Assembly (NCBI GenBank): GCA_963845185.1
Contig: CAWJRG010000010.1
Location: 389,297-453,296 of the forward strand
DNA from: an uncultured bacterium
Lineage (GTDB): Bacteria; Oederibacteriota; PGYV01; CAWJRG01
Direction of reading: 5' to 3'
Length of the DNA stretch: 64,000 bases
The position numbers were made by a program, and so were the translations under genes. Position 1 is the stretch's first letter; the number at the start of each line of letters is the position of its first letter. Positions 1 through 64,000 of the stretch are shown one piece after another. The notes below the pieces were generated by a model. The model worked only from the letters and a program-made list of their open reading frames with translations. It ran no database searches and was not told the DNA's origin.

Positions 1-1439
1 CCGGTTGTAATAAAAGTCGTGCCTCCTGAATTGTACTCTGTCATCAACACGTCTTTTGTGCCGGGCGCGCCGAATATCCTTGTCTGTATCCCGTTTATAA
101 ACGATTGCCAGTTTGTCCCGGAAGCCCAGTTGTCTGACTCAGCAAGCGTGACGGCTTCGTCTGTATTTGTCCAGTTCGGGTACAAATGGAAATCTATTCC
201 GTCGCATAGCCCGAGTTGGCCCTGCGCCTGCAAAACCCGCAGGAACCCCTCTATATACGAGTATCCGTCATACAGTTCTGAATTATTTTCTATGGAAGAT
301 ACAACAGGCCCGTATATTTTAATAGCGGGGTCAGCGGCCTTCATTGCCAGGGCTATCTGTATGTATTTATTGGCGTAATACTCTGCGTCATCCGGGCCGC
401 CTGTCTCCCACGCCCCGTCCTCCTCATTGCCGATGTGCCAGTATTTGATATTGTAGTGCTGCACATTATTGGCGTAGTTGACCCAGGCCGCTGCCTCCTG
501 CGGCGTGCCTGAGCCGAAATTTACCGTGATGAGCGGTTCCACATTGCTGCCCATGTTATGGACTATTGTTATAAATTCCTCAAATCCAAAATCAGGGTGG
601 CCTGCCGGGTTCGCGTCCTGGTTTGATATGTCGGTCGGCGAGGAAATAGTTTTTGTCTGTGTGTTGTAGTCATTTACGTTTACGGTCTGGGTGGTATTGT
701 TGTAAAAAAGCATAACTTCGTTCAGCCTGTAGCCCGTGCCTGAGCTTGTTTTAAACACAAACCTCAGGTTACGCGTGGACAGCACGTTAAAAGACTGCAC
801 GTCCACCCCTCCTGTACCGGCTGTCACGCTTTTAATTGTAGTCCAGTGGTTACCGGCTGCCTGGTGCGGCGCCCAGTCATAATCTCCTGTGTCTGTCCAT
901 CCCTGGATGTCATAGGACACCGCGTACGGCGAGCTCCAGTAAAGCACGGACGAGGTGACAAGGGTGTCGGAGTTGAAGTTTACTATGACGTACGGCTGCT
1001 GGCCGGCGTAAACATTGACCGTGTCCGAGCGCCACTGTGAAGCGTCCGAAGTATCCCCGTCGGTCAGTTTGGATGGTATATTATATGAGGACGATGTGCC
1101 CCTGTAATTGATAAGCCCCGGGAACCCGCGCGAATAAGCCGTTGACGACGGAACCCACACCCCGTCAGCGTTGTAGGCGCCAGTGCCGTTCCAGTGGTAA
1201 TCATCTGAAAGCGACCCGCCAGGGAACCTTAAAAACCTGCACCCTGCGTTGTAAACCTGATATGTCACGGCCGAATAACTGGCGTTTAGAATCCATATCA
1301 TTGTATTGTTGCCGTAAACATTGCCGTAATTAAAGCCGGCGACATCGGTGTTATAATCAACCAATATCGATGCTGTCGCGGCATAAACAGGGATTGAAAT
1401 TACGGTTATTGCGATTATTAAAAAGCATTTTTTCAGCAT
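1..1439 (-). CDS. Secreted glycoside hydrolase-like protein with discoidin/F5-8 type C-like carbohydrate-binding region. Partial: the C-terminus runs off the window start.
   Basis: My own minus-strand translation from ATG at 1439 (RBS GGAGA upstream) gives MLKKCFLIIAITVISIPVYA... with a signal peptide. It reads as an uninterrupted ORF to position 1. Motifs include WHIGNEEDGAWE (GNE acid/base-like, clan GH-A) and FHLYPNW. The track omits it because no stop lies in the window. Plus-strand ORFs 19..1333 are its antisense shadows. Confidence 0.6.
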   Translation of the reverse strand, partial: MLKKCFLIIAITVISIPVYAATASILVDYNTDVAGFNYGNVYGNNTMIWILNASYSAVTYQVYNAGCRFLRFPGGSLSDDYHWNGTGAYNADGVWVPSSTAYSRGFPGLINYRGTSSSYNIPSKLTDGDTSDASQWRSDTVNVYAGQQPYVIVNFNSDTLVTSSVLYWSSPYAVSYDIQGWTDTGDYDWAPHQAAGNHWTTIKSVTAGTGGVDVQSFNVLSTRNLRFVFKTSSGTGYRLNEVMLFYNNTTQTVNVNDYNTQTKTISSPTDISNQDANPAGHPDFGFEEFITIVHNMGSNVEPLITVNFGSGTPQEAAAWVNYANNVQHYNIKYWHIGNEEDGAWETGGPDDAEYYANKYIQIALAMKAADPAIKIYGPVVSSIENNSELYDGYSYIEGFLRVLQAQGQLGLCDGIDFHLYPNWTNTDEAVTLAESDNWASGTNWQSFINGIQTRIFGAPGTKDVLMTEYNSGGTTFITT

Positions 1440-1501
1440 GTCCCCATGGTCTCCATCTCTTCTTATGTTAAAAGGATATTATATAAATACAGCTGAATTT
1501 T

Positions 1502-2023
1502 TTATTGTTTGTTGAGGATCAGCGCGTTGGTGTTCGTGTACGTGCCGGTGCAGTATAAAATGCAGTCCCACATGTTCCACGTGCCTGTAATATTATGCGT
1601 CGTAAAATTCCCTTTGAAAGTTATGCCGTTGTTGTCGTCAACTGCGTTCAGCGAGGAACTGCTTATGGTCCCCACCATGCCATCCGGAGTCACAAGCGGC
1701 ACATAGCCGTCACTTCCGCCGTTACAGCTGCTCTGCACCGTCTGGTAATTTGAGGTTGAATAATTCAATGAAATATTGACCTTGTTTGAATCGCCGTTGT
1801 ATTTCGTAATAACCCACGTCATTGTCCAGCTTGCCTGCGCCGTTGTTTCAGGCACGCCGTTCATGCCGTTGCAAAAATCGCTCTGGTAATAAAATGTCAC
1901 GGGAATTGATGTTTTCCATGTGCCGATGAGATTCCTCGCCGGAGACAATAAGGAAGTCAGGCTGCATCCCACCATGAAAAGGGCAATAACTACAGCCAGC
2001 AAAAACAATAATAACTTTTTCAT
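1502..2023 (-). CDS. Small lipoprotein of unknown function (signal peptide plus MVGC lipobox).
   Basis: ORF MKKLLLFLLAVVIALFMVGCS with GGAGG RBS; N/T/S-rich mature part. Confidence 0.55.
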   Translation of the reverse strand: MKKLLLFLLAVVIALFMVGCSLTSLLSPARNLIGTWKTSIPVTFYYQSDFCNGMNGVPETTAQASWTMTWVITKYNGDSNKVNISLNYSTSNYQTVQSSCNGGSDGYVPLVTPDGMVGTISSSSLNAVDDNNGITFKGNFTTHNITGTWNMWDCILYCTGTYTNTNALILNKQ

Positions 2024-2273
2024 TTGCGCCTCCTGTTTTCCTTTTTGATTTACTTAATTCTATTTATATGATTAATTGTTATCTTATATAGCATAATTGA
2101 TAATTTAGTTTCTGTCAAGTATTTTGTTTGATTTTTTAAATCTTCCTCAAATACTATAATTCATTTTAATAGCTTAATTATTGGCATTTAGCAGCTATTT
2201 AAATGAACAAGCCCGTAGCTTGCGGCCACGGGCTTGTTACAATAATTTTATAACTTACTATTTAAAAACAAAT

Positions 2274-3254
2274 TTAATAAGTACGGGCAAAACGGAATCC
2301 GTAATCTAACATCGCATAATACGGGTTTTCAATGCCGCGGTTGCCCACCGGCATTACAGCCGCGCTATTGTCAAAACAGCCACCCCTTGCCACCCGGATG
2401 TCTGTAAGTGCGGCTCCTCTATAATCAGTGGATGTGCCGGGATAATTTCCAAAACAGTCCCAGCACCATTCATAAACATTTCCTGACATATCATAAATGC
2501 CAAGCGCGTTCGGTTTTTTGCTGCCTACGTCATGCGTAGCAGACCCTGAATCCTCGCTGCACCATCCTACAAGCTCCGTTGCCGTTAAATCGGTATAATC
2601 ATCAGTCGCGCCGCTGGCATAATCATACGGCGTCCAGCTTGACCCGTCTATGTAGCTTGCCGCACACTGATATTCGCCTTCTGTAGGCAGCCTGTATCCG
2701 TTCGCGCTCCAATTCACAAACGGGTTATCATAACTCCCTGCTGTTGTATTTATGCTGGCTCCATATGCCCCGTCTGTAGAATCCTCGATGGGCGTGGTAA
2801 AACCAGCTTCAGAATAATACACAGGCGTCAGCCCTGTTTTCAGACTGTACGCGTTGCACCAGACTATAGTATCCCGCCAGTTCACCATTATTACAGGCTG
2901 AAATTTTGCTGCTGTCGGCGCTGCTCCGTCTGTCCCGCTGCTGCCCTCCCTGCCTGCATTTTGAAAAGTAAAACCGTTGTTGATGGCCCATTGATAAACC
3001 GTGTACCACAACTCATATGTCACCTGGTACTTACCGATTTTAAAAGCAGAAATTGTATGGGTGAAGCCGTTTGTCCCGTCAGTTTGGTAAAATGTGCCGC
3101 CTGGAACCGATACAAGCGCTGAAGAATCAATCGTAGGTACAGGAGTCGCAGCCGGGGTTGTAGGCGATGAATTCTTTTTACTGCTGCAGCCTGTTATAAT
3201 ACTGAATAAAACAACAAATGCAATTAAAACAAAAAACAATACTGATTTTTTCAT
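2274..3254 (-). CDS. Surface lipoprotein with C-terminal FGE-sulfatase (SUMF1/formylglycine-generating-enzyme-like) domain.
   Basis: True start MKKSVLFFVLIAFVVLFSIITGCSSKK at 3254 (cat at 3252-3254, GGAGG RBS). Motifs GYRLPTEGEYQCAAS, GIYDMSGNVYEWCWD and RVARGGCFDN are typical of the SUMF1 family. Confidence 0.7.
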   Translation of the reverse strand: MKKSVLFFVLIAFVVLFSIITGCSSKKNSSPTTPAATPVPTIDSSALVSVPGGTFYQTDGTNGFTHTISAFKIGKYQVTYELWYTVYQWAINNGFTFQNAGREGSSGTDGAAPTAAKFQPVIMVNWRDTIVWCNAYSLKTGLTPVYYSEAGFTTPIEDSTDGAYGASINTTAGSYDNPFVNWSANGYRLPTEGEYQCAASYIDGSSWTPYDYASGATDDYTDLTATELVGWCSEDSGSATHDVGSKKPNALGIYDMSGNVYEWCWDCFGNYPGTSTDYRGAALTDIRVARGGCFDNSAAVMPVGNRGIENPYYAMLDYGFRFARTY

Positions 3255-3336
3255 CTGAAGCCTCCAGTTTTTACATTCGGTATTTGGTATTTTGGATTCA
3301 AATTCATGAATGCTGAATGCCAAATTGTTTTAAAAC

Positions 3337-4569
3337 CTACTGCGCCCACCACACGTCATTATAATAAACAGCGCCATTATCCCAGCCGGCTATTACCCAC
3401 ATAACATTGTTGTAAACAACACTTGTATGATAGGTTCTTACGGCAAATCCTGCCGCTGACGTTGCTTCTATCCATGTTATTCCGTCGCTTGAGTTCCATA
3501 TATCGTTCAAGAAACCACATGCTCCTGCCCCGCCTATCACCCAAATTAAGTTATTATATACCACGCTCGTATGGCCGTATCTCGCGCAAAATGCCGCGCC
3601 TGTTGTTGCAGGTGCCCAGTTTTTGCCGTCGGTTGAGCTCCAAACATCATTGTACCAGGCGCTGCCGTCTACACCGCCTATTACCCACATTTCATTTTTG
3701 AATACAACGCCGGAAAGATTCTGCCTGGCGTTGAAAGAAGCCGCTGTTGTGGTGCATCCCCAGTTTTTACCATCGCTTGAATACCACGCGTCATTTAAAA
3801 AACTGCTCCCATAACCGCCTATCACCCACATTTCATTGTTGAACACAACGCTGGTATGGTATGTCCTTGGTGTAAATGCGCCTGCGGTCGTGGTGCATCC
3901 CCAATTCACGCCGTTGCTGGAATACCAGACATCGCTGTGTACGCCGCTCCATGCACCGCCTATTACCCACATTAAATTATTGTATACCACACTTGTATGT
4001 CCGTACCTTACGCTGAATGCAGCGGATGCATTTGCTTCGTACCATGTAGTACCATTGCTGGAATACCATATGTCGTTGTAGTATTTACTGGCATCCATTC
4101 CGCCTATAACCCACATTTCATTGTTATATACCACGCTGGTATGGTTGCCCCTTGCGTTGAATCCTGGCGCCGCTGTCGATAACGCCCACATGCTGCCGGA
4201 TACAGGAGTGTATGTAATCGTAGCTGTTACTGTAACCGTGGGTGATATTGCCGGAGTAGAGGAAATAGTAAAAGTTGGCGTCCTTATCGTAGCTGTTGCT
4301 GTAATCGTGGGCGATATTGCCGGAGTAGAGGAAATAGTAAAAGTTGGCGTCCTTGTGGATGTCTTGGACCAATTCGGAGTGCCTGTAAACATTGCAGCCG
4401 TGGCTGTCTGGTGCAGTACAGCGTTTGTTGCGCTGGCAGCTGCAGTTTGTGTCATATTAGGCGTGTCTGTCGCCTGCGGTGCAACAGGGTTGCTTTTCTT
4501 CTTTGAGCAGGAATTGGAAAGGATTGCCAATAATAGAATTGCAATTGCGATTATCACGAGCTTTTTCAT
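3337..4569 (-). CDS. Surface lipoprotein, family member: conserved signal-peptide cassette, Thr/Pro/Ser-rich linker with 2x 23-aa tandem repeat, and a six-blade Kelch-type beta-propeller.
   Basis: Start MKKLVIIAIAILLLAILSNSCSKKK at 4569 (GGGAGG RBS). Repeated MWVIGG...WYSSDG..W blades. 69-nt tandem repeat at about 4238-4353. Confidence 0.75.
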   Translation of the reverse strand: MKKLVIIAIAILLLAILSNSCSKKKSNPVAPQATDTPNMTQTAAASATNAVLHQTATAAMFTGTPNWSKTSTRTPTFTISSTPAISPTITATATIRTPTFTISSTPAISPTVTVTATITYTPVSGSMWALSTAAPGFNARGNHTSVVYNNEMWVIGGMDASKYYNDIWYSSNGTTWYEANASAAFSVRYGHTSVVYNNLMWVIGGAWSGVHSDVWYSSNGVNWGCTTTAGAFTPRTYHTSVVFNNEMWVIGGYGSSFLNDAWYSSDGKNWGCTTTAASFNARQNLSGVVFKNEMWVIGGVDGSAWYNDVWSSTDGKNWAPATTGAAFCARYGHTSVVYNNLIWVIGGAGACGFLNDIWNSSDGITWIEATSAAGFAVRTYHTSVVYNNVMWVIAGWDNGAVYYNDVWWAQ

Positions 4570-4629
4570 GATTAATGCCTCCCTTTTTAATATTTTCATA
4601 TATTTTATCATTTATCCTGCTTCTGTCAA

Positions 4630-4658
4630 ACAAAAAAGCCCGGAGGTCATCCGGGCCT
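4630..4658 (-). terminator. Rho-independent terminator (GCCCGGA...TCCGGGC plus U-run). Representative of about 10 near-identical terminators after family genes.
   Basis: Similar aaaaaagcccgg...ccgggc hairpins at about 6238, 8872, 10522, 12292, 13937, 16330, 18902, 20395 and 21598. Confidence 0.6.
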
Positions 4659-4718
4659 TTTATAATTCCTTAATCAACTATCCACTTTCACCTGCTCAAC
4701 TTTCCCGCGCATCGCGCG

Positions 4719-6176
4719 CTACTGGCTCCACCACGAATCTGTCGGAAAAACATCGTAACTGCCCCATCCGTTCACTATCCACATTGCGTTGTTAAACACA
4801 ACGCAGCTTGCGCCTGCCCTCGCGCTGAAAGCAGCGCCGGAAGTCGCCTGCGTCCAGTTAAACCCGTTGTCCGAGTACCATACGTCATTGGTGCTGTTGT
4901 TCCCGGCTATTGCCAGCGTCTGGCCGGCAATGACCCATATCTTATTGTTATATACCACGCATGCGGCCAGAAACCTAGGCGTAAAGCCGGCGTTCCCCGT
5001 AGCGCCTGCCCAGTTTGCTCCGTCCGTGGACCACCAGACGTCGTTATAGAATATATTTTCTATGTTGTTGTATCCGCCGGTCAGCCACATGGACCCGTTA
5101 AATGCCACGCATGAAGGCCCTGCCCTTTTAATGAAAGGGGCCTCCGCTGTTGCCTCCTGCCAGTTTGCTCCGTCAGATGAATACCAGACGTCGTTAAAAT
5201 AGCCAACGCTGTCGCCTCCTGCTATCAACCACATTTTATTGTCATATACCACGCTGGCATGATAGCCCCTTAAGCCAAACGCCGCAGATGCGGTTGCCTC
5301 CTGCCAGTTTGCGCCGTCGTTTGAATACCATACGTCATTACAATAGCCTCCATAAATATTGCCTCCAATTACCCACATTTCGTTATTGAATACTACGCTG
5401 GAATGATAGGCTCTGCCGCTAAACCCGGCGCCTGCCGTTGCCTGCGTCCAGTTTGCGCCGTTGTTCGAATACCAGACATCGTTGTATAAATAGCGTGTTC
5501 CGGAAAGATAATATACCCCTCCTATGAGCCACATATTATTATTGTAAACCAGGCTCGTATATTCTCCCCTTCCGCTTATTCCTGTAGTGCCGGTTGCTTG
5601 CGTCCATACGCTGCCGGGCACAGGAGTAATAGTCGGGGTGTATGTCGGGGTTGAAGTGCTTGTCCACAAAGCAGCCGCGGCTGTCTGCTGTTGCGCAACT
5701 ATTGTCGCTATTGCCGCAGCAGTCTGTGTCGCATTTGGCGTTTGGGTATCTGTATATTCCGGCGTGACAGTAAACGTGCTCGTCGGGCTGTATCCTGCCG
5801 CTGCCGCTGTCTGCTGTGCCGCTATGCTCGTGGCTATCGCAGCTGATGTCTGCGTGGCATTTGGCGTAAGAGTATCAGTAAACGTGCTTGTCGGGCTAAA
5901 GCCCGCGGCTGCGGCTGTCTGCTGGGCAGCTATGATAGTTTCTATAGCCGCTATTGTCTGGCTTGCATTTGGAGTTGCCGTTATTGTCGGCGTGTTCGTA
6001 GGCGAGTAAAGTTTAATCGCCATTGTCTGCGTGGCGTTCGCGTTTGCCGTCGCCGCCAGTATCGCGCCAACTGTGCCCTGCACGTCCGGCGTGGATGGAG
6101 TTTTTGTTTTTGAGCAGGAATTGGAAAGGATTATGAATGATAAAATTGCGATTGCGGTTATCAAGGTTTTTTTCAT
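4719..6176 (-). CDS. Surface lipoprotein, family member: TQA-rich repeat linker plus Kelch-type beta-propeller.
   Basis: Start MKKTLITAIAILSFIILSNSCSKTKTPSTPDVQGTVGAI at 6176. Linker repeats NATQTAAAIATIVAQQQTAAAAGY. Blades MW(V/L)IGG...VWYS.DGANW. TAG stop at 4719-4721. Confidence 0.75.
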   Translation of the reverse strand: MKKTLITAIAILSFIILSNSCSKTKTPSTPDVQGTVGAILAATANANATQTMAIKLYSPTNTPTITATPNASQTIAAIETIIAAQQTAAAAGFSPTSTFTDTLTPNATQTSAAIATSIAAQQTAAAAGYSPTSTFTVTPEYTDTQTPNATQTAAAIATIVAQQQTAAAALWTSTSTPTYTPTITPVPGSVWTQATGTTGISGRGEYTSLVYNNNMWLIGGVYYLSGTRYLYNDVWYSNNGANWTQATAGAGFSGRAYHSSVVFNNEMWVIGGNIYGGYCNDVWYSNDGANWQEATASAAFGLRGYHASVVYDNKMWLIAGGDSVGYFNDVWYSSDGANWQEATAEAPFIKRAGPSCVAFNGSMWLTGGYNNIENIFYNDVWWSTDGANWAGATGNAGFTPRFLAACVVYNNKIWVIAGQTLAIAGNNSTNDVWYSDNGFNWTQATSGAAFSARAGASCVVFNNAMWIVNGWGSYDVFPTDSWWSQ

Positions 6177-6316
6177 GATTAATGCCTCCAGTTTGATATT
6201 TTTATATATTTTATCATTTACCCCGCTTCTGTCAAACAAAAAAGCCCGGAGTTTCGCCTCGGGCCTGTATTCTTTAATTGAGCTTTGAACTTTGAACCTT
6301 GAGCTTGGCAGTCAAC

Positions 6317-6883
6317 TTACGGGTGGAATTTTTCGACTCTGTAATTCCCGCTGTCCACTACATACACGTTCCCGCTGCTGTCTACTGCTACTCCATAAGG
6401 ACTGTTAAACTGGCCATTGCCGGTCCCGTAACTGCCCCATTGCGAAATATACACGCCTGTATTGCTGAATTTTTCTATCCTGTTGTTGCCTTGATCTACA
6501 ACAAACACATTTCCATTGCTGTCCACTGCTATCCCCTTTGGCCCGTTAAACTGCCCGTTGCCGCTTCCCTGAGTGCCCCACACGGTTACAAACATCGCGG
6601 TCATGGTAGCTGTTGCGTTTGCGTTGGCTACCATGGTGCATATTGCCTGGGCCGTCTGTGTAGCGTTCGGCTAGGCAGTTGACGTTGCCGTGACTGTCGG
6701 CGTGTGCGCGGCCACGGTCTGCGTCTCCTGCGCCGCCATCTGCGTGTCCACCGCCTCCACCGTCGCCTGCACGTTCTGCGTGGGCTGGGGCGTCGGTGCC
6801 GCAGGGTTGCTTGTCTTGCTGCAGCCTGCCAATGCCAAAATAACCGCCAAAACCACAGCCATGCACATTAATATTTTTTTCAT
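6317..6883 (-). pseudogene. Lipoprotein with NHL repeats, interrupted by an in-frame TAG at 6671-6673. The same lesion is present in the copy at 16519..16941.
   Basis: ORFs 6671..6895 (MKKILMCMAVVLAVILALAGCSK...) and 6317..6634 (NHL motifs NNRIEKF and YRVEKF) are in the same frame and separated only by one TAG. GGAGA RBS before ATG at 6883. Confidence 0.6.
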
Positions 6884-6956
6884 TATGTTCTCCATTTATT
6901 TTTAGCTTTGGCTGAATGCCGAATGCCAAATTCCGAATCCAAAATGTTATTTAAGC

Positions 6957-8810
6957 CTATGGTTTAAATTTTTGGATTATGCCACGATATCGATCCGACA
7001 CATAAACATCCCCGTTGTTGTCTGTTGCCATATAAGCGGGGTTGAGAAAATATCCATTCCCGGATCCTCCATAACCGCCCCATGAAGTTATAAACCCTCC
7101 GGATGACGTATATTCCTCGATTCTAACCGGCCCATTTCCCACTCCGTTATTATTCAGCACATACACAGTTCCGCTGCTATCTACAGTTATTCCATAATCC
7201 GACACGTTTTCAAAACCATCGCCCCATGAAGTTATAAACCCCCCCGATGATGTAAATTTCTGGATTCTTTCATTATTAGAATCCGCGACATACACATCAC
7301 CTGCGCTGTCTATAGCTATCCCAACTGGCCACGAAAACTGTCCGTTATCGGTTCCGGCGCTTCCCCATGATGTTATGAATGTTCCGGATGATGTGAATTC
7401 CTCTATCCTGTTATTACCCATATCCGTGGCATATACGTTACCGCTACTCATATTTACAGCTATTCCAATATAATAATCGAATCCATTTCCCCAGACAGTA
7501 TCAGAAGGCCAAAAATTCCCGTCTCCGAATCCTTGACCTCCCCATGCAGTTATGTATTGACCTGCGGTTGTAAATTTCACTATTAACCCAGTGTCGATAT
7601 TCCCGACGTATACATTACCGGCGTTGTCCAGAGCTAAGCCGGTGGACATTCCCATGCTCGGCCAACTGTTTATAGCTGCTCCCGATGAAGTGAATTCCTG
7701 TATTGTGCCATTTTGCGAGGCAGCAAACACATTTCCGCCGTTGTCAACTGCCAGTCCCTGCGCGCTGTCGAAACTCCATTGTGTCTGGAACATCGCCGTC
7801 ATTGTCGCTGTTTGCTGCACCGCGGCAGTGGCTGCCGCCGCCGCTGCCGTCTGCTGTGCTGCGGCTGTCGCTATCTGCTGCGCCGCGGCAGTTGCCGAAC
7901 AAATTGCCACCGCCGTTTCCGTACCCTGTATCTGCGCTGTTTGCGTGGCATATACCTGTGCCGTTGATGTTGCCTGCACCTGCGCTATTTCTGTCGCGAG
8001 CGCTTGAATTGCCTGCGCTGTTGCAGTAGCTATTGCATTAGCGTCAGGGGTTGGAGTATTTGTGATAGTCGGCGTATTAGTCGCAGTGCTTGTGCTTGTC
8101 CAACCCGCCGCCGCTGCTGTCTGCTGCTGCGCCACTATCGTAGCTATTGCTGCTGCTGTCTCTGTGGCGTTCGGTGTGAGCGTGTATGTGTCAGTCGGCA
8201 CCGTAGTATAGGTATTCGTAGCGCTGTAGCCTGCCGCTACTGCCGTCTGCTGCTGCGCTATCATTGTCAGTATGGCCGCCGCTGTCTGCGTCGCGTTTGG
8301 CGTCATTGTATTTGTAAAAGTGCTTGTTGCTGTATATCCTGCCGCTGCCGCTGTCTGCTGCTGCGCAACTGCCGTAAAAATCGCTGCCATTGTCTGAGTC
8401 GCATTCGGCGTAAGAGTATCAGTAAACGTGCTTGTAGGGCTGTATCCCGCGGCAGCCGCTGTCTCTTGCTGCGCTATTATAGTAAGTATAGCTGCCTGCG
8501 TAAGCGCCACATTCGGCGTGCTGGTGGCAGTATACCCTGCCGAAATAGCTGTCTGTTGCTGGGCAATCATGGTAAGTACTGCCGCTTCTGTCTGGGCAAT
8601 GTTCGGTGTCGCGCTGATTGTCGGAGTTGATGTTGGCGAATACAATTTTATGATTTCAGTCTGAGTGGCGTTTGCGTTTGCCGCTGCTGTCAGCGCCGCG
8701 TTCACCGTGGCTGCCACGTCCGGCGTAGACGGGGTTTTTGTTTTCGAGCAGGAATTGGAAAGGATTGTGAGTAGTAAGATTGTGACTGCGATTATCCCAA
8801 ACTTTTTCAT
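6957..8810 (-). CDS. Surface lipoprotein, family member: long TQA-rich repeat linker plus C-terminal NHL-repeat beta-propeller.
   Basis: Start MKKFGIIAVTILLLTILSNSCSKTKTPSTPDV at 8810 (cat at 8808-8810). About six ATQTAAAILTMIAQQQTA.AAGYTAT linker units. NHL motifs NNRIEEFTSSG and NERIQKFTSSG. Confidence 0.75.
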   Translation of the reverse strand: MKKFGIIAVTILLLTILSNSCSKTKTPSTPDVAATVNAALTAAANANATQTEIIKLYSPTSTPTISATPNIAQTEAAVLTMIAQQQTAISAGYTATSTPNVALTQAAILTIIAQQETAAAAGYSPTSTFTDTLTPNATQTMAAIFTAVAQQQTAAAAGYTATSTFTNTMTPNATQTAAAILTMIAQQQTAVAAGYSATNTYTTVPTDTYTLTPNATETAAAIATIVAQQQTAAAAGWTSTSTATNTPTITNTPTPDANAIATATAQAIQALATEIAQVQATSTAQVYATQTAQIQGTETAVAICSATAAAQQIATAAAQQTAAAAAATAAVQQTATMTAMFQTQWSFDSAQGLAVDNGGNVFAASQNGTIQEFTSSGAAINSWPSMGMSTGLALDNAGNVYVGNIDTGLIVKFTTAGQYITAWGGQGFGDGNFWPSDTVWGNGFDYYIGIAVNMSSGNVYATDMGNNRIEEFTSSGTFITSWGSAGTDNGQFSWPVGIAIDSAGDVYVADSNNERIQKFTSSGGFITSWGDGFENVSDYGITVDSSGTVYVLNNNGVGNGPVRIEEYTSSGGFITSWGGYGGSGNGYFLNPAYMATDNNGDVYVSDRYRGIIQKFKP

Positions 8811-8839
8811 GATTAATGCCTCCCTTTTAATATTTTCAT

Positions 8840-8870
8840 ATATTTTATCATTTATCCCGTTTCTGTCAAA
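8840..8870 (-). promoter_or_regulatory. Representative copy of the conserved family promoter (TTGACAG-16/17-TAAAAT) plus 5'UTR cassette. The RBS GGGAGG lies separately at 8817-8822.
   Basis: Near-identical copies lie upstream of the starts at 4569, 6176, 8810, 12229, 13877 and 18838. -35 tgtcaa at 8864-8869; -10 atttta at 8842-8847 (minus). Confidence 0.55.
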
Positions 8871-8993
8871 CAAAAAAGCCCGGAGCTTTCGCCCGGGCCC
8901 GTTGCTGTTTTTATTTGGATTTTGAATCAAAAATTCCTAGTTATCAATCGCCAATTTTCAATGAAAAACAATTCAGAAAAACAGGTTCAGCTA

Positions 8994-10292
8994 TTATTGG
9001 ACAGAAATCGAAAATGCCATTGTGCTGTGTGTGCCGTCGCCGACAAGGTCGGTCCTGGTTGCCCCTGTCCAAAAGCATCCGGTATATAACACTGCGGAAC
9101 TTGAAACATAATATCCGGCTATATAGGGCGTGCCTCCTGAGACAAATATCGAAGTTGCCTGACTTCCATATTGGCCCGCGCCTGCGCCTACAGTCAGGTG
9201 GTACTTTACATTTCCTGCCCAGTAACACGGGGTATAAGGCATTATGTCATATCCTGCGGCATATACCGAGCCATCCTGTGTGACATATATTGATTTTACC
9301 CATCCTGCGGTTAAATCCATAGGAGTAAGCCATATACAATTGGCATTCATCCAGTAACACGGGGATTGCGTGCCGCCGGTGTTTAAATCACCGCCAACAT
9401 ACACTGTCCCGTTTGATACAACTACAGAAGATGCTTCAGCACCATTCGGGCTGGTTTGAGGGAGAGCGCCCAGCGCATTTCCATTCCATACGCAGGGCAC
9501 GTAGTTTGTACCGTCATAATAATAACCCGCTGTATATATCGTGCCATTCGCTTCATATATCGAGTTCGCGTATCCGTTTACGCTGTTGCAGTAAAGGTCG
9601 GTTTTTACGCCTCCTGCCCAGTAGCATGGCACGTTAATGGTGCCGTTGCTGTAACCTCCGGCTGCGTATACCGTTCCATTATCGGCAAAAATCGAATTGG
9701 CGTAGCCTCCGCCGCTAAGGTCGGTCCTGATGCCGTTTGCCCAGTAGCATGCGCCGTTAACCAAGCCTCCGCCTATATACATTACACCGCCGGATATGTA
9801 TATTGAAGATGCTGACCCTGCGTTGACCCCGCCGTCAAGGTCGGTCTTTACTGTCCCTGTCCAGTAACACGGGATACTTTTTGTGCCGTTATCATAATTT
9901 CCGCACGTATATACGATGGGTGTTGCGGTCGGCGTCGCTGTAGAGGACACAATTGCCGTCAATGTCGCGCTTGGCTGAATTGCCGTAATTGTTTGTGTTA
10001 TTAAAGCTGTTATTGTCGTGGTTGCAGATGCTGTAAACGGGATTTGCAGGGTATTTGTTTCAGTGAATGTAACACCGAAATTCATTGTTGCGGTTTGCGT
10101 CTGTGTTTTTGGCACGTGCGTATTTGTTGATGTCGGAGTCGCAGCGGGAATGGACGGAGTTTTTGTCAGTGTGCTTATAATTTGTGCAGTATTAGTCGCC
10201 GCAGGCGGCGTCGGCGAAGGCATTTTTTTGCATCCAATGGCGATTATTATCCCGGTTAAAAGTATAAGTGCCGGAATCAGGATTTTTTTCAT
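8994..10292 (-). CDS. Lipoprotein (second N-terminal subfamily, MKKILIPALIL...) with C-terminal Y/CYW-containing beta-propeller-like repeats.
   Basis: Signal peptide plus AIGC lipobox. Repeats G(T)..PCYW.G..TDL ... YA(A)GYY.NGT. Consensus promoter TTGACA-17-TATAAT at 10329-10357 (minus). Confidence 0.6.
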   Translation of the reverse strand: MKKILIPALILLTGIIIAIGCKKMPSPTPPAATNTAQIISTLTKTPSIPAATPTSTNTHVPKTQTQTATMNFGVTFTETNTLQIPFTASATTTITALITQTITAIQPSATLTAIVSSTATPTATPIVYTCGNYDNGTKSIPCYWTGTVKTDLDGGVNAGSASSIYISGGVMYIGGGLVNGACYWANGIRTDLSGGGYANSIFADNGTVYAAGGYSNGTINVPCYWAGGVKTDLYCNSVNGYANSIYEANGTIYTAGYYYDGTNYVPCVWNGNALGALPQTSPNGAEASSVVVSNGTVYVGGDLNTGGTQSPCYWMNANCIWLTPMDLTAGWVKSIYVTQDGSVYAAGYDIMPYTPCYWAGNVKYHLTVGAGAGQYGSQATSIFVSGGTPYIAGYYVSSSAVLYTGCFWTGATRTDLVGDGTHSTMAFSISVQ

Positions 10293-10409
10293 GATTTAAC
10301 CTCCCTTTATTTATTTCGTTCTATAGCAATTATACCCCCTTAAAACCGCCCTGTCAAGCAGGGTAAATCCCGCCAATTTTAAAGAGTACGGGGGGTATTA
10401 TCATTCGTT

Positions 10410-10494
10410 GTAGAGACGTTTTGCAAAACGTCTCTACGTTTAATCATAAATCCTCTTTTATTTAAAGTAGAGACACGCCATGGCGTGTCTCTAC
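10410..10494. repeat. Two 28-bp perfect palindromes with shared arms: GTAGAGAC-GTTTTGCAAAAC-GTCTCTAC (10410-10437) and GTAGAGACACGCC-ATGGCGTGTCTCTAC (10467-10494).
   Basis: Read directly from the sequence. They lie between the terminator of 10604..12229 and the promoter of 8994..10292. Confidence 0.6.
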
Positions 10495-10603
10495 TTATAT
10501 CCCATCCATATAAACAAAAAAGCCCGGAGTTTGACCCGGGCCTTTTATAATTCCTTAATCAACTATCCACTTTCATCTGTTCAACTTTCCCGCGCATCGC
10601 GCG

Positions 10604-12229
10604 TCACTGGCACTGCCTTATCTCTGTCCACGCATGAATGTCGGTTGTGGTCCCGTTGCCAAGCTGCCCGTAACCGTTATACCCTGTGGCCCACAGGCTG
10701 TCATCGTCCTTTAACGCGAGACTATGATAATATCCGCATGATATTGTGCTCACTCCTGTCAGCAATTGCGTCCATGTGGTTAAATTCGTCGTGGTCCCAT
10801 TGCCAAGCTGCCCGACACTATTATATCCCGTTGCCCACAAACTGCCGTCGCTCTTTAGCGCGATGCTATGCTCATCTCCGCATGCTATCGCGCTCACTCC
10901 TGTCAGCACCTGCGTCCATGTATGAATGTCGGTTGTGGTCCCGTTGCCAAGCTGCCCGACAGCGTTATTCCCTGTGACCCACAGGCTGCCGTCGCTCTTT
11001 AACGCGAGGCTATGCAAATATCCGCATGATATCGCGCTCACTCCTGTCAGCACCTGCGTCCATGCATGAATGTCGGCTGTGGTCCCGTTGCCAAGTTGAC
11101 CGGTGACGTTCCACCCCGTGGCCCACAGGCTGCCGTCGCTCTTTAACGCGAGGCTATGGTAGAATCCGCCGGCTATCCCGCTAACTCCTGTCAGCACCTG
11201 TGTCCATGTGTTTAAATTCGTTGTGTTCCCGTTGCCAAGCTGCCCGTAGGGATTATACCCTGTGGCCCACAGGCTTCCGTCGTTCTTTAACGCAAGGCTA
11301 TGATTATATCCACATGATATCGCGCTCACTCCTGTTAAAACCTGCTCCCATGTATTTCTCTGGGTTGTGGTCCCGTCGCCAAGCTGACCGTCGATGTTAT
11401 ACCCGGTAACCCACAGGCTGCCGTCGCTCTTTAAAACTAAACTGTGCTGTGACCCTGCCGCTATGGCGCTCACTCCTGTCAGCACCTGCGTCCATGTGTT
11501 TAGATTCGTTGTGGTCCCGTTGCCAAGCTGACCGTTAGTATTATATCCCGTTGCCCACAAACTGCCGCCGTCCTTTAACGCGAGGCTATTATATACTCCG
11601 CCAGTTATTGACAAAGCCTGGAAAGGCACGCATGTCTGCGTCGGCGTCGAAGTGTACGTGCCTGTCGCCGTGTATCCGGCAGCAGCCGCTGTCTGCTGCT
11701 GCGCAACTATTGTCGCTATTGCCGCCGCTGTCTGCGTCTGGTCCGGTGTATCTATATTAGTAGGTGTTGTTGTTATCGTAGGCGTTATTGTAAAAGTGCC
11801 TGTTGACGTGTACCCGCCCGCTGCTGCTGTCTGCTGCTGCGCAACTATTGTCGCTATTGCCGCCGCTGTCTGCGTAGCATTCGGCGTAAGTGTATTTGTA
11901 TAAGTGCTTGTCGCGGTAAATAAATACGCAATATAAGTTTGCGTTATCGCGGCTATTTTCGTCTGCGTGGCGTTTGCCGCGCCTACTGCTGTGATTATTA
12001 CGGCCACTGTCTGCGTCATATTCGGCGTCATAGTGCTTGTCGGCGTTACAGTGGGTGAATATAATTTTATCACCTGCGTCTGCGTGGCGTTTGCGTTTGC
12101 CTGCGTGGTCATTATAGCGCCGACTGTGCCCTGCACGTCAGGTGTGGACGGTGTTTTTGTCTTTGAACAGGAATTGGAAAGGATTGTGAGTAGTAAAATT
12201 GCGGTTGCGATTATCCCAAACTTTTTCAT
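10604..12229 (-). CDS. Surface lipoprotein, family member: TQA linker plus RCC1-like repeat beta-propeller.
   Basis: Start MKKFGIIATAILLLTILSNSCSKTKTPSTPDVQGTVGAI at 12229. Seven repeats of the type GQLGNGTTT....W, characteristic of RCC1/ATS1-like proteins. Confidence 0.75.
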   Translation of the reverse strand: MKKFGIIATAILLLTILSNSCSKTKTPSTPDVQGTVGAIMTTQANANATQTQVIKLYSPTVTPTSTMTPNMTQTVAVIITAVGAANATQTKIAAITQTYIAYLFTATSTYTNTLTPNATQTAAAIATIVAQQQTAAAGGYTSTGTFTITPTITTTPTNIDTPDQTQTAAAIATIVAQQQTAAAAGYTATGTYTSTPTQTCVPFQALSITGGVYNSLALKDGGSLWATGYNTNGQLGNGTTTNLNTWTQVLTGVSAIAAGSQHSLVLKSDGSLWVTGYNIDGQLGDGTTTQRNTWEQVLTGVSAISCGYNHSLALKNDGSLWATGYNPYGQLGNGNTTNLNTWTQVLTGVSGIAGGFYHSLALKSDGSLWATGWNVTGQLGNGTTADIHAWTQVLTGVSAISCGYLHSLALKSDGSLWVTGNNAVGQLGNGTTTDIHTWTQVLTGVSAIACGDEHSIALKSDGSLWATGYNSVGQLGNGTTTNLTTWTQLLTGVSTISCGYYHSLALKDDDSLWATGYNGYGQLGNGTTTDIHAWTEIRQCQ

Positions 12230-12344
12230 GATTAATGCCTCCCTTTTAATATTTTCATATATTTTATCATTTATCCCGTTTCTGTCAAACAAAAAAGCCC
12301 GGAACTTCCGTCCGGGCTTAGATAATATTTATAATTTGCTGTTA

Positions 12345-13877
12345 TTATTGGCGTGTAACAACACGTATGCCGTTGCCAACTATAGATGAGTCGGCCGGGA
12401 AGTCGTCCCAACGGAAGCCAACCTGGAGGTTGGACGCGTCATAGTGATAGTTACCACCCCTCATTATACGGTTAGAGCCGCTCGTTGCGCCTTTATAATC
12501 AATTTCACCAGCGGCAGGATAAGCCGCATACCAATCCCAGCACCACTCGTATAAATTGCCCGACATATCATAGATGCCCAGGGCATTTGGCGCTTTAGTG
12601 CCCACAGGCTGTGTTCCGCCGCTTGCATTAAAAAGAAACCACGCTACAAGCGCAGTTGCTGTCGTGTCAGAATAAACGTCTGTTGCGCCGCTTGCATAGT
12701 TGGGCGGAGTGCCTGTATAACTTGCCGCGTACTGGTACTCGCCTTCTGTAGGCAGCCTGTAACCGTTCGCGGCCCAGTTCACATACGGATTATCAAAACA
12801 TCCGGCGGCAGTACAGGTAGTAGTGCTATAGCTCCCGCTTACAGATGATGTAATTGGCTGGGCAAATGCCGAGTCATAATAGTAAACAGGCGTTAAACCC
12901 TTATATTGGCTATATGCGTTACACCACACTATGGCATCCCTCCAGTTTATCTTTGTTACCGGCTGATTTACAGTAACCGGCGCTGCCCCGGGTGTCCCGC
13001 TGCCTGCCTCCTCCATGCCATAATTTTGAAATGCATAACTTGTGGCCCATATGCGCACCGTGTACCATAAATTATAGGTCAGCAGGTATTTCCCTATATT
13101 AAAAGCAGAAATTGTATGCGCAAAACTGTTTCCGCTTGTATCTTCCTGTACATATGTCCCGCCCGGAACCGAAACAAGTACTGAATAATCAATCGTAGCA
13201 GTTGGTGTTGCCGTAAAAGTAGGCGTCACTGTTGGTGTAGCCGTTATCGTCGTTGTAGCTGTCCATAAAGCCGCTGCTGCTGTCTGCTGCTGGGCCACTA
13301 TCGTCGCTATTGCCGCGGCTGTCTGCGTCTGGTCCGGCGTATTTATGTTGGTAGGTGTTGCTGTTATTGTAGGCGTTATTGTAACAGTGCATGTCGCGGT
13401 ATATCCGACTGCCGCTGCTGTTTGCTGCTGCGCAATCATTGTCAAAATCGAAGCGGCTGTCTGTGTCGCGTTCGGCGTCAACGTATTTGTAAAAGTGCTT
13501 GTCGCGGTATATCCGGCCGCTGCTGCTGTCTGTTGCTGCGCTATTATAGTAAGTACAGCTGCCTGCGTAAGCGCCACATTCGGCGTGCCGGTGGCAGTAT
13601 ACCCTGCTGAAATAGCTGTCTGCTGCTGGGCAATCATTGTGAGCACTGCCGCTTCTGTCTGGGCAATGTTCGGTGTCGCGCTGATTGTCGGAGTCGATGT
13701 CGGCGAATACAGCTTTATTATTTCTGTCTGTGTGGCGTTTGTCCCTGCTGCCGCTGTCAATGCCGCGTTTACCGTAGCTGCCACATTTGGCGTGGACGGG
13801 TTGTTTGTTTTCGAGCAGGAATTGGAAAGGATTGCGAATAATAGAATTCCGGCTGCGATTATCCCGGGCTTTTTCAT
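12345..13877 (-). CDS. Surface lipoprotein, family member: TQA linker plus FGE-sulfatase (SUMF1-like) domain. Paralog of 2274..3254.
   Basis: Start MKKPGIIAAGILLFAILSNSCSKT at 13877. Motifs GYRLPTEGEYQYAAS and GIYDMSGNLYEWCWD. The N-terminal ~450 nt are about 90% identical to 6957..8810. Confidence 0.75.
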   Translation of the reverse strand: MKKPGIIAAGILLFAILSNSCSKTNNPSTPNVAATVNAALTAAAGTNATQTEIIKLYSPTSTPTISATPNIAQTEAAVLTMIAQQQTAISAGYTATGTPNVALTQAAVLTIIAQQQTAAAAGYTATSTFTNTLTPNATQTAASILTMIAQQQTAAAVGYTATCTVTITPTITATPTNINTPDQTQTAAAIATIVAQQQTAAAALWTATTTITATPTVTPTFTATPTATIDYSVLVSVPGGTYVQEDTSGNSFAHTISAFNIGKYLLTYNLWYTVRIWATSYAFQNYGMEEAGSGTPGAAPVTVNQPVTKINWRDAIVWCNAYSQYKGLTPVYYYDSAFAQPITSSVSGSYSTTTCTAAGCFDNPYVNWAANGYRLPTEGEYQYAASYTGTPPNYASGATDVYSDTTATALVAWFLFNASGGTQPVGTKAPNALGIYDMSGNLYEWCWDWYAAYPAAGEIDYKGATSGSNRIMRGGNYHYDASNLQVGFRWDDFPADSSIVGNGIRVVTRQ

Positions 13878-14096
13878 GATTAATGCCTCCCTTTAAATAA
13901 TTTTCATATATTTTATCATTTACTCCGCCCCTGTCAAACAAAAAAAGCCCGGAGCTTTCGCCCCGGGGCTGTTGTTTTTAATATTATTCCATTTGGCATT
14001 TCTTTAATATTTCCTTCCGAACATCTTTAAGAACTATGTTTGAACTCTTTTTGAACTCCTTGCGGACATCCTCAAAGAACTCTTTCCGGGCGTTAT

Positions 14097-15332
14097 TTAG
14101 GTTTGATGCTGTTTTTCCAGTATTTTTTCCGTATTCATAAAAAATTCTTCTGCTTCAAGACATTTCGTATCTGATTTATCATGTTTTTTCATGAAAGACA
14201 CAACAACTTTTTCCGTGTTTTTATACCTGTTCGAAAAAATATCCAGCGCAGCCGCGGCCTTGCCTGGATCCCCGGATTTTACTTCCACTGCAATGAGTCT
14301 GCCGCCTATGCTTAATACATAATCAACCTCAAAGTCTCTTTCACGCCAATAAAACAGCTCTCCGCCCTGTTCCTGGGCCAGCCAGTATAATCTGGAACCG
14401 ACAGCGTTTTCAAACAGCCTTCCCCGGTAAGCAAGGTCTTTAAACGATTGTTTAAAAGTACGGTTGTTTACGACGCTTATTATTGAATTATCAAGGGAAA
14501 GTATTTTGGGGCTTGAACTTTTCTGTTTTATCCTGCTTCCGCTGTATTTATCAAGCGGAACAAGAAAAAAAGCATTTGCCATTAATCTTAAATAAAAAGC
14601 TATTGTGGTGGTGTTACCCGCATCCTGCAGTTGCCCCAGCATTTTTTGATAACTGAGTATTTCAGCAGGGTGATTAAGGCAAAGCGCAAAAGCCTGCCTT
14701 AACAAAGCAGGTTTTGTGACCGGATTCATAAGCAGGACATCTTTTGCTATTACAGTTTCAATTATGGCGTCCTTTATATATATTGCCCATCGTCTTATAT
14801 TTTTTCTGATTTTTGCGGCCCCGGGATACCCGCCGTAATAAATATAATCATTTAGGGTAAATTTAAAAAATTCTTTGCACTCCTCATAAGACCAGTGGCT
14901 GTGCCTGTTTATTTCAAATCTTCCGGCAAGGCTTTCTGTCAATCCGCGCTGCATTAACAAAGATGACGAGCCTAAAATTACTATTCTTACGCGTGCCTGT
15001 TCTCTTTCATTCTTATCGTAAACATATTTTAGAGTATTGCTCCACCCGGGTATTTTCTGTATTTCATCTATTATTAACAACGTCTCGCGCTTAATCCGTT
15101 TCGCGGCATCGGCGGCAGTGTTATTTAATTCAATTATCCAGTTTCTGCTCTCCGCGCCGGGCGCGTCTGCGGTCGCGTAAAAACTCGGCCCCTTCCAACT
15201 GTCTTTAATCTGCAATACGAGCGTAGTTTTGCCCGTCTGCCTAGGCCCAATTAAAGCCTGTATAAACCGCGGCCCCCGGTTTAATTTTCCATTTATCTCT
15301 TTGTACTGTTTTTTCCGCAAATATATTTTCAT
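14097..15332 (-). CDS. AAA+ ATPase of the AAA_14 + DUF4143 family.
   Basis: Walker A GPRQTGKTT near the N-terminus, ~410 aa, typical architecture of the DUF4143 ATPase family. Confidence 0.7.
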   Translation of the reverse strand: MKIYLRKKQYKEINGKLNRGPRFIQALIGPRQTGKTTLVLQIKDSWKGPSFYATADAPGAESRNWIIELNNTAADAAKRIKRETLLIIDEIQKIPGWSNTLKYVYDKNEREQARVRIVILGSSSLLMQRGLTESLAGRFEINRHSHWSYEECKEFFKFTLNDYIYYGGYPGAAKIRKNIRRWAIYIKDAIIETVIAKDVLLMNPVTKPALLRQAFALCLNHPAEILSYQKMLGQLQDAGNTTTIAFYLRLMANAFFLVPLDKYSGSRIKQKSSSPKILSLDNSIISVVNNRTFKQSFKDLAYRGRLFENAVGSRLYWLAQEQGGELFYWRERDFEVDYVLSIGGRLIAVEVKSGDPGKAAAALDIFSNRYKNTEKVVVSFMKKHDKSDTKCLEAEEFFMNTEKILEKQHQT

Positions 15333-15399
15333 TGTGTTTTATTCTATCACGCGCTAAAAACCTTGTCAACAATTTGCTCAGTCAATTGAGCAAATTGCA

Positions 15400-16325
15400 G
15401 TTCAATATTATACGCAAATAGTACTATCCCTGACTATTCCCCGGGTTATTCGACGGATAAAAGTCATCGTGATACTCCAAAATATGTTTTTTTCAAAAGG
15501 CAAAGAGGAGTGCTCAACTATTATAAATCTCCCTGCGGCAGAGACCGCAGGGTATTCTAAAGGCATTGATGATTTGAGTAACCTACGGTTTCTCAAACTC
15601 TTCCCTTACAAGGAAACCCCGTGGCAAGACCGACGGGGAATATGTTTATTTAATCTGTCCAGACTGTAATCGAGTAGGAGTCTGGCGATTAGTTCACCAG
15701 CCGTCCTCTCACACCACCCTGCATGCGGTTCCGCACAGGGCGGTTCCTGAAAATTATAAACAATTTATGCAGCTAACGGTTTATCCTTCAACCATCCGTT
15801 TCCTGACATCTTTTGTTCCGGGTTACTTAACTCTGCGTTTAGTCCTGGCTCGATTGACACACTCGTTAACATCCATGGCTGATTCCGTCAGCCTCCTATG
15901 TGCAGAGCGGAGGGTTTCTATCCTCTCTTGCTGCGTCTCCTCGTCCTGTAGGTTTCAAAGTTTCTTTTTCTCCCTGTTTTCAAGTTCTGCCCTTCGTTTG
16001 TGGCCTCAAACTACTATGGCTTCTGCTGACTCCTCGAATTTTCCTTCGAGGTCTCCCCAGATATCACACTCCCGCTTTCACGCTTATGCCTGCCGCATCT
16101 ACGTCCGTACCTCCCGTGCAAGTACTGGACTTTAGAGACATTGGCCTCCTCATCCGATACGTCCGCCTTATATGCGGTTTCTGTTCGTCAGGCCAGCGCT
16201 TTGCCTTTGGCTTCCTGCGGATTCCACCTCACGGTGGACACCCTTGCCATTAAGCTAACGATTCCCCTTGCCGGGTTCGTGAGGAACTTTCATCCCTTAT
16301 CGGATGTGCGCTGCTGGGCGTACCA
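15400..16325 (-). ncRNA. Non-coding region whose minus strand shows ordered, highly divergent similarity to the 5' domain (about the first 700 nt) of bacterial 23S rRNA. Either an rRNA relic or a structured ncRNA.
   Basis: No credible ORF. Motifs in the right order on the minus strand: ccaccgtgaggtggaatcc (cf. ACGGTGGATGCC), gcataagcgtgaaagcgggagtgtgatat (cf. GCGATAAGCGTCGGTAAGGTGATAT), gaacttgaaaacagggagaaaaagaaac (cf. GAACTGAAACATCTAAGTA..GAGGAAAAGAAA), gccaggactaaac (cf. CCAAGGCTAAATAC), agtctggacagatta (cf. GGGTCAGCGACTTA). Identity is far below normal 23S conservation. Confidence 0.35.
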
Positions 16326-16518
16326 AACAAAAAGCCCGGACTTTCGCCCGGGCCTTTTGCTTTATATTATTCTATTCTGTATTCTGCATTCAGCAAACCA
16401 TCCAACCCTCCGGCCTTCCATTCCTCCGCCTTTATTGCCCCGGGCTTATTACTTTTGCTTTATTCTATATTATATATGGCCTTTGGAATACCGATTACCA
16501 AATTCCAAATCTAAAATA

Positions 16519-16941
16519 TTACGGTTTGAACACTTCAACTATATTATTCCCATAATCTGCGACATACACGTTCCCGCTGCTGTCTACTGCTATTCCTTCA
16601 GGTGCAGAAAACTGCCCGTTACCGGTGCAGCAGCTGCCCCAGGAAGTCACAAACATCGCGGTCATGGTAGCTGTTGCGTTTGCGTTGGCTACCATGGTGC
16701 ATATTGCCTGGGCCGTCTGTGTAGCGTTCGGCTAGGCAGTTGACGTTGCCGTGACTGTCGGCGTGTGCGCGGCCACGGTCTGCGTCTCCTGCGCCGCCAT
16801 CTGCGTGTCCACCGTCGCCTGCACGTTCTGCGTGGGCTGGGGCGTCGGTGCCGCAGGGTTGCTGGACTTGGAGCACGCCGGAATAATAACCATTATTAAA
16901 ATTGTGGTGAAAGTTAAGAGCGCAAATCTGTTTTTTATCAT
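16519..16941 (-). pseudogene. Short lipoprotein plus single NHL repeat paralog, carrying the identical in-frame TAG (16731-16733) as 6317..6883.
   Basis: About 180 nt identical to 6600-6790 except a 9-nt indel. N-terminus MIKNRFALLTFTTILIMVIIPACSK. C-terminal part MVANANATATMTAMFVTSWGS...NNIVEVFKP. Confidence 0.55.
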
Positions 16942-16990
16942 TTCAACTCCTCCTATTTATTTCGCCGTATATTTTAAAAACAGCGAAATT

Positions 16991-18838
16991 CTATTGGCTG
17001 AACACCTCTACATACGGGTCGGCATCCGGATCAACAACATACACTTTGCCGCTGTTGCCAACGGCAATGGCCCACGGATACGCAAACTGCACCGAACTGC
17101 CCCACATTGTTATAAAATCCAGGTTTGACGTAAATTTCTGCACATCTAAACCTTGAAGATCAACGACATACACATTTCCGCTATTGTCCACTGTTACTCC
17201 CTGGGGATTCTCAAACTGCCCTGGCCCGTTCCCATAAGTTCCCCCAATCCCTTGTACAAATACTCCCATTGACGTGAATTTCCATAGCCCTTCGAGATTA
17301 ACTACATATACATAATTTCCGCTGTTGTCTATGGCTATTCCTGCTGGGAAAGTAGAACTTGTCCAAAGAGGATAACTCCACGACTTTATTAACTCTCCCG
17401 TTGGCGAATATTCCATGACATTATAGCCGGCAAAGACATAGATGTTGCCACTGTTGTCTACTGCTATTGTTTTATTGTCAGTAATACCAGCCAGTGTTTT
17501 TATGCATTCACCTGTTGATGTGAATTCAAATACTCCGCCATTATCAATTAAATAAACATTACCGCTGTTGTCCACCGTTATTCCATCAGGTGGCATATAA
17601 AAATTCCAGCCGCAGGCGCTGCCGTCCCATGCAATTATAAATTGACCGGCTGACGTAAACTCCTCTATTCTCTTATTGCCTGAGTCCGAGACATACACAT
17701 TCCCGTTGTTTTTGTTTACGGCCACGCCACCGGGAACGTAAAGCTGCCCGTCTCCGGAACCGGGGCTGCCCCATGCCGACATGTTCATTGCGGTCATTGT
17801 TGCCGTTTCCTGCGCATTCACCTGCGCTGTTGCCGTTGCCTGCGCATTTGCCTGTGCTGTGGCTGTTTCCTGTGCCTGCGCCTGCGCCGTTTCCGCTGCC
17901 TGTTCCGTCGCAGTTTCTGCCGGTGGCAGCGCTGCCGCTGTCTGCGTCGCCTGCGCCTGCGCTGTTGCTGTGCCAACCACCTGCGCTGTTAACTCTGCCT
18001 GCGCTGCGGCTGTCGCCTGCGCCTGTGCCGTTGCTGTGCCAACCACCTGCGCCGTTAACTCTGCCTGAGCCTGCGTTGTGGCCGTTGCCTGCACCTGCAT
18101 TATGGCAGTTAAAGTTGCCTGCGCCTGCGCCGTTGCGCCTGCCGTCAGCAGTATTACAGCTGTCTGTGTAGCCGGCGCCTCTGCCGTCTGCTGTGCCTGC
18201 GCGGTTGCTGTTTCCTGCGTCTGAATTGCCGCTGCTGTCTGCTGCTGCGCCACTATCGTGGCTATTGCCGCCGCTGTCTGCGTCGCGTTTGGCGTAAGAG
18301 TATATGTATCAGCCAGCACAGCGGTATAAGTACTTGTTGCGCTGTACCCTGCCGCCGCCGCTGTCTGCTGCTGCGCAACTATTGTCGCGATCGCGGCTGC
18401 TGTCTGCGTGGCATTCGGCGTGAGCGTGAAAGTAAATGTAGGCGTCGCGGTATATCCTGCCGCGCCTGCCGTCTGCTGCTGGGCTACAAGCGTCAAAATT
18501 GCCGCTGCTGTCTGCGTAGCGTTCAGCGTCGGGGTAAGCGTAAATGTTACTGTAACGGTATATCCTGCCGCGCCCGCTGTCTGCTGCTGGGCTACAAGCG
18601 TCAAAATTGCCGCTGCTGTCTGCGTAGCGTTCGGAGTATCCGTGATTGTCGGCGTATTTGTCGGTGAATACAGCTTTATTATCATTGTCTGAGTGGCGTT
18701 TGCGTTTGCCTGCGTGGTCATTATTGCGCCGACCGTGCCCTGCACATCGGGCGTGGACGGTGTTTTTGTTTTCGAGCAGGAATTGGAAAGGATTGCGAAT
18801 AATAGAATTCCGACTGCGATTATACCGAACTTTTTCAT
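16991..18838 (-). CDS. Surface lipoprotein, family member: TQA and Ala/Gln/Thr-rich linker plus NHL-type beta-propeller.
   Basis: Start MKKFGIIAVGILLFAILSNSCSKTKTPSTPDVQGTVGAI at 18838. NKRIEEFTSAG motif. Long AQAQATATAQ low-complexity stretch. Confidence 0.7.
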   Translation of the reverse strand: MKKFGIIAVGILLFAILSNSCSKTKTPSTPDVQGTVGAIMTTQANANATQTMIIKLYSPTNTPTITDTPNATQTAAAILTLVAQQQTAGAAGYTVTVTFTLTPTLNATQTAAAILTLVAQQQTAGAAGYTATPTFTFTLTPNATQTAAAIATIVAQQQTAAAAGYSATSTYTAVLADTYTLTPNATQTAAAIATIVAQQQTAAAIQTQETATAQAQQTAEAPATQTAVILLTAGATAQAQATLTAIMQVQATATTQAQAELTAQVVGTATAQAQATAAAQAELTAQVVGTATAQAQATQTAAALPPAETATEQAAETAQAQAQETATAQANAQATATAQVNAQETATMTAMNMSAWGSPGSGDGQLYVPGGVAVNKNNGNVYVSDSGNKRIEEFTSAGQFIIAWDGSACGWNFYMPPDGITVDNSGNVYLIDNGGVFEFTSTGECIKTLAGITDNKTIAVDNSGNIYVFAGYNVMEYSPTGELIKSWSYPLWTSSTFPAGIAIDNSGNYVYVVNLEGLWKFTSMGVFVQGIGGTYGNGPGQFENPQGVTVDNSGNVYVVDLQGLDVQKFTSNLDFITMWGSSVQFAYPWAIAVGNSGKVYVVDPDADPYVEVFSQ

Positions 18839-19006
18839 GATTAATTCCTCCCTTTTAATGTTTTCTATATTTTATCACTTATCCCGCTTCTGTCAAACAA
18901 AAAAGCCCGGAGTCTATGCCCCGGGCCTGTTGTTTTTGCATTTATCTATTCTGTATTCGGCATTCAGCATTCAAGCATTCGAATCCAGAATCCCAAATCT
19001 TAAAGA

Positions 19007-20179
19007 TTACGGATGGAATTTTTCGATTCTATTATTTATAGTGTCTGCAACATACACGTTTCCGCTGCTGTCTATTGCTATTCCAGTAGGCTCACTAAAC
19101 TGCCCGTTGCTTGTTCCATAACTTCCCCATTGCGTGATATACGTGCCCGTGCTGGTGAATTCCTGGATTCTATAATTGTTTACGTCCGTTACATATACGT
19201 TTCCGCTGCTGTCTATTGCTATCCACCCGGCGCCATTAAACGACCCATTGCCGCTTCCGGGAGTTGTTGCAGAACTGCCCCATTGTGATATATATGCGCC
19301 TGTGCTGGTGAATTCTTCGATTCTGTTATTATAATAATCTGCAACATATACATCTCCGCTGCTGTTTATTGCTATTCCGACAGGCTCATCAAACTGCCCG
19401 TTGGTTATTCCGGGACTGCCCCATTGTGTGATATATGCGCCCGTACTGCTGAATTCTTCGATTCTGTTGCCATTTGTGTCTGAAATATACACGTTTCCGT
19501 TGCTGTCTGTTGCTATTCCCTGGGGATGATTAAACTGCCCGTTGCCCGTTCCTAAACTACCCCATTGTGTGATATATGCGCCTGTACTGCTGAATTCTTC
19601 GATTCTGCTGTTTCCATAGTCTGCAACATACACATTCCCGCTGCTGCCTACTGCTATTCCAGCAGGACCTCTACTGCCAGCAATAGCCCCAAACTGCCCA
19701 ATGCCGTTTCCAAAACTGCCCCATTGAGTTATATATGTGCCTGCACTGTTAAATTTCTGGATCCTGTAATTTAAAGTATCTGCAACATATACATCTCCGC
19801 TGCTATCTACCGCCACTCCATAAGGATAATAAAACTGCCCGTTGCCGCTTCCCTGGCTGCTCCATGTGGTTACAAACATTACGGTCATTGTCGCTGTCTG
19901 CTGCGCTGAAGTTCCGGCTGTCTGCAGCGCAATAGCTGTTTGTGTCGCATTTGCCTGCGCCGTGGTTGTCTGCTGTGCCTGTGCCGTGGCTGTTTCCTGC
20001 GCCGATAGCCCGGCTGTCTGCAAATAAACTGCCGTGGCTGTTGCCGCCGCAGCCTGCGCTGTGGCTGTCATGTTGGGTGTGTTTGTTGCTGCAGGACGGG
20101 TAGGGGTAGGCAATTTTTTGCAATTGAATATAATTATGAATACAAATAGAATTAATGCCGGGATTAAGATTTTTTTCAT
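19007..20179 (-). CDS. Lipoprotein (MKKILIPALIL subfamily) with six NHL repeats.
   Basis: Repeats YRIQKF, SRIEEF, NRIEEF, NRIEKFHP with GNGQF. TTGACA-17-TATAAT promoter at 20326-20354 (minus). Confidence 0.75.
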   Translation of the reverse strand: MKKILIPALILFVFIIIFNCKKLPTPTRPAATNTPNMTATAQAAAATATAVYLQTAGLSAQETATAQAQQTTTAQANATQTAIALQTAGTSAQQTATMTVMFVTTWSSQGSGNGQFYYPYGVAVDSSGDVYVADTLNYRIQKFNSAGTYITQWGSFGNGIGQFGAIAGSRGPAGIAVGSSGNVYVADYGNSRIEEFSSTGAYITQWGSLGTGNGQFNHPQGIATDSNGNVYISDTNGNRIEEFSSTGAYITQWGSPGITNGQFDEPVGIAINSSGDVYVADYYNNRIEEFTSTGAYISQWGSSATTPGSGNGSFNGAGWIAIDSSGNVYVTDVNNYRIQEFTSTGTYITQWGSYGTSNGQFSEPTGIAIDSSGNVYVADTINNRIEKFHP

Positions 20180-20666
20180 TTAATGCCTCCCTTGATTTCG
20201 TTTACTTTGCCAAGCCGTCAACAGGCGCAGGTAAAGTATTACGAAATCATGTACCCGCTCAAGTCCGAGCCGCAGGTCCGGACAAGCGGTAAATTATTAA
20301 TTGGTAATTGTTATAATTATACCCCCTTAAAAACGCCCTGTCAAGCAGGGTAAATTTGCCCAATTTAAATGAAATATAATCTGCCAGCGCAAAAAAGCCC
20401 GGAGCTTTGCCCCGGGCTTGTATCTATTACACGCGCTTAAAAAGTCTTTTCGTTATCTTTCCGCCAATCCGACGAAAATCCCTGCCAAAATTTCCCAGAT
20501 AAAGTTATTTGCTGCTGCGATAAATTAATTTTATATAGTAATTTTTGTCATTAATAAACAGCGCGGAAGATGTCTTGAATATGCCCTTGACAAAGATATG
20601 AAGTTGACTATATTATTGCTATAATTTTATATGTTATAATAGAATCACCAGTAAAAAGGAGGGTTT

Positions 20667-21473
20667 ATGAAACATTTAAAATTAATTTCCCTGTCGGGTA
20701 TTCTTATTGCTTTTACAATATTTTCAGCATCAGTGAGAGCCGATGAAGACTCATATGCTTCATATGAAAATTATTCAAGTATCCTTATTAAAATGCAATG
20801 GAATATATCATCTTCTTCCGACATTTTTTCACCGGCACTATATGGAGGTGGATTTTTCTATAATAGCCCTGTCTTTAATTTCGGCGGGTATGCCGGTTAT
20901 CTTTATAATAATTCTGTATATGGATCATTCGGCACAGCCAGCGGCCTTGGCGCTGAAATAAAGGCCGGAATAAATCTGCTTAAATATTTCAATTCGCAGG
21001 CGGATTATTGTGTAATAGACGCAAATTATGAGCACAGTGATTTTTTTTCCAAAACAACAACGACTATTTGGCACCTCGAACAAGGAAAGAGCCTTTTCAC
21101 AATTTGCCCCTACGCAGGCGCTGATTATAACAACTGGACCGAATATTTCCCGGAGCAAATTCAAATCAATGCTATGGAAAATATATTATTTTTCGAGATA
21201 GAGTTGAAAAATAAATTCTTTTATAAAGATTATCCGGCTGTAAGTTTTCGCGAGGCTTATATGAATTTATGTGATTTCCGTTTTATTGCGCGCTTATTTT
21301 ATGACATTTCAAACGGGGCGTCATATACAAACAGAAACATTCCAGGAATGATGTTTACTCTTAACGACGCGATGCTTTCTTTTTCATACGCCTATTATTT
21401 TAACGGGCTCTCAAGGATATTCCTTGGCGTTGATTTTCCAATAGACATATTTACGCCGGAACCGAATTATTAA
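20667..21473 (+). CDS. Secreted protein, possibly an outer-membrane beta-barrel (signal peptide, Y/F/N-rich, C-terminal aromatic).
   Basis: MKHLKLISLSGILIAFTIFSASVRA signal. AGGAGGG RBS. One of only two plus-strand genes. Confidence 0.45.
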   Translation: MKHLKLISLSGILIAFTIFSASVRADEDSYASYENYSSILIKMQWNISSSSDIFSPALYGGGFFYNSPVFNFGGYAGYLYNNSVYGSFGTASGLGAEIKAGINLLKYFNSQADYCVIDANYEHSDFFSKTTTTIWHLEQGKSLFTICPYAGADYNNWTEYFPEQIQINAMENILFFEIELKNKFFYKDYPAVSFREAYMNLCDFRFIARLFYDISNGASYTNRNIPGMMFTLNDAMLSFSYAYYFNGLSRIFLGVDFPIDIFTPEPNY

Positions 21474-21673
21474 ATACGGCATTGCCCTTATGCCAGCGCC
21501 ATGCGCTTTGCCATAATTTTTTTTGTATGAACCAGTAATTCCCGTTAAGCATTCATTGCCAAGCAGTGAATTTTTAAAAGTCTTAGCGCAATTAAAAAAG
21601 CCCGGAGCTTGCGGCCCCGGGCTTTTATATGATATTCGTGCTTAAAACTGCTTAAAAATGCTGTTTTTTTAGG

Positions 21674-22168
21674 CTAAAACCGTGCCTCAAGCAGTGTTAA
21701 GCCTGCAATACTTTTATCGTGCTTGTTAATATCCATTGGATTTTCCGACGTTATATTGCTGCAGGTATAATTATATTTATCTATGGCATCATAGATAAAA
21801 GTTGTTTGAAGAATGCTTGACGCTACACCCAACAGGACAAGAGGCAAACAAATATAATTCGGCTGCCCTTTATGCAGTACCAGCACAAGGTCATCAACGG
21901 CAAAATAAAGCGCGGGTATGTCGAACACAAACATTGCTATCCTGGCTATCCTTGCATTCCTGAGCGAATCCATGGCCGCGGGGCAGCCTTTTATAACAGG
22001 CTCTATCTGTGGGGCAGCCCAGCCCCAGTCCCATCCCAGTTCTTTCCCGTCATATAAATACTGCACCGCCAGCCCGTTTGTTGATTCTGTAATTTTATTT
22101 GTTTCAGCCGCGCGTACTGGCGAAAACAGCATAATTATCATGATTATGAATATGTATTTATTTTTCAC
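21674..22168 (-). CDS. Small secreted hypothetical protein.
   Basis: Signal peptide MKNKYIFIIMIIMLFSPVRAAE. Confidence 0.4.
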   Translation of the reverse strand: MKNKYIFIIMIIMLFSPVRAAETNKITESTNGLAVQYLYDGKELGWDWGWAAPQIEPVIKGCPAAMDSLRNARIARIAMFVFDIPALYFAVDDLVLVLHKGQPNYICLPLVLLGVASSILQTTFIYDAIDKYNYTCSNITSENPMDINKHDKSIAGLTLLEARF

Positions 22169-22382
22169 AAATGTCCACCTTTTCTGTTCATTTTTTTAGT
22201 ACTGATGATTGTGATTTTTTCTGATTTGAAAAAGGATTATACAGTCCGACTGTTGCAAAGTCAATTTATCTTTTAAATGCGTATCACATGCCTGTAAAAC
22301 AGGGATATGATTTGTATATTATGCCGTGTATATAACCGGCGTTGAACCCCATCCTCCAACTACGTTCCTGCCTGCGTCGCAG

Positions 22383-23144
22383 TTAAACCCGAAATGAAAA
22401 TATTTTTTTCCGGGTTCGAAGCCTGCCGCTCTTGATGACTCCCGGATTTTGTTTGTCTTTTAAGGACAGCGCGTTTCCGGTCAGCAGGGCAAAAAATACC
22501 ACATCCTGGTTTTGAGGCTCATACACGGCATCATCTTTCCTTGATATTCCGTAAATGACAGCCGGCCCTGTGCCTGACGAAAACATTGAGCTGTCATTTA
22601 TGTAATCGCAGTTATCTTCGGCGCTTTTTCCTTTGGCTGGAGCAGGCACCGGACTTTTAGCGGATATGCCCACACCCCAGTCTATGGCCATTGCATGGCT
22701 GTAATTCATCGTCAGTTTCTGCTTGCTTCCTGCCGCAGTAATTTCCACTATTGTGCCTTTTTTTGCCGGTAATTTCGTTTCAAAATATGCTTTCGAGCAT
22801 GGCTTTATGCTGATTGTTTCCGTTAGGCCGTCAATGTAAATCGCAACGTCGCCGCTATAGGATTTTGACACGGCAAAAACCCCTGCAGTGTCCGCGGCAT
22901 GTATGTCCTCGGACTGCCAGTATTCGATAAAGGCAAACAGCCCGTACGGCAATTCGCCCTTATACAGCTCGTCACACAGTTTGCCCGGCTCTTCGCCCTC
23001 CTGCTGCGCCTGAGGATTGCCGCCGTAACTCTGCCCAAGCAGGTTCCCAAGTACATTGTCAAGACCCAGTTTTTTCACCACACTTCCGCGCAAGTGACCG
23101 AAAATCTTTTCCACTATCTGCTGAATTATGTCCTTTTCCGCCAT
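22383..23144 (-). CDS. Hypothetical protein.
   Basis: 253-aa ORF with no recognisable motif. Confidence 0.35.
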   Translation of the reverse strand: MAEKDIIQQIVEKIFGHLRGSVVKKLGLDNVLGNLLGQSYGGNPQAQQEGEEPGKLCDELYKGELPYGLFAFIEYWQSEDIHAADTAGVFAVSKSYSGDVAIYIDGLTETISIKPCSKAYFETKLPAKKGTIVEITAAGSKQKLTMNYSHAMAIDWGVGISAKSPVPAPAKGKSAEDNCDYINDSSMFSSGTGPAVIYGISRKDDAVYEPQNQDVVFFALLTGNALSLKDKQNPGVIKSGRLRTRKKIFSFRV

Positions 23145-23245
23145 TTTACGCCTCCGTTTCTACATAATTTTCAATGTCATTAATTCTCAATTGTCAATTA
23201 ACAGCCTTTCATTGAAAACTAATAATTCTTAATTAATAATTTCAC

Positions 23246-24037
23246 TCACTCTTCCCTTTTTTTCAGCATCATGTCGCTGTTTAATTCCTGCTTCAGCTTT
23301 TCCTCGTCGCCTTTTTCATTTGCCTTTATCTGGTTTATGAGCTCGTTTATTGACGCGAGCCTGATTTTCTCCTTTGCCGTGTCGCCCACCGGCCTCAACG
23401 AAAGGCTTATCCTGCCTTTTTCCCTGGCAAAAACCAGCAGTTCAGTCTCTTCAGGCGTGAGCGCGAGCGTCACCGCGCTGTAATTTGCTTCTTTTGACGC
23501 GCTTCCAGAAAAATCGTTGCCTGCCGCTATCACCCTCACCGCCTGCAGTATGGTGGCAGTGACCGTATAAACTTTTTTATTTTCGTTTATTTCGAAAGTA
23601 AGCACCACATCCACGTAATCGCCTGCTTTGACCATGTAGTCAACCAAGCTTTGCTCGTCCACTGCTATGCTCACGGCCCTCATGCCCGTGGGTATGGCCG
23701 TGTTTAATTTTTCCGCGCTTTCGGAAATCTTGTTCATCATTATGGGCTCTCCCTTGATGAAAGGCACCAGCGTGATTTTGTTTTTCGCCTTTTGAAAGTC
23801 AAGCACGTGCGCCGACGTGATGAAATTTTTCGGCATCTCCTTGTATTCGACATTTTCCCTTTTTATTTCAGCGTAAGCCGGGATGTAATCCGCTGCCACC
23901 AGCACCTTGACCGGCTCCATTTTCGACATGACGCTTTGTTCCATGCCTGTGATATAAAAATAACCCAGCCCAGCCGCTATCAATCCGGCTGTAACCGCTA
24001 TTAAAAAAAGCCTTCGTTCAGGTTTTTCGCTTGCCAT
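23246..24037 (-). CDS. cpaB: Flp pilus assembly protein CpaB/RcpC-like.
   Basis: N-terminal TM helix followed by a SAF/CpaB-like domain. Sits in the context of flp and tadE genes. Confidence 0.55.
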   Translation of the reverse strand: MASEKPERRLFLIAVTAGLIAAGLGYFYITGMEQSVMSKMEPVKVLVAADYIPAYAEIKRENVEYKEMPKNFITSAHVLDFQKAKNKITLVPFIKGEPIMMNKISESAEKLNTAIPTGMRAVSIAVDEQSLVDYMVKAGDYVDVVLTFEINENKKVYTVTATILQAVRVIAAGNDFSGSASKEANYSAVTLALTPEETELLVFAREKGRISLSLRPVGDTAKEKIRLASINELINQIKANEKGDEEKLKQELNSDMMLKKREE

Positions 24038-24061
24038 ATAAACCTCCTGTAAATTTTATTA

Positions 24062-25162
24062 TTACATTTTTATATTGTCTATTGCCGAAGCCGTTGACGG
24101 AATCAGGTTCACAACTTTTATAAGCAGCTGCGCCGCGGTATCTTCCGAGATATCCTCCATGCTGCCGGTCTCCTTGCATAAATCAATAAGCTTGCCGAAA
24201 GTATCTATGGTGCTGTTACCCTTGCCGAGCATTGAAATTATCTGCCTTACGCTGTCGAAATTTTCCAGGCTGTATTTGCCTTCCACCACGTCCTGCGCCG
24301 TGCTTATATCCTGGCTTGTAATGCCGTACTTTGACAGGGCTCCATTTCCTTTTTGGTCTATAAAACCCGCTATCTGGTCCTGGGCCACCTGCCCCTCGCT
24401 TGTCACAGCATCTATTTTATCCACAGCCCCGCCGATTTTCGATATGAAATCCGCGTTTGCGAGTATCATATTAAGGAATTTTTCCATTATATCGAGCATG
24501 CCGCTGCCCTGCTCGTCTCTGTTATTTTGGCCGTTGCCTGTAATATCGAGTTTGGAATTGATGTTTACCGGGTTTGGCGCGTTTCCTATGTTCAGGCTTC
24601 CGGGCATGTTCTTGTCCAGCCCCAGGCTGTTGTCGCTTAGCCCGAGTTTGGTATCGCTGCTCAGCAGGCTGTTGTTTTCTTCGGACAGCAGGTTCAGTTT
24701 GGCGGTATAACCTGAGCTTGCAGTAACCCCTGCGCCCGTATATGAAAAGTCATTGCCTGTGTTAAATTGGGTATAATTAAGCGCTGCTGCTCTCATTTCG
24801 TCTGTCATGCCTGTAAAATCCTGGTTGCTGGCCACTATTTTCCTGATTGCAGCGAAATATTGCTTTAAATCAATGTGATTAGGCGCGCCGGTTGCCTTTA
24901 AAATCTTCAAAATCATGCTTGCCACCCTTATTTTCTGGAGCCAGCCCTGGATCTGCCCTATAGGCAAAGTATTTTGTATTGCCCCGGTTATGTCCTGGCC
25001 TGCGGTTTTAATATCGCCAAAAACTCCGTTCGATACAAAAGGCGACATGACAAATTTCGCTATTATTTCGCCGTACGACATGTCTGCCGCGGCAAAACCG
25101 GCGCCGGCGGACAGGATAAGGCCGACTATAAAGGCCGCCTTCAGCCTATTATTGTGAGCCAT
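24062..25162 (-). CDS. Secreted hypothetical protein in the Tad cluster.
   Basis: Signal peptide; G/N/S-rich; 4-nt gap to cpaB-like gene. Confidence 0.4.
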   Translation of the reverse strand: MAHNNRLKAAFIVGLILSAGAGFAAADMSYGEIIAKFVMSPFVSNGVFGDIKTAGQDITGAIQNTLPIGQIQGWLQKIRVASMILKILKATGAPNHIDLKQYFAAIRKIVASNQDFTGMTDEMRAAALNYTQFNTGNDFSYTGAGVTASSGYTAKLNLLSEENNSLLSSDTKLGLSDNSLGLDKNMPGSLNIGNAPNPVNINSKLDITGNGQNNRDEQGSGMLDIMEKFLNMILANADFISKIGGAVDKIDAVTSEGQVAQDQIAGFIDQKGNGALSKYGITSQDISTAQDVVEGKYSLENFDSVRQIISMLGKGNSTIDTFGKLIDLCKETGSMEDISEDTAAQLLIKVVNLIPSTASAIDNIKM

Positions 25163-25872
25163 TGCTCCCCTCCGGAATAATAAATGTTGAAAAGGTATTG
25201 TTTTTTTGCTTTTTGTATCATGTAAGACACGCTGTCTTTTTCCTCTTTTTCGTACAAAATTTCCCAGCCCTGTTTCTTAAAAAAATCCCTGTAATAATCT
25301 TTTACCGCATTGCCTGAATAAGCCACCCTGTAAAAATTGCCGAAACCGGCGGTTTTGCCCGAAGAGAGCATTTCTATGCTTAAGATTTTTTCCGCGCCCG
25401 GAAAATGCGCAAGGCCGTCGTCAAAGCCCTTGAATTTATCCGGATTCATGCCGCCCCTGATTTTTACCTTCACCACTTCGGTTTTGCTTTTGCCGTTTAC
25501 AGCTGTTATTAAAGTCCCGTTGTTCTTTTCATCCCTGAAAAAAACATAGTCGTAATCGTAAACCGGCGTTTCCCTGCCGCTGTTTATAAAAAATTTCGCC
25601 ATGCTGTCAATGCCAGCGTTGTCTATCACAATATATTTTTTCTGCCGGGCCAGCGCAATGTAATACCCTATTATGTCGCCTGCGTCTTTGTCGCTTTCGT
25701 ACCGTGTGGCTTCCAGTTTCCTGTCATTTATTTTCATTTCTACCTGGTTTGTTTTCTTCGCGTTAAAATTATACTGCAGGGAGTCCGGTGTGCCCTCCAT
25801 TATGTCGAAAACGCCTGCGCAAGTCTGGCGGCAAAAGCATAAAAATAAAATTAAGGCGGCTATTTTCTTCAT
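25141..25872 (-). CDS. Secreted hypothetical protein in the Tad cluster.
   Basis: Signal peptide MKKIAALILFLCFC... Confidence 0.4.
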   Translation of the reverse strand: MKKIAALILFLCFCRQTCAGVFDIMEGTPDSLQYNFNAKKTNQVEMKINDRKLEATRYESDKDAGDIIGYYIALARQKKYIVIDNAGIDSMAKFFINSGRETPVYDYDYVFFRDEKNNGTLITAVNGKSKTEVVKVKIRGGMNPDKFKGFDDGLAHFPGAEKILSIEMLSSGKTAGFGNFYRVAYSGNAVKDYYRDFFKKQGWEILYEKEEKDSVSYMIQKAKKQYLFNIYYSGGEQWLTIIG

Positions 25873-26384
25873 TGTGTCCCCTCGCTGTACTGGCCCGTGT
25901 ATTCCTTGTCTAGTTTTATTGTATCAGTAACCTTAAAGGTAAAGCTTCCGCCGGTAGCTGTAAAAAGGCTTGTGCTTAAATCCAGTGCGCTTTTCCCCGT
26001 AATAACCGTGAACAGGTTAAAAAGTCCCTGCTTGTAATCAAGCTGCACATCCGTGCCGGTAAACTTTTTCAGAAGGTTCATTTGCCCCATTTGCCCGAAT
26101 CCCGCATCGCCCGACTGCTGGGTGCCCGAGTAAGTCACAGAAACCCCGTTGGCCATTCCCAGCTTTTTCCCCATCTCGTTTGCGAATGCCTGTATGTCGT
26201 TTCCCTGGTCAGCGTCCGACGCCACAAAAAGCATGGTTTCCCTCTCGAGCATCGCGAGCTGTATTTTTTTCATCAGGAGCACGGTAAACTGGAATATCGC
26301 AATAAAAAACAGGATAAGCAGCGGAAGGACTATTACCATCTCGGTCATCGCCTGCCCCTTATTGGACTTTAATATTTTTTTCAA
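25869..26384 (-). CDS. tadE: TadE-like pseudopilin.
   Basis: N-terminus MKKILKSNKGQAMTEMVIVLPLLILFFIAIFQF matches the TadE N-terminal motif. Confidence 0.6.
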   Translation of the reverse strand: MKKILKSNKGQAMTEMVIVLPLLILFFIAIFQFTVLLMKKIQLAMLERETMLFVASDADQGNDIQAFANEMGKKLGMANGVSVTYSGTQQSGDAGFGQMGQMNLLKKFTGTDVQLDYKQGLFNLFTVITGKSALDLSTSLFTATGGSFTFKVTDTIKLDKEYTGQYSEGTQ

Positions 26385-26440
26385 ACCATCCTCCTGAAAA
26401 TATTTTTGTTATATACCTGCAAACTTTTGCACGAAAATCT

Positions 26441-27475
26441 TTAGTGCAATAAAATGTCATTGCTTGCCTGGCCGGACAGGATATTTATATACTTTAAATA
26501 GTCTTTTAGTTTCGCAAGTGTCTGTAACTGCTGCATTTTTGGCAGCATAACATGCCTTATTTTAGGCGTATATCCGGCGCCGTTAATGTCCCATATTGAC
26601 ATTGACCCTCCGTCAATGGTCGTCATGGCTGTGCTCAGCAAAAAAGCAGGCTTGATTTCATTGCCCTTGTCGTCGGTTAAAAAGCCCGAGCTTAAAAGCT
26701 GTTTTACCCCGGTTTTAATTGAAACAACCTGCACTGTATGTATGCCTGTCTCTTCTATGGTAAGAGGTATTGATTTTGATTTCCGTTTTCTTTCCACTTT
26801 TCTTATTACATATCGCGGGCCGCCGTATACTTTTACGCCGTTGGTAGTACGGCATCCCGCATTGGTCTTCCAGCTTTTGCCGTTTTCAAGATGCACTTCG
26901 CTTTGATTAAAAGTATACCTTTTGCCGTCAACGTCGCTGTCAAAGTAATATGTCACTTCCTCGTTTTCCGTATCATCTATGTATCTCCGCTCAACGTTAA
27001 AAGAAGGGTTAAACCCCTGGTCGCTGAATTCTTCCGTATTGAAAAGCGGCACGTCAACAACCCCGTTTCTCATGCCGTTGCGCAAAACCAGCATTGCCGT
27101 CATCATGGCAGCCGGCTTTATTTTCCATTTTCCATAACCGCCTGTGCCGGCAAATACATCCTGGAGTTTTTGCACTATCTGCGGTATTTTTTCCGCCTCA
27201 GGCACTTCCAGAATCGTAAGTACTCCGGCCACTGCAGCTGAACACAGGAGTATCTTGTTGCTGAGGGAAAGTATGTTCAGACTCCTGGCGTACCATAACC
27301 CGGCTTCCATGGCGCCTGAGTCAGCTATATTTTGCATGTGTATTTTCTCGTAAATCAGATTGCCAGACTCTATGACCGCTATCGCGATTATAAAAAGCAC
27401 AACCAGCGCCACAAGCGCCGGCACGATAACCTGGCCCTTGTTCTTCGGCGACAATCTTATTTTAATCACGTTCAT
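26441..27475 (-). CDS. TadG-like (putative Flp pilus-assembly TadE/G-like) protein.
   Basis: N-terminal TM plus QNIADSGAMEAG motif of the Tad_N/TadG family. 344 aa. Confidence 0.5.
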   Translation of the reverse strand: MNVIKIRLSPKNKGQVIVPALVALVVLFIIAIAVIESGNLIYEKIHMQNIADSGAMEAGLWYARSLNILSLSNKILLCSAAVAGVLTILEVPEAEKIPQIVQKLQDVFAGTGGYGKWKIKPAAMMTAMLVLRNGMRNGVVDVPLFNTEEFSDQGFNPSFNVERRYIDDTENEEVTYYFDSDVDGKRYTFNQSEVHLENGKSWKTNAGCRTTNGVKVYGGPRYVIRKVERKRKSKSIPLTIEETGIHTVQVVSIKTGVKQLLSSGFLTDDKGNEIKPAFLLSTAMTTIDGGSMSIWDINGAGYTPKIRHVMLPKMQQLQTLAKLKDYLKYINILSGQASNDILLH

Positions 27476-28038
27476 AATCCCCAGAACCCGGGATGATACC
27501 TCATTACGGAACAGGCATTTATTGTGTAAACCGGAAAGCCGGATTCTGCCGCCAGGATATCTCCGGAATTTGAGGAACTTTTTTGAAATAGCCCGAAAAT
27601 TTTATTTACAAACGGCACTTTTAACGGCATGTCGTATGTTACGCTTACGGCTATAAACCTGCCTGCTGAACTCTTTATTGAATTGTCCCATCGCCAGCTT
27701 ACATTTGCGCCTTTGAATTTCCCGAGAAAAAATCCCTGCAGCGAATCAGCGCTCATTCCGGATAGAGTCGTCAGCATGCTGCCTGAAGGGTTGTTTGCCG
27801 CCGTCATCATGCCTTCCAGTATGCTGTCCGCTTTTGGCACCTGTGTGTATCTTTCAAGCGTATAAGTAGGATAGGCCACTGCCACTCTTGCGAGCATATA
27901 CGCGGAATACTGCAGCATCATTTTATTTATGAATATCATGGAAAGCTGCACTATCCCCAGCACAAGCAAAATGAAAACAGGCAGGATTAAGACAAACTCA
28001 ACCATGCTCTGGGCTTTTTTGCTTTTTATTAACTTCAA
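27472..28038 (-). CDS. tadE: TadE-like pseudopilin.
   Basis: MKLIKSKKAQSMVEFVLILPVFILLVLGIVQLS. Confidence 0.6.
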   Translation of the reverse strand: MKLIKSKKAQSMVEFVLILPVFILLVLGIVQLSMIFINKMMLQYSAYMLARVAVAYPTYTLERYTQVPKADSILEGMMTAANNPSGSMLTTLSGMSADSLQGFFLGKFKGANVSWRWDNSIKSSAGRFIAVSVTYDMPLKVPFVNKIFGLFQKSSSNSGDILAAESGFPVYTINACSVMRYHPGFWGL

Positions 28039-28111
28039 AAATTAACCTCCGGATAAAACAGCTAGGGGCAATACGCGAATTGCCCCTACTGCACTCTTTG
28101 TCCCTGGTTAT

Positions 28112-28300
28112 TTACTGCCCGGCTGTTCCGTTCTTTATTCCGTTATCTACCTGCGATCCCACCGCGTTGCCGGAGTTGCTGAAGGCGTCTTTTATTTTCC
28201 CGCCGAAGAGCTTGACTCCCGCGATAACAAGTATTGCAATCAGGGCAATTATCAAAATATACTCGGTCATTGCCTGTCCTTTCCTTTCGCTTATTTTCAT
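28112..28300 (-). CDS. flp: Flp/Fap family pilin.
   Basis: MKISERKGQAMTEYILIIALIAILVIAGV contains the G/XXXXEY Flp motif. 62 aa. Confidence 0.65.
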   Translation of the reverse strand: MKISERKGQAMTEYILIIALIAILVIAGVKLFGGKIKDAFSNSGNAVGSQVDNGIKNGTAGQ

Positions 28301-28315
28301 TTTCGCACCTCCCTT

Positions 28316-28480
28316 CTATGGTATTGGTAATGAAAATATGAAAACAAAGGTTTCAAAATACCTGGATAAAATAAAACGCCCAAACTGGATGCCCGCTATG
28401 CACATGATGCCTACAATAGCCGTCAGCAGCACGTATTCCGTGAACGCCTGTCCCCGCATACCCCGCAATAGTTTCCGCAT
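28316..28480 (-). CDS. flp: Second Flp-family pilin. Start uncertain: the ORF extends to 28603.
   Basis: MRKLLRGMRGQAFTEYVLLTAIVGIMCIAG. Confidence 0.5.
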   Translation of the reverse strand: MRKLLRGMRGQAFTEYVLLTAIVGIMCIAGIQFGRFILSRYFETFVFIFSLPIP

Positions 28481-29030
28481 TTTACCGCTCTTCAATGATT
28501 GTGATTTTTGAAATATTGTAGTTAGCGGGATTTTCGATATGCTTTTTTGCTTCAAAATGGGATTTCCAGGAATAAAGGTTGGAGAGTGCGCTTCCTTTCG
28601 CATTGTAATAAACGTTAGAAAGCGGCTTGCTTTGTGCTTGAAATACTAAAACTTTACGTTTTTCCCTCATATCTTTTCACACCTTTCGCGCCATAAAATA
28701 CCGGTTTTATTTAAAAAGTAATTTATTTGCTCCCTTTTTTATCATCTGCCCTTAATTTTAGGAAATATCCCGCGGGTTGTCAAGGATTATAATAAATAAT
28801 GCGGGGGGATTTTACCTTTTCTGCAGATTATCATTGTTATTATCCGTGTTTTCCATTGCGCCTATTTTTTCCAGCATTCGTGCCGCTTCGGTATTGCCGG
28901 CATCAATCGCAAATGCTTGTATTTTCTAAATAATGTTAACTAATATACATACCGTAATAAGTATTTTTGTCATAGTATTCTATATAAGAATAATTACTTA
29001 GAAAAGGAAAGGCTTCCCCCAGGTAGAGCG

Positions 29031-29591
29031 TTATTTAGTCTTTGAAGGTCCATAATTTAGGTCTTTAAGTTTGTGTATTCTGCTTAGTTTAAATAAACGT
29101 AAAAACCAATTACATGAGTAATATTTTTTCCCCGTAGTATCTTCTGCTTTAATTACTATATCATTAAAATTATAATTTTTAAGTAAATCATATGATTTTT
29201 TATATGTTATACCGTCATTAGGTAGAATTTGACGTAATCTATCAGCTTCATCTAGAGTTATTTTAATAAACTTAATGATTTTATCTATATTAATTAATAA
29301 ATAAACATCACTTATCTTTATTGGTTTGTTTCCTTTGTTTATAACAGAAACATTAAAAAATTTTTCGATTTTCCAATCTATTTTATTTTTATCATTAGAT
29401 ATAAATTCATTATCATTAAATAGATCATCATAGCTTCCTGTCGGTTCTTCATATATTTCTGATATTTTAATCTTAACAATTATTTTATTTTCCTTAAAAT
29501 GTCTAATTTCTTGATATAATGAAATAAATAAAGCTGACGCACTGGTAAACCCTGTCCAAAAAATAGGTTGTTTTAAAAAATTAAAATTCAT
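29031..29591 (-). CDS. Hypothetical membrane-anchored protein (N-terminal TM). Last gene of the island operon.
   Basis: AT-rich; 12-nt gap to upstream gene; N-terminal hydrophobic segment FWTGFTSASALFISLY. Confidence 0.45.
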   Translation of the reverse strand: MNFNFLKQPIFWTGFTSASALFISLYQEIRHFKENKIIVKIKISEIYEEPTGSYDDLFNDNEFISNDKNKIDWKIEKFFNVSVINKGNKPIKISDVYLLINIDKIIKFIKITLDEADRLRQILPNDGITYKKSYDLLKNYNFNDIVIKAEDTTGKKYYSCNWFLRLFKLSRIHKLKDLNYGPSKTK

Positions 29592-29603
29592 TTTAACGAT
29601 TCC

Positions 29604-29870
29604 TCAACGCTTCAATAGCACAACAATTATAGCGGTTATTGCGCTTATAACTGAAGCTATTGCCGATACTAAAGTAATTATCCAAAGTTTAGATTCTCTT
29701 AATGACCTTTCAGCTTCAATTACACGTCTCTGAATTTCAGCATCATCAGCATTACACGGAATGCTTTCCTGAGAAACAGAACCCATAGTATTTACTCCTA
29801 ACTCAATTGCGCGTTTTTTTAATTCATCACCAACTAATAATTTTTTCATAATTATCTCCTTATAAATCAA
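29604..29870 (-). CDS. Small protein with C-terminal TM helix.
   Basis: 88 aa; C-terminus LWIITLVSAIASVISAITAIIVVLL. Confidence 0.4.
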   Translation of the reverse strand: MIYKEIIMKKLLVGDELKKRAIELGVNTMGSVSQESIPCNADDAEIQRRVIEAERSLRESKLWIITLVSAIASVISAITAIIVVLLKR

Positions 29871-29884
29871 AAATTCTCTTCGAT

Positions 29885-30103
29885 TCAGATTAAAAAATCA
29901 TTAAAAAAAGAAGCCGGATTTCTAACTAAAATTTTAGGATTTTGAAACATATATTTGATATCGTCTATAACTTCGTAAAGCTCGCCCAATTCATTGTTTT
30001 TATAAGCGGCAACGTATACCTTCATATAAAAAGTTTTCTCCTGGGCGTGGTGCTCGGGCCCGAACAGGGAAATGATAAAGCCTTTAAACTGGTCCACGGT
30101 CAT
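29885..30103 (-). CDS. Small hypothetical protein (72 aa).
   Basis: Tightly packed between flanking operon genes; AT-rich. Confidence 0.35.
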   Translation of the reverse strand: MTVDQFKGFIISLFGPEHHAQEKTFYMKVYVAAYKNNELGELYEVIDDIKYMFQNPKILVRNPASFFNDFLI

Positions 30104-30122
30104 TTGCGGTTTGTATCACCTA

Positions 30123-31115
30123 TTAAGTTTTTTTAGTACTTATCAGGTCCGGGTCAAAACTACTTTGTTCATTAAGTTTTTTAAAAGCTTCTACATCAAA
30201 AGTTTTTTTGGTAATACTATCAACAGTTTTGATTTCTTTTGTAGTTTGAACAGGAGCTTTTATCCACCCTTGAAATTGAGGGTTGTTTTCATATTCCTTT
30301 AATATAGTTAGTATTTTAAATTTAAGTCCATCAATATTTGAAAAATATGCACATAATTTACTATCCAAAAGTTTCTTTTTAAAGTTTTTATACAATTTTA
30401 CATTGTCTTTTTCTTCAAAATCTTTGTTTTCCGAAGTTTTTATAGCTACATACTCTTTATCCATTAATAACGTAAAAGGCTTTTTCTTTAATTTTTTTGC
30501 ATAATTATATTCTAATTCAACATAGCTTCGGCCATGTCGTTTATAAATGCTTCCATATCTTCCTCCAACAATTAACATAAATGTATCAGAATCTTGAATC
30601 CATTTCTGTATTGTTTTCCATTGTGATTCATCATTTGCTGTAAATAGTTCCATGCCGGCAGGTATATGACCCGCTTGTAAAACAGCTCCTACGGCTGCTT
30701 GTCGCTCGGCTTCCATTAATTTATAAGTAGAAGATATAAAGACTTGTATTTTTTTCTTTTGATTTTGAAGCACCCTTATTTCTTTCTTTTCTACTTGCCG
30801 GTCTATATCTAAAGGTTCTTCATTAAAATCATCTTTTGCAGATTTCAATATTTCAATGCCTTTTTTTGTATCACCAACTTTATTTTCTTTAACATTAAAA
30901 TCAAACTCTTTTAGAAAGACATTATTTGATTTAAATAGGCGCTGTAAAAATAATTTTACTTCAACTTTCCATTTACAAAAAAATACACTTTGTACTGTAT
31001 AATCATTTTTTGTTGTATCAATGCCAATTATTAAAGGTTGTTTTTTAGTTTCTAATAGCAAAATTCCGCGAGTAATAAGTGAATCAAACCTATCGTTAAT
31101 CCTATTTTTATCCAT
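30123..31115 (-). CDS. DUF4062-like domain protein with unknown N- and C-terminal regions. Candidate defence-system component.
   Basis: Central segment VFISSTYKLMEAERQAAVGAVLQAGHIPAGMELFTANDESQWKTIQKWIQDSDTFMLIVGGRYGS matches the DUF4062 signature as I recall it (VFISST..DL.eER...AGH.P..ME.F ... RYGS). 28-nt gap to the RM gene. Confidence 0.5.
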   Translation of the reverse strand: MDKNRINDRFDSLITRGILLLETKKQPLIIGIDTTKNDYTVQSVFFCKWKVEVKLFLQRLFKSNNVFLKEFDFNVKENKVGDTKKGIEILKSAKDDFNEEPLDIDRQVEKKEIRVLQNQKKKIQVFISSTYKLMEAERQAAVGAVLQAGHIPAGMELFTANDESQWKTIQKWIQDSDTFMLIVGGRYGSIYKRHGRSYVELEYNYAKKLKKKPFTLLMDKEYVAIKTSENKDFEEKDNVKLYKNFKKKLLDSKLCAYFSNIDGLKFKILTILKEYENNPQFQGWIKAPVQTTKEIKTVDSITKKTFDVEAFKKLNEQSSFDPDLISTKKT

Positions 31116-31143
31116 GTATTTTCTTTTCCTTTTCCTTTAAAAT

Positions 31144-34077
31144 TTATTCTAACGATTCCTCAACGATTTTTATTTCTTCTTTATCTGAAATTTCGTAAAG
31201 TTCATAAATTTTTCGGTCAATCTCTTTATCAACAGCTTGTATTTCATTTTCTCTATTCGATTTAGATTCATTTAATGACAATATTTTTTCTACCAAACTA
31301 ATAATTTCAACAACTAAATCTTTATTGGTATTATTTAATTTAATTATTGGTATTTGTTCAATACTTTCAGGATAAACATTTAAATTATAACCTAGAAAAT
31401 TATTAAAATAGAAGTTTATTAGTTTTGAATTAATTAATCCTAACAAGAATTTAAGTGAATATTCCCTTGAAAGTTCTATATCGTTTTTTTCAATATTTAT
31501 TTTTCTTTTACCTAAAAAAGATTTATCTTTATTTTCAATATTATATTTTAGGATTACACAACTTAATGAGTCATCTGAATAGTATTTTTTATTATCATAA
31601 ACAGCTTTAATACCTTCTACACCTGTAACTTTTGAAATAAAAATTTTTTCTGATTCAAATAATTCCTCGAAAGCTGGCCTATATAATTTTGTTTTATCAT
31701 ATAACAACCATTTATCCGCCCAATCAAGTTTATATCTACTTATATTTTTACCTTTAATCATTTTTTTACAAAAATCATTTATTTTATTATCCAAATGAAA
31801 TTGTTCTACTGGAACCCCTCGAGCTCCCCATGAAGCTATAGCTACTTTCCCCAAATTAATACTATTCTCTTTTATTTTATTAATAATACCAATTGTTTTT
31901 TTAGAAAAAGCGTCTATTCGATACATATTTTCCGGAATTTCATAGAATTCTTTTTGTTTAATTTTATCAGTTTTATTGCCGTCATATACGGAAATGATAT
32001 TGCCATTTCTTTGCGCCTGGTCAGAACACTTTTCAATTATTAAAACAATATTTTTAACAGCAACGCCTTCAAATACATTTGTTTTAAATAAATTATAAAT
32101 ATTTATTATTTTACAGTTATCTAAAATGTATTTACGTAATTTTTGGCCATAATCTTGAGTAAGAAATGGGTAAGGTATAATAAAGCCCAATAAACCGCCT
32201 TCTTTAAGTAGCAATATAGATTTTTCAATGAAAGCTATATATATATCAAATCTTTTTAGCGAAGTTTCGTAAAATTTCATATAAAAAGCAAGTTCTTCAT
32301 CTTCAAGATTTTCAACGTTAATATATGGCGGATTTCCTATAATAAAATCAAAGCCATTATCACTAAGTGCTTCACAAAAGGAAATCTCAAAATTAAAAGG
32401 TCTAATTTTTTCAATGTCTTTGAAATTTTCCTTTAACAGATTCCGGGAATTAATTTTTAATTGTTCTTCCAAAACAAGTATTTTTTTATAAAGTTTTTCC
32501 TTTACTTCATCATCTGTGGTTTTATGAAAATGTTTTTTTAATTCTAATATGTCATTTATAAGTTCTTTACTATTAGAATTGGAGCTAAGCAAAGTTGTTT
32601 CTTTAATTACTTCTTCTGAAATTAATGAATTTCCACAACGAATATTTAATTTCATATTAGGCAATAATTTTTTCCCTTTTATATTTTGATACTTAATTCC
32701 TTCTAAGGTTTTAATTACTAAATTCAGTTTTGAAATTTCAACAGCTCTTTCATCTAAATCAACGCCATAAATATTGTTTTGTAATATTTTTTTTCTTAAA
32801 TCGAAATCAAATAACAATGTTCCTCCAGCAATCCGCCTATAATGAAAGAGTAATTCTTCAAATACCTTTATAAGGAAAGAACCACTACCGCAAGCAGGGT
32901 CTAATACTTTTATCTTTTTAAGATCCTCTTCAGTCTTAATTTTTGATAGTTTGGGTCTAATGGTATTTTCAATTATGTATTGAACGATGCTTTCGGGTGT
33001 GTAATAAATACCTTGTTTTTTCTTTTTCTTTTTACCTTCTTCTTCGTCTAAAGATATACTTTTTTTACTTTTTTTAAGCAATTCACCTAAATAATTTTCG
33101 TAAACTTCACCAATGATATTTACAGATAATTTTGAGAAATTAATAGAAGCTAGTTCTCGAATTATTGGAATAATAATAGCATCGTCAAGGTCAAGTTTAG
33201 TACATTCATCTATAGCAAAAATTTCCGAATTAAAACGCTCATCCATTTCTTTAAAAACAATATTTTTTAATTCGTCATATATGTTTTTCTTTGAGTGTAA
33301 TATTGCGTGTAGTTTGTCTTGCCCAATTATTTGATTGTCGGAACAGTAATCAATAAAAATAAGCTTATCTATAATTTTTTGTACAATTAATTCAATCTGC
33401 GTGGAGTTATAATGTTTTGAATATTTTTTTAAAATATATGTGCGTAATTGTTCTCTCCAATTTTTAAGTTTTATAAAAAAATCATTCTTAATTTCTTCTT
33501 GTTCAGGATAATATACAGAATTTAAGTCCCAACGCCCTTGTTCCTTAATTAGATTTTTTTTCGTTAATTTTGATAAAAACTCAATGCCTTGAGGTGATAA
33601 TATATTGATATAATTTTTTTTATCTACCTTATCCCATAGAATTGAATGAAAAGCATATTTTGTATCATTATAAAGTCTTTTCAAATGTGTATTGAAAACA
33701 CGCCATTCAATAAAATTTGTAAGAATACCCCAGTAAATACCTTCTGCTTCACAGTAACTATAAAGTTGTTCTGCATACGTTGTATCTTGATTAGTTCCAT
33801 TAAGTTTATCACTTTTAGAAGCGTCTTTCGTTTCAATAACTTGTATAGTATTGCCTTCATCGTCTTTTAATAAAATATCCGGTCTTTTACCAGTTTTGAC
33901 TTCTTGTCCTTCATTAATGAAAATATTATTTTTTTCCCAGCCTAAAATTTTTAGTAAATCCAAAAGATAATTTGCTTGAATATTTTCTTCTGAGGATTCA
34001 ACGGCATTATTTTCTTTAAAATCATTTAATAATTTTTCAATTTTTTGTTTAGTTATTTTCAAAATTTTATTATTCAT
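31144..34077 (-). CDS. Type IIG restriction-modification enzyme: single-chain PD-ExK endonuclease plus N6-adenine gamma-class methyltransferase plus target-recognition domain (TRD).
   Basis: 977 aa. N-terminus RPDILLKDDEGNTIQVIETKD (PD...ExK). Motif I VLDPACGSGSFL. Motif IV FIIGNPPYINV. Long C-terminal TRD. About 28% GC. Confidence 0.7.
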   Translation of the reverse strand: MNNKILKITKQKIEKLLNDFKENNAVESSEENIQANYLLDLLKILGWEKNNIFINEGQEVKTGKRPDILLKDDEGNTIQVIETKDASKSDKLNGTNQDTTYAEQLYSYCEAEGIYWGILTNFIEWRVFNTHLKRLYNDTKYAFHSILWDKVDKKNYINILSPQGIEFLSKLTKKNLIKEQGRWDLNSVYYPEQEEIKNDFFIKLKNWREQLRTYILKKYSKHYNSTQIELIVQKIIDKLIFIDYCSDNQIIGQDKLHAILHSKKNIYDELKNIVFKEMDERFNSEIFAIDECTKLDLDDAIIIPIIRELASINFSKLSVNIIGEVYENYLGELLKKSKKSISLDEEEGKKKKKKQGIYYTPESIVQYIIENTIRPKLSKIKTEEDLKKIKVLDPACGSGSFLIKVFEELLFHYRRIAGGTLLFDFDLRKKILQNNIYGVDLDERAVEISKLNLVIKTLEGIKYQNIKGKKLLPNMKLNIRCGNSLISEEVIKETTLLSSNSNSKELINDILELKKHFHKTTDDEVKEKLYKKILVLEEQLKINSRNLLKENFKDIEKIRPFNFEISFCEALSDNGFDFIIGNPPYINVENLEDEELAFYMKFYETSLKRFDIYIAFIEKSILLLKEGGLLGFIIPYPFLTQDYGQKLRKYILDNCKIINIYNLFKTNVFEGVAVKNIVLIIEKCSDQAQRNGNIISVYDGNKTDKIKQKEFYEIPENMYRIDAFSKKTIGIINKIKENSINLGKVAIASWGARGVPVEQFHLDNKINDFCKKMIKGKNISRYKLDWADKWLLYDKTKLYRPAFEELFESEKIFISKVTGVEGIKAVYDNKKYYSDDSLSCVILKYNIENKDKSFLGKRKINIEKNDIELSREYSLKFLLGLINSKLINFYFNNFLGYNLNVYPESIEQIPIIKLNNTNKDLVVEIISLVEKILSLNESKSNRENEIQAVDKEIDRKIYELYEISDKEEIKIVEESLE

Positions 34078-34251
34078 TAATCCTCCTTCAAATTGTCTTA
34101 CTTTACCACTTTTCTATTATTTTCTCAATTATTTTCGAGAGGCAAATAAAAAAAAGGCTTCGAGGTGTATAAAATTATTCATCTTTGACTTGTCTTAATA
34201 TCCCTTAAATTTTTATCTTTAATTGCGACATTTATGTTATATAGGTTATAT

Positions 34252-34653
34252 TTATTTAATTTTTTTCCCAGGTCGCCATGTAGTTTCTTTAACAAGCTTG
34301 CCATGCTTCCACTTTATTAAGCTAACAATTCCGGTACTGCTATCAAAATCCAATTCCCAACCATCTTTAACACCTTCAACATACGGAACAATTTTATCTA
34401 TCAATCCGCTAAAATCTTTATGGATTTCACCTTCGGTTGTATCATCCGGATTCAATCCATCAAAAATATTCCAGAGGTCTGAATTAACTTCACTATTTTT
34501 TGTTTCACGTCGTTGTTGTTGTTTTAGTTGCTGCTGTTGCTCATTATCTTGCTGATACCCCAGCAAAAAAAGTGCAGTCGCGTCATTAGAGTAGGCAAGA
34601 TAACTTGAGGATAAAAATATAATTATCATTAATAGTTTTAAATAAATTTTCAT
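34252..34653 (-). CDS. Small secreted hypothetical protein with a poly-Gln stretch.
   Basis: Signal peptide MKIYLKLLMIIIFLSSSYLAYS; QQDNEQQQQLKQQQ. Confidence 0.4.
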   Translation of the reverse strand: MKIYLKLLMIIIFLSSSYLAYSNDATALFLLGYQQDNEQQQQLKQQQRRETKNSEVNSDLWNIFDGLNPDDTTEGEIHKDFSGLIDKIVPYVEGVKDGWELDFDSSTGIVSLIKWKHGKLVKETTWRPGKKIK

Positions 34654-34933
34654 TTTTCCCTCCTGATTAAAAATTGCATTTTATATTTATATAATATATC
34701 TGAATATGTTTTAAACCATATTCACGAAGTTATTTATCACCTCTTAATATAAAATACACCCCAAAATAAAAAAGTCAATAGGATATAATAAAAAAGGGCT
34801 CCGTGTTTGTTAGGTGTGCAAATGATATAGAGGGTATATCAAAAGGTGTGAACGGAGCCCTTTGTAATTTTCATTTGTAAACCAACTTAATATCTTTGTC
34901 AATAATAAATTCTTTACACCTTTTTTTACGGGA

Positions 34934-36823
34934 TCATTTAGACTGCTCCTGCGTAGGTTCTTCCATACCTTCGGGCGGTGCCACGGTTGACTTTAACTCT
35001 TCAATCTTCGCTTTTATCTCCTTGTCGCCCGGGTTCATTTTAGAATACTTTTCATCGAACTCTACCGCACCCGTATAATCACCCAGATTCTCTTCGCATT
35101 CTCCCATATACTTGTAAATTTCCGCCTGGTCTCCGTGTTGCTCCCTGGTTTTTTCAAGCCACATAAACGCGCTTGCGTTGTCCCCTTGTGCGAAATATTG
35201 CATTGCATTTTTCCACTCACTGCTCTCATTATACGGGCCGCGCGCTATGACAGCGGGTTTGGTTGTATTATTGTCCGCGCCGGGCGCTATGGCAATTTGC
35301 TTCTGCGCTTTCAAGGAATATGCATTATTGATGTGCATAGCATGTACTATCTTCTTCATGCCAAGCCGCAGGACAAAGGCGCCTGCTACAACAGCAACAG
35401 CCATGGCTATAAGTATTGTGTTTCGCGCGATGGCAGAGCCATTCGGAATTTGGGATTTGGCATTTAGCATTCCAGAGCTTTCAACCTCTTGAATTTCTTG
35501 AGCTTTTGAACCTTGAGCATTGAGCTCTTGAACCTTTTCTTCATCCTTTTGCGCATTTGAACTTTGATCCTGCGCTTGCTTTCTGCGGGTGTACAGGCCG
35601 TATAAAAACACGGCAACTGATTTCAATATTTTGCCGGAAAAAGTCTTTGGCGTGTGGCCCGAGGCGGCGGTCAAAATATTTTTAACAAGGTCAAGGGAAT
35701 TCAATTTGGGATTTTCAGAGTTTGGGATTTGGAATTTACTTACCATACCCTCACTTTGAACCCCTTGAGCTTTTGAACCTTGAACCTCTCCTTCCACCTC
35801 TTCCCGGAGCGCCTCAGCCTCTTGTTGCCTTTTGGCATCCTTATCCGCTTTGCCAATAGCGATATCATATATAGAGGGCAGTTCGTTCTCAAATTCGTTA
35901 GCGTCGCCGGCCTGTCCCGGCCTCTCCTTTAGTTCCAGCCTTTTTAATCCAGCCATAGCGCTGTAAAACGCCATAAGCGCCTCAGGCTCGGACAGGTTCA
36001 TTATTACCTGGTACCCATGGGGCTTCATGCGCACCTGTATGTTTTTCGGGGCCTTAGACCAACGCCCGGCGTTTGGGTCATTCGGGTCAAACCTCTGGTT
36101 CTTTGCCCCTTTAACCTTTGAGGTCTTTCCGTCAGCCGGGAATGTCTCAGGAGCATTGCCTTTATTTACCCATTCTACCAGTTTCTCTGCCTGCTTAACC
36201 GTCATTTTGCGGTCAAACACGACCTTTAAAGCCTGTTCGACTGTATCCTGGTCATTTGGTTGTCCTTTGGCAAGGGCTGTCAACATCATTACAACGGCCA
36301 CCGGCAGCTGCCAGTCTTTGGATTTTACCGAATTTCGGTAAATCATTTCCTGTGCTGATTTATTCAATATTGACAAGGCTTTTATGGCATTACTTACCTC
36401 TTGTTGGCTGAGTGCAACTCTATCAGCTATCTGTATTTGGGTCAGGTCAGGGTGTTTTTCCATGTAATCGGCAATATACCTGTACTTGTCCAGCCAGTGG
36501 TATGGCTCCCCATTATTGTTCATGAATCCCTTCAGGGAAAAGTCCTCCCTGCCACCCGTAAATACTTCAGCCTCTATCTCGGTCCAGCCAAGTTTCATGG
36601 CTGCCCGCAGGCGCCTCTCGCCCTCAAAAAGCTCGTACCCGGCAAGCTCTTTGCCGGTGCACCCCTGCGAGGCTGTGTCCTGGGCGGTCAGTTCGCGGAC
36701 TTTCACGGATTCGAGCTGGCCGTTTGCCTTCATGGACGCAGCAAGGCTGTCAATACCGTCGGGGTTGATAAAATGCCTGGGATTTTCGGGATTAAAGCGG
36801 ATTTTTGAGATTTGAATTTTCAT
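34934..36823 (-). CDS. ParB/Srx N-terminal-domain protein with internal imperfect repeats, a TM helix and a C-terminal TPR-like region.
   Basis: KIQISKIRFNPENPRHF ... YELFEGERRLRAAMKLGWTEIEAEVF (GERRxRA ParB box). TM helix NTILIAMAVAVVAGAFVLRL. Repeats KAQGVQSEGMVSKFQIPNS and KAQEIQEVESSGMLNAKSQIPNGS. Confidence 0.6.
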   Translation of the reverse strand: MKIQISKIRFNPENPRHFINPDGIDSLAASMKANGQLESVKVRELTAQDTASQGCTGKELAGYELFEGERRLRAAMKLGWTEIEAEVFTGGREDFSLKGFMNNNGEPYHWLDKYRYIADYMEKHPDLTQIQIADRVALSQQEVSNAIKALSILNKSAQEMIYRNSVKSKDWQLPVAVVMMLTALAKGQPNDQDTVEQALKVVFDRKMTVKQAEKLVEWVNKGNAPETFPADGKTSKVKGAKNQRFDPNDPNAGRWSKAPKNIQVRMKPHGYQVIMNLSEPEALMAFYSAMAGLKRLELKERPGQAGDANEFENELPSIYDIAIGKADKDAKRQQEAEALREEVEGEVQGSKAQGVQSEGMVSKFQIPNSENPKLNSLDLVKNILTAASGHTPKTFSGKILKSVAVFLYGLYTRRKQAQDQSSNAQKDEEKVQELNAQGSKAQEIQEVESSGMLNAKSQIPNGSAIARNTILIAMAVAVVAGAFVLRLGMKKIVHAMHINNAYSLKAQKQIAIAPGADNNTTKPAVIARGPYNESSEWKNAMQYFAQGDNASAFMWLEKTREQHGDQAEIYKYMGECEENLGDYTGAVEFDEKYSKMNPGDKEIKAKIEELKSTVAPPEGMEEPTQEQSK

Positions 36824-36887
36824 GTTAAAACCCTCCTTTGATTCTTTTTTTAAAATATTATCATTTTACACCTAATAAAACAGGCCG

Positions 36888-36916
36888 ATTTTAGGAAATA
36901 TAACGTGGGTTGTCAA
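36888..36916 (-). promoter_or_regulatory. Second shared promoter module (TTGACA-17-TAAAAT plus about 60 nt of upstream sequence). It is reused before the ParB-like gene, before GT4 copy 1 (40648-40725) and in weaker form before flp (28760-28790).
   Basis: 80-nt near-identical stretch ...gggttgtcaagaattatttaaa.aattgaaattaacgcttattggataaaaaattga... at 36900-36975 and 40648-40725. Confidence 0.45.
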
Positions 36917-37131
36917 GAATTATTTAAAGAATTGAAATTAACGCTTATTGGATAAAAAATTGAGTTGACAAGCTAAGACAGGTTTGTAATTTATTAAATT
37001 AATTAAAAATCGTTCTCCCCGCCTTTAAAATTCGAATACCAGGCATCATCATAATAACTAAGGCTCCCCTGTGCCGGGATATGTTCCCAGACATTTTTTA
37101 TAATGTAACCTCCTGTTTGTTGTTTTAAAAA

Positions 37132-39276
37132 TTACTGTTGAATAATTATTTGCTCATTTTTGATGGTTATATTATTTATTTTATATAAATCAGTACTTAC
37201 AACGCCTTCGTCAAAGAGCGAGTTATATTCATTCAATCTGTTATCAACAATTATACCCGGCAAAGGAAAACCATTAATTTTATAGTAAGTATATTTAAAA
37301 CGCGGCTCATTGTTTATATCAAGATATGGTTTTACAGCATATTCATAAGTTTTATTTTTTCTTATGCCGCTATAAACAATATTTCCTTTTTCAAATCGAA
37401 TTACAGGATTTTCAATCTTATTTACCCTGTATCGGATAAATGTTGAAAAAATCTTAAAATTATTATCATTTAATTTCATTCCATAATTTTTACTAAATTT
37501 TTCAAAATCATTTTGACTTATTATCAGTTCGTTTACTTCAACTGCATCAAAAGTGGACAATTCCATGTTACCGTTAAACATTGTAAATCCGGCATTTTTG
37601 ACATTTAAATCTATTTTACTTATCCGGAATATTTGTTCATTTTTATTAAATTTATTTCCTATTATGCACCCGTCTGATACAAGCCTAATATCTGTTCCGC
37701 TCTGGTTTTGACTTACTGCCTTAACATTTACCCCTTTGATAAATGGAAACATTCTCTTGAATACTATATTAGCTTCTTCCTTATTCACAAACCTGTTTTG
37801 CCTTTTAAAAATAAACGCATTTGTTCCATCAGGAAGCGGATACTTTGCCATTTTCTTGAAACCGGTATACTTGCCCGATAATAGTAAATCTGTTATTTTT
37901 TTTCGTTCATCAAATCTTCCGGATTCAAGCCCGTTATCTTTGTCTTTTATCAGGACATAATCTGTAAAATAAGGAAATTTATCGCTTTCAGTAACAGCAA
38001 TGTTGTATTTACCGCTTAGCACTTTAAACCCCATTGTGTAATTATTTATATAACAAAAATCCGGCATAACACATAAACGGGTTTTGCCTTTTGAATCAGA
38101 CTTAACGTCGGAAAGCATTTGTTCAATTTTCCAATCAGATTCTGATGGCCATATTTTTATAGGCCAGTTTTGAATAATATTAAAATTACTTACAATGTAT
38201 ATTGCCATGGACAAAACAACTACAGTTGTCGTAGTAATTATGCCTGCGATTTTGTTTTTTATTATATAAATCAAATAAGACGTCAATATTGCCGCAAAAG
38301 GCAGAATTGGCATCAAATATCTGCCTTGCTTGTTTTTTATTAGAAAAAAAATTGTAAGCGGCACAATAACATACATCACGTACTTCCTGTTTTTTTCATC
38401 CAAAATCATGATAACAATTGCTGCCATCAATAAAAAAATAAATATTGGATTCATAGAACCGGCCAGTGCCTGAAAACAGAGTGCCAAACTCTTTAAAGAT
38501 AATACAGGAGGCGCGTTTTGTAAGTCAGCTCCGCTATATGCTGCAAATTTTAATATGTCATATGCAGTGAACCCGTTCTCGATATACCATGCACCGCATA
38601 TAAGTATTGAGGAAACAGCAAAAATAGCTAGATTTTTCAGCCTGTCCCCCATCTTCTCCCTGTTGAATACCTGCAATTCCAATATTAATGGGGTTATTGC
38701 ATAAATAATAAATGTCCATTTTGTAAGCATTCCAATTCCGGCTGTTATACCCGCAAGAAAAGAACAGACACCCGATTTAAAATTTTCAGTTCTTAATATG
38801 AGATAAATATATATGGCTGTAACTGAAGCCAGCGGAACGTCAAGCATAAAATAATGTCCTTCGGTAATTAATGCCGGATATGCCGCTGCTATTGACGCTG
38901 CGGCAATAGCGCTTTTAAACCCAAAAATCCGCCTGGTAAAAAGAAATACTCCTGTTATTAACAGTAATTGAAATAAAATAATTATATATGTAAACCCGTC
39001 TTCGTTGCTTCCAAATACCCGCGCTGAAACCGAACCAGCTATCGGAACAAACGGCGGATAATAGCGGTTTATTGATAAAAAAGCGTCCGGAAAATCGCGC
39101 GGCTTGGTTATGCGGAATTGCTCAGCATTTTTAAGATGCAATGATTCATCCCATCGTTGCGGGGTATTATCCATCCTTAGCCATAAGACATTAGATATTG
39201 CAATAAATATAAGTAATGAAACCAAAATAGAAATTTTTATTATTGTTAAATTATTTCCTATTTTTAATTCGGGCAT
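37132..39276 (-). CDS. GT-C fold glycosyltransferase of the GT39/GT83 (PMT/ArnT-like) family. Polytopic membrane protein.
   Basis: Start MPELKIGNN at 39276 (GGAGG RBS). More than 10 predicted TM helices. DE motif (RWDESLHL) in the first loop. Large C-terminal soluble domain. Confidence 0.6.
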   Translation of the reverse strand: MPELKIGNNLTIIKISILVSLLIFIAISNVLWLRMDNTPQRWDESLHLKNAEQFRITKPRDFPDAFLSINRYYPPFVPIAGSVSARVFGSNEDGFTYIIILFQLLLITGVFLFTRRIFGFKSAIAAASIAAAYPALITEGHYFMLDVPLASVTAIYIYLILRTENFKSGVCSFLAGITAGIGMLTKWTFIIYAITPLILELQVFNREKMGDRLKNLAIFAVSSILICGAWYIENGFTAYDILKFAAYSGADLQNAPPVLSLKSLALCFQALAGSMNPIFIFLLMAAIVIMILDEKNRKYVMYVIVPLTIFFLIKNKQGRYLMPILPFAAILTSYLIYIIKNKIAGIITTTTVVVLSMAIYIVSNFNIIQNWPIKIWPSESDWKIEQMLSDVKSDSKGKTRLCVMPDFCYINNYTMGFKVLSGKYNIAVTESDKFPYFTDYVLIKDKDNGLESGRFDERKKITDLLLSGKYTGFKKMAKYPLPDGTNAFIFKRQNRFVNKEEANIVFKRMFPFIKGVNVKAVSQNQSGTDIRLVSDGCIIGNKFNKNEQIFRISKIDLNVKNAGFTMFNGNMELSTFDAVEVNELIISQNDFEKFSKNYGMKLNDNNFKIFSTFIRYRVNKIENPVIRFEKGNIVYSGIRKNKTYEYAVKPYLDINNEPRFKYTYYKINGFPLPGIIVDNRLNEYNSLFDEGVVSTDLYKINNITIKNEQIIIQQ

Positions 39277-39413
39277 TTCAATTCCTCCGTTGTGCAATAT
39301 ATACCTTGGATATAAAACTGTTCTTATTTCAAACAGTTTATCACAAATTATTTTGCGGGTTGCAGCAAATTAGACCTTGTTTTTTGCAGAACCTCGTCAA
39401 TCGAAGTTTACAA

Positions 39414-40570
39414 CTAATCTTCCCTCCCCATCATTTCCCCATACATTTTTAAATGCTTCATTGCAATATCATTCCACTCCGGCACCATCTTTTTCGTCCT
39501 TTTCCTGCGGCCTGTGAAATCCATTGCGGTCTTTAGTTCTTCCGGTGAGCCGGGTTTCACGTAATATATATTTTCACCGGGATAAAACCCGTGCTTATCC
39601 CTGCTTGCCGTCACTATGTACGTATCCTGTTGCGCAGCGGCGAGAAAACTGCCGTTGCGCGGGGACAGGCCGCCTTTAAACGGGAACACGCATAAATCCG
39701 CAGAAGCCAGCCACTGCGCTATTTTTTGCGGGCCAAGCCCGGGAATGAACTTAATTTGCCCGAATACGCCTGCTTCAATTGCCTTTTGTTTCCACTCTGC
39801 CTGAAATGCCTCTGATTCATTGACGCGGCCAAGGTGCACCCATTTGAACTTAAGGAAATCAAAAGCTTTTACAATCTCGTCAAAACCTTTGGCCCCGGTT
39901 ATAAACCCGAATGTTACCATTAATTTCCGGCCTTTCCTGAGCCCTGCCTGTTTTTGTATTTTTTTCTTTTCGCTGCCTTTTAAAACTGCCTTTGGTATTT
40001 TTGAGCCTATTTCTATCACTTTTTTTGCCCTGTTGCCGAGCGCTGCCGCAATCAGCATGCCGGTTGTTTTCATGTTTTCCTCTTCCACAAAAACTGCTGC
40101 GTCGGAGAACGCGAGGTTTATTGCCAGCCTCAGCCTGCCGGTAAATTTCAGGCGCTTTAAAGGCTCGTGCAGCATGGACACCACTTTCACGCCCGGCATG
40201 AAAATTTTTATCAGCATGGGTAAAAGGTTTGTGCCGGGATTTTTCCTGTACTGCGTGTTTGGATACTGGAAATGCGCTATGTTATGTCAGGTTTCAGTCC
40301 CTTTATCCTTTTCAGAATGCTGAAAACATTACCTGCTTTCCATGAATTTACTTCAGGATACACCGATGGGTTCCCGCCTGACTTTTTTATACCGAGGTAA
40401 GATGACGTCAGCACTGACACGCCAGCGCCGCTGCGCGCGAGCGTTTCAGCAAGTAAAGACGTGTAGTCCCCTATGCCGCACACCTCAGGCGGGTAGCTGC
40501 CTATTACAAACAGCACGTTCAAATTATTTTTCTTCATACTGCCCCATCCTGTTGTTAAAAAAATCCGCAT
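39414..40570 (-). pseudogene. GT4 glycosyltransferase, copy 1. Disrupted by a 5-nt tandem insertion near 40240.
   Basis: N-terminal ORF 40277..40570 (MRIFLTTGWGSMKKNN...KPDIT) and C-terminal ORF 39414..40217 together match intact segments of copy 2. gctatgttatgtcagg here versus gctatgtcagg in copy 2. Confidence 0.6.
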
Positions 40571-40876
40571 AACTATTTCTTTATTATTTGCCTATAGAGT
40601 ATTATCATTTGCCACCTAATAAATTAGTTTAATTTTATGAAATACCCTGCGGGTTGTCAAGAATTATTTAAAAAATTGAAATTAACGCTTATTGGATAAA
40701 AAATTGATTTGGCAAGCTTGGGTTTTTAAGGTTGCGCTTGGAAGGAAAAAGTATTAAGATTCGAACAAAAGGAGCACAATAATGGCAAATATAATACTGA
40801 AAAAAGAAACAGAAATAATGCAAGTCATTTATAGCAAATGCAGGTCAATTAGAAAAGCAAGTGTGGTATCGGCAGC

Positions 40877-42397
40877 TTGAATAAACCCATTTTTAAATTA
40901 AATACAATTATTATTATCCTTTTGTATACCATTCCTGCGGCAATTGCTGTATTTTTTCTTTTTGGCAACCTCGGCAATCGATACCTGTGGCAGGATGAGG
41001 CAGTAACGGCTTTTGTCGGCAAGACTGTAATCCAGCGGGGACTACCGTACGGGGATGACGGACTGAATATCGTAACGCAAAACGACAGATGTGATTGGGG
41101 AAACGGCAGGATATGGAAATGGCATCCATGGCTTCAGTTTTACATAGCCGCGGCTTCCATGAAGCTTTTTGGATTTGATTCCTTTGGCGCAAGGTTCCTG
41201 TTTTCCCTTTTCGGGTTGTTTACAATAATAATTTTATATTTTTTCGCCATGGAACTGTTTTCAGATAAAAAAATCGCCTTTTTCTCGGCGCTATTGCTTA
41301 TTGTCACGGTGCCTTTCATGCTGATTTCCAGGCAATGCAGGTATTACAGCCTGTTAAACTTCTTTTTTTTATTGACCCTCCTGGGTTATATTAGGGCAAT
41401 AAAAGGGAGAAAATACGGTTATACGCTTTTTGCAGTCGCCATGTTTTTTCTTTTTCATACGCAGTATGTATATTGCGCGCCTGCCGCAGGAGCCGTACTG
41501 CTGCATGCGTTTTTATACCATAAAAACCGGTTGAAAATTCTGGCTGTAATAATGGCCTGCGTTTTTATCATAAGTTTCCCAATGTACCAGTTTTTTTATA
41601 AATCAAATTTTCTCACAAAAAATTTCATTTGGGATATGTTGAAAAGGATTCATTCGTACTTTTTTTATTATACATCCTTTATTTTAAAATATATACTGCC
41701 TGGTTATATGGTGGCTATTGGTGGACTACTGCTTTTTATAAAGATTAAAAACGATAAAAGTTATTTTTTTCGGACAGACGGCATGCAGGAAGGATTAAGC
41801 CTTGTTTTCTTCTTAATAGTTTTTACATTCATATTTCTCTTCACAGGGCGCAATGATTATTCCAGGTATATCGAGCCGTTAATACCATTTTTTGCCCTGA
41901 TAACGGCCGTGATTTTAATTAAATCCGCGCAGATTACTCCTGTCATCCCGGCAGTACTCATTGTTTTATTGTTAAACACTTATAATATAAAAGATTTTTT
42001 ATATGAACTTACCCATAATTATGATGGGCCAATAAAAGGCATATCAAAATACCTGAATGAAAACGCGAAAAAAGGTGATATAGTCGCTATGGCGGGATAC
42101 GGCGATATAGCAATTAAATTCCATACGGGATTAAGAGTGGTTGGCGGAGAATCAAAAGACTTGAATAAGCAGGATATACTAAATGCAAAATGGGTGATAG
42201 TAAGGAAACATACGGTGTATGACAGGGATGAATTCTCAAAAAATGAAATTTTAAGTCTGGTTGACCTCAAAAAATACAAAAAGATAGTAATAAATTACCC
42301 TGATACAACATTTGAAACCAGGGAAAATCCCGAAGAGCACATGTTTAAGACCGACACAAAAGAAGACAGGGTTGTAATTTACGAAAAAATGAATTAA
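40877..42397 (+). CDS. Second GT-C (PMT/ArnT-like) membrane glycosyltransferase.
   Basis: Track ORF starts at TTG. RYLWQDEAVTAFVGK DE motif after the first TM. Multiple TM helices plus C-terminal soluble domain. Confidence 0.55.
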   Translation: MNKPIFKLNTIIIILLYTIPAAIAVFFLFGNLGNRYLWQDEAVTAFVGKTVIQRGLPYGDDGLNIVTQNDRCDWGNGRIWKWHPWLQFYIAAASMKLFGFDSFGARFLFSLFGLFTIIILYFFAMELFSDKKIAFFSALLLIVTVPFMLISRQCRYYSLLNFFFLLTLLGYIRAIKGRKYGYTLFAVAMFFLFHTQYVYCAPAAGAVLLHAFLYHKNRLKILAVIMACVFIISFPMYQFFYKSNFLTKNFIWDMLKRIHSYFFYYTSFILKYILPGYMVAIGGLLLFIKIKNDKSYFFRTDGMQEGLSLVFFLIVFTFIFLFTGRNDYSRYIEPLIPFFALITAVILIKSAQITPVIPAVLIVLLLNTYNIKDFLYELTHNYDGPIKGISKYLNENAKKGDIVAMAGYGDIAIKFHTGLRVVGGESKDLNKQDILNAKWVIVRKHTVYDRDEFSKNEILSLVDLKKYKKIVINYPDTTFETRENPEEHMFKTDTKEDRVVIYEKMN

Positions 42398-43540
42398 ATT
42401 TTTATAATTTCTCTATACATTTTTAAATGCTTCCCTGCAATATCCTCCCACTCCGGCACTAATTTTTTAGTCCTTTTGCTTTTCCCCCTGAAATCCATGG
42501 CTTTTTTTAGTTCTTCTGCCGGGCCGGGTTTCACGTAATATATATTTTCACCGGGATAAAACCCGTGCTTATCCCTGCTTGCCGTCACTATGTACGTATC
42601 CTGTTGCGCAGCGGCGAGAAAAACTGCCGTTGCGCGGGGAAAGGCCGCCTTTAAACGGGAACACGCATAAATCCGCAGAAGCCAGCCACTGCGCTATTTG
42701 CTGCGGGCCGAGCCCGGGAATGAACTTAATTTGCCCGAATACGCCTGCTTCTGTTGCCTTTTGCTTCCACTCCAGCTGAAATGCCTCTGATTCATTGACT
42801 CTGCCAAGGTGCACCCATCTGAACTTTTTGCTGTCAAAAGCCCTGATAAGCTCGTCAAAACCTTTGGCTGCGGTTATAAACCCGAATGTTACCATTAGTT
42901 TCTGGCCTTTTTTAAGCCCTGCCTGTTTTTGTATTTTTTCCTTTTCGCTGCCTTTTAAAACTGCCTTTGGTATGTTTGAGCCTATTTCTATCACTTTTTT
43001 TGCCCTGTTGCCGAGCGCTGCCCCAATCAGCAGGCCGGTTGTTTTCATGTTTTCCTCTTCCACAAAAACTGCTGCGTCGGAGAACGCGAGGTTTATTGCC
43101 AGCCTCAGCCTGCCGGTAAATTTGAGGCGTTTTAAAGGTTCGTGCAGCGTTGACACGACTTTCACCCCGGGCACAAAAATTTTTATCAGCATTGGCAAAA
43201 GGTTTGTGCCGAGGTTTTTCCTGTATTGCGTGTTCGGATACTGGAAATGCGCTATGTCAGGCTTCAGTTCCCTTATTCTTTTCAATATGCTGAAAACATT
43301 GCCTGCTTTCCATGATTTTACTTCAGGATAGACTGCCGGGTTTGCTTTGGATTTTTTTATGCCAAGGTAAGATGACGTCAGCACCGACACGCCAGCGCCG
43401 GTGCGCGCGAGCGCCCCGGCAAGCAAAGAAGTATAGTCTCCTATGCCGCACACCTCGGGCGGAAAACTGCCTGTTACAAACAGCACGTTAAAATTATTTT
43501 TCTTCATACTGCCCCATCCTGTTGTTAAAAAAATCCGCAA
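42394..43540 (-). pseudogene. GT4 glycosyltransferase, copy 2. Disrupted by +1 T in a T4/T5 homopolymer near 42625.
   Basis: ORFs 42569..43540 and 42394..42588 overlap in different frames. AACGGCAGTTTTTCTCGCC here versus AACGGCAGTTTTCTCGCC in copy 1. Otherwise more than 90% nt identity to copy 1. Confidence 0.6.
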
Positions 43541-44375
43541 AAGCCCTGAGCACGTATTTTAAGTTCTGCCTGTTTTTAAATATGGCGCCGAGCAAAGGCC
43601 AGCGCACGCACCACGCCGCAACAAAAAAAAGGAAAGCCGGGAAATGCTTGCGCGATATATAAAGCCTGTTGCGTGTGAAATAATAAAGCCTTAAAGGCGA
43701 GTCAGGGAAGGTTTTTGAAACCTTGTGGTACACTGTTGAGTCCGCTGCCATGGTTACTGCCATGCCTGATTTTTTTATCCGCGCGCATATGTCTGTTTCC
43801 TCGAACAGAAGAAAGAGTTTTTCGTCAAGCATGCCTGCTTTTTCTATTGCCTGCCTTGACAGCATCATGCTGCAGCCCGATACATAGTCGAGGCGCGCGC
43901 CGTCAAGGACCTTGATGCCCGTGTCCTGTTTGTTCTCCAAATAATGCGACGTAGTGCCGCTGAACTTGCGATAAATCCCGCCCGCGAACCACGTTGTTTT
44001 TTTGTCAGGGTAGCACAGTATCCTGGAGCCTGCCGCGCCTGTCCCCGGTTTTTTCTCAAACGCGCTGAGCAGGCCGCTGCACGCGGATTTGTCAGCCAGC
44101 GTGTCGTTGTTCAGTATCCATATGTAATCTGCGCCCTGCTCCATGGCGCGGCTTATGCCCGCGTTGTTCCCGCCGGCGTAGCCGAGATTAGCCGCAAGTT
44201 CCAGGTAGCTTATGTCAGGGTGCGCCTGCTTTATTTTTTCCAGAGAGCCGTCATGCGAGCCATTGTCCACGCACAATATGGAAACCTGCGTGTCCTGCGA
44301 TTTAAGCGGCGTTATGCACTCTATGGTGTCGGAAAAATTTTTCCATGTGAGCACAACTGCAAAAACTTTTGCCAT
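43494..44375 (-). CDS. GT2 family glycosyltransferase.
   Basis: MAKVFAVVLTWKNFSDTIECI...VDNGSHDGS; DxD-type region. Start chosen at MAKVF. Confidence 0.6.
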   Translation of the reverse strand: MAKVFAVVLTWKNFSDTIECITPLKSQDTQVSILCVDNGSHDGSLEKIKQAHPDISYLELAANLGYAGGNNAGISRAMEQGADYIWILNNDTLADKSACSGLLSAFEKKPGTGAAGSRILCYPDKKTTWFAGGIYRKFSGTTSHYLENKQDTGIKVLDGARLDYVSGCSMMLSRQAIEKAGMLDEKLFLLFEETDICARIKKSGMAVTMAADSTVYHKVSKTFPDSPLRLYYFTRNRLYISRKHFPAFLFFVAAWCVRWPLLGAIFKNRQNLKYVLRAFADFFNNRMGQYEEK

Positions 44376-44556
44376 TTTTAATCCTGCCTTTTCAGTGGAA
44401 CCCCGTTGACGAGAGTCGGCGGCACCTTTAAAATCCACTGGAGCATTATAATCATCTCGCGACGTCCCCGAAGCGTCAAAGCGTAGCGGGGCCGGAGGTT
44501 CTCATAAGTTCCCTCCGGAAAGGCTATAGTCCCGAGCGAAGTCGAGCGGATATTAT

Positions 44557-45858
44557 TCATCCCTCAACCGGAGTTGTGGGGATTTCTTTCCGGATGAATC
44601 CGAGCGCGAGCAGCCCGAAAAAATAAATTGAGTCCTCTATAAAATAAAACTCCTTGCCGAAAAATCCCGACGCCAGCCAGCCTGCCAGCCAGCACAGGCT
44701 TGCAAGCGCAAAGGCGTCTCCTGCTGCCCTGCGCGCCAGGAAAATGACCGAGGAGCCGAAAAAAAACAGCGCTGCCAGGAGGCCTAAAGCCCCGGACGCC
44801 AGCGCTATGCCGAGGTAAAACGAATGCGGGGATTCTATCAGCGCCGCCATTCCCTTGTTGATGCCATCAAAAACATACTGCGGGTCATTGTGGATTTTTA
44901 TGCCATACGTTGCGAAGCCCGTGCCTGTCCACAGGGACTTATTGAGCATGTCCATGGCAGCTGCCTGCAGTTTTGCCCTTTCAGAAAACAAAATATCCTG
45001 CTCCGAGCTCGCCAGCCTCTGGCGCATTGCCGGCACAAAAAGCATAAATGCAATGTAAAGCACGGCAAAAAGAAGCAGCGGCGCCGCTGCCTTTGCCCTT
45101 TGCATTCCTGCTGCGGGCTTGAATTTAACTGTTGCCATTACTGCCAGGGAAACAAATACCGCGATAATGTTCGAGCGCGAAAAAGTCAGGATAAGCGCGG
45201 CCATTGCTGCTGCCAGCAGCAGCAGCCAGAAGATGATTTTTGATTTGTCAGCCCTGAAATAAAAATACGCGGTTATGAAGGTTATGAAAAAAAGCATGTA
45301 ATTGGAAAAATAATTGGTGTCGCAGAAAATCCCGCCCAGCCTCAGGCTGCCGTTATAATTCCAGTGCACAAGGCTGCCTGCCTTGAAAATGCGGAAAAAC
45401 CAGTCCGCGGAATTCCCGGGAAAAAGCTCCAGAAATGCCGCTGCCGTGCTTATTATGCCTGTAACGAGCAGTACTTTTGCCAGGGTTTCCCTTCCTGAGT
45501 CATGCTGAAACGCGCTTAAACACGCGCAAAAAACCAGCATTGCAACTGCCGGGTTAAGCGCGTATTTCAGGTTTTGCAGCCGCGGCTCCCTGAAAAAAGC
45601 CAGGATCACCCCGTATAAAACGCAGGCGCAGATAAAAAGAAGCTCCCTTGGCAGAGTGTTTTTTTCCCTGCGCAGCAGGCGCAAAAGCCACGCAAGGATG
45701 AAAATAAAAGCAAGCGCCTTTGTGAGCGTAAAGGTATTCAGGCCCGGCAGTTTGACAGAAAAAGGCAAAAGCAGGTAAAAAGAAAATGACGCGTAAAGCG
45801 CCAGCCCCAGCCAAAAGCAAACCCTGTCTAAAATGTCTTTTTTTGCATCGTTGTCCAT
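44557..45858 (-). CDS. O-antigen ligase/polymerase-like (Wzy_C) membrane protein.
   Basis: About 11 TM helices with a large loop. Size and hydropathy match the Wzy/WaaL family. Confidence 0.5.
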   Translation of the reverse strand: MDNDAKKDILDRVCFWLGLALYASFSFYLLLPFSVKLPGLNTFTLTKALAFIFILAWLLRLLRREKNTLPRELLFICACVLYGVILAFFREPRLQNLKYALNPAVAMLVFCACLSAFQHDSGRETLAKVLLVTGIISTAAAFLELFPGNSADWFFRIFKAGSLVHWNYNGSLRLGGIFCDTNYFSNYMLFFITFITAYFYFRADKSKIIFWLLLLAAAMAALILTFSRSNIIAVFVSLAVMATVKFKPAAGMQRAKAAAPLLLFAVLYIAFMLFVPAMRQRLASSEQDILFSERAKLQAAAMDMLNKSLWTGTGFATYGIKIHNDPQYVFDGINKGMAALIESPHSFYLGIALASGALGLLAALFFFGSSVIFLARRAAGDAFALASLCWLAGWLASGFFGKEFYFIEDSIYFFGLLALGFIRKEIPTTPVEG

Positions 45859-45862
45859 ATTT

Positions 45863-47335
45863 TTACTGCCTTTTTTTCAGCACGTACCTGATGTCCTCAA
45901 CATAAGTCCTTGCGTTGAGCGCGAAGCAGACTGCGGCATAAACGGCGATTGCAAGGCACGCGAAAATTATCAGCAGGAAGAGGTTTTTCACCGGGTGCAT
46001 TCCCGCAAGCCATTGTATGAGCGGGACAGTCAGGCAAAAAGCAGCCACAGGCGCAAAGAGCGCGCTTATCGGCTTGAACCCGTAGTCCCTTGCCGCGTCA
46101 GCCATGTACTTGAACGAAGTGAGGTTCATGAGCAGGTTCGCCATGCCAAAGCCCGCTATGCCGAACTTCGGCACGAGAAAGACAGAGAGCAGCCACATCG
46201 TACCGGCCCAGACAAAGGAATACCTGAAATTATAGCCTGCCCTGCCCATGGCGTTAAACGCCGCGACAAGCGGGTATATCGCGGCAAGTATGAAATTTAT
46301 CGGTATAAAGTACTTGAAAAGCACGAGCGCGCTGGCCCATTTATCAGTATAAATTATGTGCGTTATCGGCCCGCTCAGCGACAGTATTACGCATGAAAAT
46401 CCCGCTATCAACAGCGCGTTCAGGCGCACGGTGGTGTTCAGCACGCGGCTGAACTTCTCTTTGTCCTGCTGCAGCTTGGAAAAAAGCGGGAAAAGGACCC
46501 TGGACAATATGGCTGACGCGAGCAGCGGGTAGTTTGCGACCGAAGTCGCCCAGTTGATAAGTCCCACGGAAGCGGTGCCCAGCATCGGCGCGATGACAAC
46601 CGGTATGAAGCTGTCCTTTGCCATGTTTACGAAGTGCACGCCCTGGAAAGAAAGGCCGAAAGGAAGGATGGGCTTGATGAGCCTGAAGTTCCATTTAAAC
46701 CGCGGCTTGAACCTGGCGAAAAAGAATACAAATAAAAGCATGCAAATGTTTTTCACAGCGAGCCCGGCGATAAGCGAGAAAACCCCTTTGTGCATGAGCG
46801 CCAGCGTCACCGCGGTTGCCTGGAAAGCCACGACCTCTATGACTTCGAGCGCGGCAATCCTCGCAAAAGAAAGCTTGCGCTCCATCATCATGACCGGTAT
46901 TATCCTGAAAGAAACCAGGTAGTAGGATACTATGGAAATGCGTATGAGCCAGATTGTCGACCTGTCGGCGAAAAGCCCGCCAGCAAAAAACGAGGCGATG
47001 AGCAGAAGCACGGCTATGCCTGCCATCACTACCTGTTGGAAGGAAAACACGGCGTCAATGGCACGTTCGGAAACCTTGCCCGGCTTCCTGATGAGCGCGC
47101 TTCCCAGGCCGCCGTCCCCCACGTACGTCAGAAAATTTATGACAAAAAGTATTATGAAATATATCCCGAAGTCCGAGGGCATGAGCACCCTCGCAAGCGC
47201 CACCTGCCCGGCAAAATTCACCAGGTTCATGGCAGCCTGCCTGAATATCATGAAAAACGCCGCTCTTGAAGCTTTATGCCTCAGCTCGGACATTGCCGCC
47301 AACTTTGCGGCCCCCTGCGTTTTTTTCTTTCCCAA
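45863..47335 (-). CDS. Polysaccharide biosynthesis flippase (Wzx, MOP superfamily).
   Basis: 490 aa, 12-14 TM helices. N-terminal RQAAMNLVNFAGQVALARVL is typical of Wzx. Confidence 0.6.
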   Translation of the reverse strand: MGKKKTQGAAKLAAMSELRHKASRAAFFMIFRQAAMNLVNFAGQVALARVLMPSDFGIYFIILFVINFLTYVGDGGLGSALIRKPGKVSERAIDAVFSFQQVVMAGIAVLLLIASFFAGGLFADRSTIWLIRISIVSYYLVSFRIIPVMMMERKLSFARIAALEVIEVVAFQATAVTLALMHKGVFSLIAGLAVKNICMLLFVFFFARFKPRFKWNFRLIKPILPFGLSFQGVHFVNMAKDSFIPVVIAPMLGTASVGLINWATSVANYPLLASAILSRVLFPLFSKLQQDKEKFSRVLNTTVRLNALLIAGFSCVILSLSGPITHIIYTDKWASALVLFKYFIPINFILAAIYPLVAAFNAMGRAGYNFRYSFVWAGTMWLLSVFLVPKFGIAGFGMANLLMNLTSFKYMADAARDYGFKPISALFAPVAAFCLTVPLIQWLAGMHPVKNLFLLIIFACLAIAVYAAVCFALNARTYVEDIRYVLKKRQ

Positions 47336-47362
47336 AAGCGGCTGCCTGATATTGCCACGGTT

Positions 47363-47710
47363 TTAGTCCCCTATCATTTTTCTTATTATGTTTATATGGT
47401 CTTCCTTTATCACCAGGAATTCCATGCCAGACCTGTATTTTTTTATGCTGTCGTCGAATTTCGACCACTTGACTTCGGCAAAGGTGGCTATCGGCTCATG
47501 CTCGTCCTCGAGCATTATGTCCAGCCTCAGCATCTGGTCGGGGTTGAGGGTTTCGTCGCACAAAAGCTGTATGCCCATTATGCTAATGTCCGCGCTGTCA
47601 ACCGTCTTTTTCGGCGGCTCCCAGCCCGGCTTGTCAATGTCGGAATTGGAAATTATTTTATACACCACTTTCAATTTTTTATTTGCCCTCTTATGCCTTC
47701 TTCTTTCCAT
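47363..47710 (-). CDS. PilZ domain (c-di-GMP-binding) protein.
   Basis: RRHKRANKKLKVVYKI ... DISIMGIQLL (RxxxR ... D.S.xG). Confidence 0.55.
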   Translation of the reverse strand: MERRRHKRANKKLKVVYKIISNSDIDKPGWEPPKKTVDSADISIMGIQLLCDETLNPDQMLRLDIMLEDEHEPIATFAEVKWSKFDDSIKKYRSGMEFLVIKEDHINIIRKMIGD

Positions 47711-47880
47711 GAATAATTCTCCCTGGGCATTGCACTGCTCCTGTTTCGGCGCTTCATTTGAACTGCGCCTTTTAATTTGCTTTATAACTAATTATATACT
47801 TTTATCATTAAAATATCAAGGATATGTGTGGTGAAAAATGACGGCAAAGAATTTTGATATCGCCTACCGACTTTTTAAAC

Positions 47881-48819
47881 TTACAATTTTTCATATGATT
47901 CTGTTCTATTGTGCCGCCTCGCAAGTTCGCTCGCATATTTGAAACCTAAACTATTCTTGTTTGCTTCTGCCCAATCAGTCAGTTTGGTTTCTCCTGTTGG
48001 ATGCGAATTGACACATAAAAGTCCGTCCATTAACCCCTTTATTTCTTCTTTTGTAATTACCACATCCCTAACAATCTTGCCCAAAATCCATCCCGCTATA
48101 TATCCCCAAAAAGGTGGAATTGAAACAAGCAGCCGTTTCTTACCGATTATCCTGCCAATAATTTCAACAAGTTCTCTGTAAGAAAATGTTTCAGGACCAA
48201 TAGCATCTATAATTGCATTCTCTGATTTCTCACCTTTTTCAACTGCTAATTTTGCTAAATCATCAACATAAATTGGCTGTAATCGATATTTCCCATCCCC
48301 AAATATACCCATAACGGGCAGGTATCGCAGCATCCAAGCAATATTATTAATCAATATGTCTTCCTTTCCAAAAAGGACAGCAGGACGCAAAATAGCATAC
48401 GAAATTCCTAACTCTATTAATGCTTTTTCCAATTTTGCCTTGCCATTAAAATACGGCAATTTCGAATTTTCTGAAGGGTTCGTAATACTTATATGGACTA
48501 TTTTCTGAACTCCTGCTTCTTCTGCCGCTTGAAACATCTTTAAAGTATTTTCAACCGCTGTTGTGTGGTTAAAATCTCTGTAATCAAACCTCACCCAATA
48601 AGTATTGTACAGAACCTTTGTCCCTTTTAATGATTCAACAATTTTATTTTTGTCATTAAAATTAAAGGGATAGGATTTAATTTTCCCTTCAAATTGATTT
48701 GTCCTATCAGGTGAATTGGTAAGCGTATAGACATCATAACCCTTATTTAATAATCGTCTTGCTATGTATTTCCCCGAATATCCAAATGCTCCTGTTACAA
48801 CATGTTTTACTACGGTCAT
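47881..48819 (-). CDS. NAD(P)-binding epimerase/dehydratase-like (NmrA/SDR a/b) protein.
   Basis: VTGAFGYSGKYIARRLL Rossmann motif; YxxxK-like region. Confidence 0.55.
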   Translation of the reverse strand: MTVVKHVVTGAFGYSGKYIARRLLNKGYDVYTLTNSPDRTNQFEGKIKSYPFNFNDKNKIVESLKGTKVLYNTYWVRFDYRDFNHTTAVENTLKMFQAAEEAGVQKIVHISITNPSENSKLPYFNGKAKLEKALIELGISYAILRPAVLFGKEDILINNIAWMLRYLPVMGIFGDGKYRLQPIYVDDLAKLAVEKGEKSENAIIDAIGPETFSYRELVEIIGRIIGKKRLLVSIPPFWGYIAGWILGKIVRDVVITKEEIKGLMDGLLCVNSHPTGETKLTDWAEANKNSLGFKYASELARRHNRTESYEKL

Positions 48820-48919
48820 TCTTTCCCCTTTCTTTTATCTAACCTGCCCCTATTTTATCACCTTAAATTTTAATGGCAAACCAAATAATTGATATATATC
48901 TTTGCTTTATCAGTTTATG

Positions 48920-49741
48920 TTATCTTGGTTCTGATATTTTTTTTGATAAACCATATACATCTCCATTATAAGTCCATTCCTGAATAGTTTTGTAGACATT
49001 ACCTTTTTCAAAAATTTGTTCAATATAAACCTTCGGATAAACACTTGCAGTATCCGGAATAATACTTAAATATCCGTCTGTTTTAGTCAGGTTTTTATAA
49101 TTATCCTGAAACCAAAGGCCGTAGGACAAATCAAATATTTTGTAAAAATCCATATCCTTTAATTTATATATCTGGTAACTCTGGTCACTAATTCCACCAT
49201 TCCCATAATGTGTATCTAAGACACCAATAAAAATAGTTTTTGAATCAGAATATATTGTTTGCGAATCAAATCCGCTTTCAAAATGTTCGTTTAGTTCAAT
49301 TTCAGCAACTGTATTCAGTTTTGAATCGCAAAGAATATAGCCATCAAATACACAATTACCGCAATCTCCATTTTCCGAGTAATGAAAAACATACGGAGCA
49401 TTCTTAATTTGAGTCTTATATCCTGCCTTAATTTCTGTATTTAACATTTCATCTTTAGTTTGCTTGAAAGTCCTATTCCATTCTTCATTGTAATGGCTTT
49501 CTATAGGGTGCATTTCAGTATATAGGTTAACGATGTTTTCTTTCGAAGGCGAATTTAAATCGCTTGCTGTTATCGTAGGCAAATTAACAATTATACTTGT
49601 CGGAGTTCCCGTAAATGTTGCAGTCGTTTTAGCTGATATTTTAGATATTCCTGAAGTTGTAGCATTAGAGTTCCCAGATGCAGATATCGTAAATTTAAAC
49701 AGTATCATAATTAACGTTGCTAAAATTAATACTTTTTTCAT
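48920..49741 (-). CDS. Secreted hypothetical protein.
   Basis: Signal peptide MKKVLILATLIMILFKFTISASG. Confidence 0.4.
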   Translation of the reverse strand: MKKVLILATLIMILFKFTISASGNSNATTSGISKISAKTTATFTGTPTSIIVNLPTITASDLNSPSKENIVNLYTEMHPIESHYNEEWNRTFKQTKDEMLNTEIKAGYKTQIKNAPYVFHYSENGDCGNCVFDGYILCDSKLNTVAEIELNEHFESGFDSQTIYSDSKTIFIGVLDTHYGNGGISDQSYQIYKLKDMDFYKIFDLSYGLWFQDNYKNLTKTDGYLSIIPDTASVYPKVYIEQIFEKGNVYKTIQEWTYNGDVYGLSKKISEPR

Positions 49742-49790
49742 TCTTTCCCCTTTCTTTTTTAACCTACCCCTATTCTGCCAGCTCTGTTTT

Positions 49791-50432
49791 TTACATTATC
49801 CCCTCTACTTCTTTATTCATCCTTTCAAAAAAATCCTTCATATACTCATGCCTTTTCTGCGCCATGCGCCTGCCGGCGCTGGTAAGCATGCGGCTTTTAA
49901 CCTTGCGCAGCTTTACCATATACTCCCTGTATGCCGTGTCTTCTGCCGTATATGGTTTTGTCATGCTTATGTCAGTGCCTTTGCTGTTATGGAGTTTGGC
50001 GCCTATTTCGCCCGCGAATAAAAAAGCCCTTCCTATGCCGACCGCGCCGATAGAATCCAGCTTGTCCGCGTCAAAAAGCACTTTTGCCTCAAGCGTGTCA
50101 GGCCTGTTTTTGCCCCTGAACCTGTGGCTCGCTATGCATTGGGTAATTTGTTTTATTTTTTCCGCTCCGAATTTGTGCCTTTTCAGCATATGCCCCACTA
50201 TTGCGGCGCCGCGCTCCGCGTGGTCTATCCTGCCGCTTGACTTGTCCTCGCAGCTGCGCGCTATGTCGTGTAGGATTGCCGCGTATTTTATTGTTTCAAT
50301 ATCAGCTTTTTCTTTTTTGCCTATGCGCAGCGCCAGCTTAAACACCCTTTCAGTGTGCTCCCAGTCGTGGCTGCCCTTGGACCAGGAAAACATTTTCTTT
50401 GCTTCTGTTTTGATTTTATTGAAGGTGTCCAT
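49791..50432 (-). CDS. HD-domain phosphohydrolase.
   Basis: H..ILHDIARS ... HAERGAAIVGHML ... D motif spacing of the HD superfamily. Confidence 0.6.
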   Translation of the reverse strand: MDTFNKIKTEAKKMFSWSKGSHDWEHTERVFKLALRIGKKEKADIETIKYAAILHDIARSCEDKSSGRIDHAERGAAIVGHMLKRHKFGAEKIKQITQCIASHRFRGKNRPDTLEAKVLFDADKLDSIGAVGIGRAFLFAGEIGAKLHNSKGTDISMTKPYTAEDTAYREYMVKLRKVKSRMLTSAGRRMAQKRHEYMKDFFERMNKEVEGIM

Positions 50433-50446
50433 AAGATATGCCTGCT

Positions 50447-51295
50447 TTATTCCAGGCTTTTTTTGCTGCGGGTTTTCTGTAGCTCTATATCCGCTTTCCT
50501 GTTTTCCAGCATGGAAAGCGACAGCTCTATGTTTTCCTCAACCTCATATGTGCTCATGGTGCCTATTGCCACCATGTCTATTTCCCTTATGCTCGACCAC
50601 ACAAAATGAAGCCCGGTCGGCGGCATTATCCTTCCGGCAGCGAGCGGTTTTATAATCATAACCGGCTTTTTCGCTTCGCTGATTGTTTTTGCTATCCAGT
50701 CTGTTTCCACCTGGCACAAGAACCCTTCCGCGTTGTAAGGCTGCAAATAGGTTTCCACGTCAAGGCCGTTCTTGTCAGCGTAAACTATTGCCTCGGGCAT
50801 GTGCGTGGAAAGCCCGGGTATCATGCCGCGCTCGCGCACAGCCTTAAGCCACGGCTCAATGCCTTTTATGTCCTGCTTGGCGCGGCTGATAAAAATATCG
50901 GTTATTGACTGGTGGGGAAAGCAGAATACCGCCCCGTTTTCCTTGGCCCAGTCAATGCTTTTCATCTCGCTCACTGTGCAGATAAAATTGATTTTTTTGC
51001 CGGATTTGTCCTGCGCGTCCCTGATTGCGCCGGCCAGCATGTCATTCGCCGGCCCCATTACCGCGTCAATGCCGTATTTTAAATAGGTTAAAAGTATTCC
51101 GGTTATTTTTTCGCGGGTAAAAAAATCCTTTATGAACTTGTCTTTGGCGGCTGATATGTGCGAGTATCCCAAAAACCAGTTTGTGCCGCAGATCATGCGC
51201 GGCATTGAAATCCCCCCAACAATTGTCCTTGGAAAAAACTTATCCGCCATATTATATCTCGGCAAGCCAGTCTTTGGCTTTTTCAATGTCGTCAA
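50447..51295 (-). CDS. Hypothetical protein.
   Basis: 282-aa ORF; no motif recognised. Confidence 0.35.
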   Translation of the reverse strand: MTTLKKPKTGLPRYNMADKFFPRTIVGGISMPRMICGTNWFLGYSHISAAKDKFIKDFFTREKITGILLTYLKYGIDAVMGPANDMLAGAIRDAQDKSGKKINFICTVSEMKSIDWAKENGAVFCFPHQSITDIFISRAKQDIKGIEPWLKAVRERGMIPGLSTHMPEAIVYADKNGLDVETYLQPYNAEGFLCQVETDWIAKTISEAKKPVMIIKPLAAGRIMPPTGLHFVWSSIREIDMVAIGTMSTYEVEENIELSLSMLENRKADIELQKTRSKKSLE

Positions 51296-51632
51296 AAAGC
51301 ACCAGGTTTTTCCTGCCTGTAAACTCCGCTACAACGGAGTAAATCGCGGTTTTCAGGCCCTCAACGCCTATTATCGCGGTCATCCTCATATAAGGCTTGT
51401 TGTGGGCCGCGAAGTCTTTAAGCGCCTTGACAATATCAGGGTCAAAATCGCTGTCAGTCACGTCCATGAGCCCGAGCCCTGTCCCCGGCTTTATTTGTTT
51501 TTCAATCATGCCCTTTGTCTGCTCCAAGGCTTTTAATATGTCCTTTTTCTGGGAATTTGAAAAATCCATGAAAAGTATTTTTTTCCCCTTGTGCTCGATA
51601 AATTCAGTTTTTGGCATTTCCTTCACCTTCAA
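51252..51632 (-). CDS. Hypothetical small protein (possibly STAS/SiaC-like).
   Basis: 126 aa; overlaps the downstream gene by 44 nt. Confidence 0.3.
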   Translation of the reverse strand: MKVKEMPKTEFIEHKGKKILFMDFSNSQKKDILKALEQTKGMIEKQIKPGTGLGLMDVTDSDFDPDIVKALKDFAAHNKPYMRMTAIIGVEGLKTAIYSVVAEFTGRKNLVLFDDIEKAKDWLAEI

Positions 51633-51840
51633 TATTTTAAATCTCTCGAAGTGTCATTGCAAGAGTTAAAAAGTCCAGTGGACTTATTAACGGGTAGTTA
51701 CATTATATTATCATGATAAAGACTGCCCCGAAGCGACGAAGCAATCCCGCATTTAAAAGAAAAACCGAGATTGCCACGCTCCCTTTGGTCGCTAGCAATG
51801 ACAAATTATCGAATTTTTCAGCAACCTGCTAAAATACCTT

Positions 51841-52602
51841 TTAAAGCTTCATTATATTGAAAGCCCACGTTCCTATGGCTATCAGCGCAACGTCAAACCC
51901 GAGGATAATAATTAAATTCTGCATGTACGGCATCGCCGCAAAGCTCGCGCCAAGTATCGCGCTCCGCAGCCCGTCCACAGCGTATGACGCGGGGTCAATG
52001 CGCGTCAGTATCCTGAGCCACACAGGCAGCTTGTCCAGCGGGAAAAGCGCGCCGGACAAAAGGAACAGCGGGTAAACAATAAAGCCTGAAAGTATCGCGT
52101 AACCCTCCGGGCTTTCCATGAAAGAGCCTATGATGAGCCCGAAGCTCACAAGCCCCATTGCAAGCAGGACAAGCATTATGATTGAGAGCAAAATGCCCAC
52201 GGCCGTGTACGGTATGCCGAGGAAAAAACCTATGATAAGAAGTATGAAAGCCTGTAGCAGGGCGTCTGTCATGCATCCCACGACCTTGCCCATGAAAATG
52301 GTTGTCCTTGAAAGCGGCGCTATGAGCACCTCCTTTAAAAAATCTATTTTCCTGTCCCACACTATATACGCGCCGTTGAATATCCCGCTGAATATCACGA
52401 GCATGGCGAGGAACCCCGGGAAAATAAAGTGCTGGTAATTTACGTCTGGCTTCGTGATAGAGCCCATGCCCCCGCCGAAAACAAGGTACCAGAAGAGCGG
52501 CATGAATACCGAGGAAATGACCCTTATTTTTTCCTTGGTAAAAACCTTGAATTCCCTGTACCAGATGGCGTATATGCCTTTTAATGTCTTTTTCATGTTC
52601 AT
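51841..52602 (-). CDS. ABC-2 type transporter permease.
   Basis: Six TM helices; ABC-2 family pattern; translationally coupled to the ATPase gene. Confidence 0.65.
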   Translation of the reverse strand: MNMKKTLKGIYAIWYREFKVFTKEKIRVISSVFMPLFWYLVFGGGMGSITKPDVNYQHFIFPGFLAMLVIFSGIFNGAYIVWDRKIDFLKEVLIAPLSRTTIFMGKVVGCMTDALLQAFILLIIGFFLGIPYTAVGILLSIIMLVLLAMGLVSFGLIIGSFMESPEGYAILSGFIVYPLFLLSGALFPLDKLPVWLRILTRIDPASYAVDGLRSAILGASFAAMPYMQNLIIILGFDVALIAIGTWAFNIMKL

Positions 52603-53570
52603 TTGTTCTGTCTCGCCTTTGTCATGGCGCGCAAATGCTCCATGCCGGTCCCTTCCTCTTCCCTGATTTCCTTGCCTGTATAATACAGGAAGACGTCGTT
52701 TAAATCCGGTGAGTGCGCCTGCACATACGCCACTTCGCCCGCGGCGCGCAGCAGCTCAGGAAGGTTCTTGGCAGACTCCTCCACCGATATCTGCGTGAAC
52801 GCGCCCTGCTTTTCCACGCTTTTCACAAAAGCAAGCTTTTTAATCGCGATAATATTCAGCGCGTCGCCTTTTAAGAGAACAATATCCCCGCCCAAAGCGT
52901 GCTTTAAGTTATCCGGCGTGTCAAGCGCCACTATCATGCCGTGGTCTATTATGGCTACCCTGTTGCACAGGTGGTCAGCCTCTTCCATATAATGAGTGGT
53001 AACAACTATGGTCATGCCCGTGTTTTTGGCAAGCGACATTATGTATTCCCATATATGCTCCCTTGTCTGAGGGTCGAGCCCGAGCGTGGGCTCGTCAAGG
53101 AACAGTATTTTCGGCTCGTGCAGCAGCCCGCGCGCTATTTCCATCCTCCTGCGCATGCCGCCCGAGTATGTCCTGACCATGTCGTTTTTCCTTTTCTGCA
53201 AATCGACAAGGGACAGGACATCGTCTATTTTTTTGTTTATTATGCCCATGGGCAGGTTGTAAAGCAGGGCGTGCAGCTTTAAATTCTCGTATGCGGATAA
53301 AAGCTCGTCCGAGCTCGGGTCCTGGAACACCATGCCTATTGACGATCTCACCTCGCTAGGCTTTGCGACAACGTCAAAGCCGTTCACCGTCGCGCTGCCG
53401 GAGGTCGGCTTCAGCAAAGTGGAAAGCATCATCAGGGTCGTGGTCTTGCCCGCGCCGTTTGGGCCCAGGAGGCCGAAAATCTCGCCCTGCCTGACGCTGA
53501 AGCTTATGCTGTTGACCGCGGCCAGCTCTCCGTAATTCTTTGTAAGGTTTGTTATTGTTATGGCATCCAT
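52599..53570 (-). CDS. ABC transporter ATP-binding protein (DrrA-like).
   Basis: Walker A GPNGAGKTT, signature YSGGMRRR, Walker B LFLDEPT. Confidence 0.8.
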   Translation of the reverse strand: MDAITITNLTKNYGELAAVNSISFSVRQGEIFGLLGPNGAGKTTTLMMLSTLLKPTSGSATVNGFDVVAKPSEVRSSIGMVFQDPSSDELLSAYENLKLHALLYNLPMGIINKKIDDVLSLVDLQKRKNDMVRTYSGGMRRRMEIARGLLHEPKILFLDEPTLGLDPQTREHIWEYIMSLAKNTGMTIVVTTHYMEEADHLCNRVAIIDHGMIVALDTPDNLKHALGGDIVLLKGDALNIIAIKKLAFVKSVEKQGAFTQISVEESAKNLPELLRAAGEVAYVQAHSPDLNDVFLYYTGKEIREEEGTGMEHLRAMTKARQNK

Positions 53571-53642
53571 AGTGGAAAGATTATATTATAAAAAAAAGAT
53601 TTGTCAATGACTGCGTACCTGCTATGCTTGATAAATAAAAAA

Positions 53643-53873
53643 GTGTGTAATTTCAATTCTTATTATTGTCTAAAAAAAATTTCCCCTCTCCCTCGACTGA
53701 GTTAAATATCCCTGTGGGATATTTAACGGGTAGAAGTCATCTTTGTAATGCAAAATATGCTTTTTCTACCCACGGGCAGGGTGAGGGTGAGGATTTTGAT
53801 GGTTTCTCCGCACCCCTCACTCTGACTCTCTCCCGCAGGGGGGAGAGAGGTTATTTGTTTTTGAAATTACACA
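53643..53873. mobile_element. 231-bp MITE-like, transposase-less derivative of the IS110-family element at 55770-57208. Flanked by about 28-bp imperfect direct repeats.
   Basis: Terminal inverted repeats gtgtgtaatttcaa / ttgaaattacaca. Internal hairpins ctctctcccgcaggggggagagagg and cagggtgagggtgagg are shared with the non-coding end of the IS copy. Flanks cgtacctgctatgcttgataaataaaaaag (53613-53641) and cgtacctgctatgtttgataaacaaaaaag (53891-53920). Confidence 0.55.
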
Positions 53874-53913
53874 AAAATTAAGTCAGCATCGTACCTGCTA
53901 TGTTTGATAAACA

Positions 53914-53946
53914 AAAAAGCCCGGAGAAAAATCCTCCGGGCTTTTT
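53914..53946. terminator. Bidirectional rho-independent terminator.
   Basis: aaaaaagcccggagaaaaatcctccgggcttttt, with an A-run before and a T-run after the hairpin. Confidence 0.55.
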
Positions 53947-54066
53947 GTAGCTTATTATTTCTAGTTTCTTGTTTCCTGTTAACTCACCTATCACCTTTCG
54001 CCTATCTCTTGCTTTTTATCACTTACCCCTTACCCCATCCCACTTGGCACTTTTATCTTCCGGCAC

Positions 54067-55065
54067 TTAATTCGACCACCACACGTTGTTATAATTAACA
54101 GTGACGTTAGTTCCTGCTATTACCCACATTTCATTGTTATACACTACACTCGTATGGCCCACTCTCGGGCTGAATCCCGCGTTTCCTGTCGTTTCAGTCC
54201 AGTTTGTTCCGTCGCTCGAATGCCATATGTCATTTAAAAAACTGCTGCTTCCATTTTGCCCTGCTATCACCCACATTTCATTGTCAAATACCAGAACCGT
54301 AGGAGCTATCCGTGCGCCAAAATTCGCGCCGGACGTTGCCTGATTCCATGTTATTCCGTCACTTGAACTCCACACATCACTTAAATAAGTGGCGCCGTCG
54401 AGCCCTGCCGCTATCCACATCTTATTGTTATAAACCACGCTCACAAAATAACACCTTGGGCTGAAGCCTCCTGAAGCCGTTGCCCGCACCCAGTTTACTC
54501 CGTCGCTTGAGCTCCATGCATCACTCAAATAGCCGGTGGAAATGCCATATCCGCTTATTACCCACATCGCATTATTATATACTACGCTTGCATGCCCGTT
54601 TCTGGCAGAAAATGCCGCTGCCGTCGTGGTGCAACCCCAGCTTATACCGTCGCTTGAATACCATACATCGTTTAGATAGCCTCCGGTAAAGCCACCTATC
54701 ACCCACATTTCATTATTAAACACAACGCTTGTGTGTAATTTCCTTGGGACAAACCCTGCTGCTGCCGTCGCCTGGTTCCATGTTGCCCCGTCGCTTGAGC
54801 TCCATACATCACTTTTCAGGCCGCCCGAATCATTGCCGGCTATCACCCACATTTTATTATTTAACACAACGCTCGTGTGGGCATTTCTTGCGCTAAAAAG
54901 CGCCGCAGAAGTTGCTTTTGTCCAGTTAAGGCCCGGGACCGGGGTATTTGTAGGCGTGGCTGTTGAGGCAGTCGGCGGCGCAGTAGGTGTTTTTATTTTC
55001 CTGCATGCGTTTGCCAAAGTTAAAATAATAATTACTAAAAATATTGCCGTCAGTATTTTTTTCAT
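54067..55065 (-). CDS. Lipoprotein with six-blade Kelch-type beta-propeller.
   Basis: MKKILTAIFLVIIILTLANAC lipobox; MWVIAG / WSSSDG..W blades. Confidence 0.7.
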   Translation of the reverse strand: MKKILTAIFLVIIILTLANACRKIKTPTAPPTASTATPTNTPVPGLNWTKATSAALFSARNAHTSVVLNNKMWVIAGNDSGGLKSDVWSSSDGATWNQATAAAGFVPRKLHTSVVFNNEMWVIGGFTGGYLNDVWYSSDGISWGCTTTAAAFSARNGHASVVYNNAMWVISGYGISTGYLSDAWSSSDGVNWVRATASGGFSPRCYFVSVVYNNKMWIAAGLDGATYLSDVWSSSDGITWNQATSGANFGARIAPTVLVFDNEMWVIAGQNGSSSFLNDIWHSSDGTNWTETTGNAGFSPRVGHTSVVYNNEMWVIAGTNVTVNYNNVWWSN

Positions 55066-55066
55066 G

Positions 55067-55678
55067 TTAAAACTCCTTTTTTAAGGCCAGCTTGACCTGC
55101 CCTTTATTTGGGTCATAGCCTGCCGAAATATTTACAGGGAAAGCGGCGTGGATAAAAAACACGTCGGCTAAAGTGTATATCACCGCAGCGCCGGCCAGGC
55201 TGCTGAATAATACCATGGTATTTTGCTTGCTTTGCGCGTTATCCATATCCCCCAGCAGTGTCTGGTAATTCTGCTGGGTTGTGTAGTTTATTTGCGCGTA
55301 TAAATTGTTATAACTATCAAGCGTGTTGTTATAATCAAGATATTCGTATGCTGATATGCCGACAAGGGCCAGGTCAACTATCACCATGGCGATTGATGCG
55401 GGGTAAATTGATGTTTTTGGTTTTTCTTCAGGCTGAATCGCTGCTGCCTGCTTTTGCACGTTTGATTTTTTGACTATTTGCTCAAGCTTGACTATAAAGC
55501 TCCCGAGCTGCGTGGTGGGATTTTCCGAGAAAGCTTCCTTGTAATATTTCAGCGCCTCATTGTAATTGCCTGCCATGTAAGCTTCTTTGCCCTTGTTCAT
55601 GTCCTGGCTGTAATCCGCAAACGCGCTGCTCCCCAAAAGCATAATTAACACAAAAAGACTAACCAGGAATTTCTTCAT
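55067..55678 (-). CDS. Secreted TPR-like protein, co-transcribed with the Kelch lipoprotein.
   Basis: Signal peptide; ALKYYKEAFSENP TPR-like helix pair; 1-nt gap to 55065. Confidence 0.45.
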   Translation of the reverse strand: MKKFLVSLFVLIMLLGSSAFADYSQDMNKGKEAYMAGNYNEALKYYKEAFSENPTTQLGSFIVKLEQIVKKSNVQKQAAAIQPEEKPKTSIYPASIAMVIVDLALVGISAYEYLDYNNTLDSYNNLYAQINYTTQQNYQTLLGDMDNAQSKQNTMVLFSSLAGAAVIYTLADVFFIHAAFPVNISAGYDPNKGQVKLALKKEF

Positions 55679-55769
55679 TTTTTAACCTTCCCATTTTTTA
55701 TTTAAATAAAGTATATAACAGTTTCTTCCGTTTGTCAAAGCCAAAGCATTTTCGATATTGTCTTTATTA

Positions 55770-57208
55770 GTGTGTAATTTCAATTCTATTATAATTAGAA
55801 AGAGAAACCCCTTCTCTGAAAAGGCTTGTCAAGCACAAATCCAAGTATAAGGGCTAAAATGTTAATTAACCTTCTCTTCGCCGCAGTTCTTTTCACCCGG
55901 CATTATAACAAATCAAATTAAGGCCCTCTAACCTCTCCCACAGCCCAGAAGATTTACTGACTCAGGGGAAAACAGAGCGGCCTATAAGTATATTTTTTAT
56001 ATATCCTTTCTTCATAACCACGATTTTCTTTGAGCATTTTAAATATTATTTCTGCCATGTGCCTTGCAACTGCTATTATTGCCTTGTTTGAACCTCTGCG
56101 GCTTTTTACGTTCAAGTATATTGATTTAAAATACAAAGAACTTCTTACCGCTGTCCAAGCTGCTTCTACAAACGCACATTTTAAATGTTTGTTTGCCTGC
56201 CTTATTATCGGACCTCTATGTATTGTTTTATTACTCGCATATTCGCTTGGAACCAATCCGGCATATGACGCTAATCGTTTTGCCTTAGAGAATCTATTTA
56301 TATCAACTATTTCAAACGCCACTACCTTTGAAAGAACTTCTCCAAATCCAGGTACCGTCTTTATTATTTCCACATATCTATCTTTCCCTGTCATTTCTTT
56401 TGCAAGTTTTTCTGTTGCCTTTATTCCTGTATTAAGTTCGTCCACCAAATGCATCTCGAGGTTCAGCAATTCACGTTCGCTTTTTACCAGTTCGACTCTT
56501 TCTATTGTGTCCCTGCCTTTTTTCCCAAACAAATCGCTGTGTACGCTTGTATCTATATGGTTCCTTGTCAATAACTGGTGCACCCTATTTTTTACAGCTG
56601 TCCGTGTGCTCACCAGGAATTGCCTCTCTCTTAATATGTTCTTCTTAAGCCTTATTTCCTTCGACGGCACATATACTTCCGGTATTAAATTTGCTCTCAA
56701 CAAATGGGCCAATATCTCCGAATCCCTTACATCGTTTTTTATCTGGCTTTCCGCTATCGCTCTCAGCTTCTGCGCATGCGCCAATTTTGTCTTTACGCCG
56801 AGTTCCTCCAAAAGGTCGTACACTACTCCCCAGCAGTACGTTGTCTCAATTACCGCTTCGCATTCCTCTCCAATCTCAGCCAGCATTTTCTTAAAATCCT
56901 CTGTCCTGTTTGAAAGAGCTCCTCTAAATCTGACTTGACCTTCTTTTGTCACCGCTGTAACATAAGACACGTTCTTGTGCACGTCCACACCAAGATACAA
57001 CATACGGCACCTCCTAGGTTTTTAATGTTGTGGGTGCTAACACACGCCACGTTACCATTATACCTGGGGGTGCCTTCTTTTCATATTACCTCTCCCTTGA
57101 TGGGAGAGGGACAGGGTGAGGGTGATAATTCCTATATTTCCTCCGCCCCCTCTCTCTTACTCTCTCCCTCAAGGGGCGAGAGTCTGTTTGTTTTTGAAAT
57201 TACACACA
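55770..57208 (-). mobile_element. IS110-family insertion sequence with terminal inverted repeats and a roughly 200-nt structured non-coding region 5' of the transposase. Possible IS1111-like subgroup assignment follows from the terminal inverted repeats.
   Basis: Inverted repeats gtgtgtaatttcaa (55770-55783) and ttgaaattacacac (57195-57208). Transposase ORF inside. Hairpins cctctcccttgatgggagagg and ctctccctcaaggggcgagag at 57090-57185. Confidence 0.65.
55954..57003 (-). CDS. IS110-family (DEDD) transposase.
   Basis: MLYLGVDVHKNVSYVTAV N-terminus and 349-aa length, typical of IS110/IS1111 transposases. Confidence 0.8.
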   Translation of the reverse strand: MLYLGVDVHKNVSYVTAVTKEGQVRFRGALSNRTEDFKKMLAEIGEECEAVIETTYCWGVVYDLLEELGVKTKLAHAQKLRAIAESQIKNDVRDSEILAHLLRANLIPEVYVPSKEIRLKKNILRERQFLVSTRTAVKNRVHQLLTRNHIDTSVHSDLFGKKGRDTIERVELVKSERELLNLEMHLVDELNTGIKATEKLAKEMTGKDRYVEIIKTVPGFGEVLSKVVAFEIVDINRFSKAKRLASYAGLVPSEYASNKTIHRGPIIRQANKHLKCAFVEAAWTAVRSSLYFKSIYLNVKSRRGSNKAIIAVARHMAEIIFKMLKENRGYEERIYKKYTYRPLCFPLSQ

Positions 57209-57246
57209 ATAGTGTACACTAACGCATCTTCAAGGCAAATATTATA

Positions 57247-60200
57247 TTAACGAATCACGAATATCGTGCCCATTTTTAATATATCGGACTTTAACTTGAT
57301 TATATAATAATACACCCCTGGAGATACTGGGCTGCCGTATGAATTCCTGCCGTTCCAGTACACATCCGGAGTCTGCGCCGTCAGTGAAATTACAAGCTCC
57401 ACTGATATTGTGTAAATGTATATGTTTGCGCCGATAGGCAGGTTGATGATTTTTAAAGTCCCATCAAATGCTTTGCCGGGGCTGAAAGGGTTGGGATAAA
57501 TAATAATGTCACCAATGGGATATGGAGTAGGTGTTGGCGTGATTGTAGGCGATATTGTTATAGTGGGCGTTATGCTTGATGTGGGTGTTTGTGTTGAAGT
57601 AATCGTGCCGGTCGGCGATATTGTATAAGTTGGGGTCGGGGTAAACGTTTCCGTTATTGTTAATGTCGCTGTGTCCGTATAAGTAATTGTATAGGTTGAC
57701 GTCACGGTATAAGTCGGCGTTAATGTATAAGTCCGTGTTATTGTAGCAGTGTTTGTACTTGTGCTTGTAGTTGTGGCGGTGTATGTATTTGTATATGTGC
57801 ATGTAGGAGACTTTGTGTTTGTATAAGTTGGCGTCGGGCTGGCGCATGCGCCGAATTCCTGGATTCTGTAATTGTATGTATCTGCAATATATATATTGCC
57901 GTTGCTGGACACTGCTACTGCTTCAGGCCAATTAAACTGCCCGGCACTGCTTCCAGCACTGCCCCATTGTGTTATATATACCCCGCTTGATGTGAATTTC
58001 TGTATCCTGTTGTTGTTCATATCTATCACATATATGTTCCCGCTGCTGTCCGTGGCTATTCCAGTAGGATCATTGAACTGCCCTGCCCCGCTCCCGGCGC
58101 TGCCCCATTGTGTTATATATACACCGCTTGATGTGAATTTCTGTATCCTGTTGTTCACCATATCAGTCACATAAATATTTCCGCTATTATCAATGGCTAT
58201 GTTAATAGGTGAATTAAATTGTCCATTACCGTTACCAAGACTTCCCCATTGTGCTAAATAATTTCCGGCCGAATCAAATTTTTGTATCCTGTTGTTAATT
58301 GTATCCGCAACATACACGTTTCCGCTGCTGTCCGTGACTAATCCGTGGGGAGTACTGAATTGCCCGTTGCCGCTTCCAGCGCTGCCCCATTGAGTTATAT
58401 ATGCTCCGCTTGATGTAAATTTCTCTATCCTGTTATTCCAGCTATCCGAAACATAAATATTGCTGCTGCTGTCCGCGGTTACTCCGCAAGGATGATTAAA
58501 CTGCCCGTTGCCGCTTCCAGAACTACCCCATTGAGTTATATAACTTCCACTTGAAGTGAATTCCTGTATCCTGCTATTGTCTATATCCGCCACATAAATA
58601 TTGCCGCTGCTGTCTACGGCTAAATTCCACGGAGAATTAAATTGCCCATTGCCGGTTCCCAAAATACCCCATGCCGTGATAAAACAGGGCGGTGGTACAG
58701 CTTCCGGTGTATTGGTTGGCGTTATGGACATAGTGTTTGTCGGTGTCTCTGTTTGAGTTATTGTTTGTGTTATTGAAGGCGTTGCCGACAAAGTGGGCGT
58801 CGGGCTGAGGCACGCGCCGAATTCTTCCATCCTGTAATTGCCCCCGTCTGAAGCATAAATGTCTCCGCTGCTGTCCACTGCTACTCCGTTAACACCTTCA
58901 AACTGCCCACTGTTTGTTCCAGTACTGCCCCACTGCGTTATATACGCGCCCGTGCTGCTGAATTCCTCGATCCTGTTATTCCCGTCGTCTGCAACATATA
59001 CGTTTCCGCTGCTGTCCACTGCCACTTCCACAGGATAGTTAAGCTGCCCGTCGCCGCTTCCGGGATTTAAATATGAACTTCCAAACTGGGTAATATATGC
59101 TCCTGTGCTGCTGAATACCTCAATTCTGTTATTATTCAGGTCTGCGACATACACATCCCCGCCGCTGCCCACTGCTATTCCGTAAGGATAATTAAACTGC
59201 CCGTTCCCGGATCCAAGGCTTCCCCACTGTGTTATATATGTTCCCGTGCTGGTAAATTCTTCAATCCTGTTGTTGCTGGAATCTGCTACATACACGTTTC
59301 CGCTGCCTGATATCGCTACTCCATGGGGTTGGTTTAACCCTCCGCCCCATTGTGTTATATATGTTCCTGTGCTGCTGAACTCTTCGATTCTGCCATTGGT
59401 CCAGTCTGCAACAAATACATTTCCGCTGCTGTCTATTGCCATTCCGGTGGGGCCTCCAAACTGGCCGTTGCCGCTCCCGCCGCTGCCAAATTGCGTTATA
59501 TACGCGCCTGTGCTGCTGAACACTTCAATCCTGTTATTAATTCCATCCGCAACATACACGTCCCCGCTGCCTGATACTGCCACTTCCCATGGGACTCCAA
59601 ACTGCCCGTTGCCGTTTCCATAACTGCCCCATGCCCTGATAAAACAAGGCGCCCCGGGCGCTGTCGTGCTTGTCGGCGTCGGGGTTATATTGCACGGTCC
59701 GAATTCTTCAATCCTGTTGTTTGAATAATCGGAAATATAAATATCCCCACTGCTGTTTACTGCCACTCCATAAGGATTGCGGAACTGCCAGTTGCCGTTT
59801 CCGGGACTGCCCCATTGCGTTATGTATGTGCCTGTGCTGCTGAATTCTTCGACCCTGTCAAGAGTGGAATTATTTTCCGCTACATACACGTTTCCGCTGC
59901 TGTCTATTGCTATCCCTACAGGGTTAAGAAACTGTGCGGGGTCGCTTCCATAACCGCCAAACTGTGTTATATACGCGCCCGAACTGCTGAATTCTTCGAC
60001 CCTGTCATTGCTTGAATCTACTACATATACGTTTCCGCTGCTGTCTGTTGCTATCCCGGTAGGTTCAATAATCTGCCCGTTGCCGCTTCCATAACTGCCG
60101 AATTGGGTTATGTACACGCCAGTGCTGGTGAATTTTTCGATCCTGTCATTACCGCCGTCCGTAACATACACGTTTCCGCTGCTGTCTGTTGCTATTCCGT

Positions 60201-60771
60201 TGGGACGGACAAACTGCCCGTCGCCTGCTCCATGACCGCCCCATTGTGTGATATATGCGCCTGTACTGCTGAATTCCTCTATCCTGAGATTACCATAATC
60301 TATGACATATACGTTCCCGCCTGCGCCGACTGCCACTCCAACAGGGTTGATAAACTGCCCATAGCCGGATCCGGAAATTCCCCACTGGGTAATATACGCT
60401 CCTGTGCTGCTGAATTCCTCTATCCTGTTATTACCAGAATCCGCGACATACACGTCCCCGTTGCTGTCTGTTGCTATTCCTTTAGGGCCATAAAACTGTC
60501 CGTTGCCGCTCCCGCCGCTGCCCACTGCAGTAATAAAACATGGCGTCGGCCCTGATACTAAAGTGGCAGTATTGGTCGGCATCAAAGTAAATGTGCCTGT
60601 CGGAGACACTACAGGCGTGTCTGTCAAAGACGCAGTCGGTGTAAACGTGTCCGGCGGGGTAGGCGTTATGGAAGGAGTATCTGTCACAGATACTACAGGA
60701 GTATTTGTCATTGTCGAGCCGGGCGGCACTGGCGTATCTGTCTGGGTTGTTGTCGGTACGCACAAGCACAT
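57247..60771 (-). CDS. Very large NHL-repeat beta-propeller protein (more than 20 NHL units in 4 blocks separated by Thr/Pro linkers) with C-terminal T9SS/FlgD-Ig-like sorting domain. Probably the distal part of a longer frameshifted gene extending to 62396.
   Basis: Repeats NNRIEEFSSTGAYITQWG..GNGQF. C-terminus IIIYPNPFSPGKA...GVYYYIIKL. No signal peptide at the annotated start, but the reading frame is open upstream. Confidence 0.65.
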   Translation of the reverse strand: MCLCVPTTTQTDTPVPPGSTMTNTPVVSVTDTPSITPTPPDTFTPTASLTDTPVVSPTGTFTLMPTNTATLVSGPTPCFITAVGSGGSGNGQFYGPKGIATDSNGDVYVADSGNNRIEEFSSTGAYITQWGISGSGYGQFINPVGVAVGAGGNVYVIDYGNLRIEEFSSTGAYITQWGGHGAGDGQFVRPNGIATDSSGNVYVTDGGNDRIEKFTSTGVYITQFGSYGSGNGQIIEPTGIATDSSGNVYVVDSSNDRVEEFSSSGAYITQFGGYGSDPAQFLNPVGIAIDSSGNVYVAENNSTLDRVEEFSSTGTYITQWGSPGNGNWQFRNPYGVAVNSSGDIYISDYSNNRIEEFGPCNITPTPTSTTAPGAPCFIRAWGSYGNGNGQFGVPWEVAVSGSGDVYVADGINNRIEVFSSTGAYITQFGSGGSGNGQFGGPTGMAIDSSGNVFVADWTNGRIEEFSSTGTYITQWGGGLNQPHGVAISGSGNVYVADSSNNRIEEFTSTGTYITQWGSLGSGNGQFNYPYGIAVGSGGDVYVADLNNNRIEVFSSTGAYITQFGSSYLNPGSGDGQLNYPVEVAVDSSGNVYVADDGNNRIEEFSSTGAYITQWGSTGTNSGQFEGVNGVAVDSSGDIYASDGGNYRMEEFGACLSPTPTLSATPSITQTITQTETPTNTMSITPTNTPEAVPPPCFITAWGILGTGNGQFNSPWNLAVDSSGNIYVADIDNSRIQEFTSSGSYITQWGSSGSGNGQFNHPCGVTADSSSNIYVSDSWNNRIEKFTSSGAYITQWGSAGSGNGQFSTPHGLVTDSSGNVYVADTINNRIQKFDSAGNYLAQWGSLGNGNGQFNSPINIAIDNSGNIYVTDMVNNRIQKFTSSGVYITQWGSAGSGAGQFNDPTGIATDSSGNIYVIDMNNNRIQKFTSSGVYITQWGSAGSSAGQFNWPEAVAVSSNGNIYIADTYNYRIQEFGACASPTPTYTNTKSPTCTYTNTYTATTTSTSTNTATITRTYTLTPTYTVTSTYTITYTDTATLTITETFTPTPTYTISPTGTITSTQTPTSSITPTITISPTITPTPTPYPIGDIIIYPNPFSPGKAFDGTLKIINLPIGANIYIYTISVELVISLTAQTPDVYWNGRNSYGSPVSPGVYYYIIKLKSDILKMGTIFVIR

Positions 60772-60803
60772 TATATTAGTCCATGGGGATAATATCGGGC
60801 ATA

Positions 60804-62396
60804 TTATGGAACTGTCAGGCGATGATTCTGTTTGAAATATGATACTATACGAAAACAGGTGCCACCCGCCCCAGGACCCGGCGCCCAGCAGTTTGCTGGG
60901 GCAGTTGCGCCCGGACCTCCAGCGCTTGTGTCGCCGTAAGTCACTGTTATCTGCCCTGTATTGGCAGCCAGGCCCGCAACCTCAACTGTTATATTGCCTC
61001 CGCTTACGCTTGAGCTGACCAGAGTCCCGCTGTTTACTGTTACTGTAAAATATCCCGGGTCAGTAGTTGTTGCGCTCGGCGTGTTCCATCCTGTCCCGGA
61101 CATTGTTATTATTAAAGTCCCGTATCCGGGCAAGCTCGCCATGTGTCAGGCCCTGCTGTATAAGTAAAAACAATCGTATTGCCAGTGCTTCCCGCACAAA
61201 ATGATGCCGGGTTTACAGCTATGCTCCCCTCGCCGATACATTGCGTTTGTGTCACAGTTGGAGTGGACGTATTCTGCGGAGTCTCTGTTCCGGTAAATGT
61301 CTGTGTTACAGGCAGCGTGTTTGTCGGAGATACTATGGGTGTGTTTGTCAACGACGCAGTCTGCGTCGGCGTATCCTGCGGAGTCGGTGTTTCGGTAAAT
61401 GTCGGCGTCATAGAAGGCGTGCTTGTTGCCGATACAACAGGCGTTATTGTCGGGCTTGGGCATGTGCCGAATTCCTGTATCCTGTAATTTAAAGTGTCTG
61501 CAACATACACATCCCCATTGCTGTCTATAGCTATTCCGTCAGGATCATTAAACTGCCCGTTGCCGCTTCCTTCACTTCCCCATTGTGTAATGTATGCGCC
61601 TGTGCTGCTGAATTCCTGTACCCTGTAATTGCCGTCCACGATATAAACATCCCCGCTGCTGTCTATTGTCACTCCGACAGGATGATTAAACTGCCCGTTG
61701 CCGTATCCCTGGGTGCCCCATTGTGTTATATAATTGCCTGAACTGTCGAATTCTTCGATTCTGTTATTATATTGGTCCAGGACATACACGTCCCCGTTGC
61801 TGTCTGCTGCTATTCCCGTGGTTATATTAAACTGCCCATTTCCCGTTTCCAATGCCGCCCCATTGTGTAATGTATGCGCCTGTACTGCTGAATTCCTGGA
61901 CCCTGTTATTATTCGAGTCAGTTACATATATATACCCGCTGCTGTCTATTGCTATCCCATAAGGGGACCAAAACTGCCCGTTGGCCTGACCTCCGCTTCC
62001 CCATTGTGTTATGTAATTGCCCGAGCTGTCGAATTCTTCGATTCTGTTATTATCCAGGTCTGCAACATACACATTCCCGCTGCTGTCTATTGCCAGTCCT
62101 TCAGGGTCCATAAACTGCCCGTTGCCGGTTCCATAACTGCCCCATTGTGTAATATATGTCCCTGTGCTGCTGAATTCTTCTATTCTACTGTTTACTGAGT
62201 TGTCTGCAACATACACATCCCCGCTGCTGTTTATTGCTATCCCATTCGGGGAATCAAACTGCCCGTTACCGCTTCCGTAAGTTCCCCAGCTGAGAATATA
62301 ACAGGGCGGGGCAGTGCCTGCGAATAAATTATTTGCCGCGAAAATAAATGACAATAACAAAATTGTGGTTATTATTTTTGCCTTACTTTTGCCCAC
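60804..62396 (-). pseudogene. N-terminal portion of the giant NHL gene (signal peptide MGKSKAKIITTILLLSFIFAANNLFA) split into 3 ORFs by frameshifts.
   Basis: ORFs 61827..62396, 61112..61852 and 60804..61142 overlap in different frames. The shift near 61845 lies in GGGAAATGGG, where removing one A restores WGGIGNGNGQFN. Confidence 0.55.
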
Positions 62397-62584
62397 CTAT
62401 AATGCTCCTTTTAAAAAATATGCATCTTTTCCGCTCCAGTTGACATAAATGCATTAAAACGCCCTTAATTACAGGTTGAATTATTAGACAAATTATACAC
62501 CAATAAGTTCCTTGTTTATTTAAAAAAATTCAATGGTTTAAGGCTTTTTATTGTTTCGGCTTATAAAACCCCCTGCTTTTAAAA

Positions 62585-63175
62585 TCAGCTAAACTTATTA
62601 TTAATAATCCGTTCCACGTCCTTGAGCCAGTTTTTCCTTTGCTGCGGCGTGCTTGTTACCATGATGCCGTAGGTTTTCCTGTAAAAATCCTTTATTCCGG
62701 CCAGGCCGAACACGCAGTTTTTCCATATTGTCTCCAGCGGGTCCCTGAATGTTTTCTTTTCCCTTAGCGGCTTTGTATTTGAAGTATTAAAAACAATCGC
62801 GGTTTTTGCCTTTAACAGCCCTACAGGCACGCCCTCGCCCTTGTCGCCTTCCAGGAATTTATATGCTGTGCCAACCCTTATCACCCTGTCTATCCAGCCT
62901 TTCATTATTGCCGGCGGCATGCCCCACCAGTTCGGGTGCACTATAATAATGCCGTTTGCTTCCCAGATTTCTTTGCAGTGCTTTTTTACGATTGCAGGCA
63001 GCATCGCTCCTCTTTTATCTTCCCCCTCCGGCAAGACAGGCGGAAATTTTTCCTCGTAAAGGTCGTGGAAAATTATTTCACAGCCTTTTTTCTCAAGCGC
63101 CTTTGCCGCTGTTTCTGCTATTGCCCTGCAGAAACTTTTTTTGTTTGGATTTGCCAGTATTATCAATATTTTCAT
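62585..63175 (-). CDS. Flavodoxin-like fold NAD(P)H-dependent FMN reductase / NQO1-like oxidoreductase.
   Basis: MKILIILANPNKKSF ... architecture of the Flavodoxin_2 family. Confidence 0.5.
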   Translation of the reverse strand: MKILIILANPNKKSFCRAIAETAAKALEKKGCEIIFHDLYEEKFPPVLPEGEDKRGAMLPAIVKKHCKEIWEANGIIIVHPNWWGMPPAIMKGWIDRVIRVGTAYKFLEGDKGEGVPVGLLKAKTAIVFNTSNTKPLREKKTFRDPLETIWKNCVFGLAGIKDFYRKTYGIMVTSTPQQRKNWLKDVERIINNKFS

Positions 63176-63185
63176 TGCGTCTCCT

Positions 63186-63416
63186 TTATCGCTTATTAAA
63201 CCATTCTTTAATCTGTTTTGTTTTATCCCCCTGTATTTCTATTGTGCCGTTCTTTACAGTTCCGCCTGTTCCAAGGATTGTTTTTAAATCCTTTGCAATC
63301 GCGTTTAACCTGTATTCGCCGTAAGTGTGCAGGCCCGATATGATCGTCACCTGCTTCGCGCCCCTTTTTTCAAAGTATATTTTTGGCTTTGGCGGCTGCG
63401 GATTGGATTTTTTCAT
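63186..63416 (-). CDS. yciH: SUI1/YciH family translation initiation factor.
   Basis: GGTVKNGTIEIQGD motif; 76 aa. Confidence 0.6.
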   Translation of the reverse strand: MKKSNPQPPKPKIYFEKRGAKQVTIISGLHTYGEYRLNAIAKDLKTILGTGGTVKNGTIEIQGDKTKQIKEWFNKR

Positions 63417-63468
63417 TGTAACGAACCGATAAATGTGGCTATAGTCGTAAACCGCATCAGTGTTTTCA

Positions 63469-64000
63469 TTACAATACCACCAGCACGCCTGTCCAGTGTT
63501 TTTTTGCTTTTCCCTGGTTTGCCTGTTTTACTGCAGTCACATCCACAAAATAAATCCCGTTATCAATTTTTCTGCTGTTTTCCAGTATTATTTCCAGCTT
63601 TGTGCCCGGTGTCACACCGGCAAATACATTGTTATAAACCTTTCTCATGCTTACGGTAAATATTTTCACCCTTAAGTCTATTACGCCGCACATATCAAAA
63701 AGCAGGTTCACTGTCCTCCCGTTGCACGGATTTGGATATAACATGGCGCTCAGGTTCATGTCGCACACAGGCGTCTGTGTGTATGCCGGTGTCGTGGTGC
63801 ATGTGGCAGTAAACGTCGCGGGGTATAATGTCTGCGTGGGCGAAGCTGTTGCAGTGAATGTCTGCGTATATGTCCTGGTCGCTGTGTATGTGATTGTGAC
63901 CGTCGCTGTCTGGTTGCATGTGAAATAAGCAGGCTGGGGCAATTGATTGCAGGATTTCATTTTTACCGCTGTATAAACGCCGAAAATAGTATCAGCCAGG
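63469..64000 (-). CDS. C-terminal part of a secreted protein with Thr-rich linker and T9SS/FlgD-Ig-like C-terminal domain. The ORF stays open past the window end.
   Basis: LYPNPCNGRTVNLLFD...GIYFVDV. No stop upstream of the listed ATG up to position 64000. Confidence 0.45.
   Translation of the reverse strand, partial: LADTIFGVYTAVKMKSCNQLPQPAYFTCNQTATVTITYTATRTYTQTFTATASPTQTLYPATFTATCTTTPAYTQTPVCDMNLSAMLYPNPCNGRTVNLLFDMCGVIDLRVKIFTVSMRKVYNNVFAGVTPGTKLEIILENSRKIDNGIYFVDVTAVKQANQGKAKKHWTGVLVVL

Follow-up and report, generated by a model that had tools for sequence, protein, structure and literature searches.

The window analysed here, a stretch of 64,000 nucleotides, carries two copies of a gene for a GT4-type glycosyltransferase, each interrupted by one frameshift, which raises the question whether such a pair is a switch for a surface glycan, the remains of a biosynthetic step lost only recently, or a product of errors in the assembled sequence. 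A first-pass annotation, made from the sequence alone, had reported the duplicated gene and one independent frameshift per copy (a 5-bp tandem insertion versus a homopolymer +1). The frameshifts were confirmed by MAFFT alignment and by the open reading frames (ORFs), and the duplicated gene by Pfam, by an AF2 model compared with Foldseek, and by alignment of the repeats.

Table 1. Positions of the two glycosyltransferase copies, their lesions, shared tracts and neighbouring genes in the window.
Feature	Position	Strand	Remarks
Second PMT_2 gene, 714 aa	37132..39276	-	directly downstream of copy 1; GC 32.9%; Pfam
GT4 copy 1, displaced paralogue	39414..40537	-	frameshifted; 86 aa (40277-40537) + 267 aa (39414-40217) as assembled
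117-nt tract	39549..39665		same as 42523-42640 save extra T there
90-nt identical tract	40059-40148 = 43034-43123		copy-copy comparison
Lesion 1, tandem duplication ACATA to ACATAACATA (ACATA/ACATA), +5 nt	40278..40287	-	TAG stop directly after
GT2 remnant, last 14 codons + stop (ADFFNNRMGQYEEK, then stop)	40524..40568	-	moved along with copy 1; frame 2 of both copies
AT-rich ~120-nt repeat upstream of copy 1	40600..40718	-	near-consensus sigma70-type promoter TTGACA-17-TAAAAT, 40660-40632
PMT_2 (GT-C, ArnT/PMT-like) membrane glycosyltransferase between copies	40922..42397	+	GC 37.5%; Pfam
GT4 copy 2, ancestral position	42394..43507	-	frameshifted; 312 aa (42569-43507), remaining frame 42394-42618; ORFs, synteny
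Lesion 2, T4 to T5, +1 nt	42619..42623	-	T5 run on coding (minus) strand; copy 1 has T4
GT2 glycosyltransferase	43494..44375	-	translationally coupled to copy 2
Wzy-type polymerase/ligase (Wzy_C)	44557..45858	-	Pfam, 3e-14
Wzx/MOP flippase	45863..47335	-	Polysacc_synt_3 3.8e-47; NCBIfam MOP flippase

The copies form direct repeats (39430-40572 and 42404-43542) with 89.4% identity over 1144 columns and 2 gaps, on which repeat search, MAFFT and blastn were concordant. After repair of the frames, 116 mismatches were counted in 1137 positions (89.8%), and the identity of more than 90% given earlier was thus slightly generous, the measured range being 89-90%. The only gaps between the coding parts in the MAFFT alignment are the two lesions, and neither copy has other stops or indels. 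As assembled, ORF pieces of 86/97 and 267 aa are found in copy 1 and of 312/323 and 64 aa in copy 2; deletion of 5 nt from the former or 1 nt from the latter restores a continuous frame of 372 aa and 370 aa, respectively, counted from the MKKNN starts at 40537 and 43507. The repaired product of copy 1 is 88% identical to the copy 2 protein. The start of copy 2 overlaps the stop of the GT2 gene, and the remnant of a GT2 gene beside copy 1 indicates that this copy derives from a GT2-GT4 junction like that of copy 2. The duplication itself is not an artefact of assembly, since an independent Logan contig (L051), 100% identical to positions 36934-39577, ends 29 nt into the 117-nt tract common to both copies, the point at which a k=31 graph has to branch when the read set contains both.

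Both copies are predicted to encode a glycosyltransferase of the GT-B/GT4 type, as judged from Pfam and from the AF2 model with Foldseek. The model of repaired copy 2 (pLDDT 88.4, pTM 0.86) has the GT-B fold, defined here as two Rossmann-like domains and a helix at the C-terminus that returns to the N-domain, and the best PDB matches in Foldseek are all GT4/GT5 enzymes with this fold (E values of 6e-15 to 1e-11). The Pfam model PF13692 (Glyco_trans_1_4) scored 27.0 bits, its cut-off being 27, and two others remained under theirs (PF00534, 20.9 vs 26.4; PF13439, 22.3 vs 28.5); precomputed matches to all three are carried by homologues. Solved retaining GT4 enzymes, namely MshA (3c4q), PimB' (3oka), BshA (3mbo, 6n1x), HepE (4xsu) and WaaG (2iv7), resemble the window gene in the fold with two Rossmann domains (TM ~0.7, E ~1e-14) and in its weak matches to Glyco_trans_1_4 and Glyco_transf_4, but identity to them is only 13-18%, and their canonical EX7E motif is not evident in the window copies. 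In this region most homologues read PFKEGVTxRHGTFLAAA, whereas both window copies have PFKGG, with Gly at the position of the first Glu and no Glu eight residues after it, the region having been matched to the canonical motif by eye. PFKGG is also found in one homologue (P0006), and PFTKG in another (P0003).

The distant homologues (42-49% identity, 360-370 aa) are intact and single-copy; the first-pass annotation had proposed to look for intact genes in relatives, and these are such genes. They are situated directly after a GT2 gene, overlapping it, beside Wzx and Wzy, in the shared order Wzx-Wzy-GT2-GT4. Since flippase and polymerase adjoin glycosyltransferases, the locus in the window is likewise a surface-polysaccharide locus of the Wzx/Wzy type. 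The promoter-bearing cassette upstream of copy 1 recurs at 36856-36974 (promoter 36916-36888) and in part at 28752-28800. The PMT_2 gene between the copies runs convergently to copy 2, the two genes overlapping at their stop codons; duplication of a whole module of GT4 and PMT genes was ruled out, as there is essentially no relationship between the PMT_2 proteins. The polysaccharide locus varies between strains: in relatives whose ABC transporter is 90% identical, the PilZ gene is followed by a different set of glycan genes. For the ABC ATPase neighbouring the locus, the closest named relative is from a Candidatus Goldiibacteriota MAG (73% identity). The glycan locus also adjoins a restriction-modification and defence island.

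Both lesions are ordinary types of spontaneous frameshift, a short tandem duplication and a +1 in a short run. In alignment and AF2 model, lesion 1 (CTGACATAACATAGCG in copy 1 vs CTGACATAGCG in copy 2; positions 40278-40287, read on the + strand, are gctatgTTATGtcag) separates LKPDI from AHFQYPN in a strand of the N-terminal Rossmann domain, at about residues 85-90, and the product of copy 1 would end at residue ~85. Lesion 2 (CAGTTTTTCTC in copy 2 vs CAGTTTTCTC in copy 1) separates SPRNGSF from LAAAQQ; truncation at residue ~294 would cost the protein its invariant L-A-A..Q helix, at residues 294-301, together with all that lies beyond. Since each indel would truncate the enzyme within a Rossmann domain, both copies as written appear to be null alleles. 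With frames disrupted in comparison with intact orthologues and essential structural parts predicted to be lost, they have the character of very young pseudogenes.

That the lesions are either evolutionarily very young or artefacts follows from the repaired frames, which are full and retain invariant residues of the family downstream of both lesions (all but 4-6 of the 67 highly conserved columns are kept in the copies), from a dN/dS of 0.24 between the copies at a dS of 0.29, and from the intact state of the distant homologues; the additional T, moreover, lies within the 117-nt tract which is otherwise the same in both copies. The same two possibilities had been named before. The further claim that neither copy shows secondary decay holds for stops, indels and dN/dS, but has to be qualified for copy 1, with its mild excess of derived amino-acid changes (21 vs 9 in copy 2, binomial p=0.043), among them T120M and N178K at near-invariant positions of the family. 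This excess is the sole sign of relaxed selection.

Gene conversion between the copies is indicated by the long identical tracts together with a contrast at third codon positions, where differences number 0/30 inside the tracts and 12/30 next door. In 20000 permutations, the probability of a longest run of >=117 nt was 2e-4.

The whole may be accounted for as follows, with a chance which we place somewhat above even. A GT-B/GT4 gene that is normally single-copy after GT2 exists here as two paralogues, one (copy 2) remaining in the wzx-wzy-GT2-GT4 operon and the other (copy 1) displaced behind its own promoter-like cassette, ahead of a low-GC PMT_2 gene. The paralogues would have diverged under purifying selection while exchanging sequence via gene conversion, and each would then have gained one very young indel which is neither programmed nor part of a contingency tract. 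If the lesions are genuine, the glycan step would thereby have been lost.

A possible, if less probable, explanation is that both lesions are consensus or assembly errors and that both genes are intact and expressed in the cell. The source, a metagenomic contig of 908 kb, makes a long-read consensus plausible, a Nanopore origin of the MAG being a guess. Decay downstream is seen at neither lesion, lesion 2 is a +1 in a homopolymer, as is typical of long-read consensus errors, and with every other gene of the polysaccharide locus intact, the step, if truly lost, would have to have been lost very recently. In addition, an NHL-repeat/TIG gene (60804-62396) is broken by two frameshifts at short runs, at 61839-61843 and about 61110-61140, of which a +1 is clear and a -1 probable, the latter rated only probable since paralogue-guided blastx gave no match at that junction; this makes at least 3-4 frameshifts in 64 kb, which exceeds the expectation for a clean genome. 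According to two papers (PMC12313526, PMC9262707), pipelines for Nanopore-only MAGs include polishing to cut indel errors, which depend on coverage and homopolymers. With such errors the window shares isolated 1-nt indels which, at short runs, interrupt genes that are otherwise faultless, and also the great length of the metagenomic contig; it differs from them in the 5-nt duplication, in its undisturbed longest homopolymers and in the agreement of independent contigs.

A 5-nt tandem duplication is indeed atypical as a consensus error, and the error-prone A7/T7/A8 runs in and near the GT4 genes are all in frame. Three independent Logan contigs (L050, L051 and L055, run ERR10755942), which stem from neighbouring genes and end at or before repeated tracts, were compared with the window; in 10,629 bp they show 4 mismatches to it and not one indel, and they agree with it at every homopolymer including all A/T runs of 7-8. 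This agreement is weak evidence against errors, since the contigs cover neither lesion and, at 1 indel per 16 kb, zero indels in 10.6 kb would be expected about half the time. Exact-pattern scans of JGI metagenomes across both lesion sites yielded no match. The end of contig L055, at 61871, lies 30 nt away from a frameshift in the NHL gene, a site which, by de Bruijn logic, does not account for it; a search of the stretch 60780-62420 for exact repeats of >=31 nt found none. The homopolymer-length spectrum was uninformative as a fingerprint of the platform: no homopolymer in the window exceeds 8, nor does any in the compared JGI, Logan and ENA contigs save for one run of 9 nt (in L005). Were 4 indels distributed uniformly in 64 kb, both paralogues would be struck by chance with P = 0.0036, which argues against random error and fits biologically connected lesions. 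We would take at least the 5-bp duplication, found in the faster-evolving of the copies (copy 1), for a genuine mutation, and the additional T in copy 2 for a consensus error or a mutation just as recent.

It appears improbable that the copies are complementary defective cassettes, from which RecA-dependent gene conversion, or a deletion of 2,975 bp by unequal crossover, would rebuild a complete glycosyltransferase gene at its place in the operon. The geometry is suitable, with the lesions at opposite ends of the direct repeats, 92% identity over the 634-bp interval between them, and exact tracts of 90, 58, 48, 41 and 33 nt; when a crossover in the 90-nt tract was simulated in silico, 2,975 bp were removed and an ORF of 372 aa, free of both lesions, stood at the ancestral position, and the mosaic identity implies earlier conversion between the copies. 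For any two independent lesions, however, a complementary arrangement arises by accident with a chance of 50%, and no recombinase, invertase or dedicated site was found nearby. The crossover would also delete the intervening PMT_2 gene, and since a deletion is irreversible, only gene conversion could be a true switch. If the idea were correct, recombination-based switching of surface-glycan structure, free of simple sequence repeats (SSRs), would exist in a bacterium of a candidate phylum.

Still less probable is the proposal that the lesions are OFF states of phase variation by slipped-strand mispairing, with the glycan step switching at high frequency; reversible slippage had been one of three options named earlier, and expression had been called likely switchable in any case. 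Glycosyltransferases of surface glycans are classic phase-variable genes; both kinds of lesion could in principle arise and revert through slippage, and both copies are otherwise pristine. SSR contingency genes have a hypermutable simple-sequence tract at the switching site, but the lesions here consist of T4/T5 and of a 5-mer present in one versus two copies, and Tandem Repeats Finder detected no array at either of them. Each gene contains three or four longer runs of A7/T7, its longest, all of which are in frame and stable between the paralogues. Reversible phase variation and a switchable expression therefore find no support in this locus. Programmed recoding past the lesions, by ribosomal frameshifting or transcriptional slippage, is scarcely credible: only the perfectly conserved downstream frames speak for it, whereas the -1 shift required in copy 1 would have to occur without an X XXY YYZ heptamer and with a TAG directly behind the duplication, the +1 shift required in copy 2, at UUU UCU, would find no rare, slow or stop codon in the A site, T5 is too short for slippage of RNA polymerase, inspection of the sequence revealed no slippery motif with stimulator at either lesion, and the homologues have no such shift site, being simply in frame. 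A split but functional GT-B enzyme (Alg13/14-like) was ruled out by the AF2 model, in which neither break is at the inter-domain boundary near residue 190, and by the absence of slippery motifs.

The same distinction emerges from known systems. In Helicobacter pylori, the paralogous fucosyltransferase genes futA and futB (family GT10) are switched independently by frameshifts in poly-C tracts of about C12-C14. They resemble the window pair as two paralogous glycosyltransferase genes for surface glycans, each independently out of frame and exchanging sequence by recombination; the window genes differ in lacking a long tract, in their GT4/GT-B fold, and in being known here from one assembled sequence. 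Further SSR contingency loci for LOS/LPS glycosyltransferases are lgtA/C/D of Neisseria (poly-G), lic2A/lgtC of Haemophilus (tetranucleotides) and cgtA/wlaN of Campylobacter (poly-G). With these the window genes have in common a frameshift affecting a single step of glycan extension, but the defining hypermutable repeat is absent from them. Young pseudogenes in polysaccharide clusters are known from the O-antigen cluster of Yersinia pestis, with its frameshifts, and from the disrupted rfb of E. coli K-12. Here the likeness consists in single recent null lesions in otherwise intact genes of a glycan locus which is hypervariable among relatives, with putative loss of a surface structure in one lineage; the differences are that in the window both paralogues are struck, that the rest of the locus is intact, and that the lesions are read from the assembly consensus.

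Whether the lesions are real or errors, no new mechanism is revealed, and the value of the locus is that of a test case. If they are errors, the case shows that genes of metagenome-assembled genomes should be called phase-variable only with support from the reads, and that apparent pairs of pseudogenes can be consensus artefacts. If they are real, the knock-out of both redundant paralogues would only just have deprived the strain of one sugar-transfer step in its surface polysaccharide. Such a loss would point to selection acting on a hypervariable glycan locus, with phage or grazers as conceivable agents, in a lineage of which little is known.

Two direct repeats (39430-40572 and 42404-43542) with 89.4% identity over 1144 alignment columns each contain one minus-strand gene for a GT4 glycosyltransferase, here termed copy 1 and copy 2. 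Exactly two internal gaps were found in the pairwise alignment of the copies: a tandem duplication in copy 1 (lesion 1) and an additional T in copy 2 (lesion 2). In the assembly, copy 1 is broken into reading frames of 86 and 267 aa, and copy 2 into one of 312 aa and a 64-aa tail; after deletion of 5 nt and 1 nt, respectively, each is a single uninterrupted ORF, of 372 aa and 370 aa, and the two products are 88% identical. The ATG at 40537 (copy 1) and 43507 (copy 2), beginning MKKNN..., is the likely start. Thus, the first-pass annotation had correctly recognized a duplicated GT4 gene with one frameshift per copy; its nucleotide identity of more than 90% was a near match, but slightly too high, since about 90% was measured.

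Features of the GT4 locus and its surroundings
Feature	Position	Strand	Remark
GT4 copy 1	39414-40537	-	
GT4 copy 2	42394-43507	-	
Lesion 1, tandem ACATA duplication	40278-40287		copy 1 CTGACATAACATAGCG vs copy 2 CTGACATAGCG (alignment)
Lesion 2, T5 run on coding strand	42619-42623		copy 2 CAGTTTTTCTC vs copy 1 CAGTTTTCTC (alignment)
Wzx	45863-47335	-	
Wzy	44557-45858	-	
GT2	43494-44375	-	stop overlapped by start of copy 2
PMT_2 (GT-C)	40922-42397	+	between copies, convergent; stop 42395-42397 overlaps stop of copy 2 (42394-42396)
Second PMT_2	37132-39276		downstream of copy 1, unrelated to the first
Promoter cassette	36856-36974		promoter toward minus strand
Promoter cassette	40600-40718		promoter toward minus strand
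Promoter cassette, shorter	28752-28800		
ParB-like protein, 629 aa	34934-36823	-	
Low-GC island	~28000-34700		
Type IIG restriction-methyltransferase, 977 aa	31144-34077		in low-GC island
DUF4062 protein	30123-31115		in low-GC island
NHL-repeat/TIG gene	60804-62396	-	ORFs 61827-62396, 61112-61852, 60804-61142
Group II intron matches	15669-16238	-	D1-D4 15989-16238; domains V/VI 15669-15745
PDC-S01/DUF4143 AAA ATPase	14097-15332		neighbour of intron
Secreted beta-propeller repeat genes and FGE-sulfatase-domain genes	2274-20179, 54067-62396		
Tad/Flp pilus cluster	about 22-28 kb		

Pfam searches with the GT4 copies gave weak matches (Glyco_trans_1_4, Glyco_transf_4, Glycos_transf_1). An AlphaFold2 model of the product, obtained with a 12-sequence input, was confident (pLDDT 88.4, pTM 0.86), and its best neighbours in the PDB were without exception retaining GT-B enzymes (GT4/GT5 type: MshA, PimB', BshA, HepE, WaaG and glycogen synthase; E ~1e-14, TM ~0.7). 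On the model, lesion 1 interrupts a strand of the N-terminal domain (residue ~85), and lesion 2 lies at residue ~294, immediately ahead of the helix bearing the family-invariant L-A-A..Q. Both breaks fall away from the inter-domain boundary, so the fragments cannot make up a functional split enzyme, and both alleles, as written, are null. Programmed recoding is not supported either: a TAG stands directly behind the duplication, the homologues are plainly in frame, and inspection of the sequence at the lesions revealed no slippery heptamer.

On the minus strand the gene order is Wzx, Wzy, GT2, GT4 copy 2. The closest GT4 homologues, from several independent metagenomes and MAGs, are only 42-49% identical; these relatives, whose inspection had been proposed earlier, proved to be intact (360-370 aa) and single-copy, each directly following and overlapping a GT2 gene with Wzx/Wzy in the same locus. 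Because of this shared context copy 2 is the ancestral copy. The last 14 codons of GT2 (ADFFNNRMGQYEEK and stop) are retained in the 45 nt upstream of copy 1, so copy 1 was copied from a GT2-GT4 junction of this kind. GC content is 47% in the GT4 copies, 50-53% in GT2, Wzy and Wzx, and low, at 33-37%, in both PMT_2 genes. As the stop codons of the first PMT_2 gene and copy 2 overlap, a terminator would have no space between these two genes. Ahead of copy 1 is an AT-rich cassette of ~120 nt with a near-consensus promoter (TTGACA-17-TAAAAT), which occurs also upstream of a ParB-like gene (85% identity between the two full cassettes) and, in a shorter version, near 28.75 kb. Either a small mobile promoter element or a shared regulatory module could account for it. 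With this cassette ahead of it, copy 1 appears to belong to a transcription unit of its own rather than being a dead by-product. The ParB-like protein behind the same cassette is unusually built, its ParB N-terminal domain and HTH being joined by a long low-complexity linker to a hydrophobic segment, which is followed by C-terminal TPR repeats.

Comparison of the repaired copies gave a dS of 0.29 and a dN/dS of 0.24, which points to purifying selection on both during nearly all of their separate history; downstream of both lesions the highly conserved family columns are kept. Mismatches between the copies are strongly clustered, with identical tracts of 117 and 90 nt (longest, P = 2e-4), and third-position differences number 0/30 in the identical tracts and 12/30 alongside. 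This pattern is the footprint of gene conversion between them. As the extra T of copy 2 is located within the 117-nt tract, it is either younger than the most recent conversion or an artefact. Derived residues are more numerous in copy 1 (21, against 9 in copy 2; p = 0.043), with T120M and N178K at near-invariant positions, and this excess indicates relaxed constraint or changed specificity. The notion that neither copy shows secondary decay thus holds for the clean repaired ORFs, but not entirely for copy 1.

We lean, if only modestly, towards the view that at least the duplication in copy 1 is real and a null mutation of very recent date, copy 2 being uncertain. That both lesions are errors appears possible, though rather doubtful. 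The source, one metagenomic contig of 908 kb, suggests long reads; lesion 2 is a homopolymer +1; and a third gene in the window is broken, being spread over three frames, and encodes an NHL-repeat beta-propeller with IPT/TIG as its C-terminal domain. It has a clear +1 near GGGAAATGGG (61839-61843), which cuts an NHL repeat (WGGIGNG|NGQF), and a probable -1 around 61110-61140; these breaks bear on the indel error rate of the assembly or on pseudogenisation of surface proteins. Against errors, tandem duplications of 5 nt are classic among spontaneous mutations but unusual among consensus errors, no disturbance is seen in the longest homopolymers, and the probability that four randomly placed indels would strike both paralogues is only about 0.004. 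Three independent Logan contigs of run ERR10755942 matched 10,629 bp with four substitutions and 0 indels, a comparison of low power which covers no lesion. One of them ends 29 nt inside the 117-nt tract common to both copies, therefore both copies are present in that read set. Exact-pattern scans of JGI metagenomes found nothing.

A recombinational, cassette-like glycan switch free of simple-sequence repeats (SSRs) is improbable. The lesions are complementary, each copy being intact where the other is broken, and they lie in direct repeats; the two sites are 634 nt apart, in a stretch of 92% identity that holds exact tracts as long as 90 nt. A crossover placed there in silico gave an intact hybrid of 372 aa in the operon position, with deletion of 2,975 bp including PMT_2, and conversion, which has clearly taken place before, could restore an intact gene without deletion. 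However, one in two pairs of independent lesions would be complementary by chance, and neither a dedicated recombinase nor a dedicated site was seen. Slipped-strand contingency loci are defined by a hypermutable tract at the switching site. Slipped-strand phase variation, proposed in the first-pass annotation together with switchable expression, is very improbable, since the sites are a four-to-five-base A/T run and a pentamer in one or two copies, Tandem Repeats Finder reported nothing at either, and the A7/T7 runs, three or four per gene, are all in frame. In 42 species, SSR indel variability was reported to rise steeply and non-linearly with tract length. Of the proposed trio of recent, slippage-reversible or erroneous lesions, the first and last stand; the earlier interpretation is thus supported in part, in that the lesions are recent or artefactual, but the site is not a slippage switch.

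Elsewhere in the window, three Rfam group II intron matches, with only about 240 nt between them, appear to represent an ORF-less intron of ~570 nt. Secreted beta-propeller repeat genes (NHL, Kelch, RCC1) and FGE-sulfatase-domain genes are unusually dense. The ABC ATPase has its nearest named relative in a Candidatus Goldiibacteriota MAG (73% identity; lineage assignment tentative).

The polysaccharide locus adjoins a 27%-GC type IIG restriction-modification island (27-33% GC vs about 48% in the flanks), which also holds small ORFs of unknown function and looks like a horizontally acquired defence island. Relatives whose ABC transporter shows 90% identity have kept HD and PilZ at its side, and a different set of glycan genes follows further on. 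Compared with 47362-53643 of the window, two relatives (L052, L053) have GT87, other GT4s and an acetyltransferase beyond PilZ; in a third (L054) a MurJ-like gene follows PilZ directly and the contig ends there. The latter is without the epimerase and 273-aa insert found at 47881-49741, and its SUI1/FMN_red is about 1 kb away from the ABC genes, an interval that in the window is taken up by about 9 kb of NHL-repeat genes. Therefore the window contains several strain-variable islands, and the GT4 locus is a hypervariable surface-polysaccharide locus. The GT4 feature is an ordinary paralogue pair in this variable locus, with two young, non-programmed indels.
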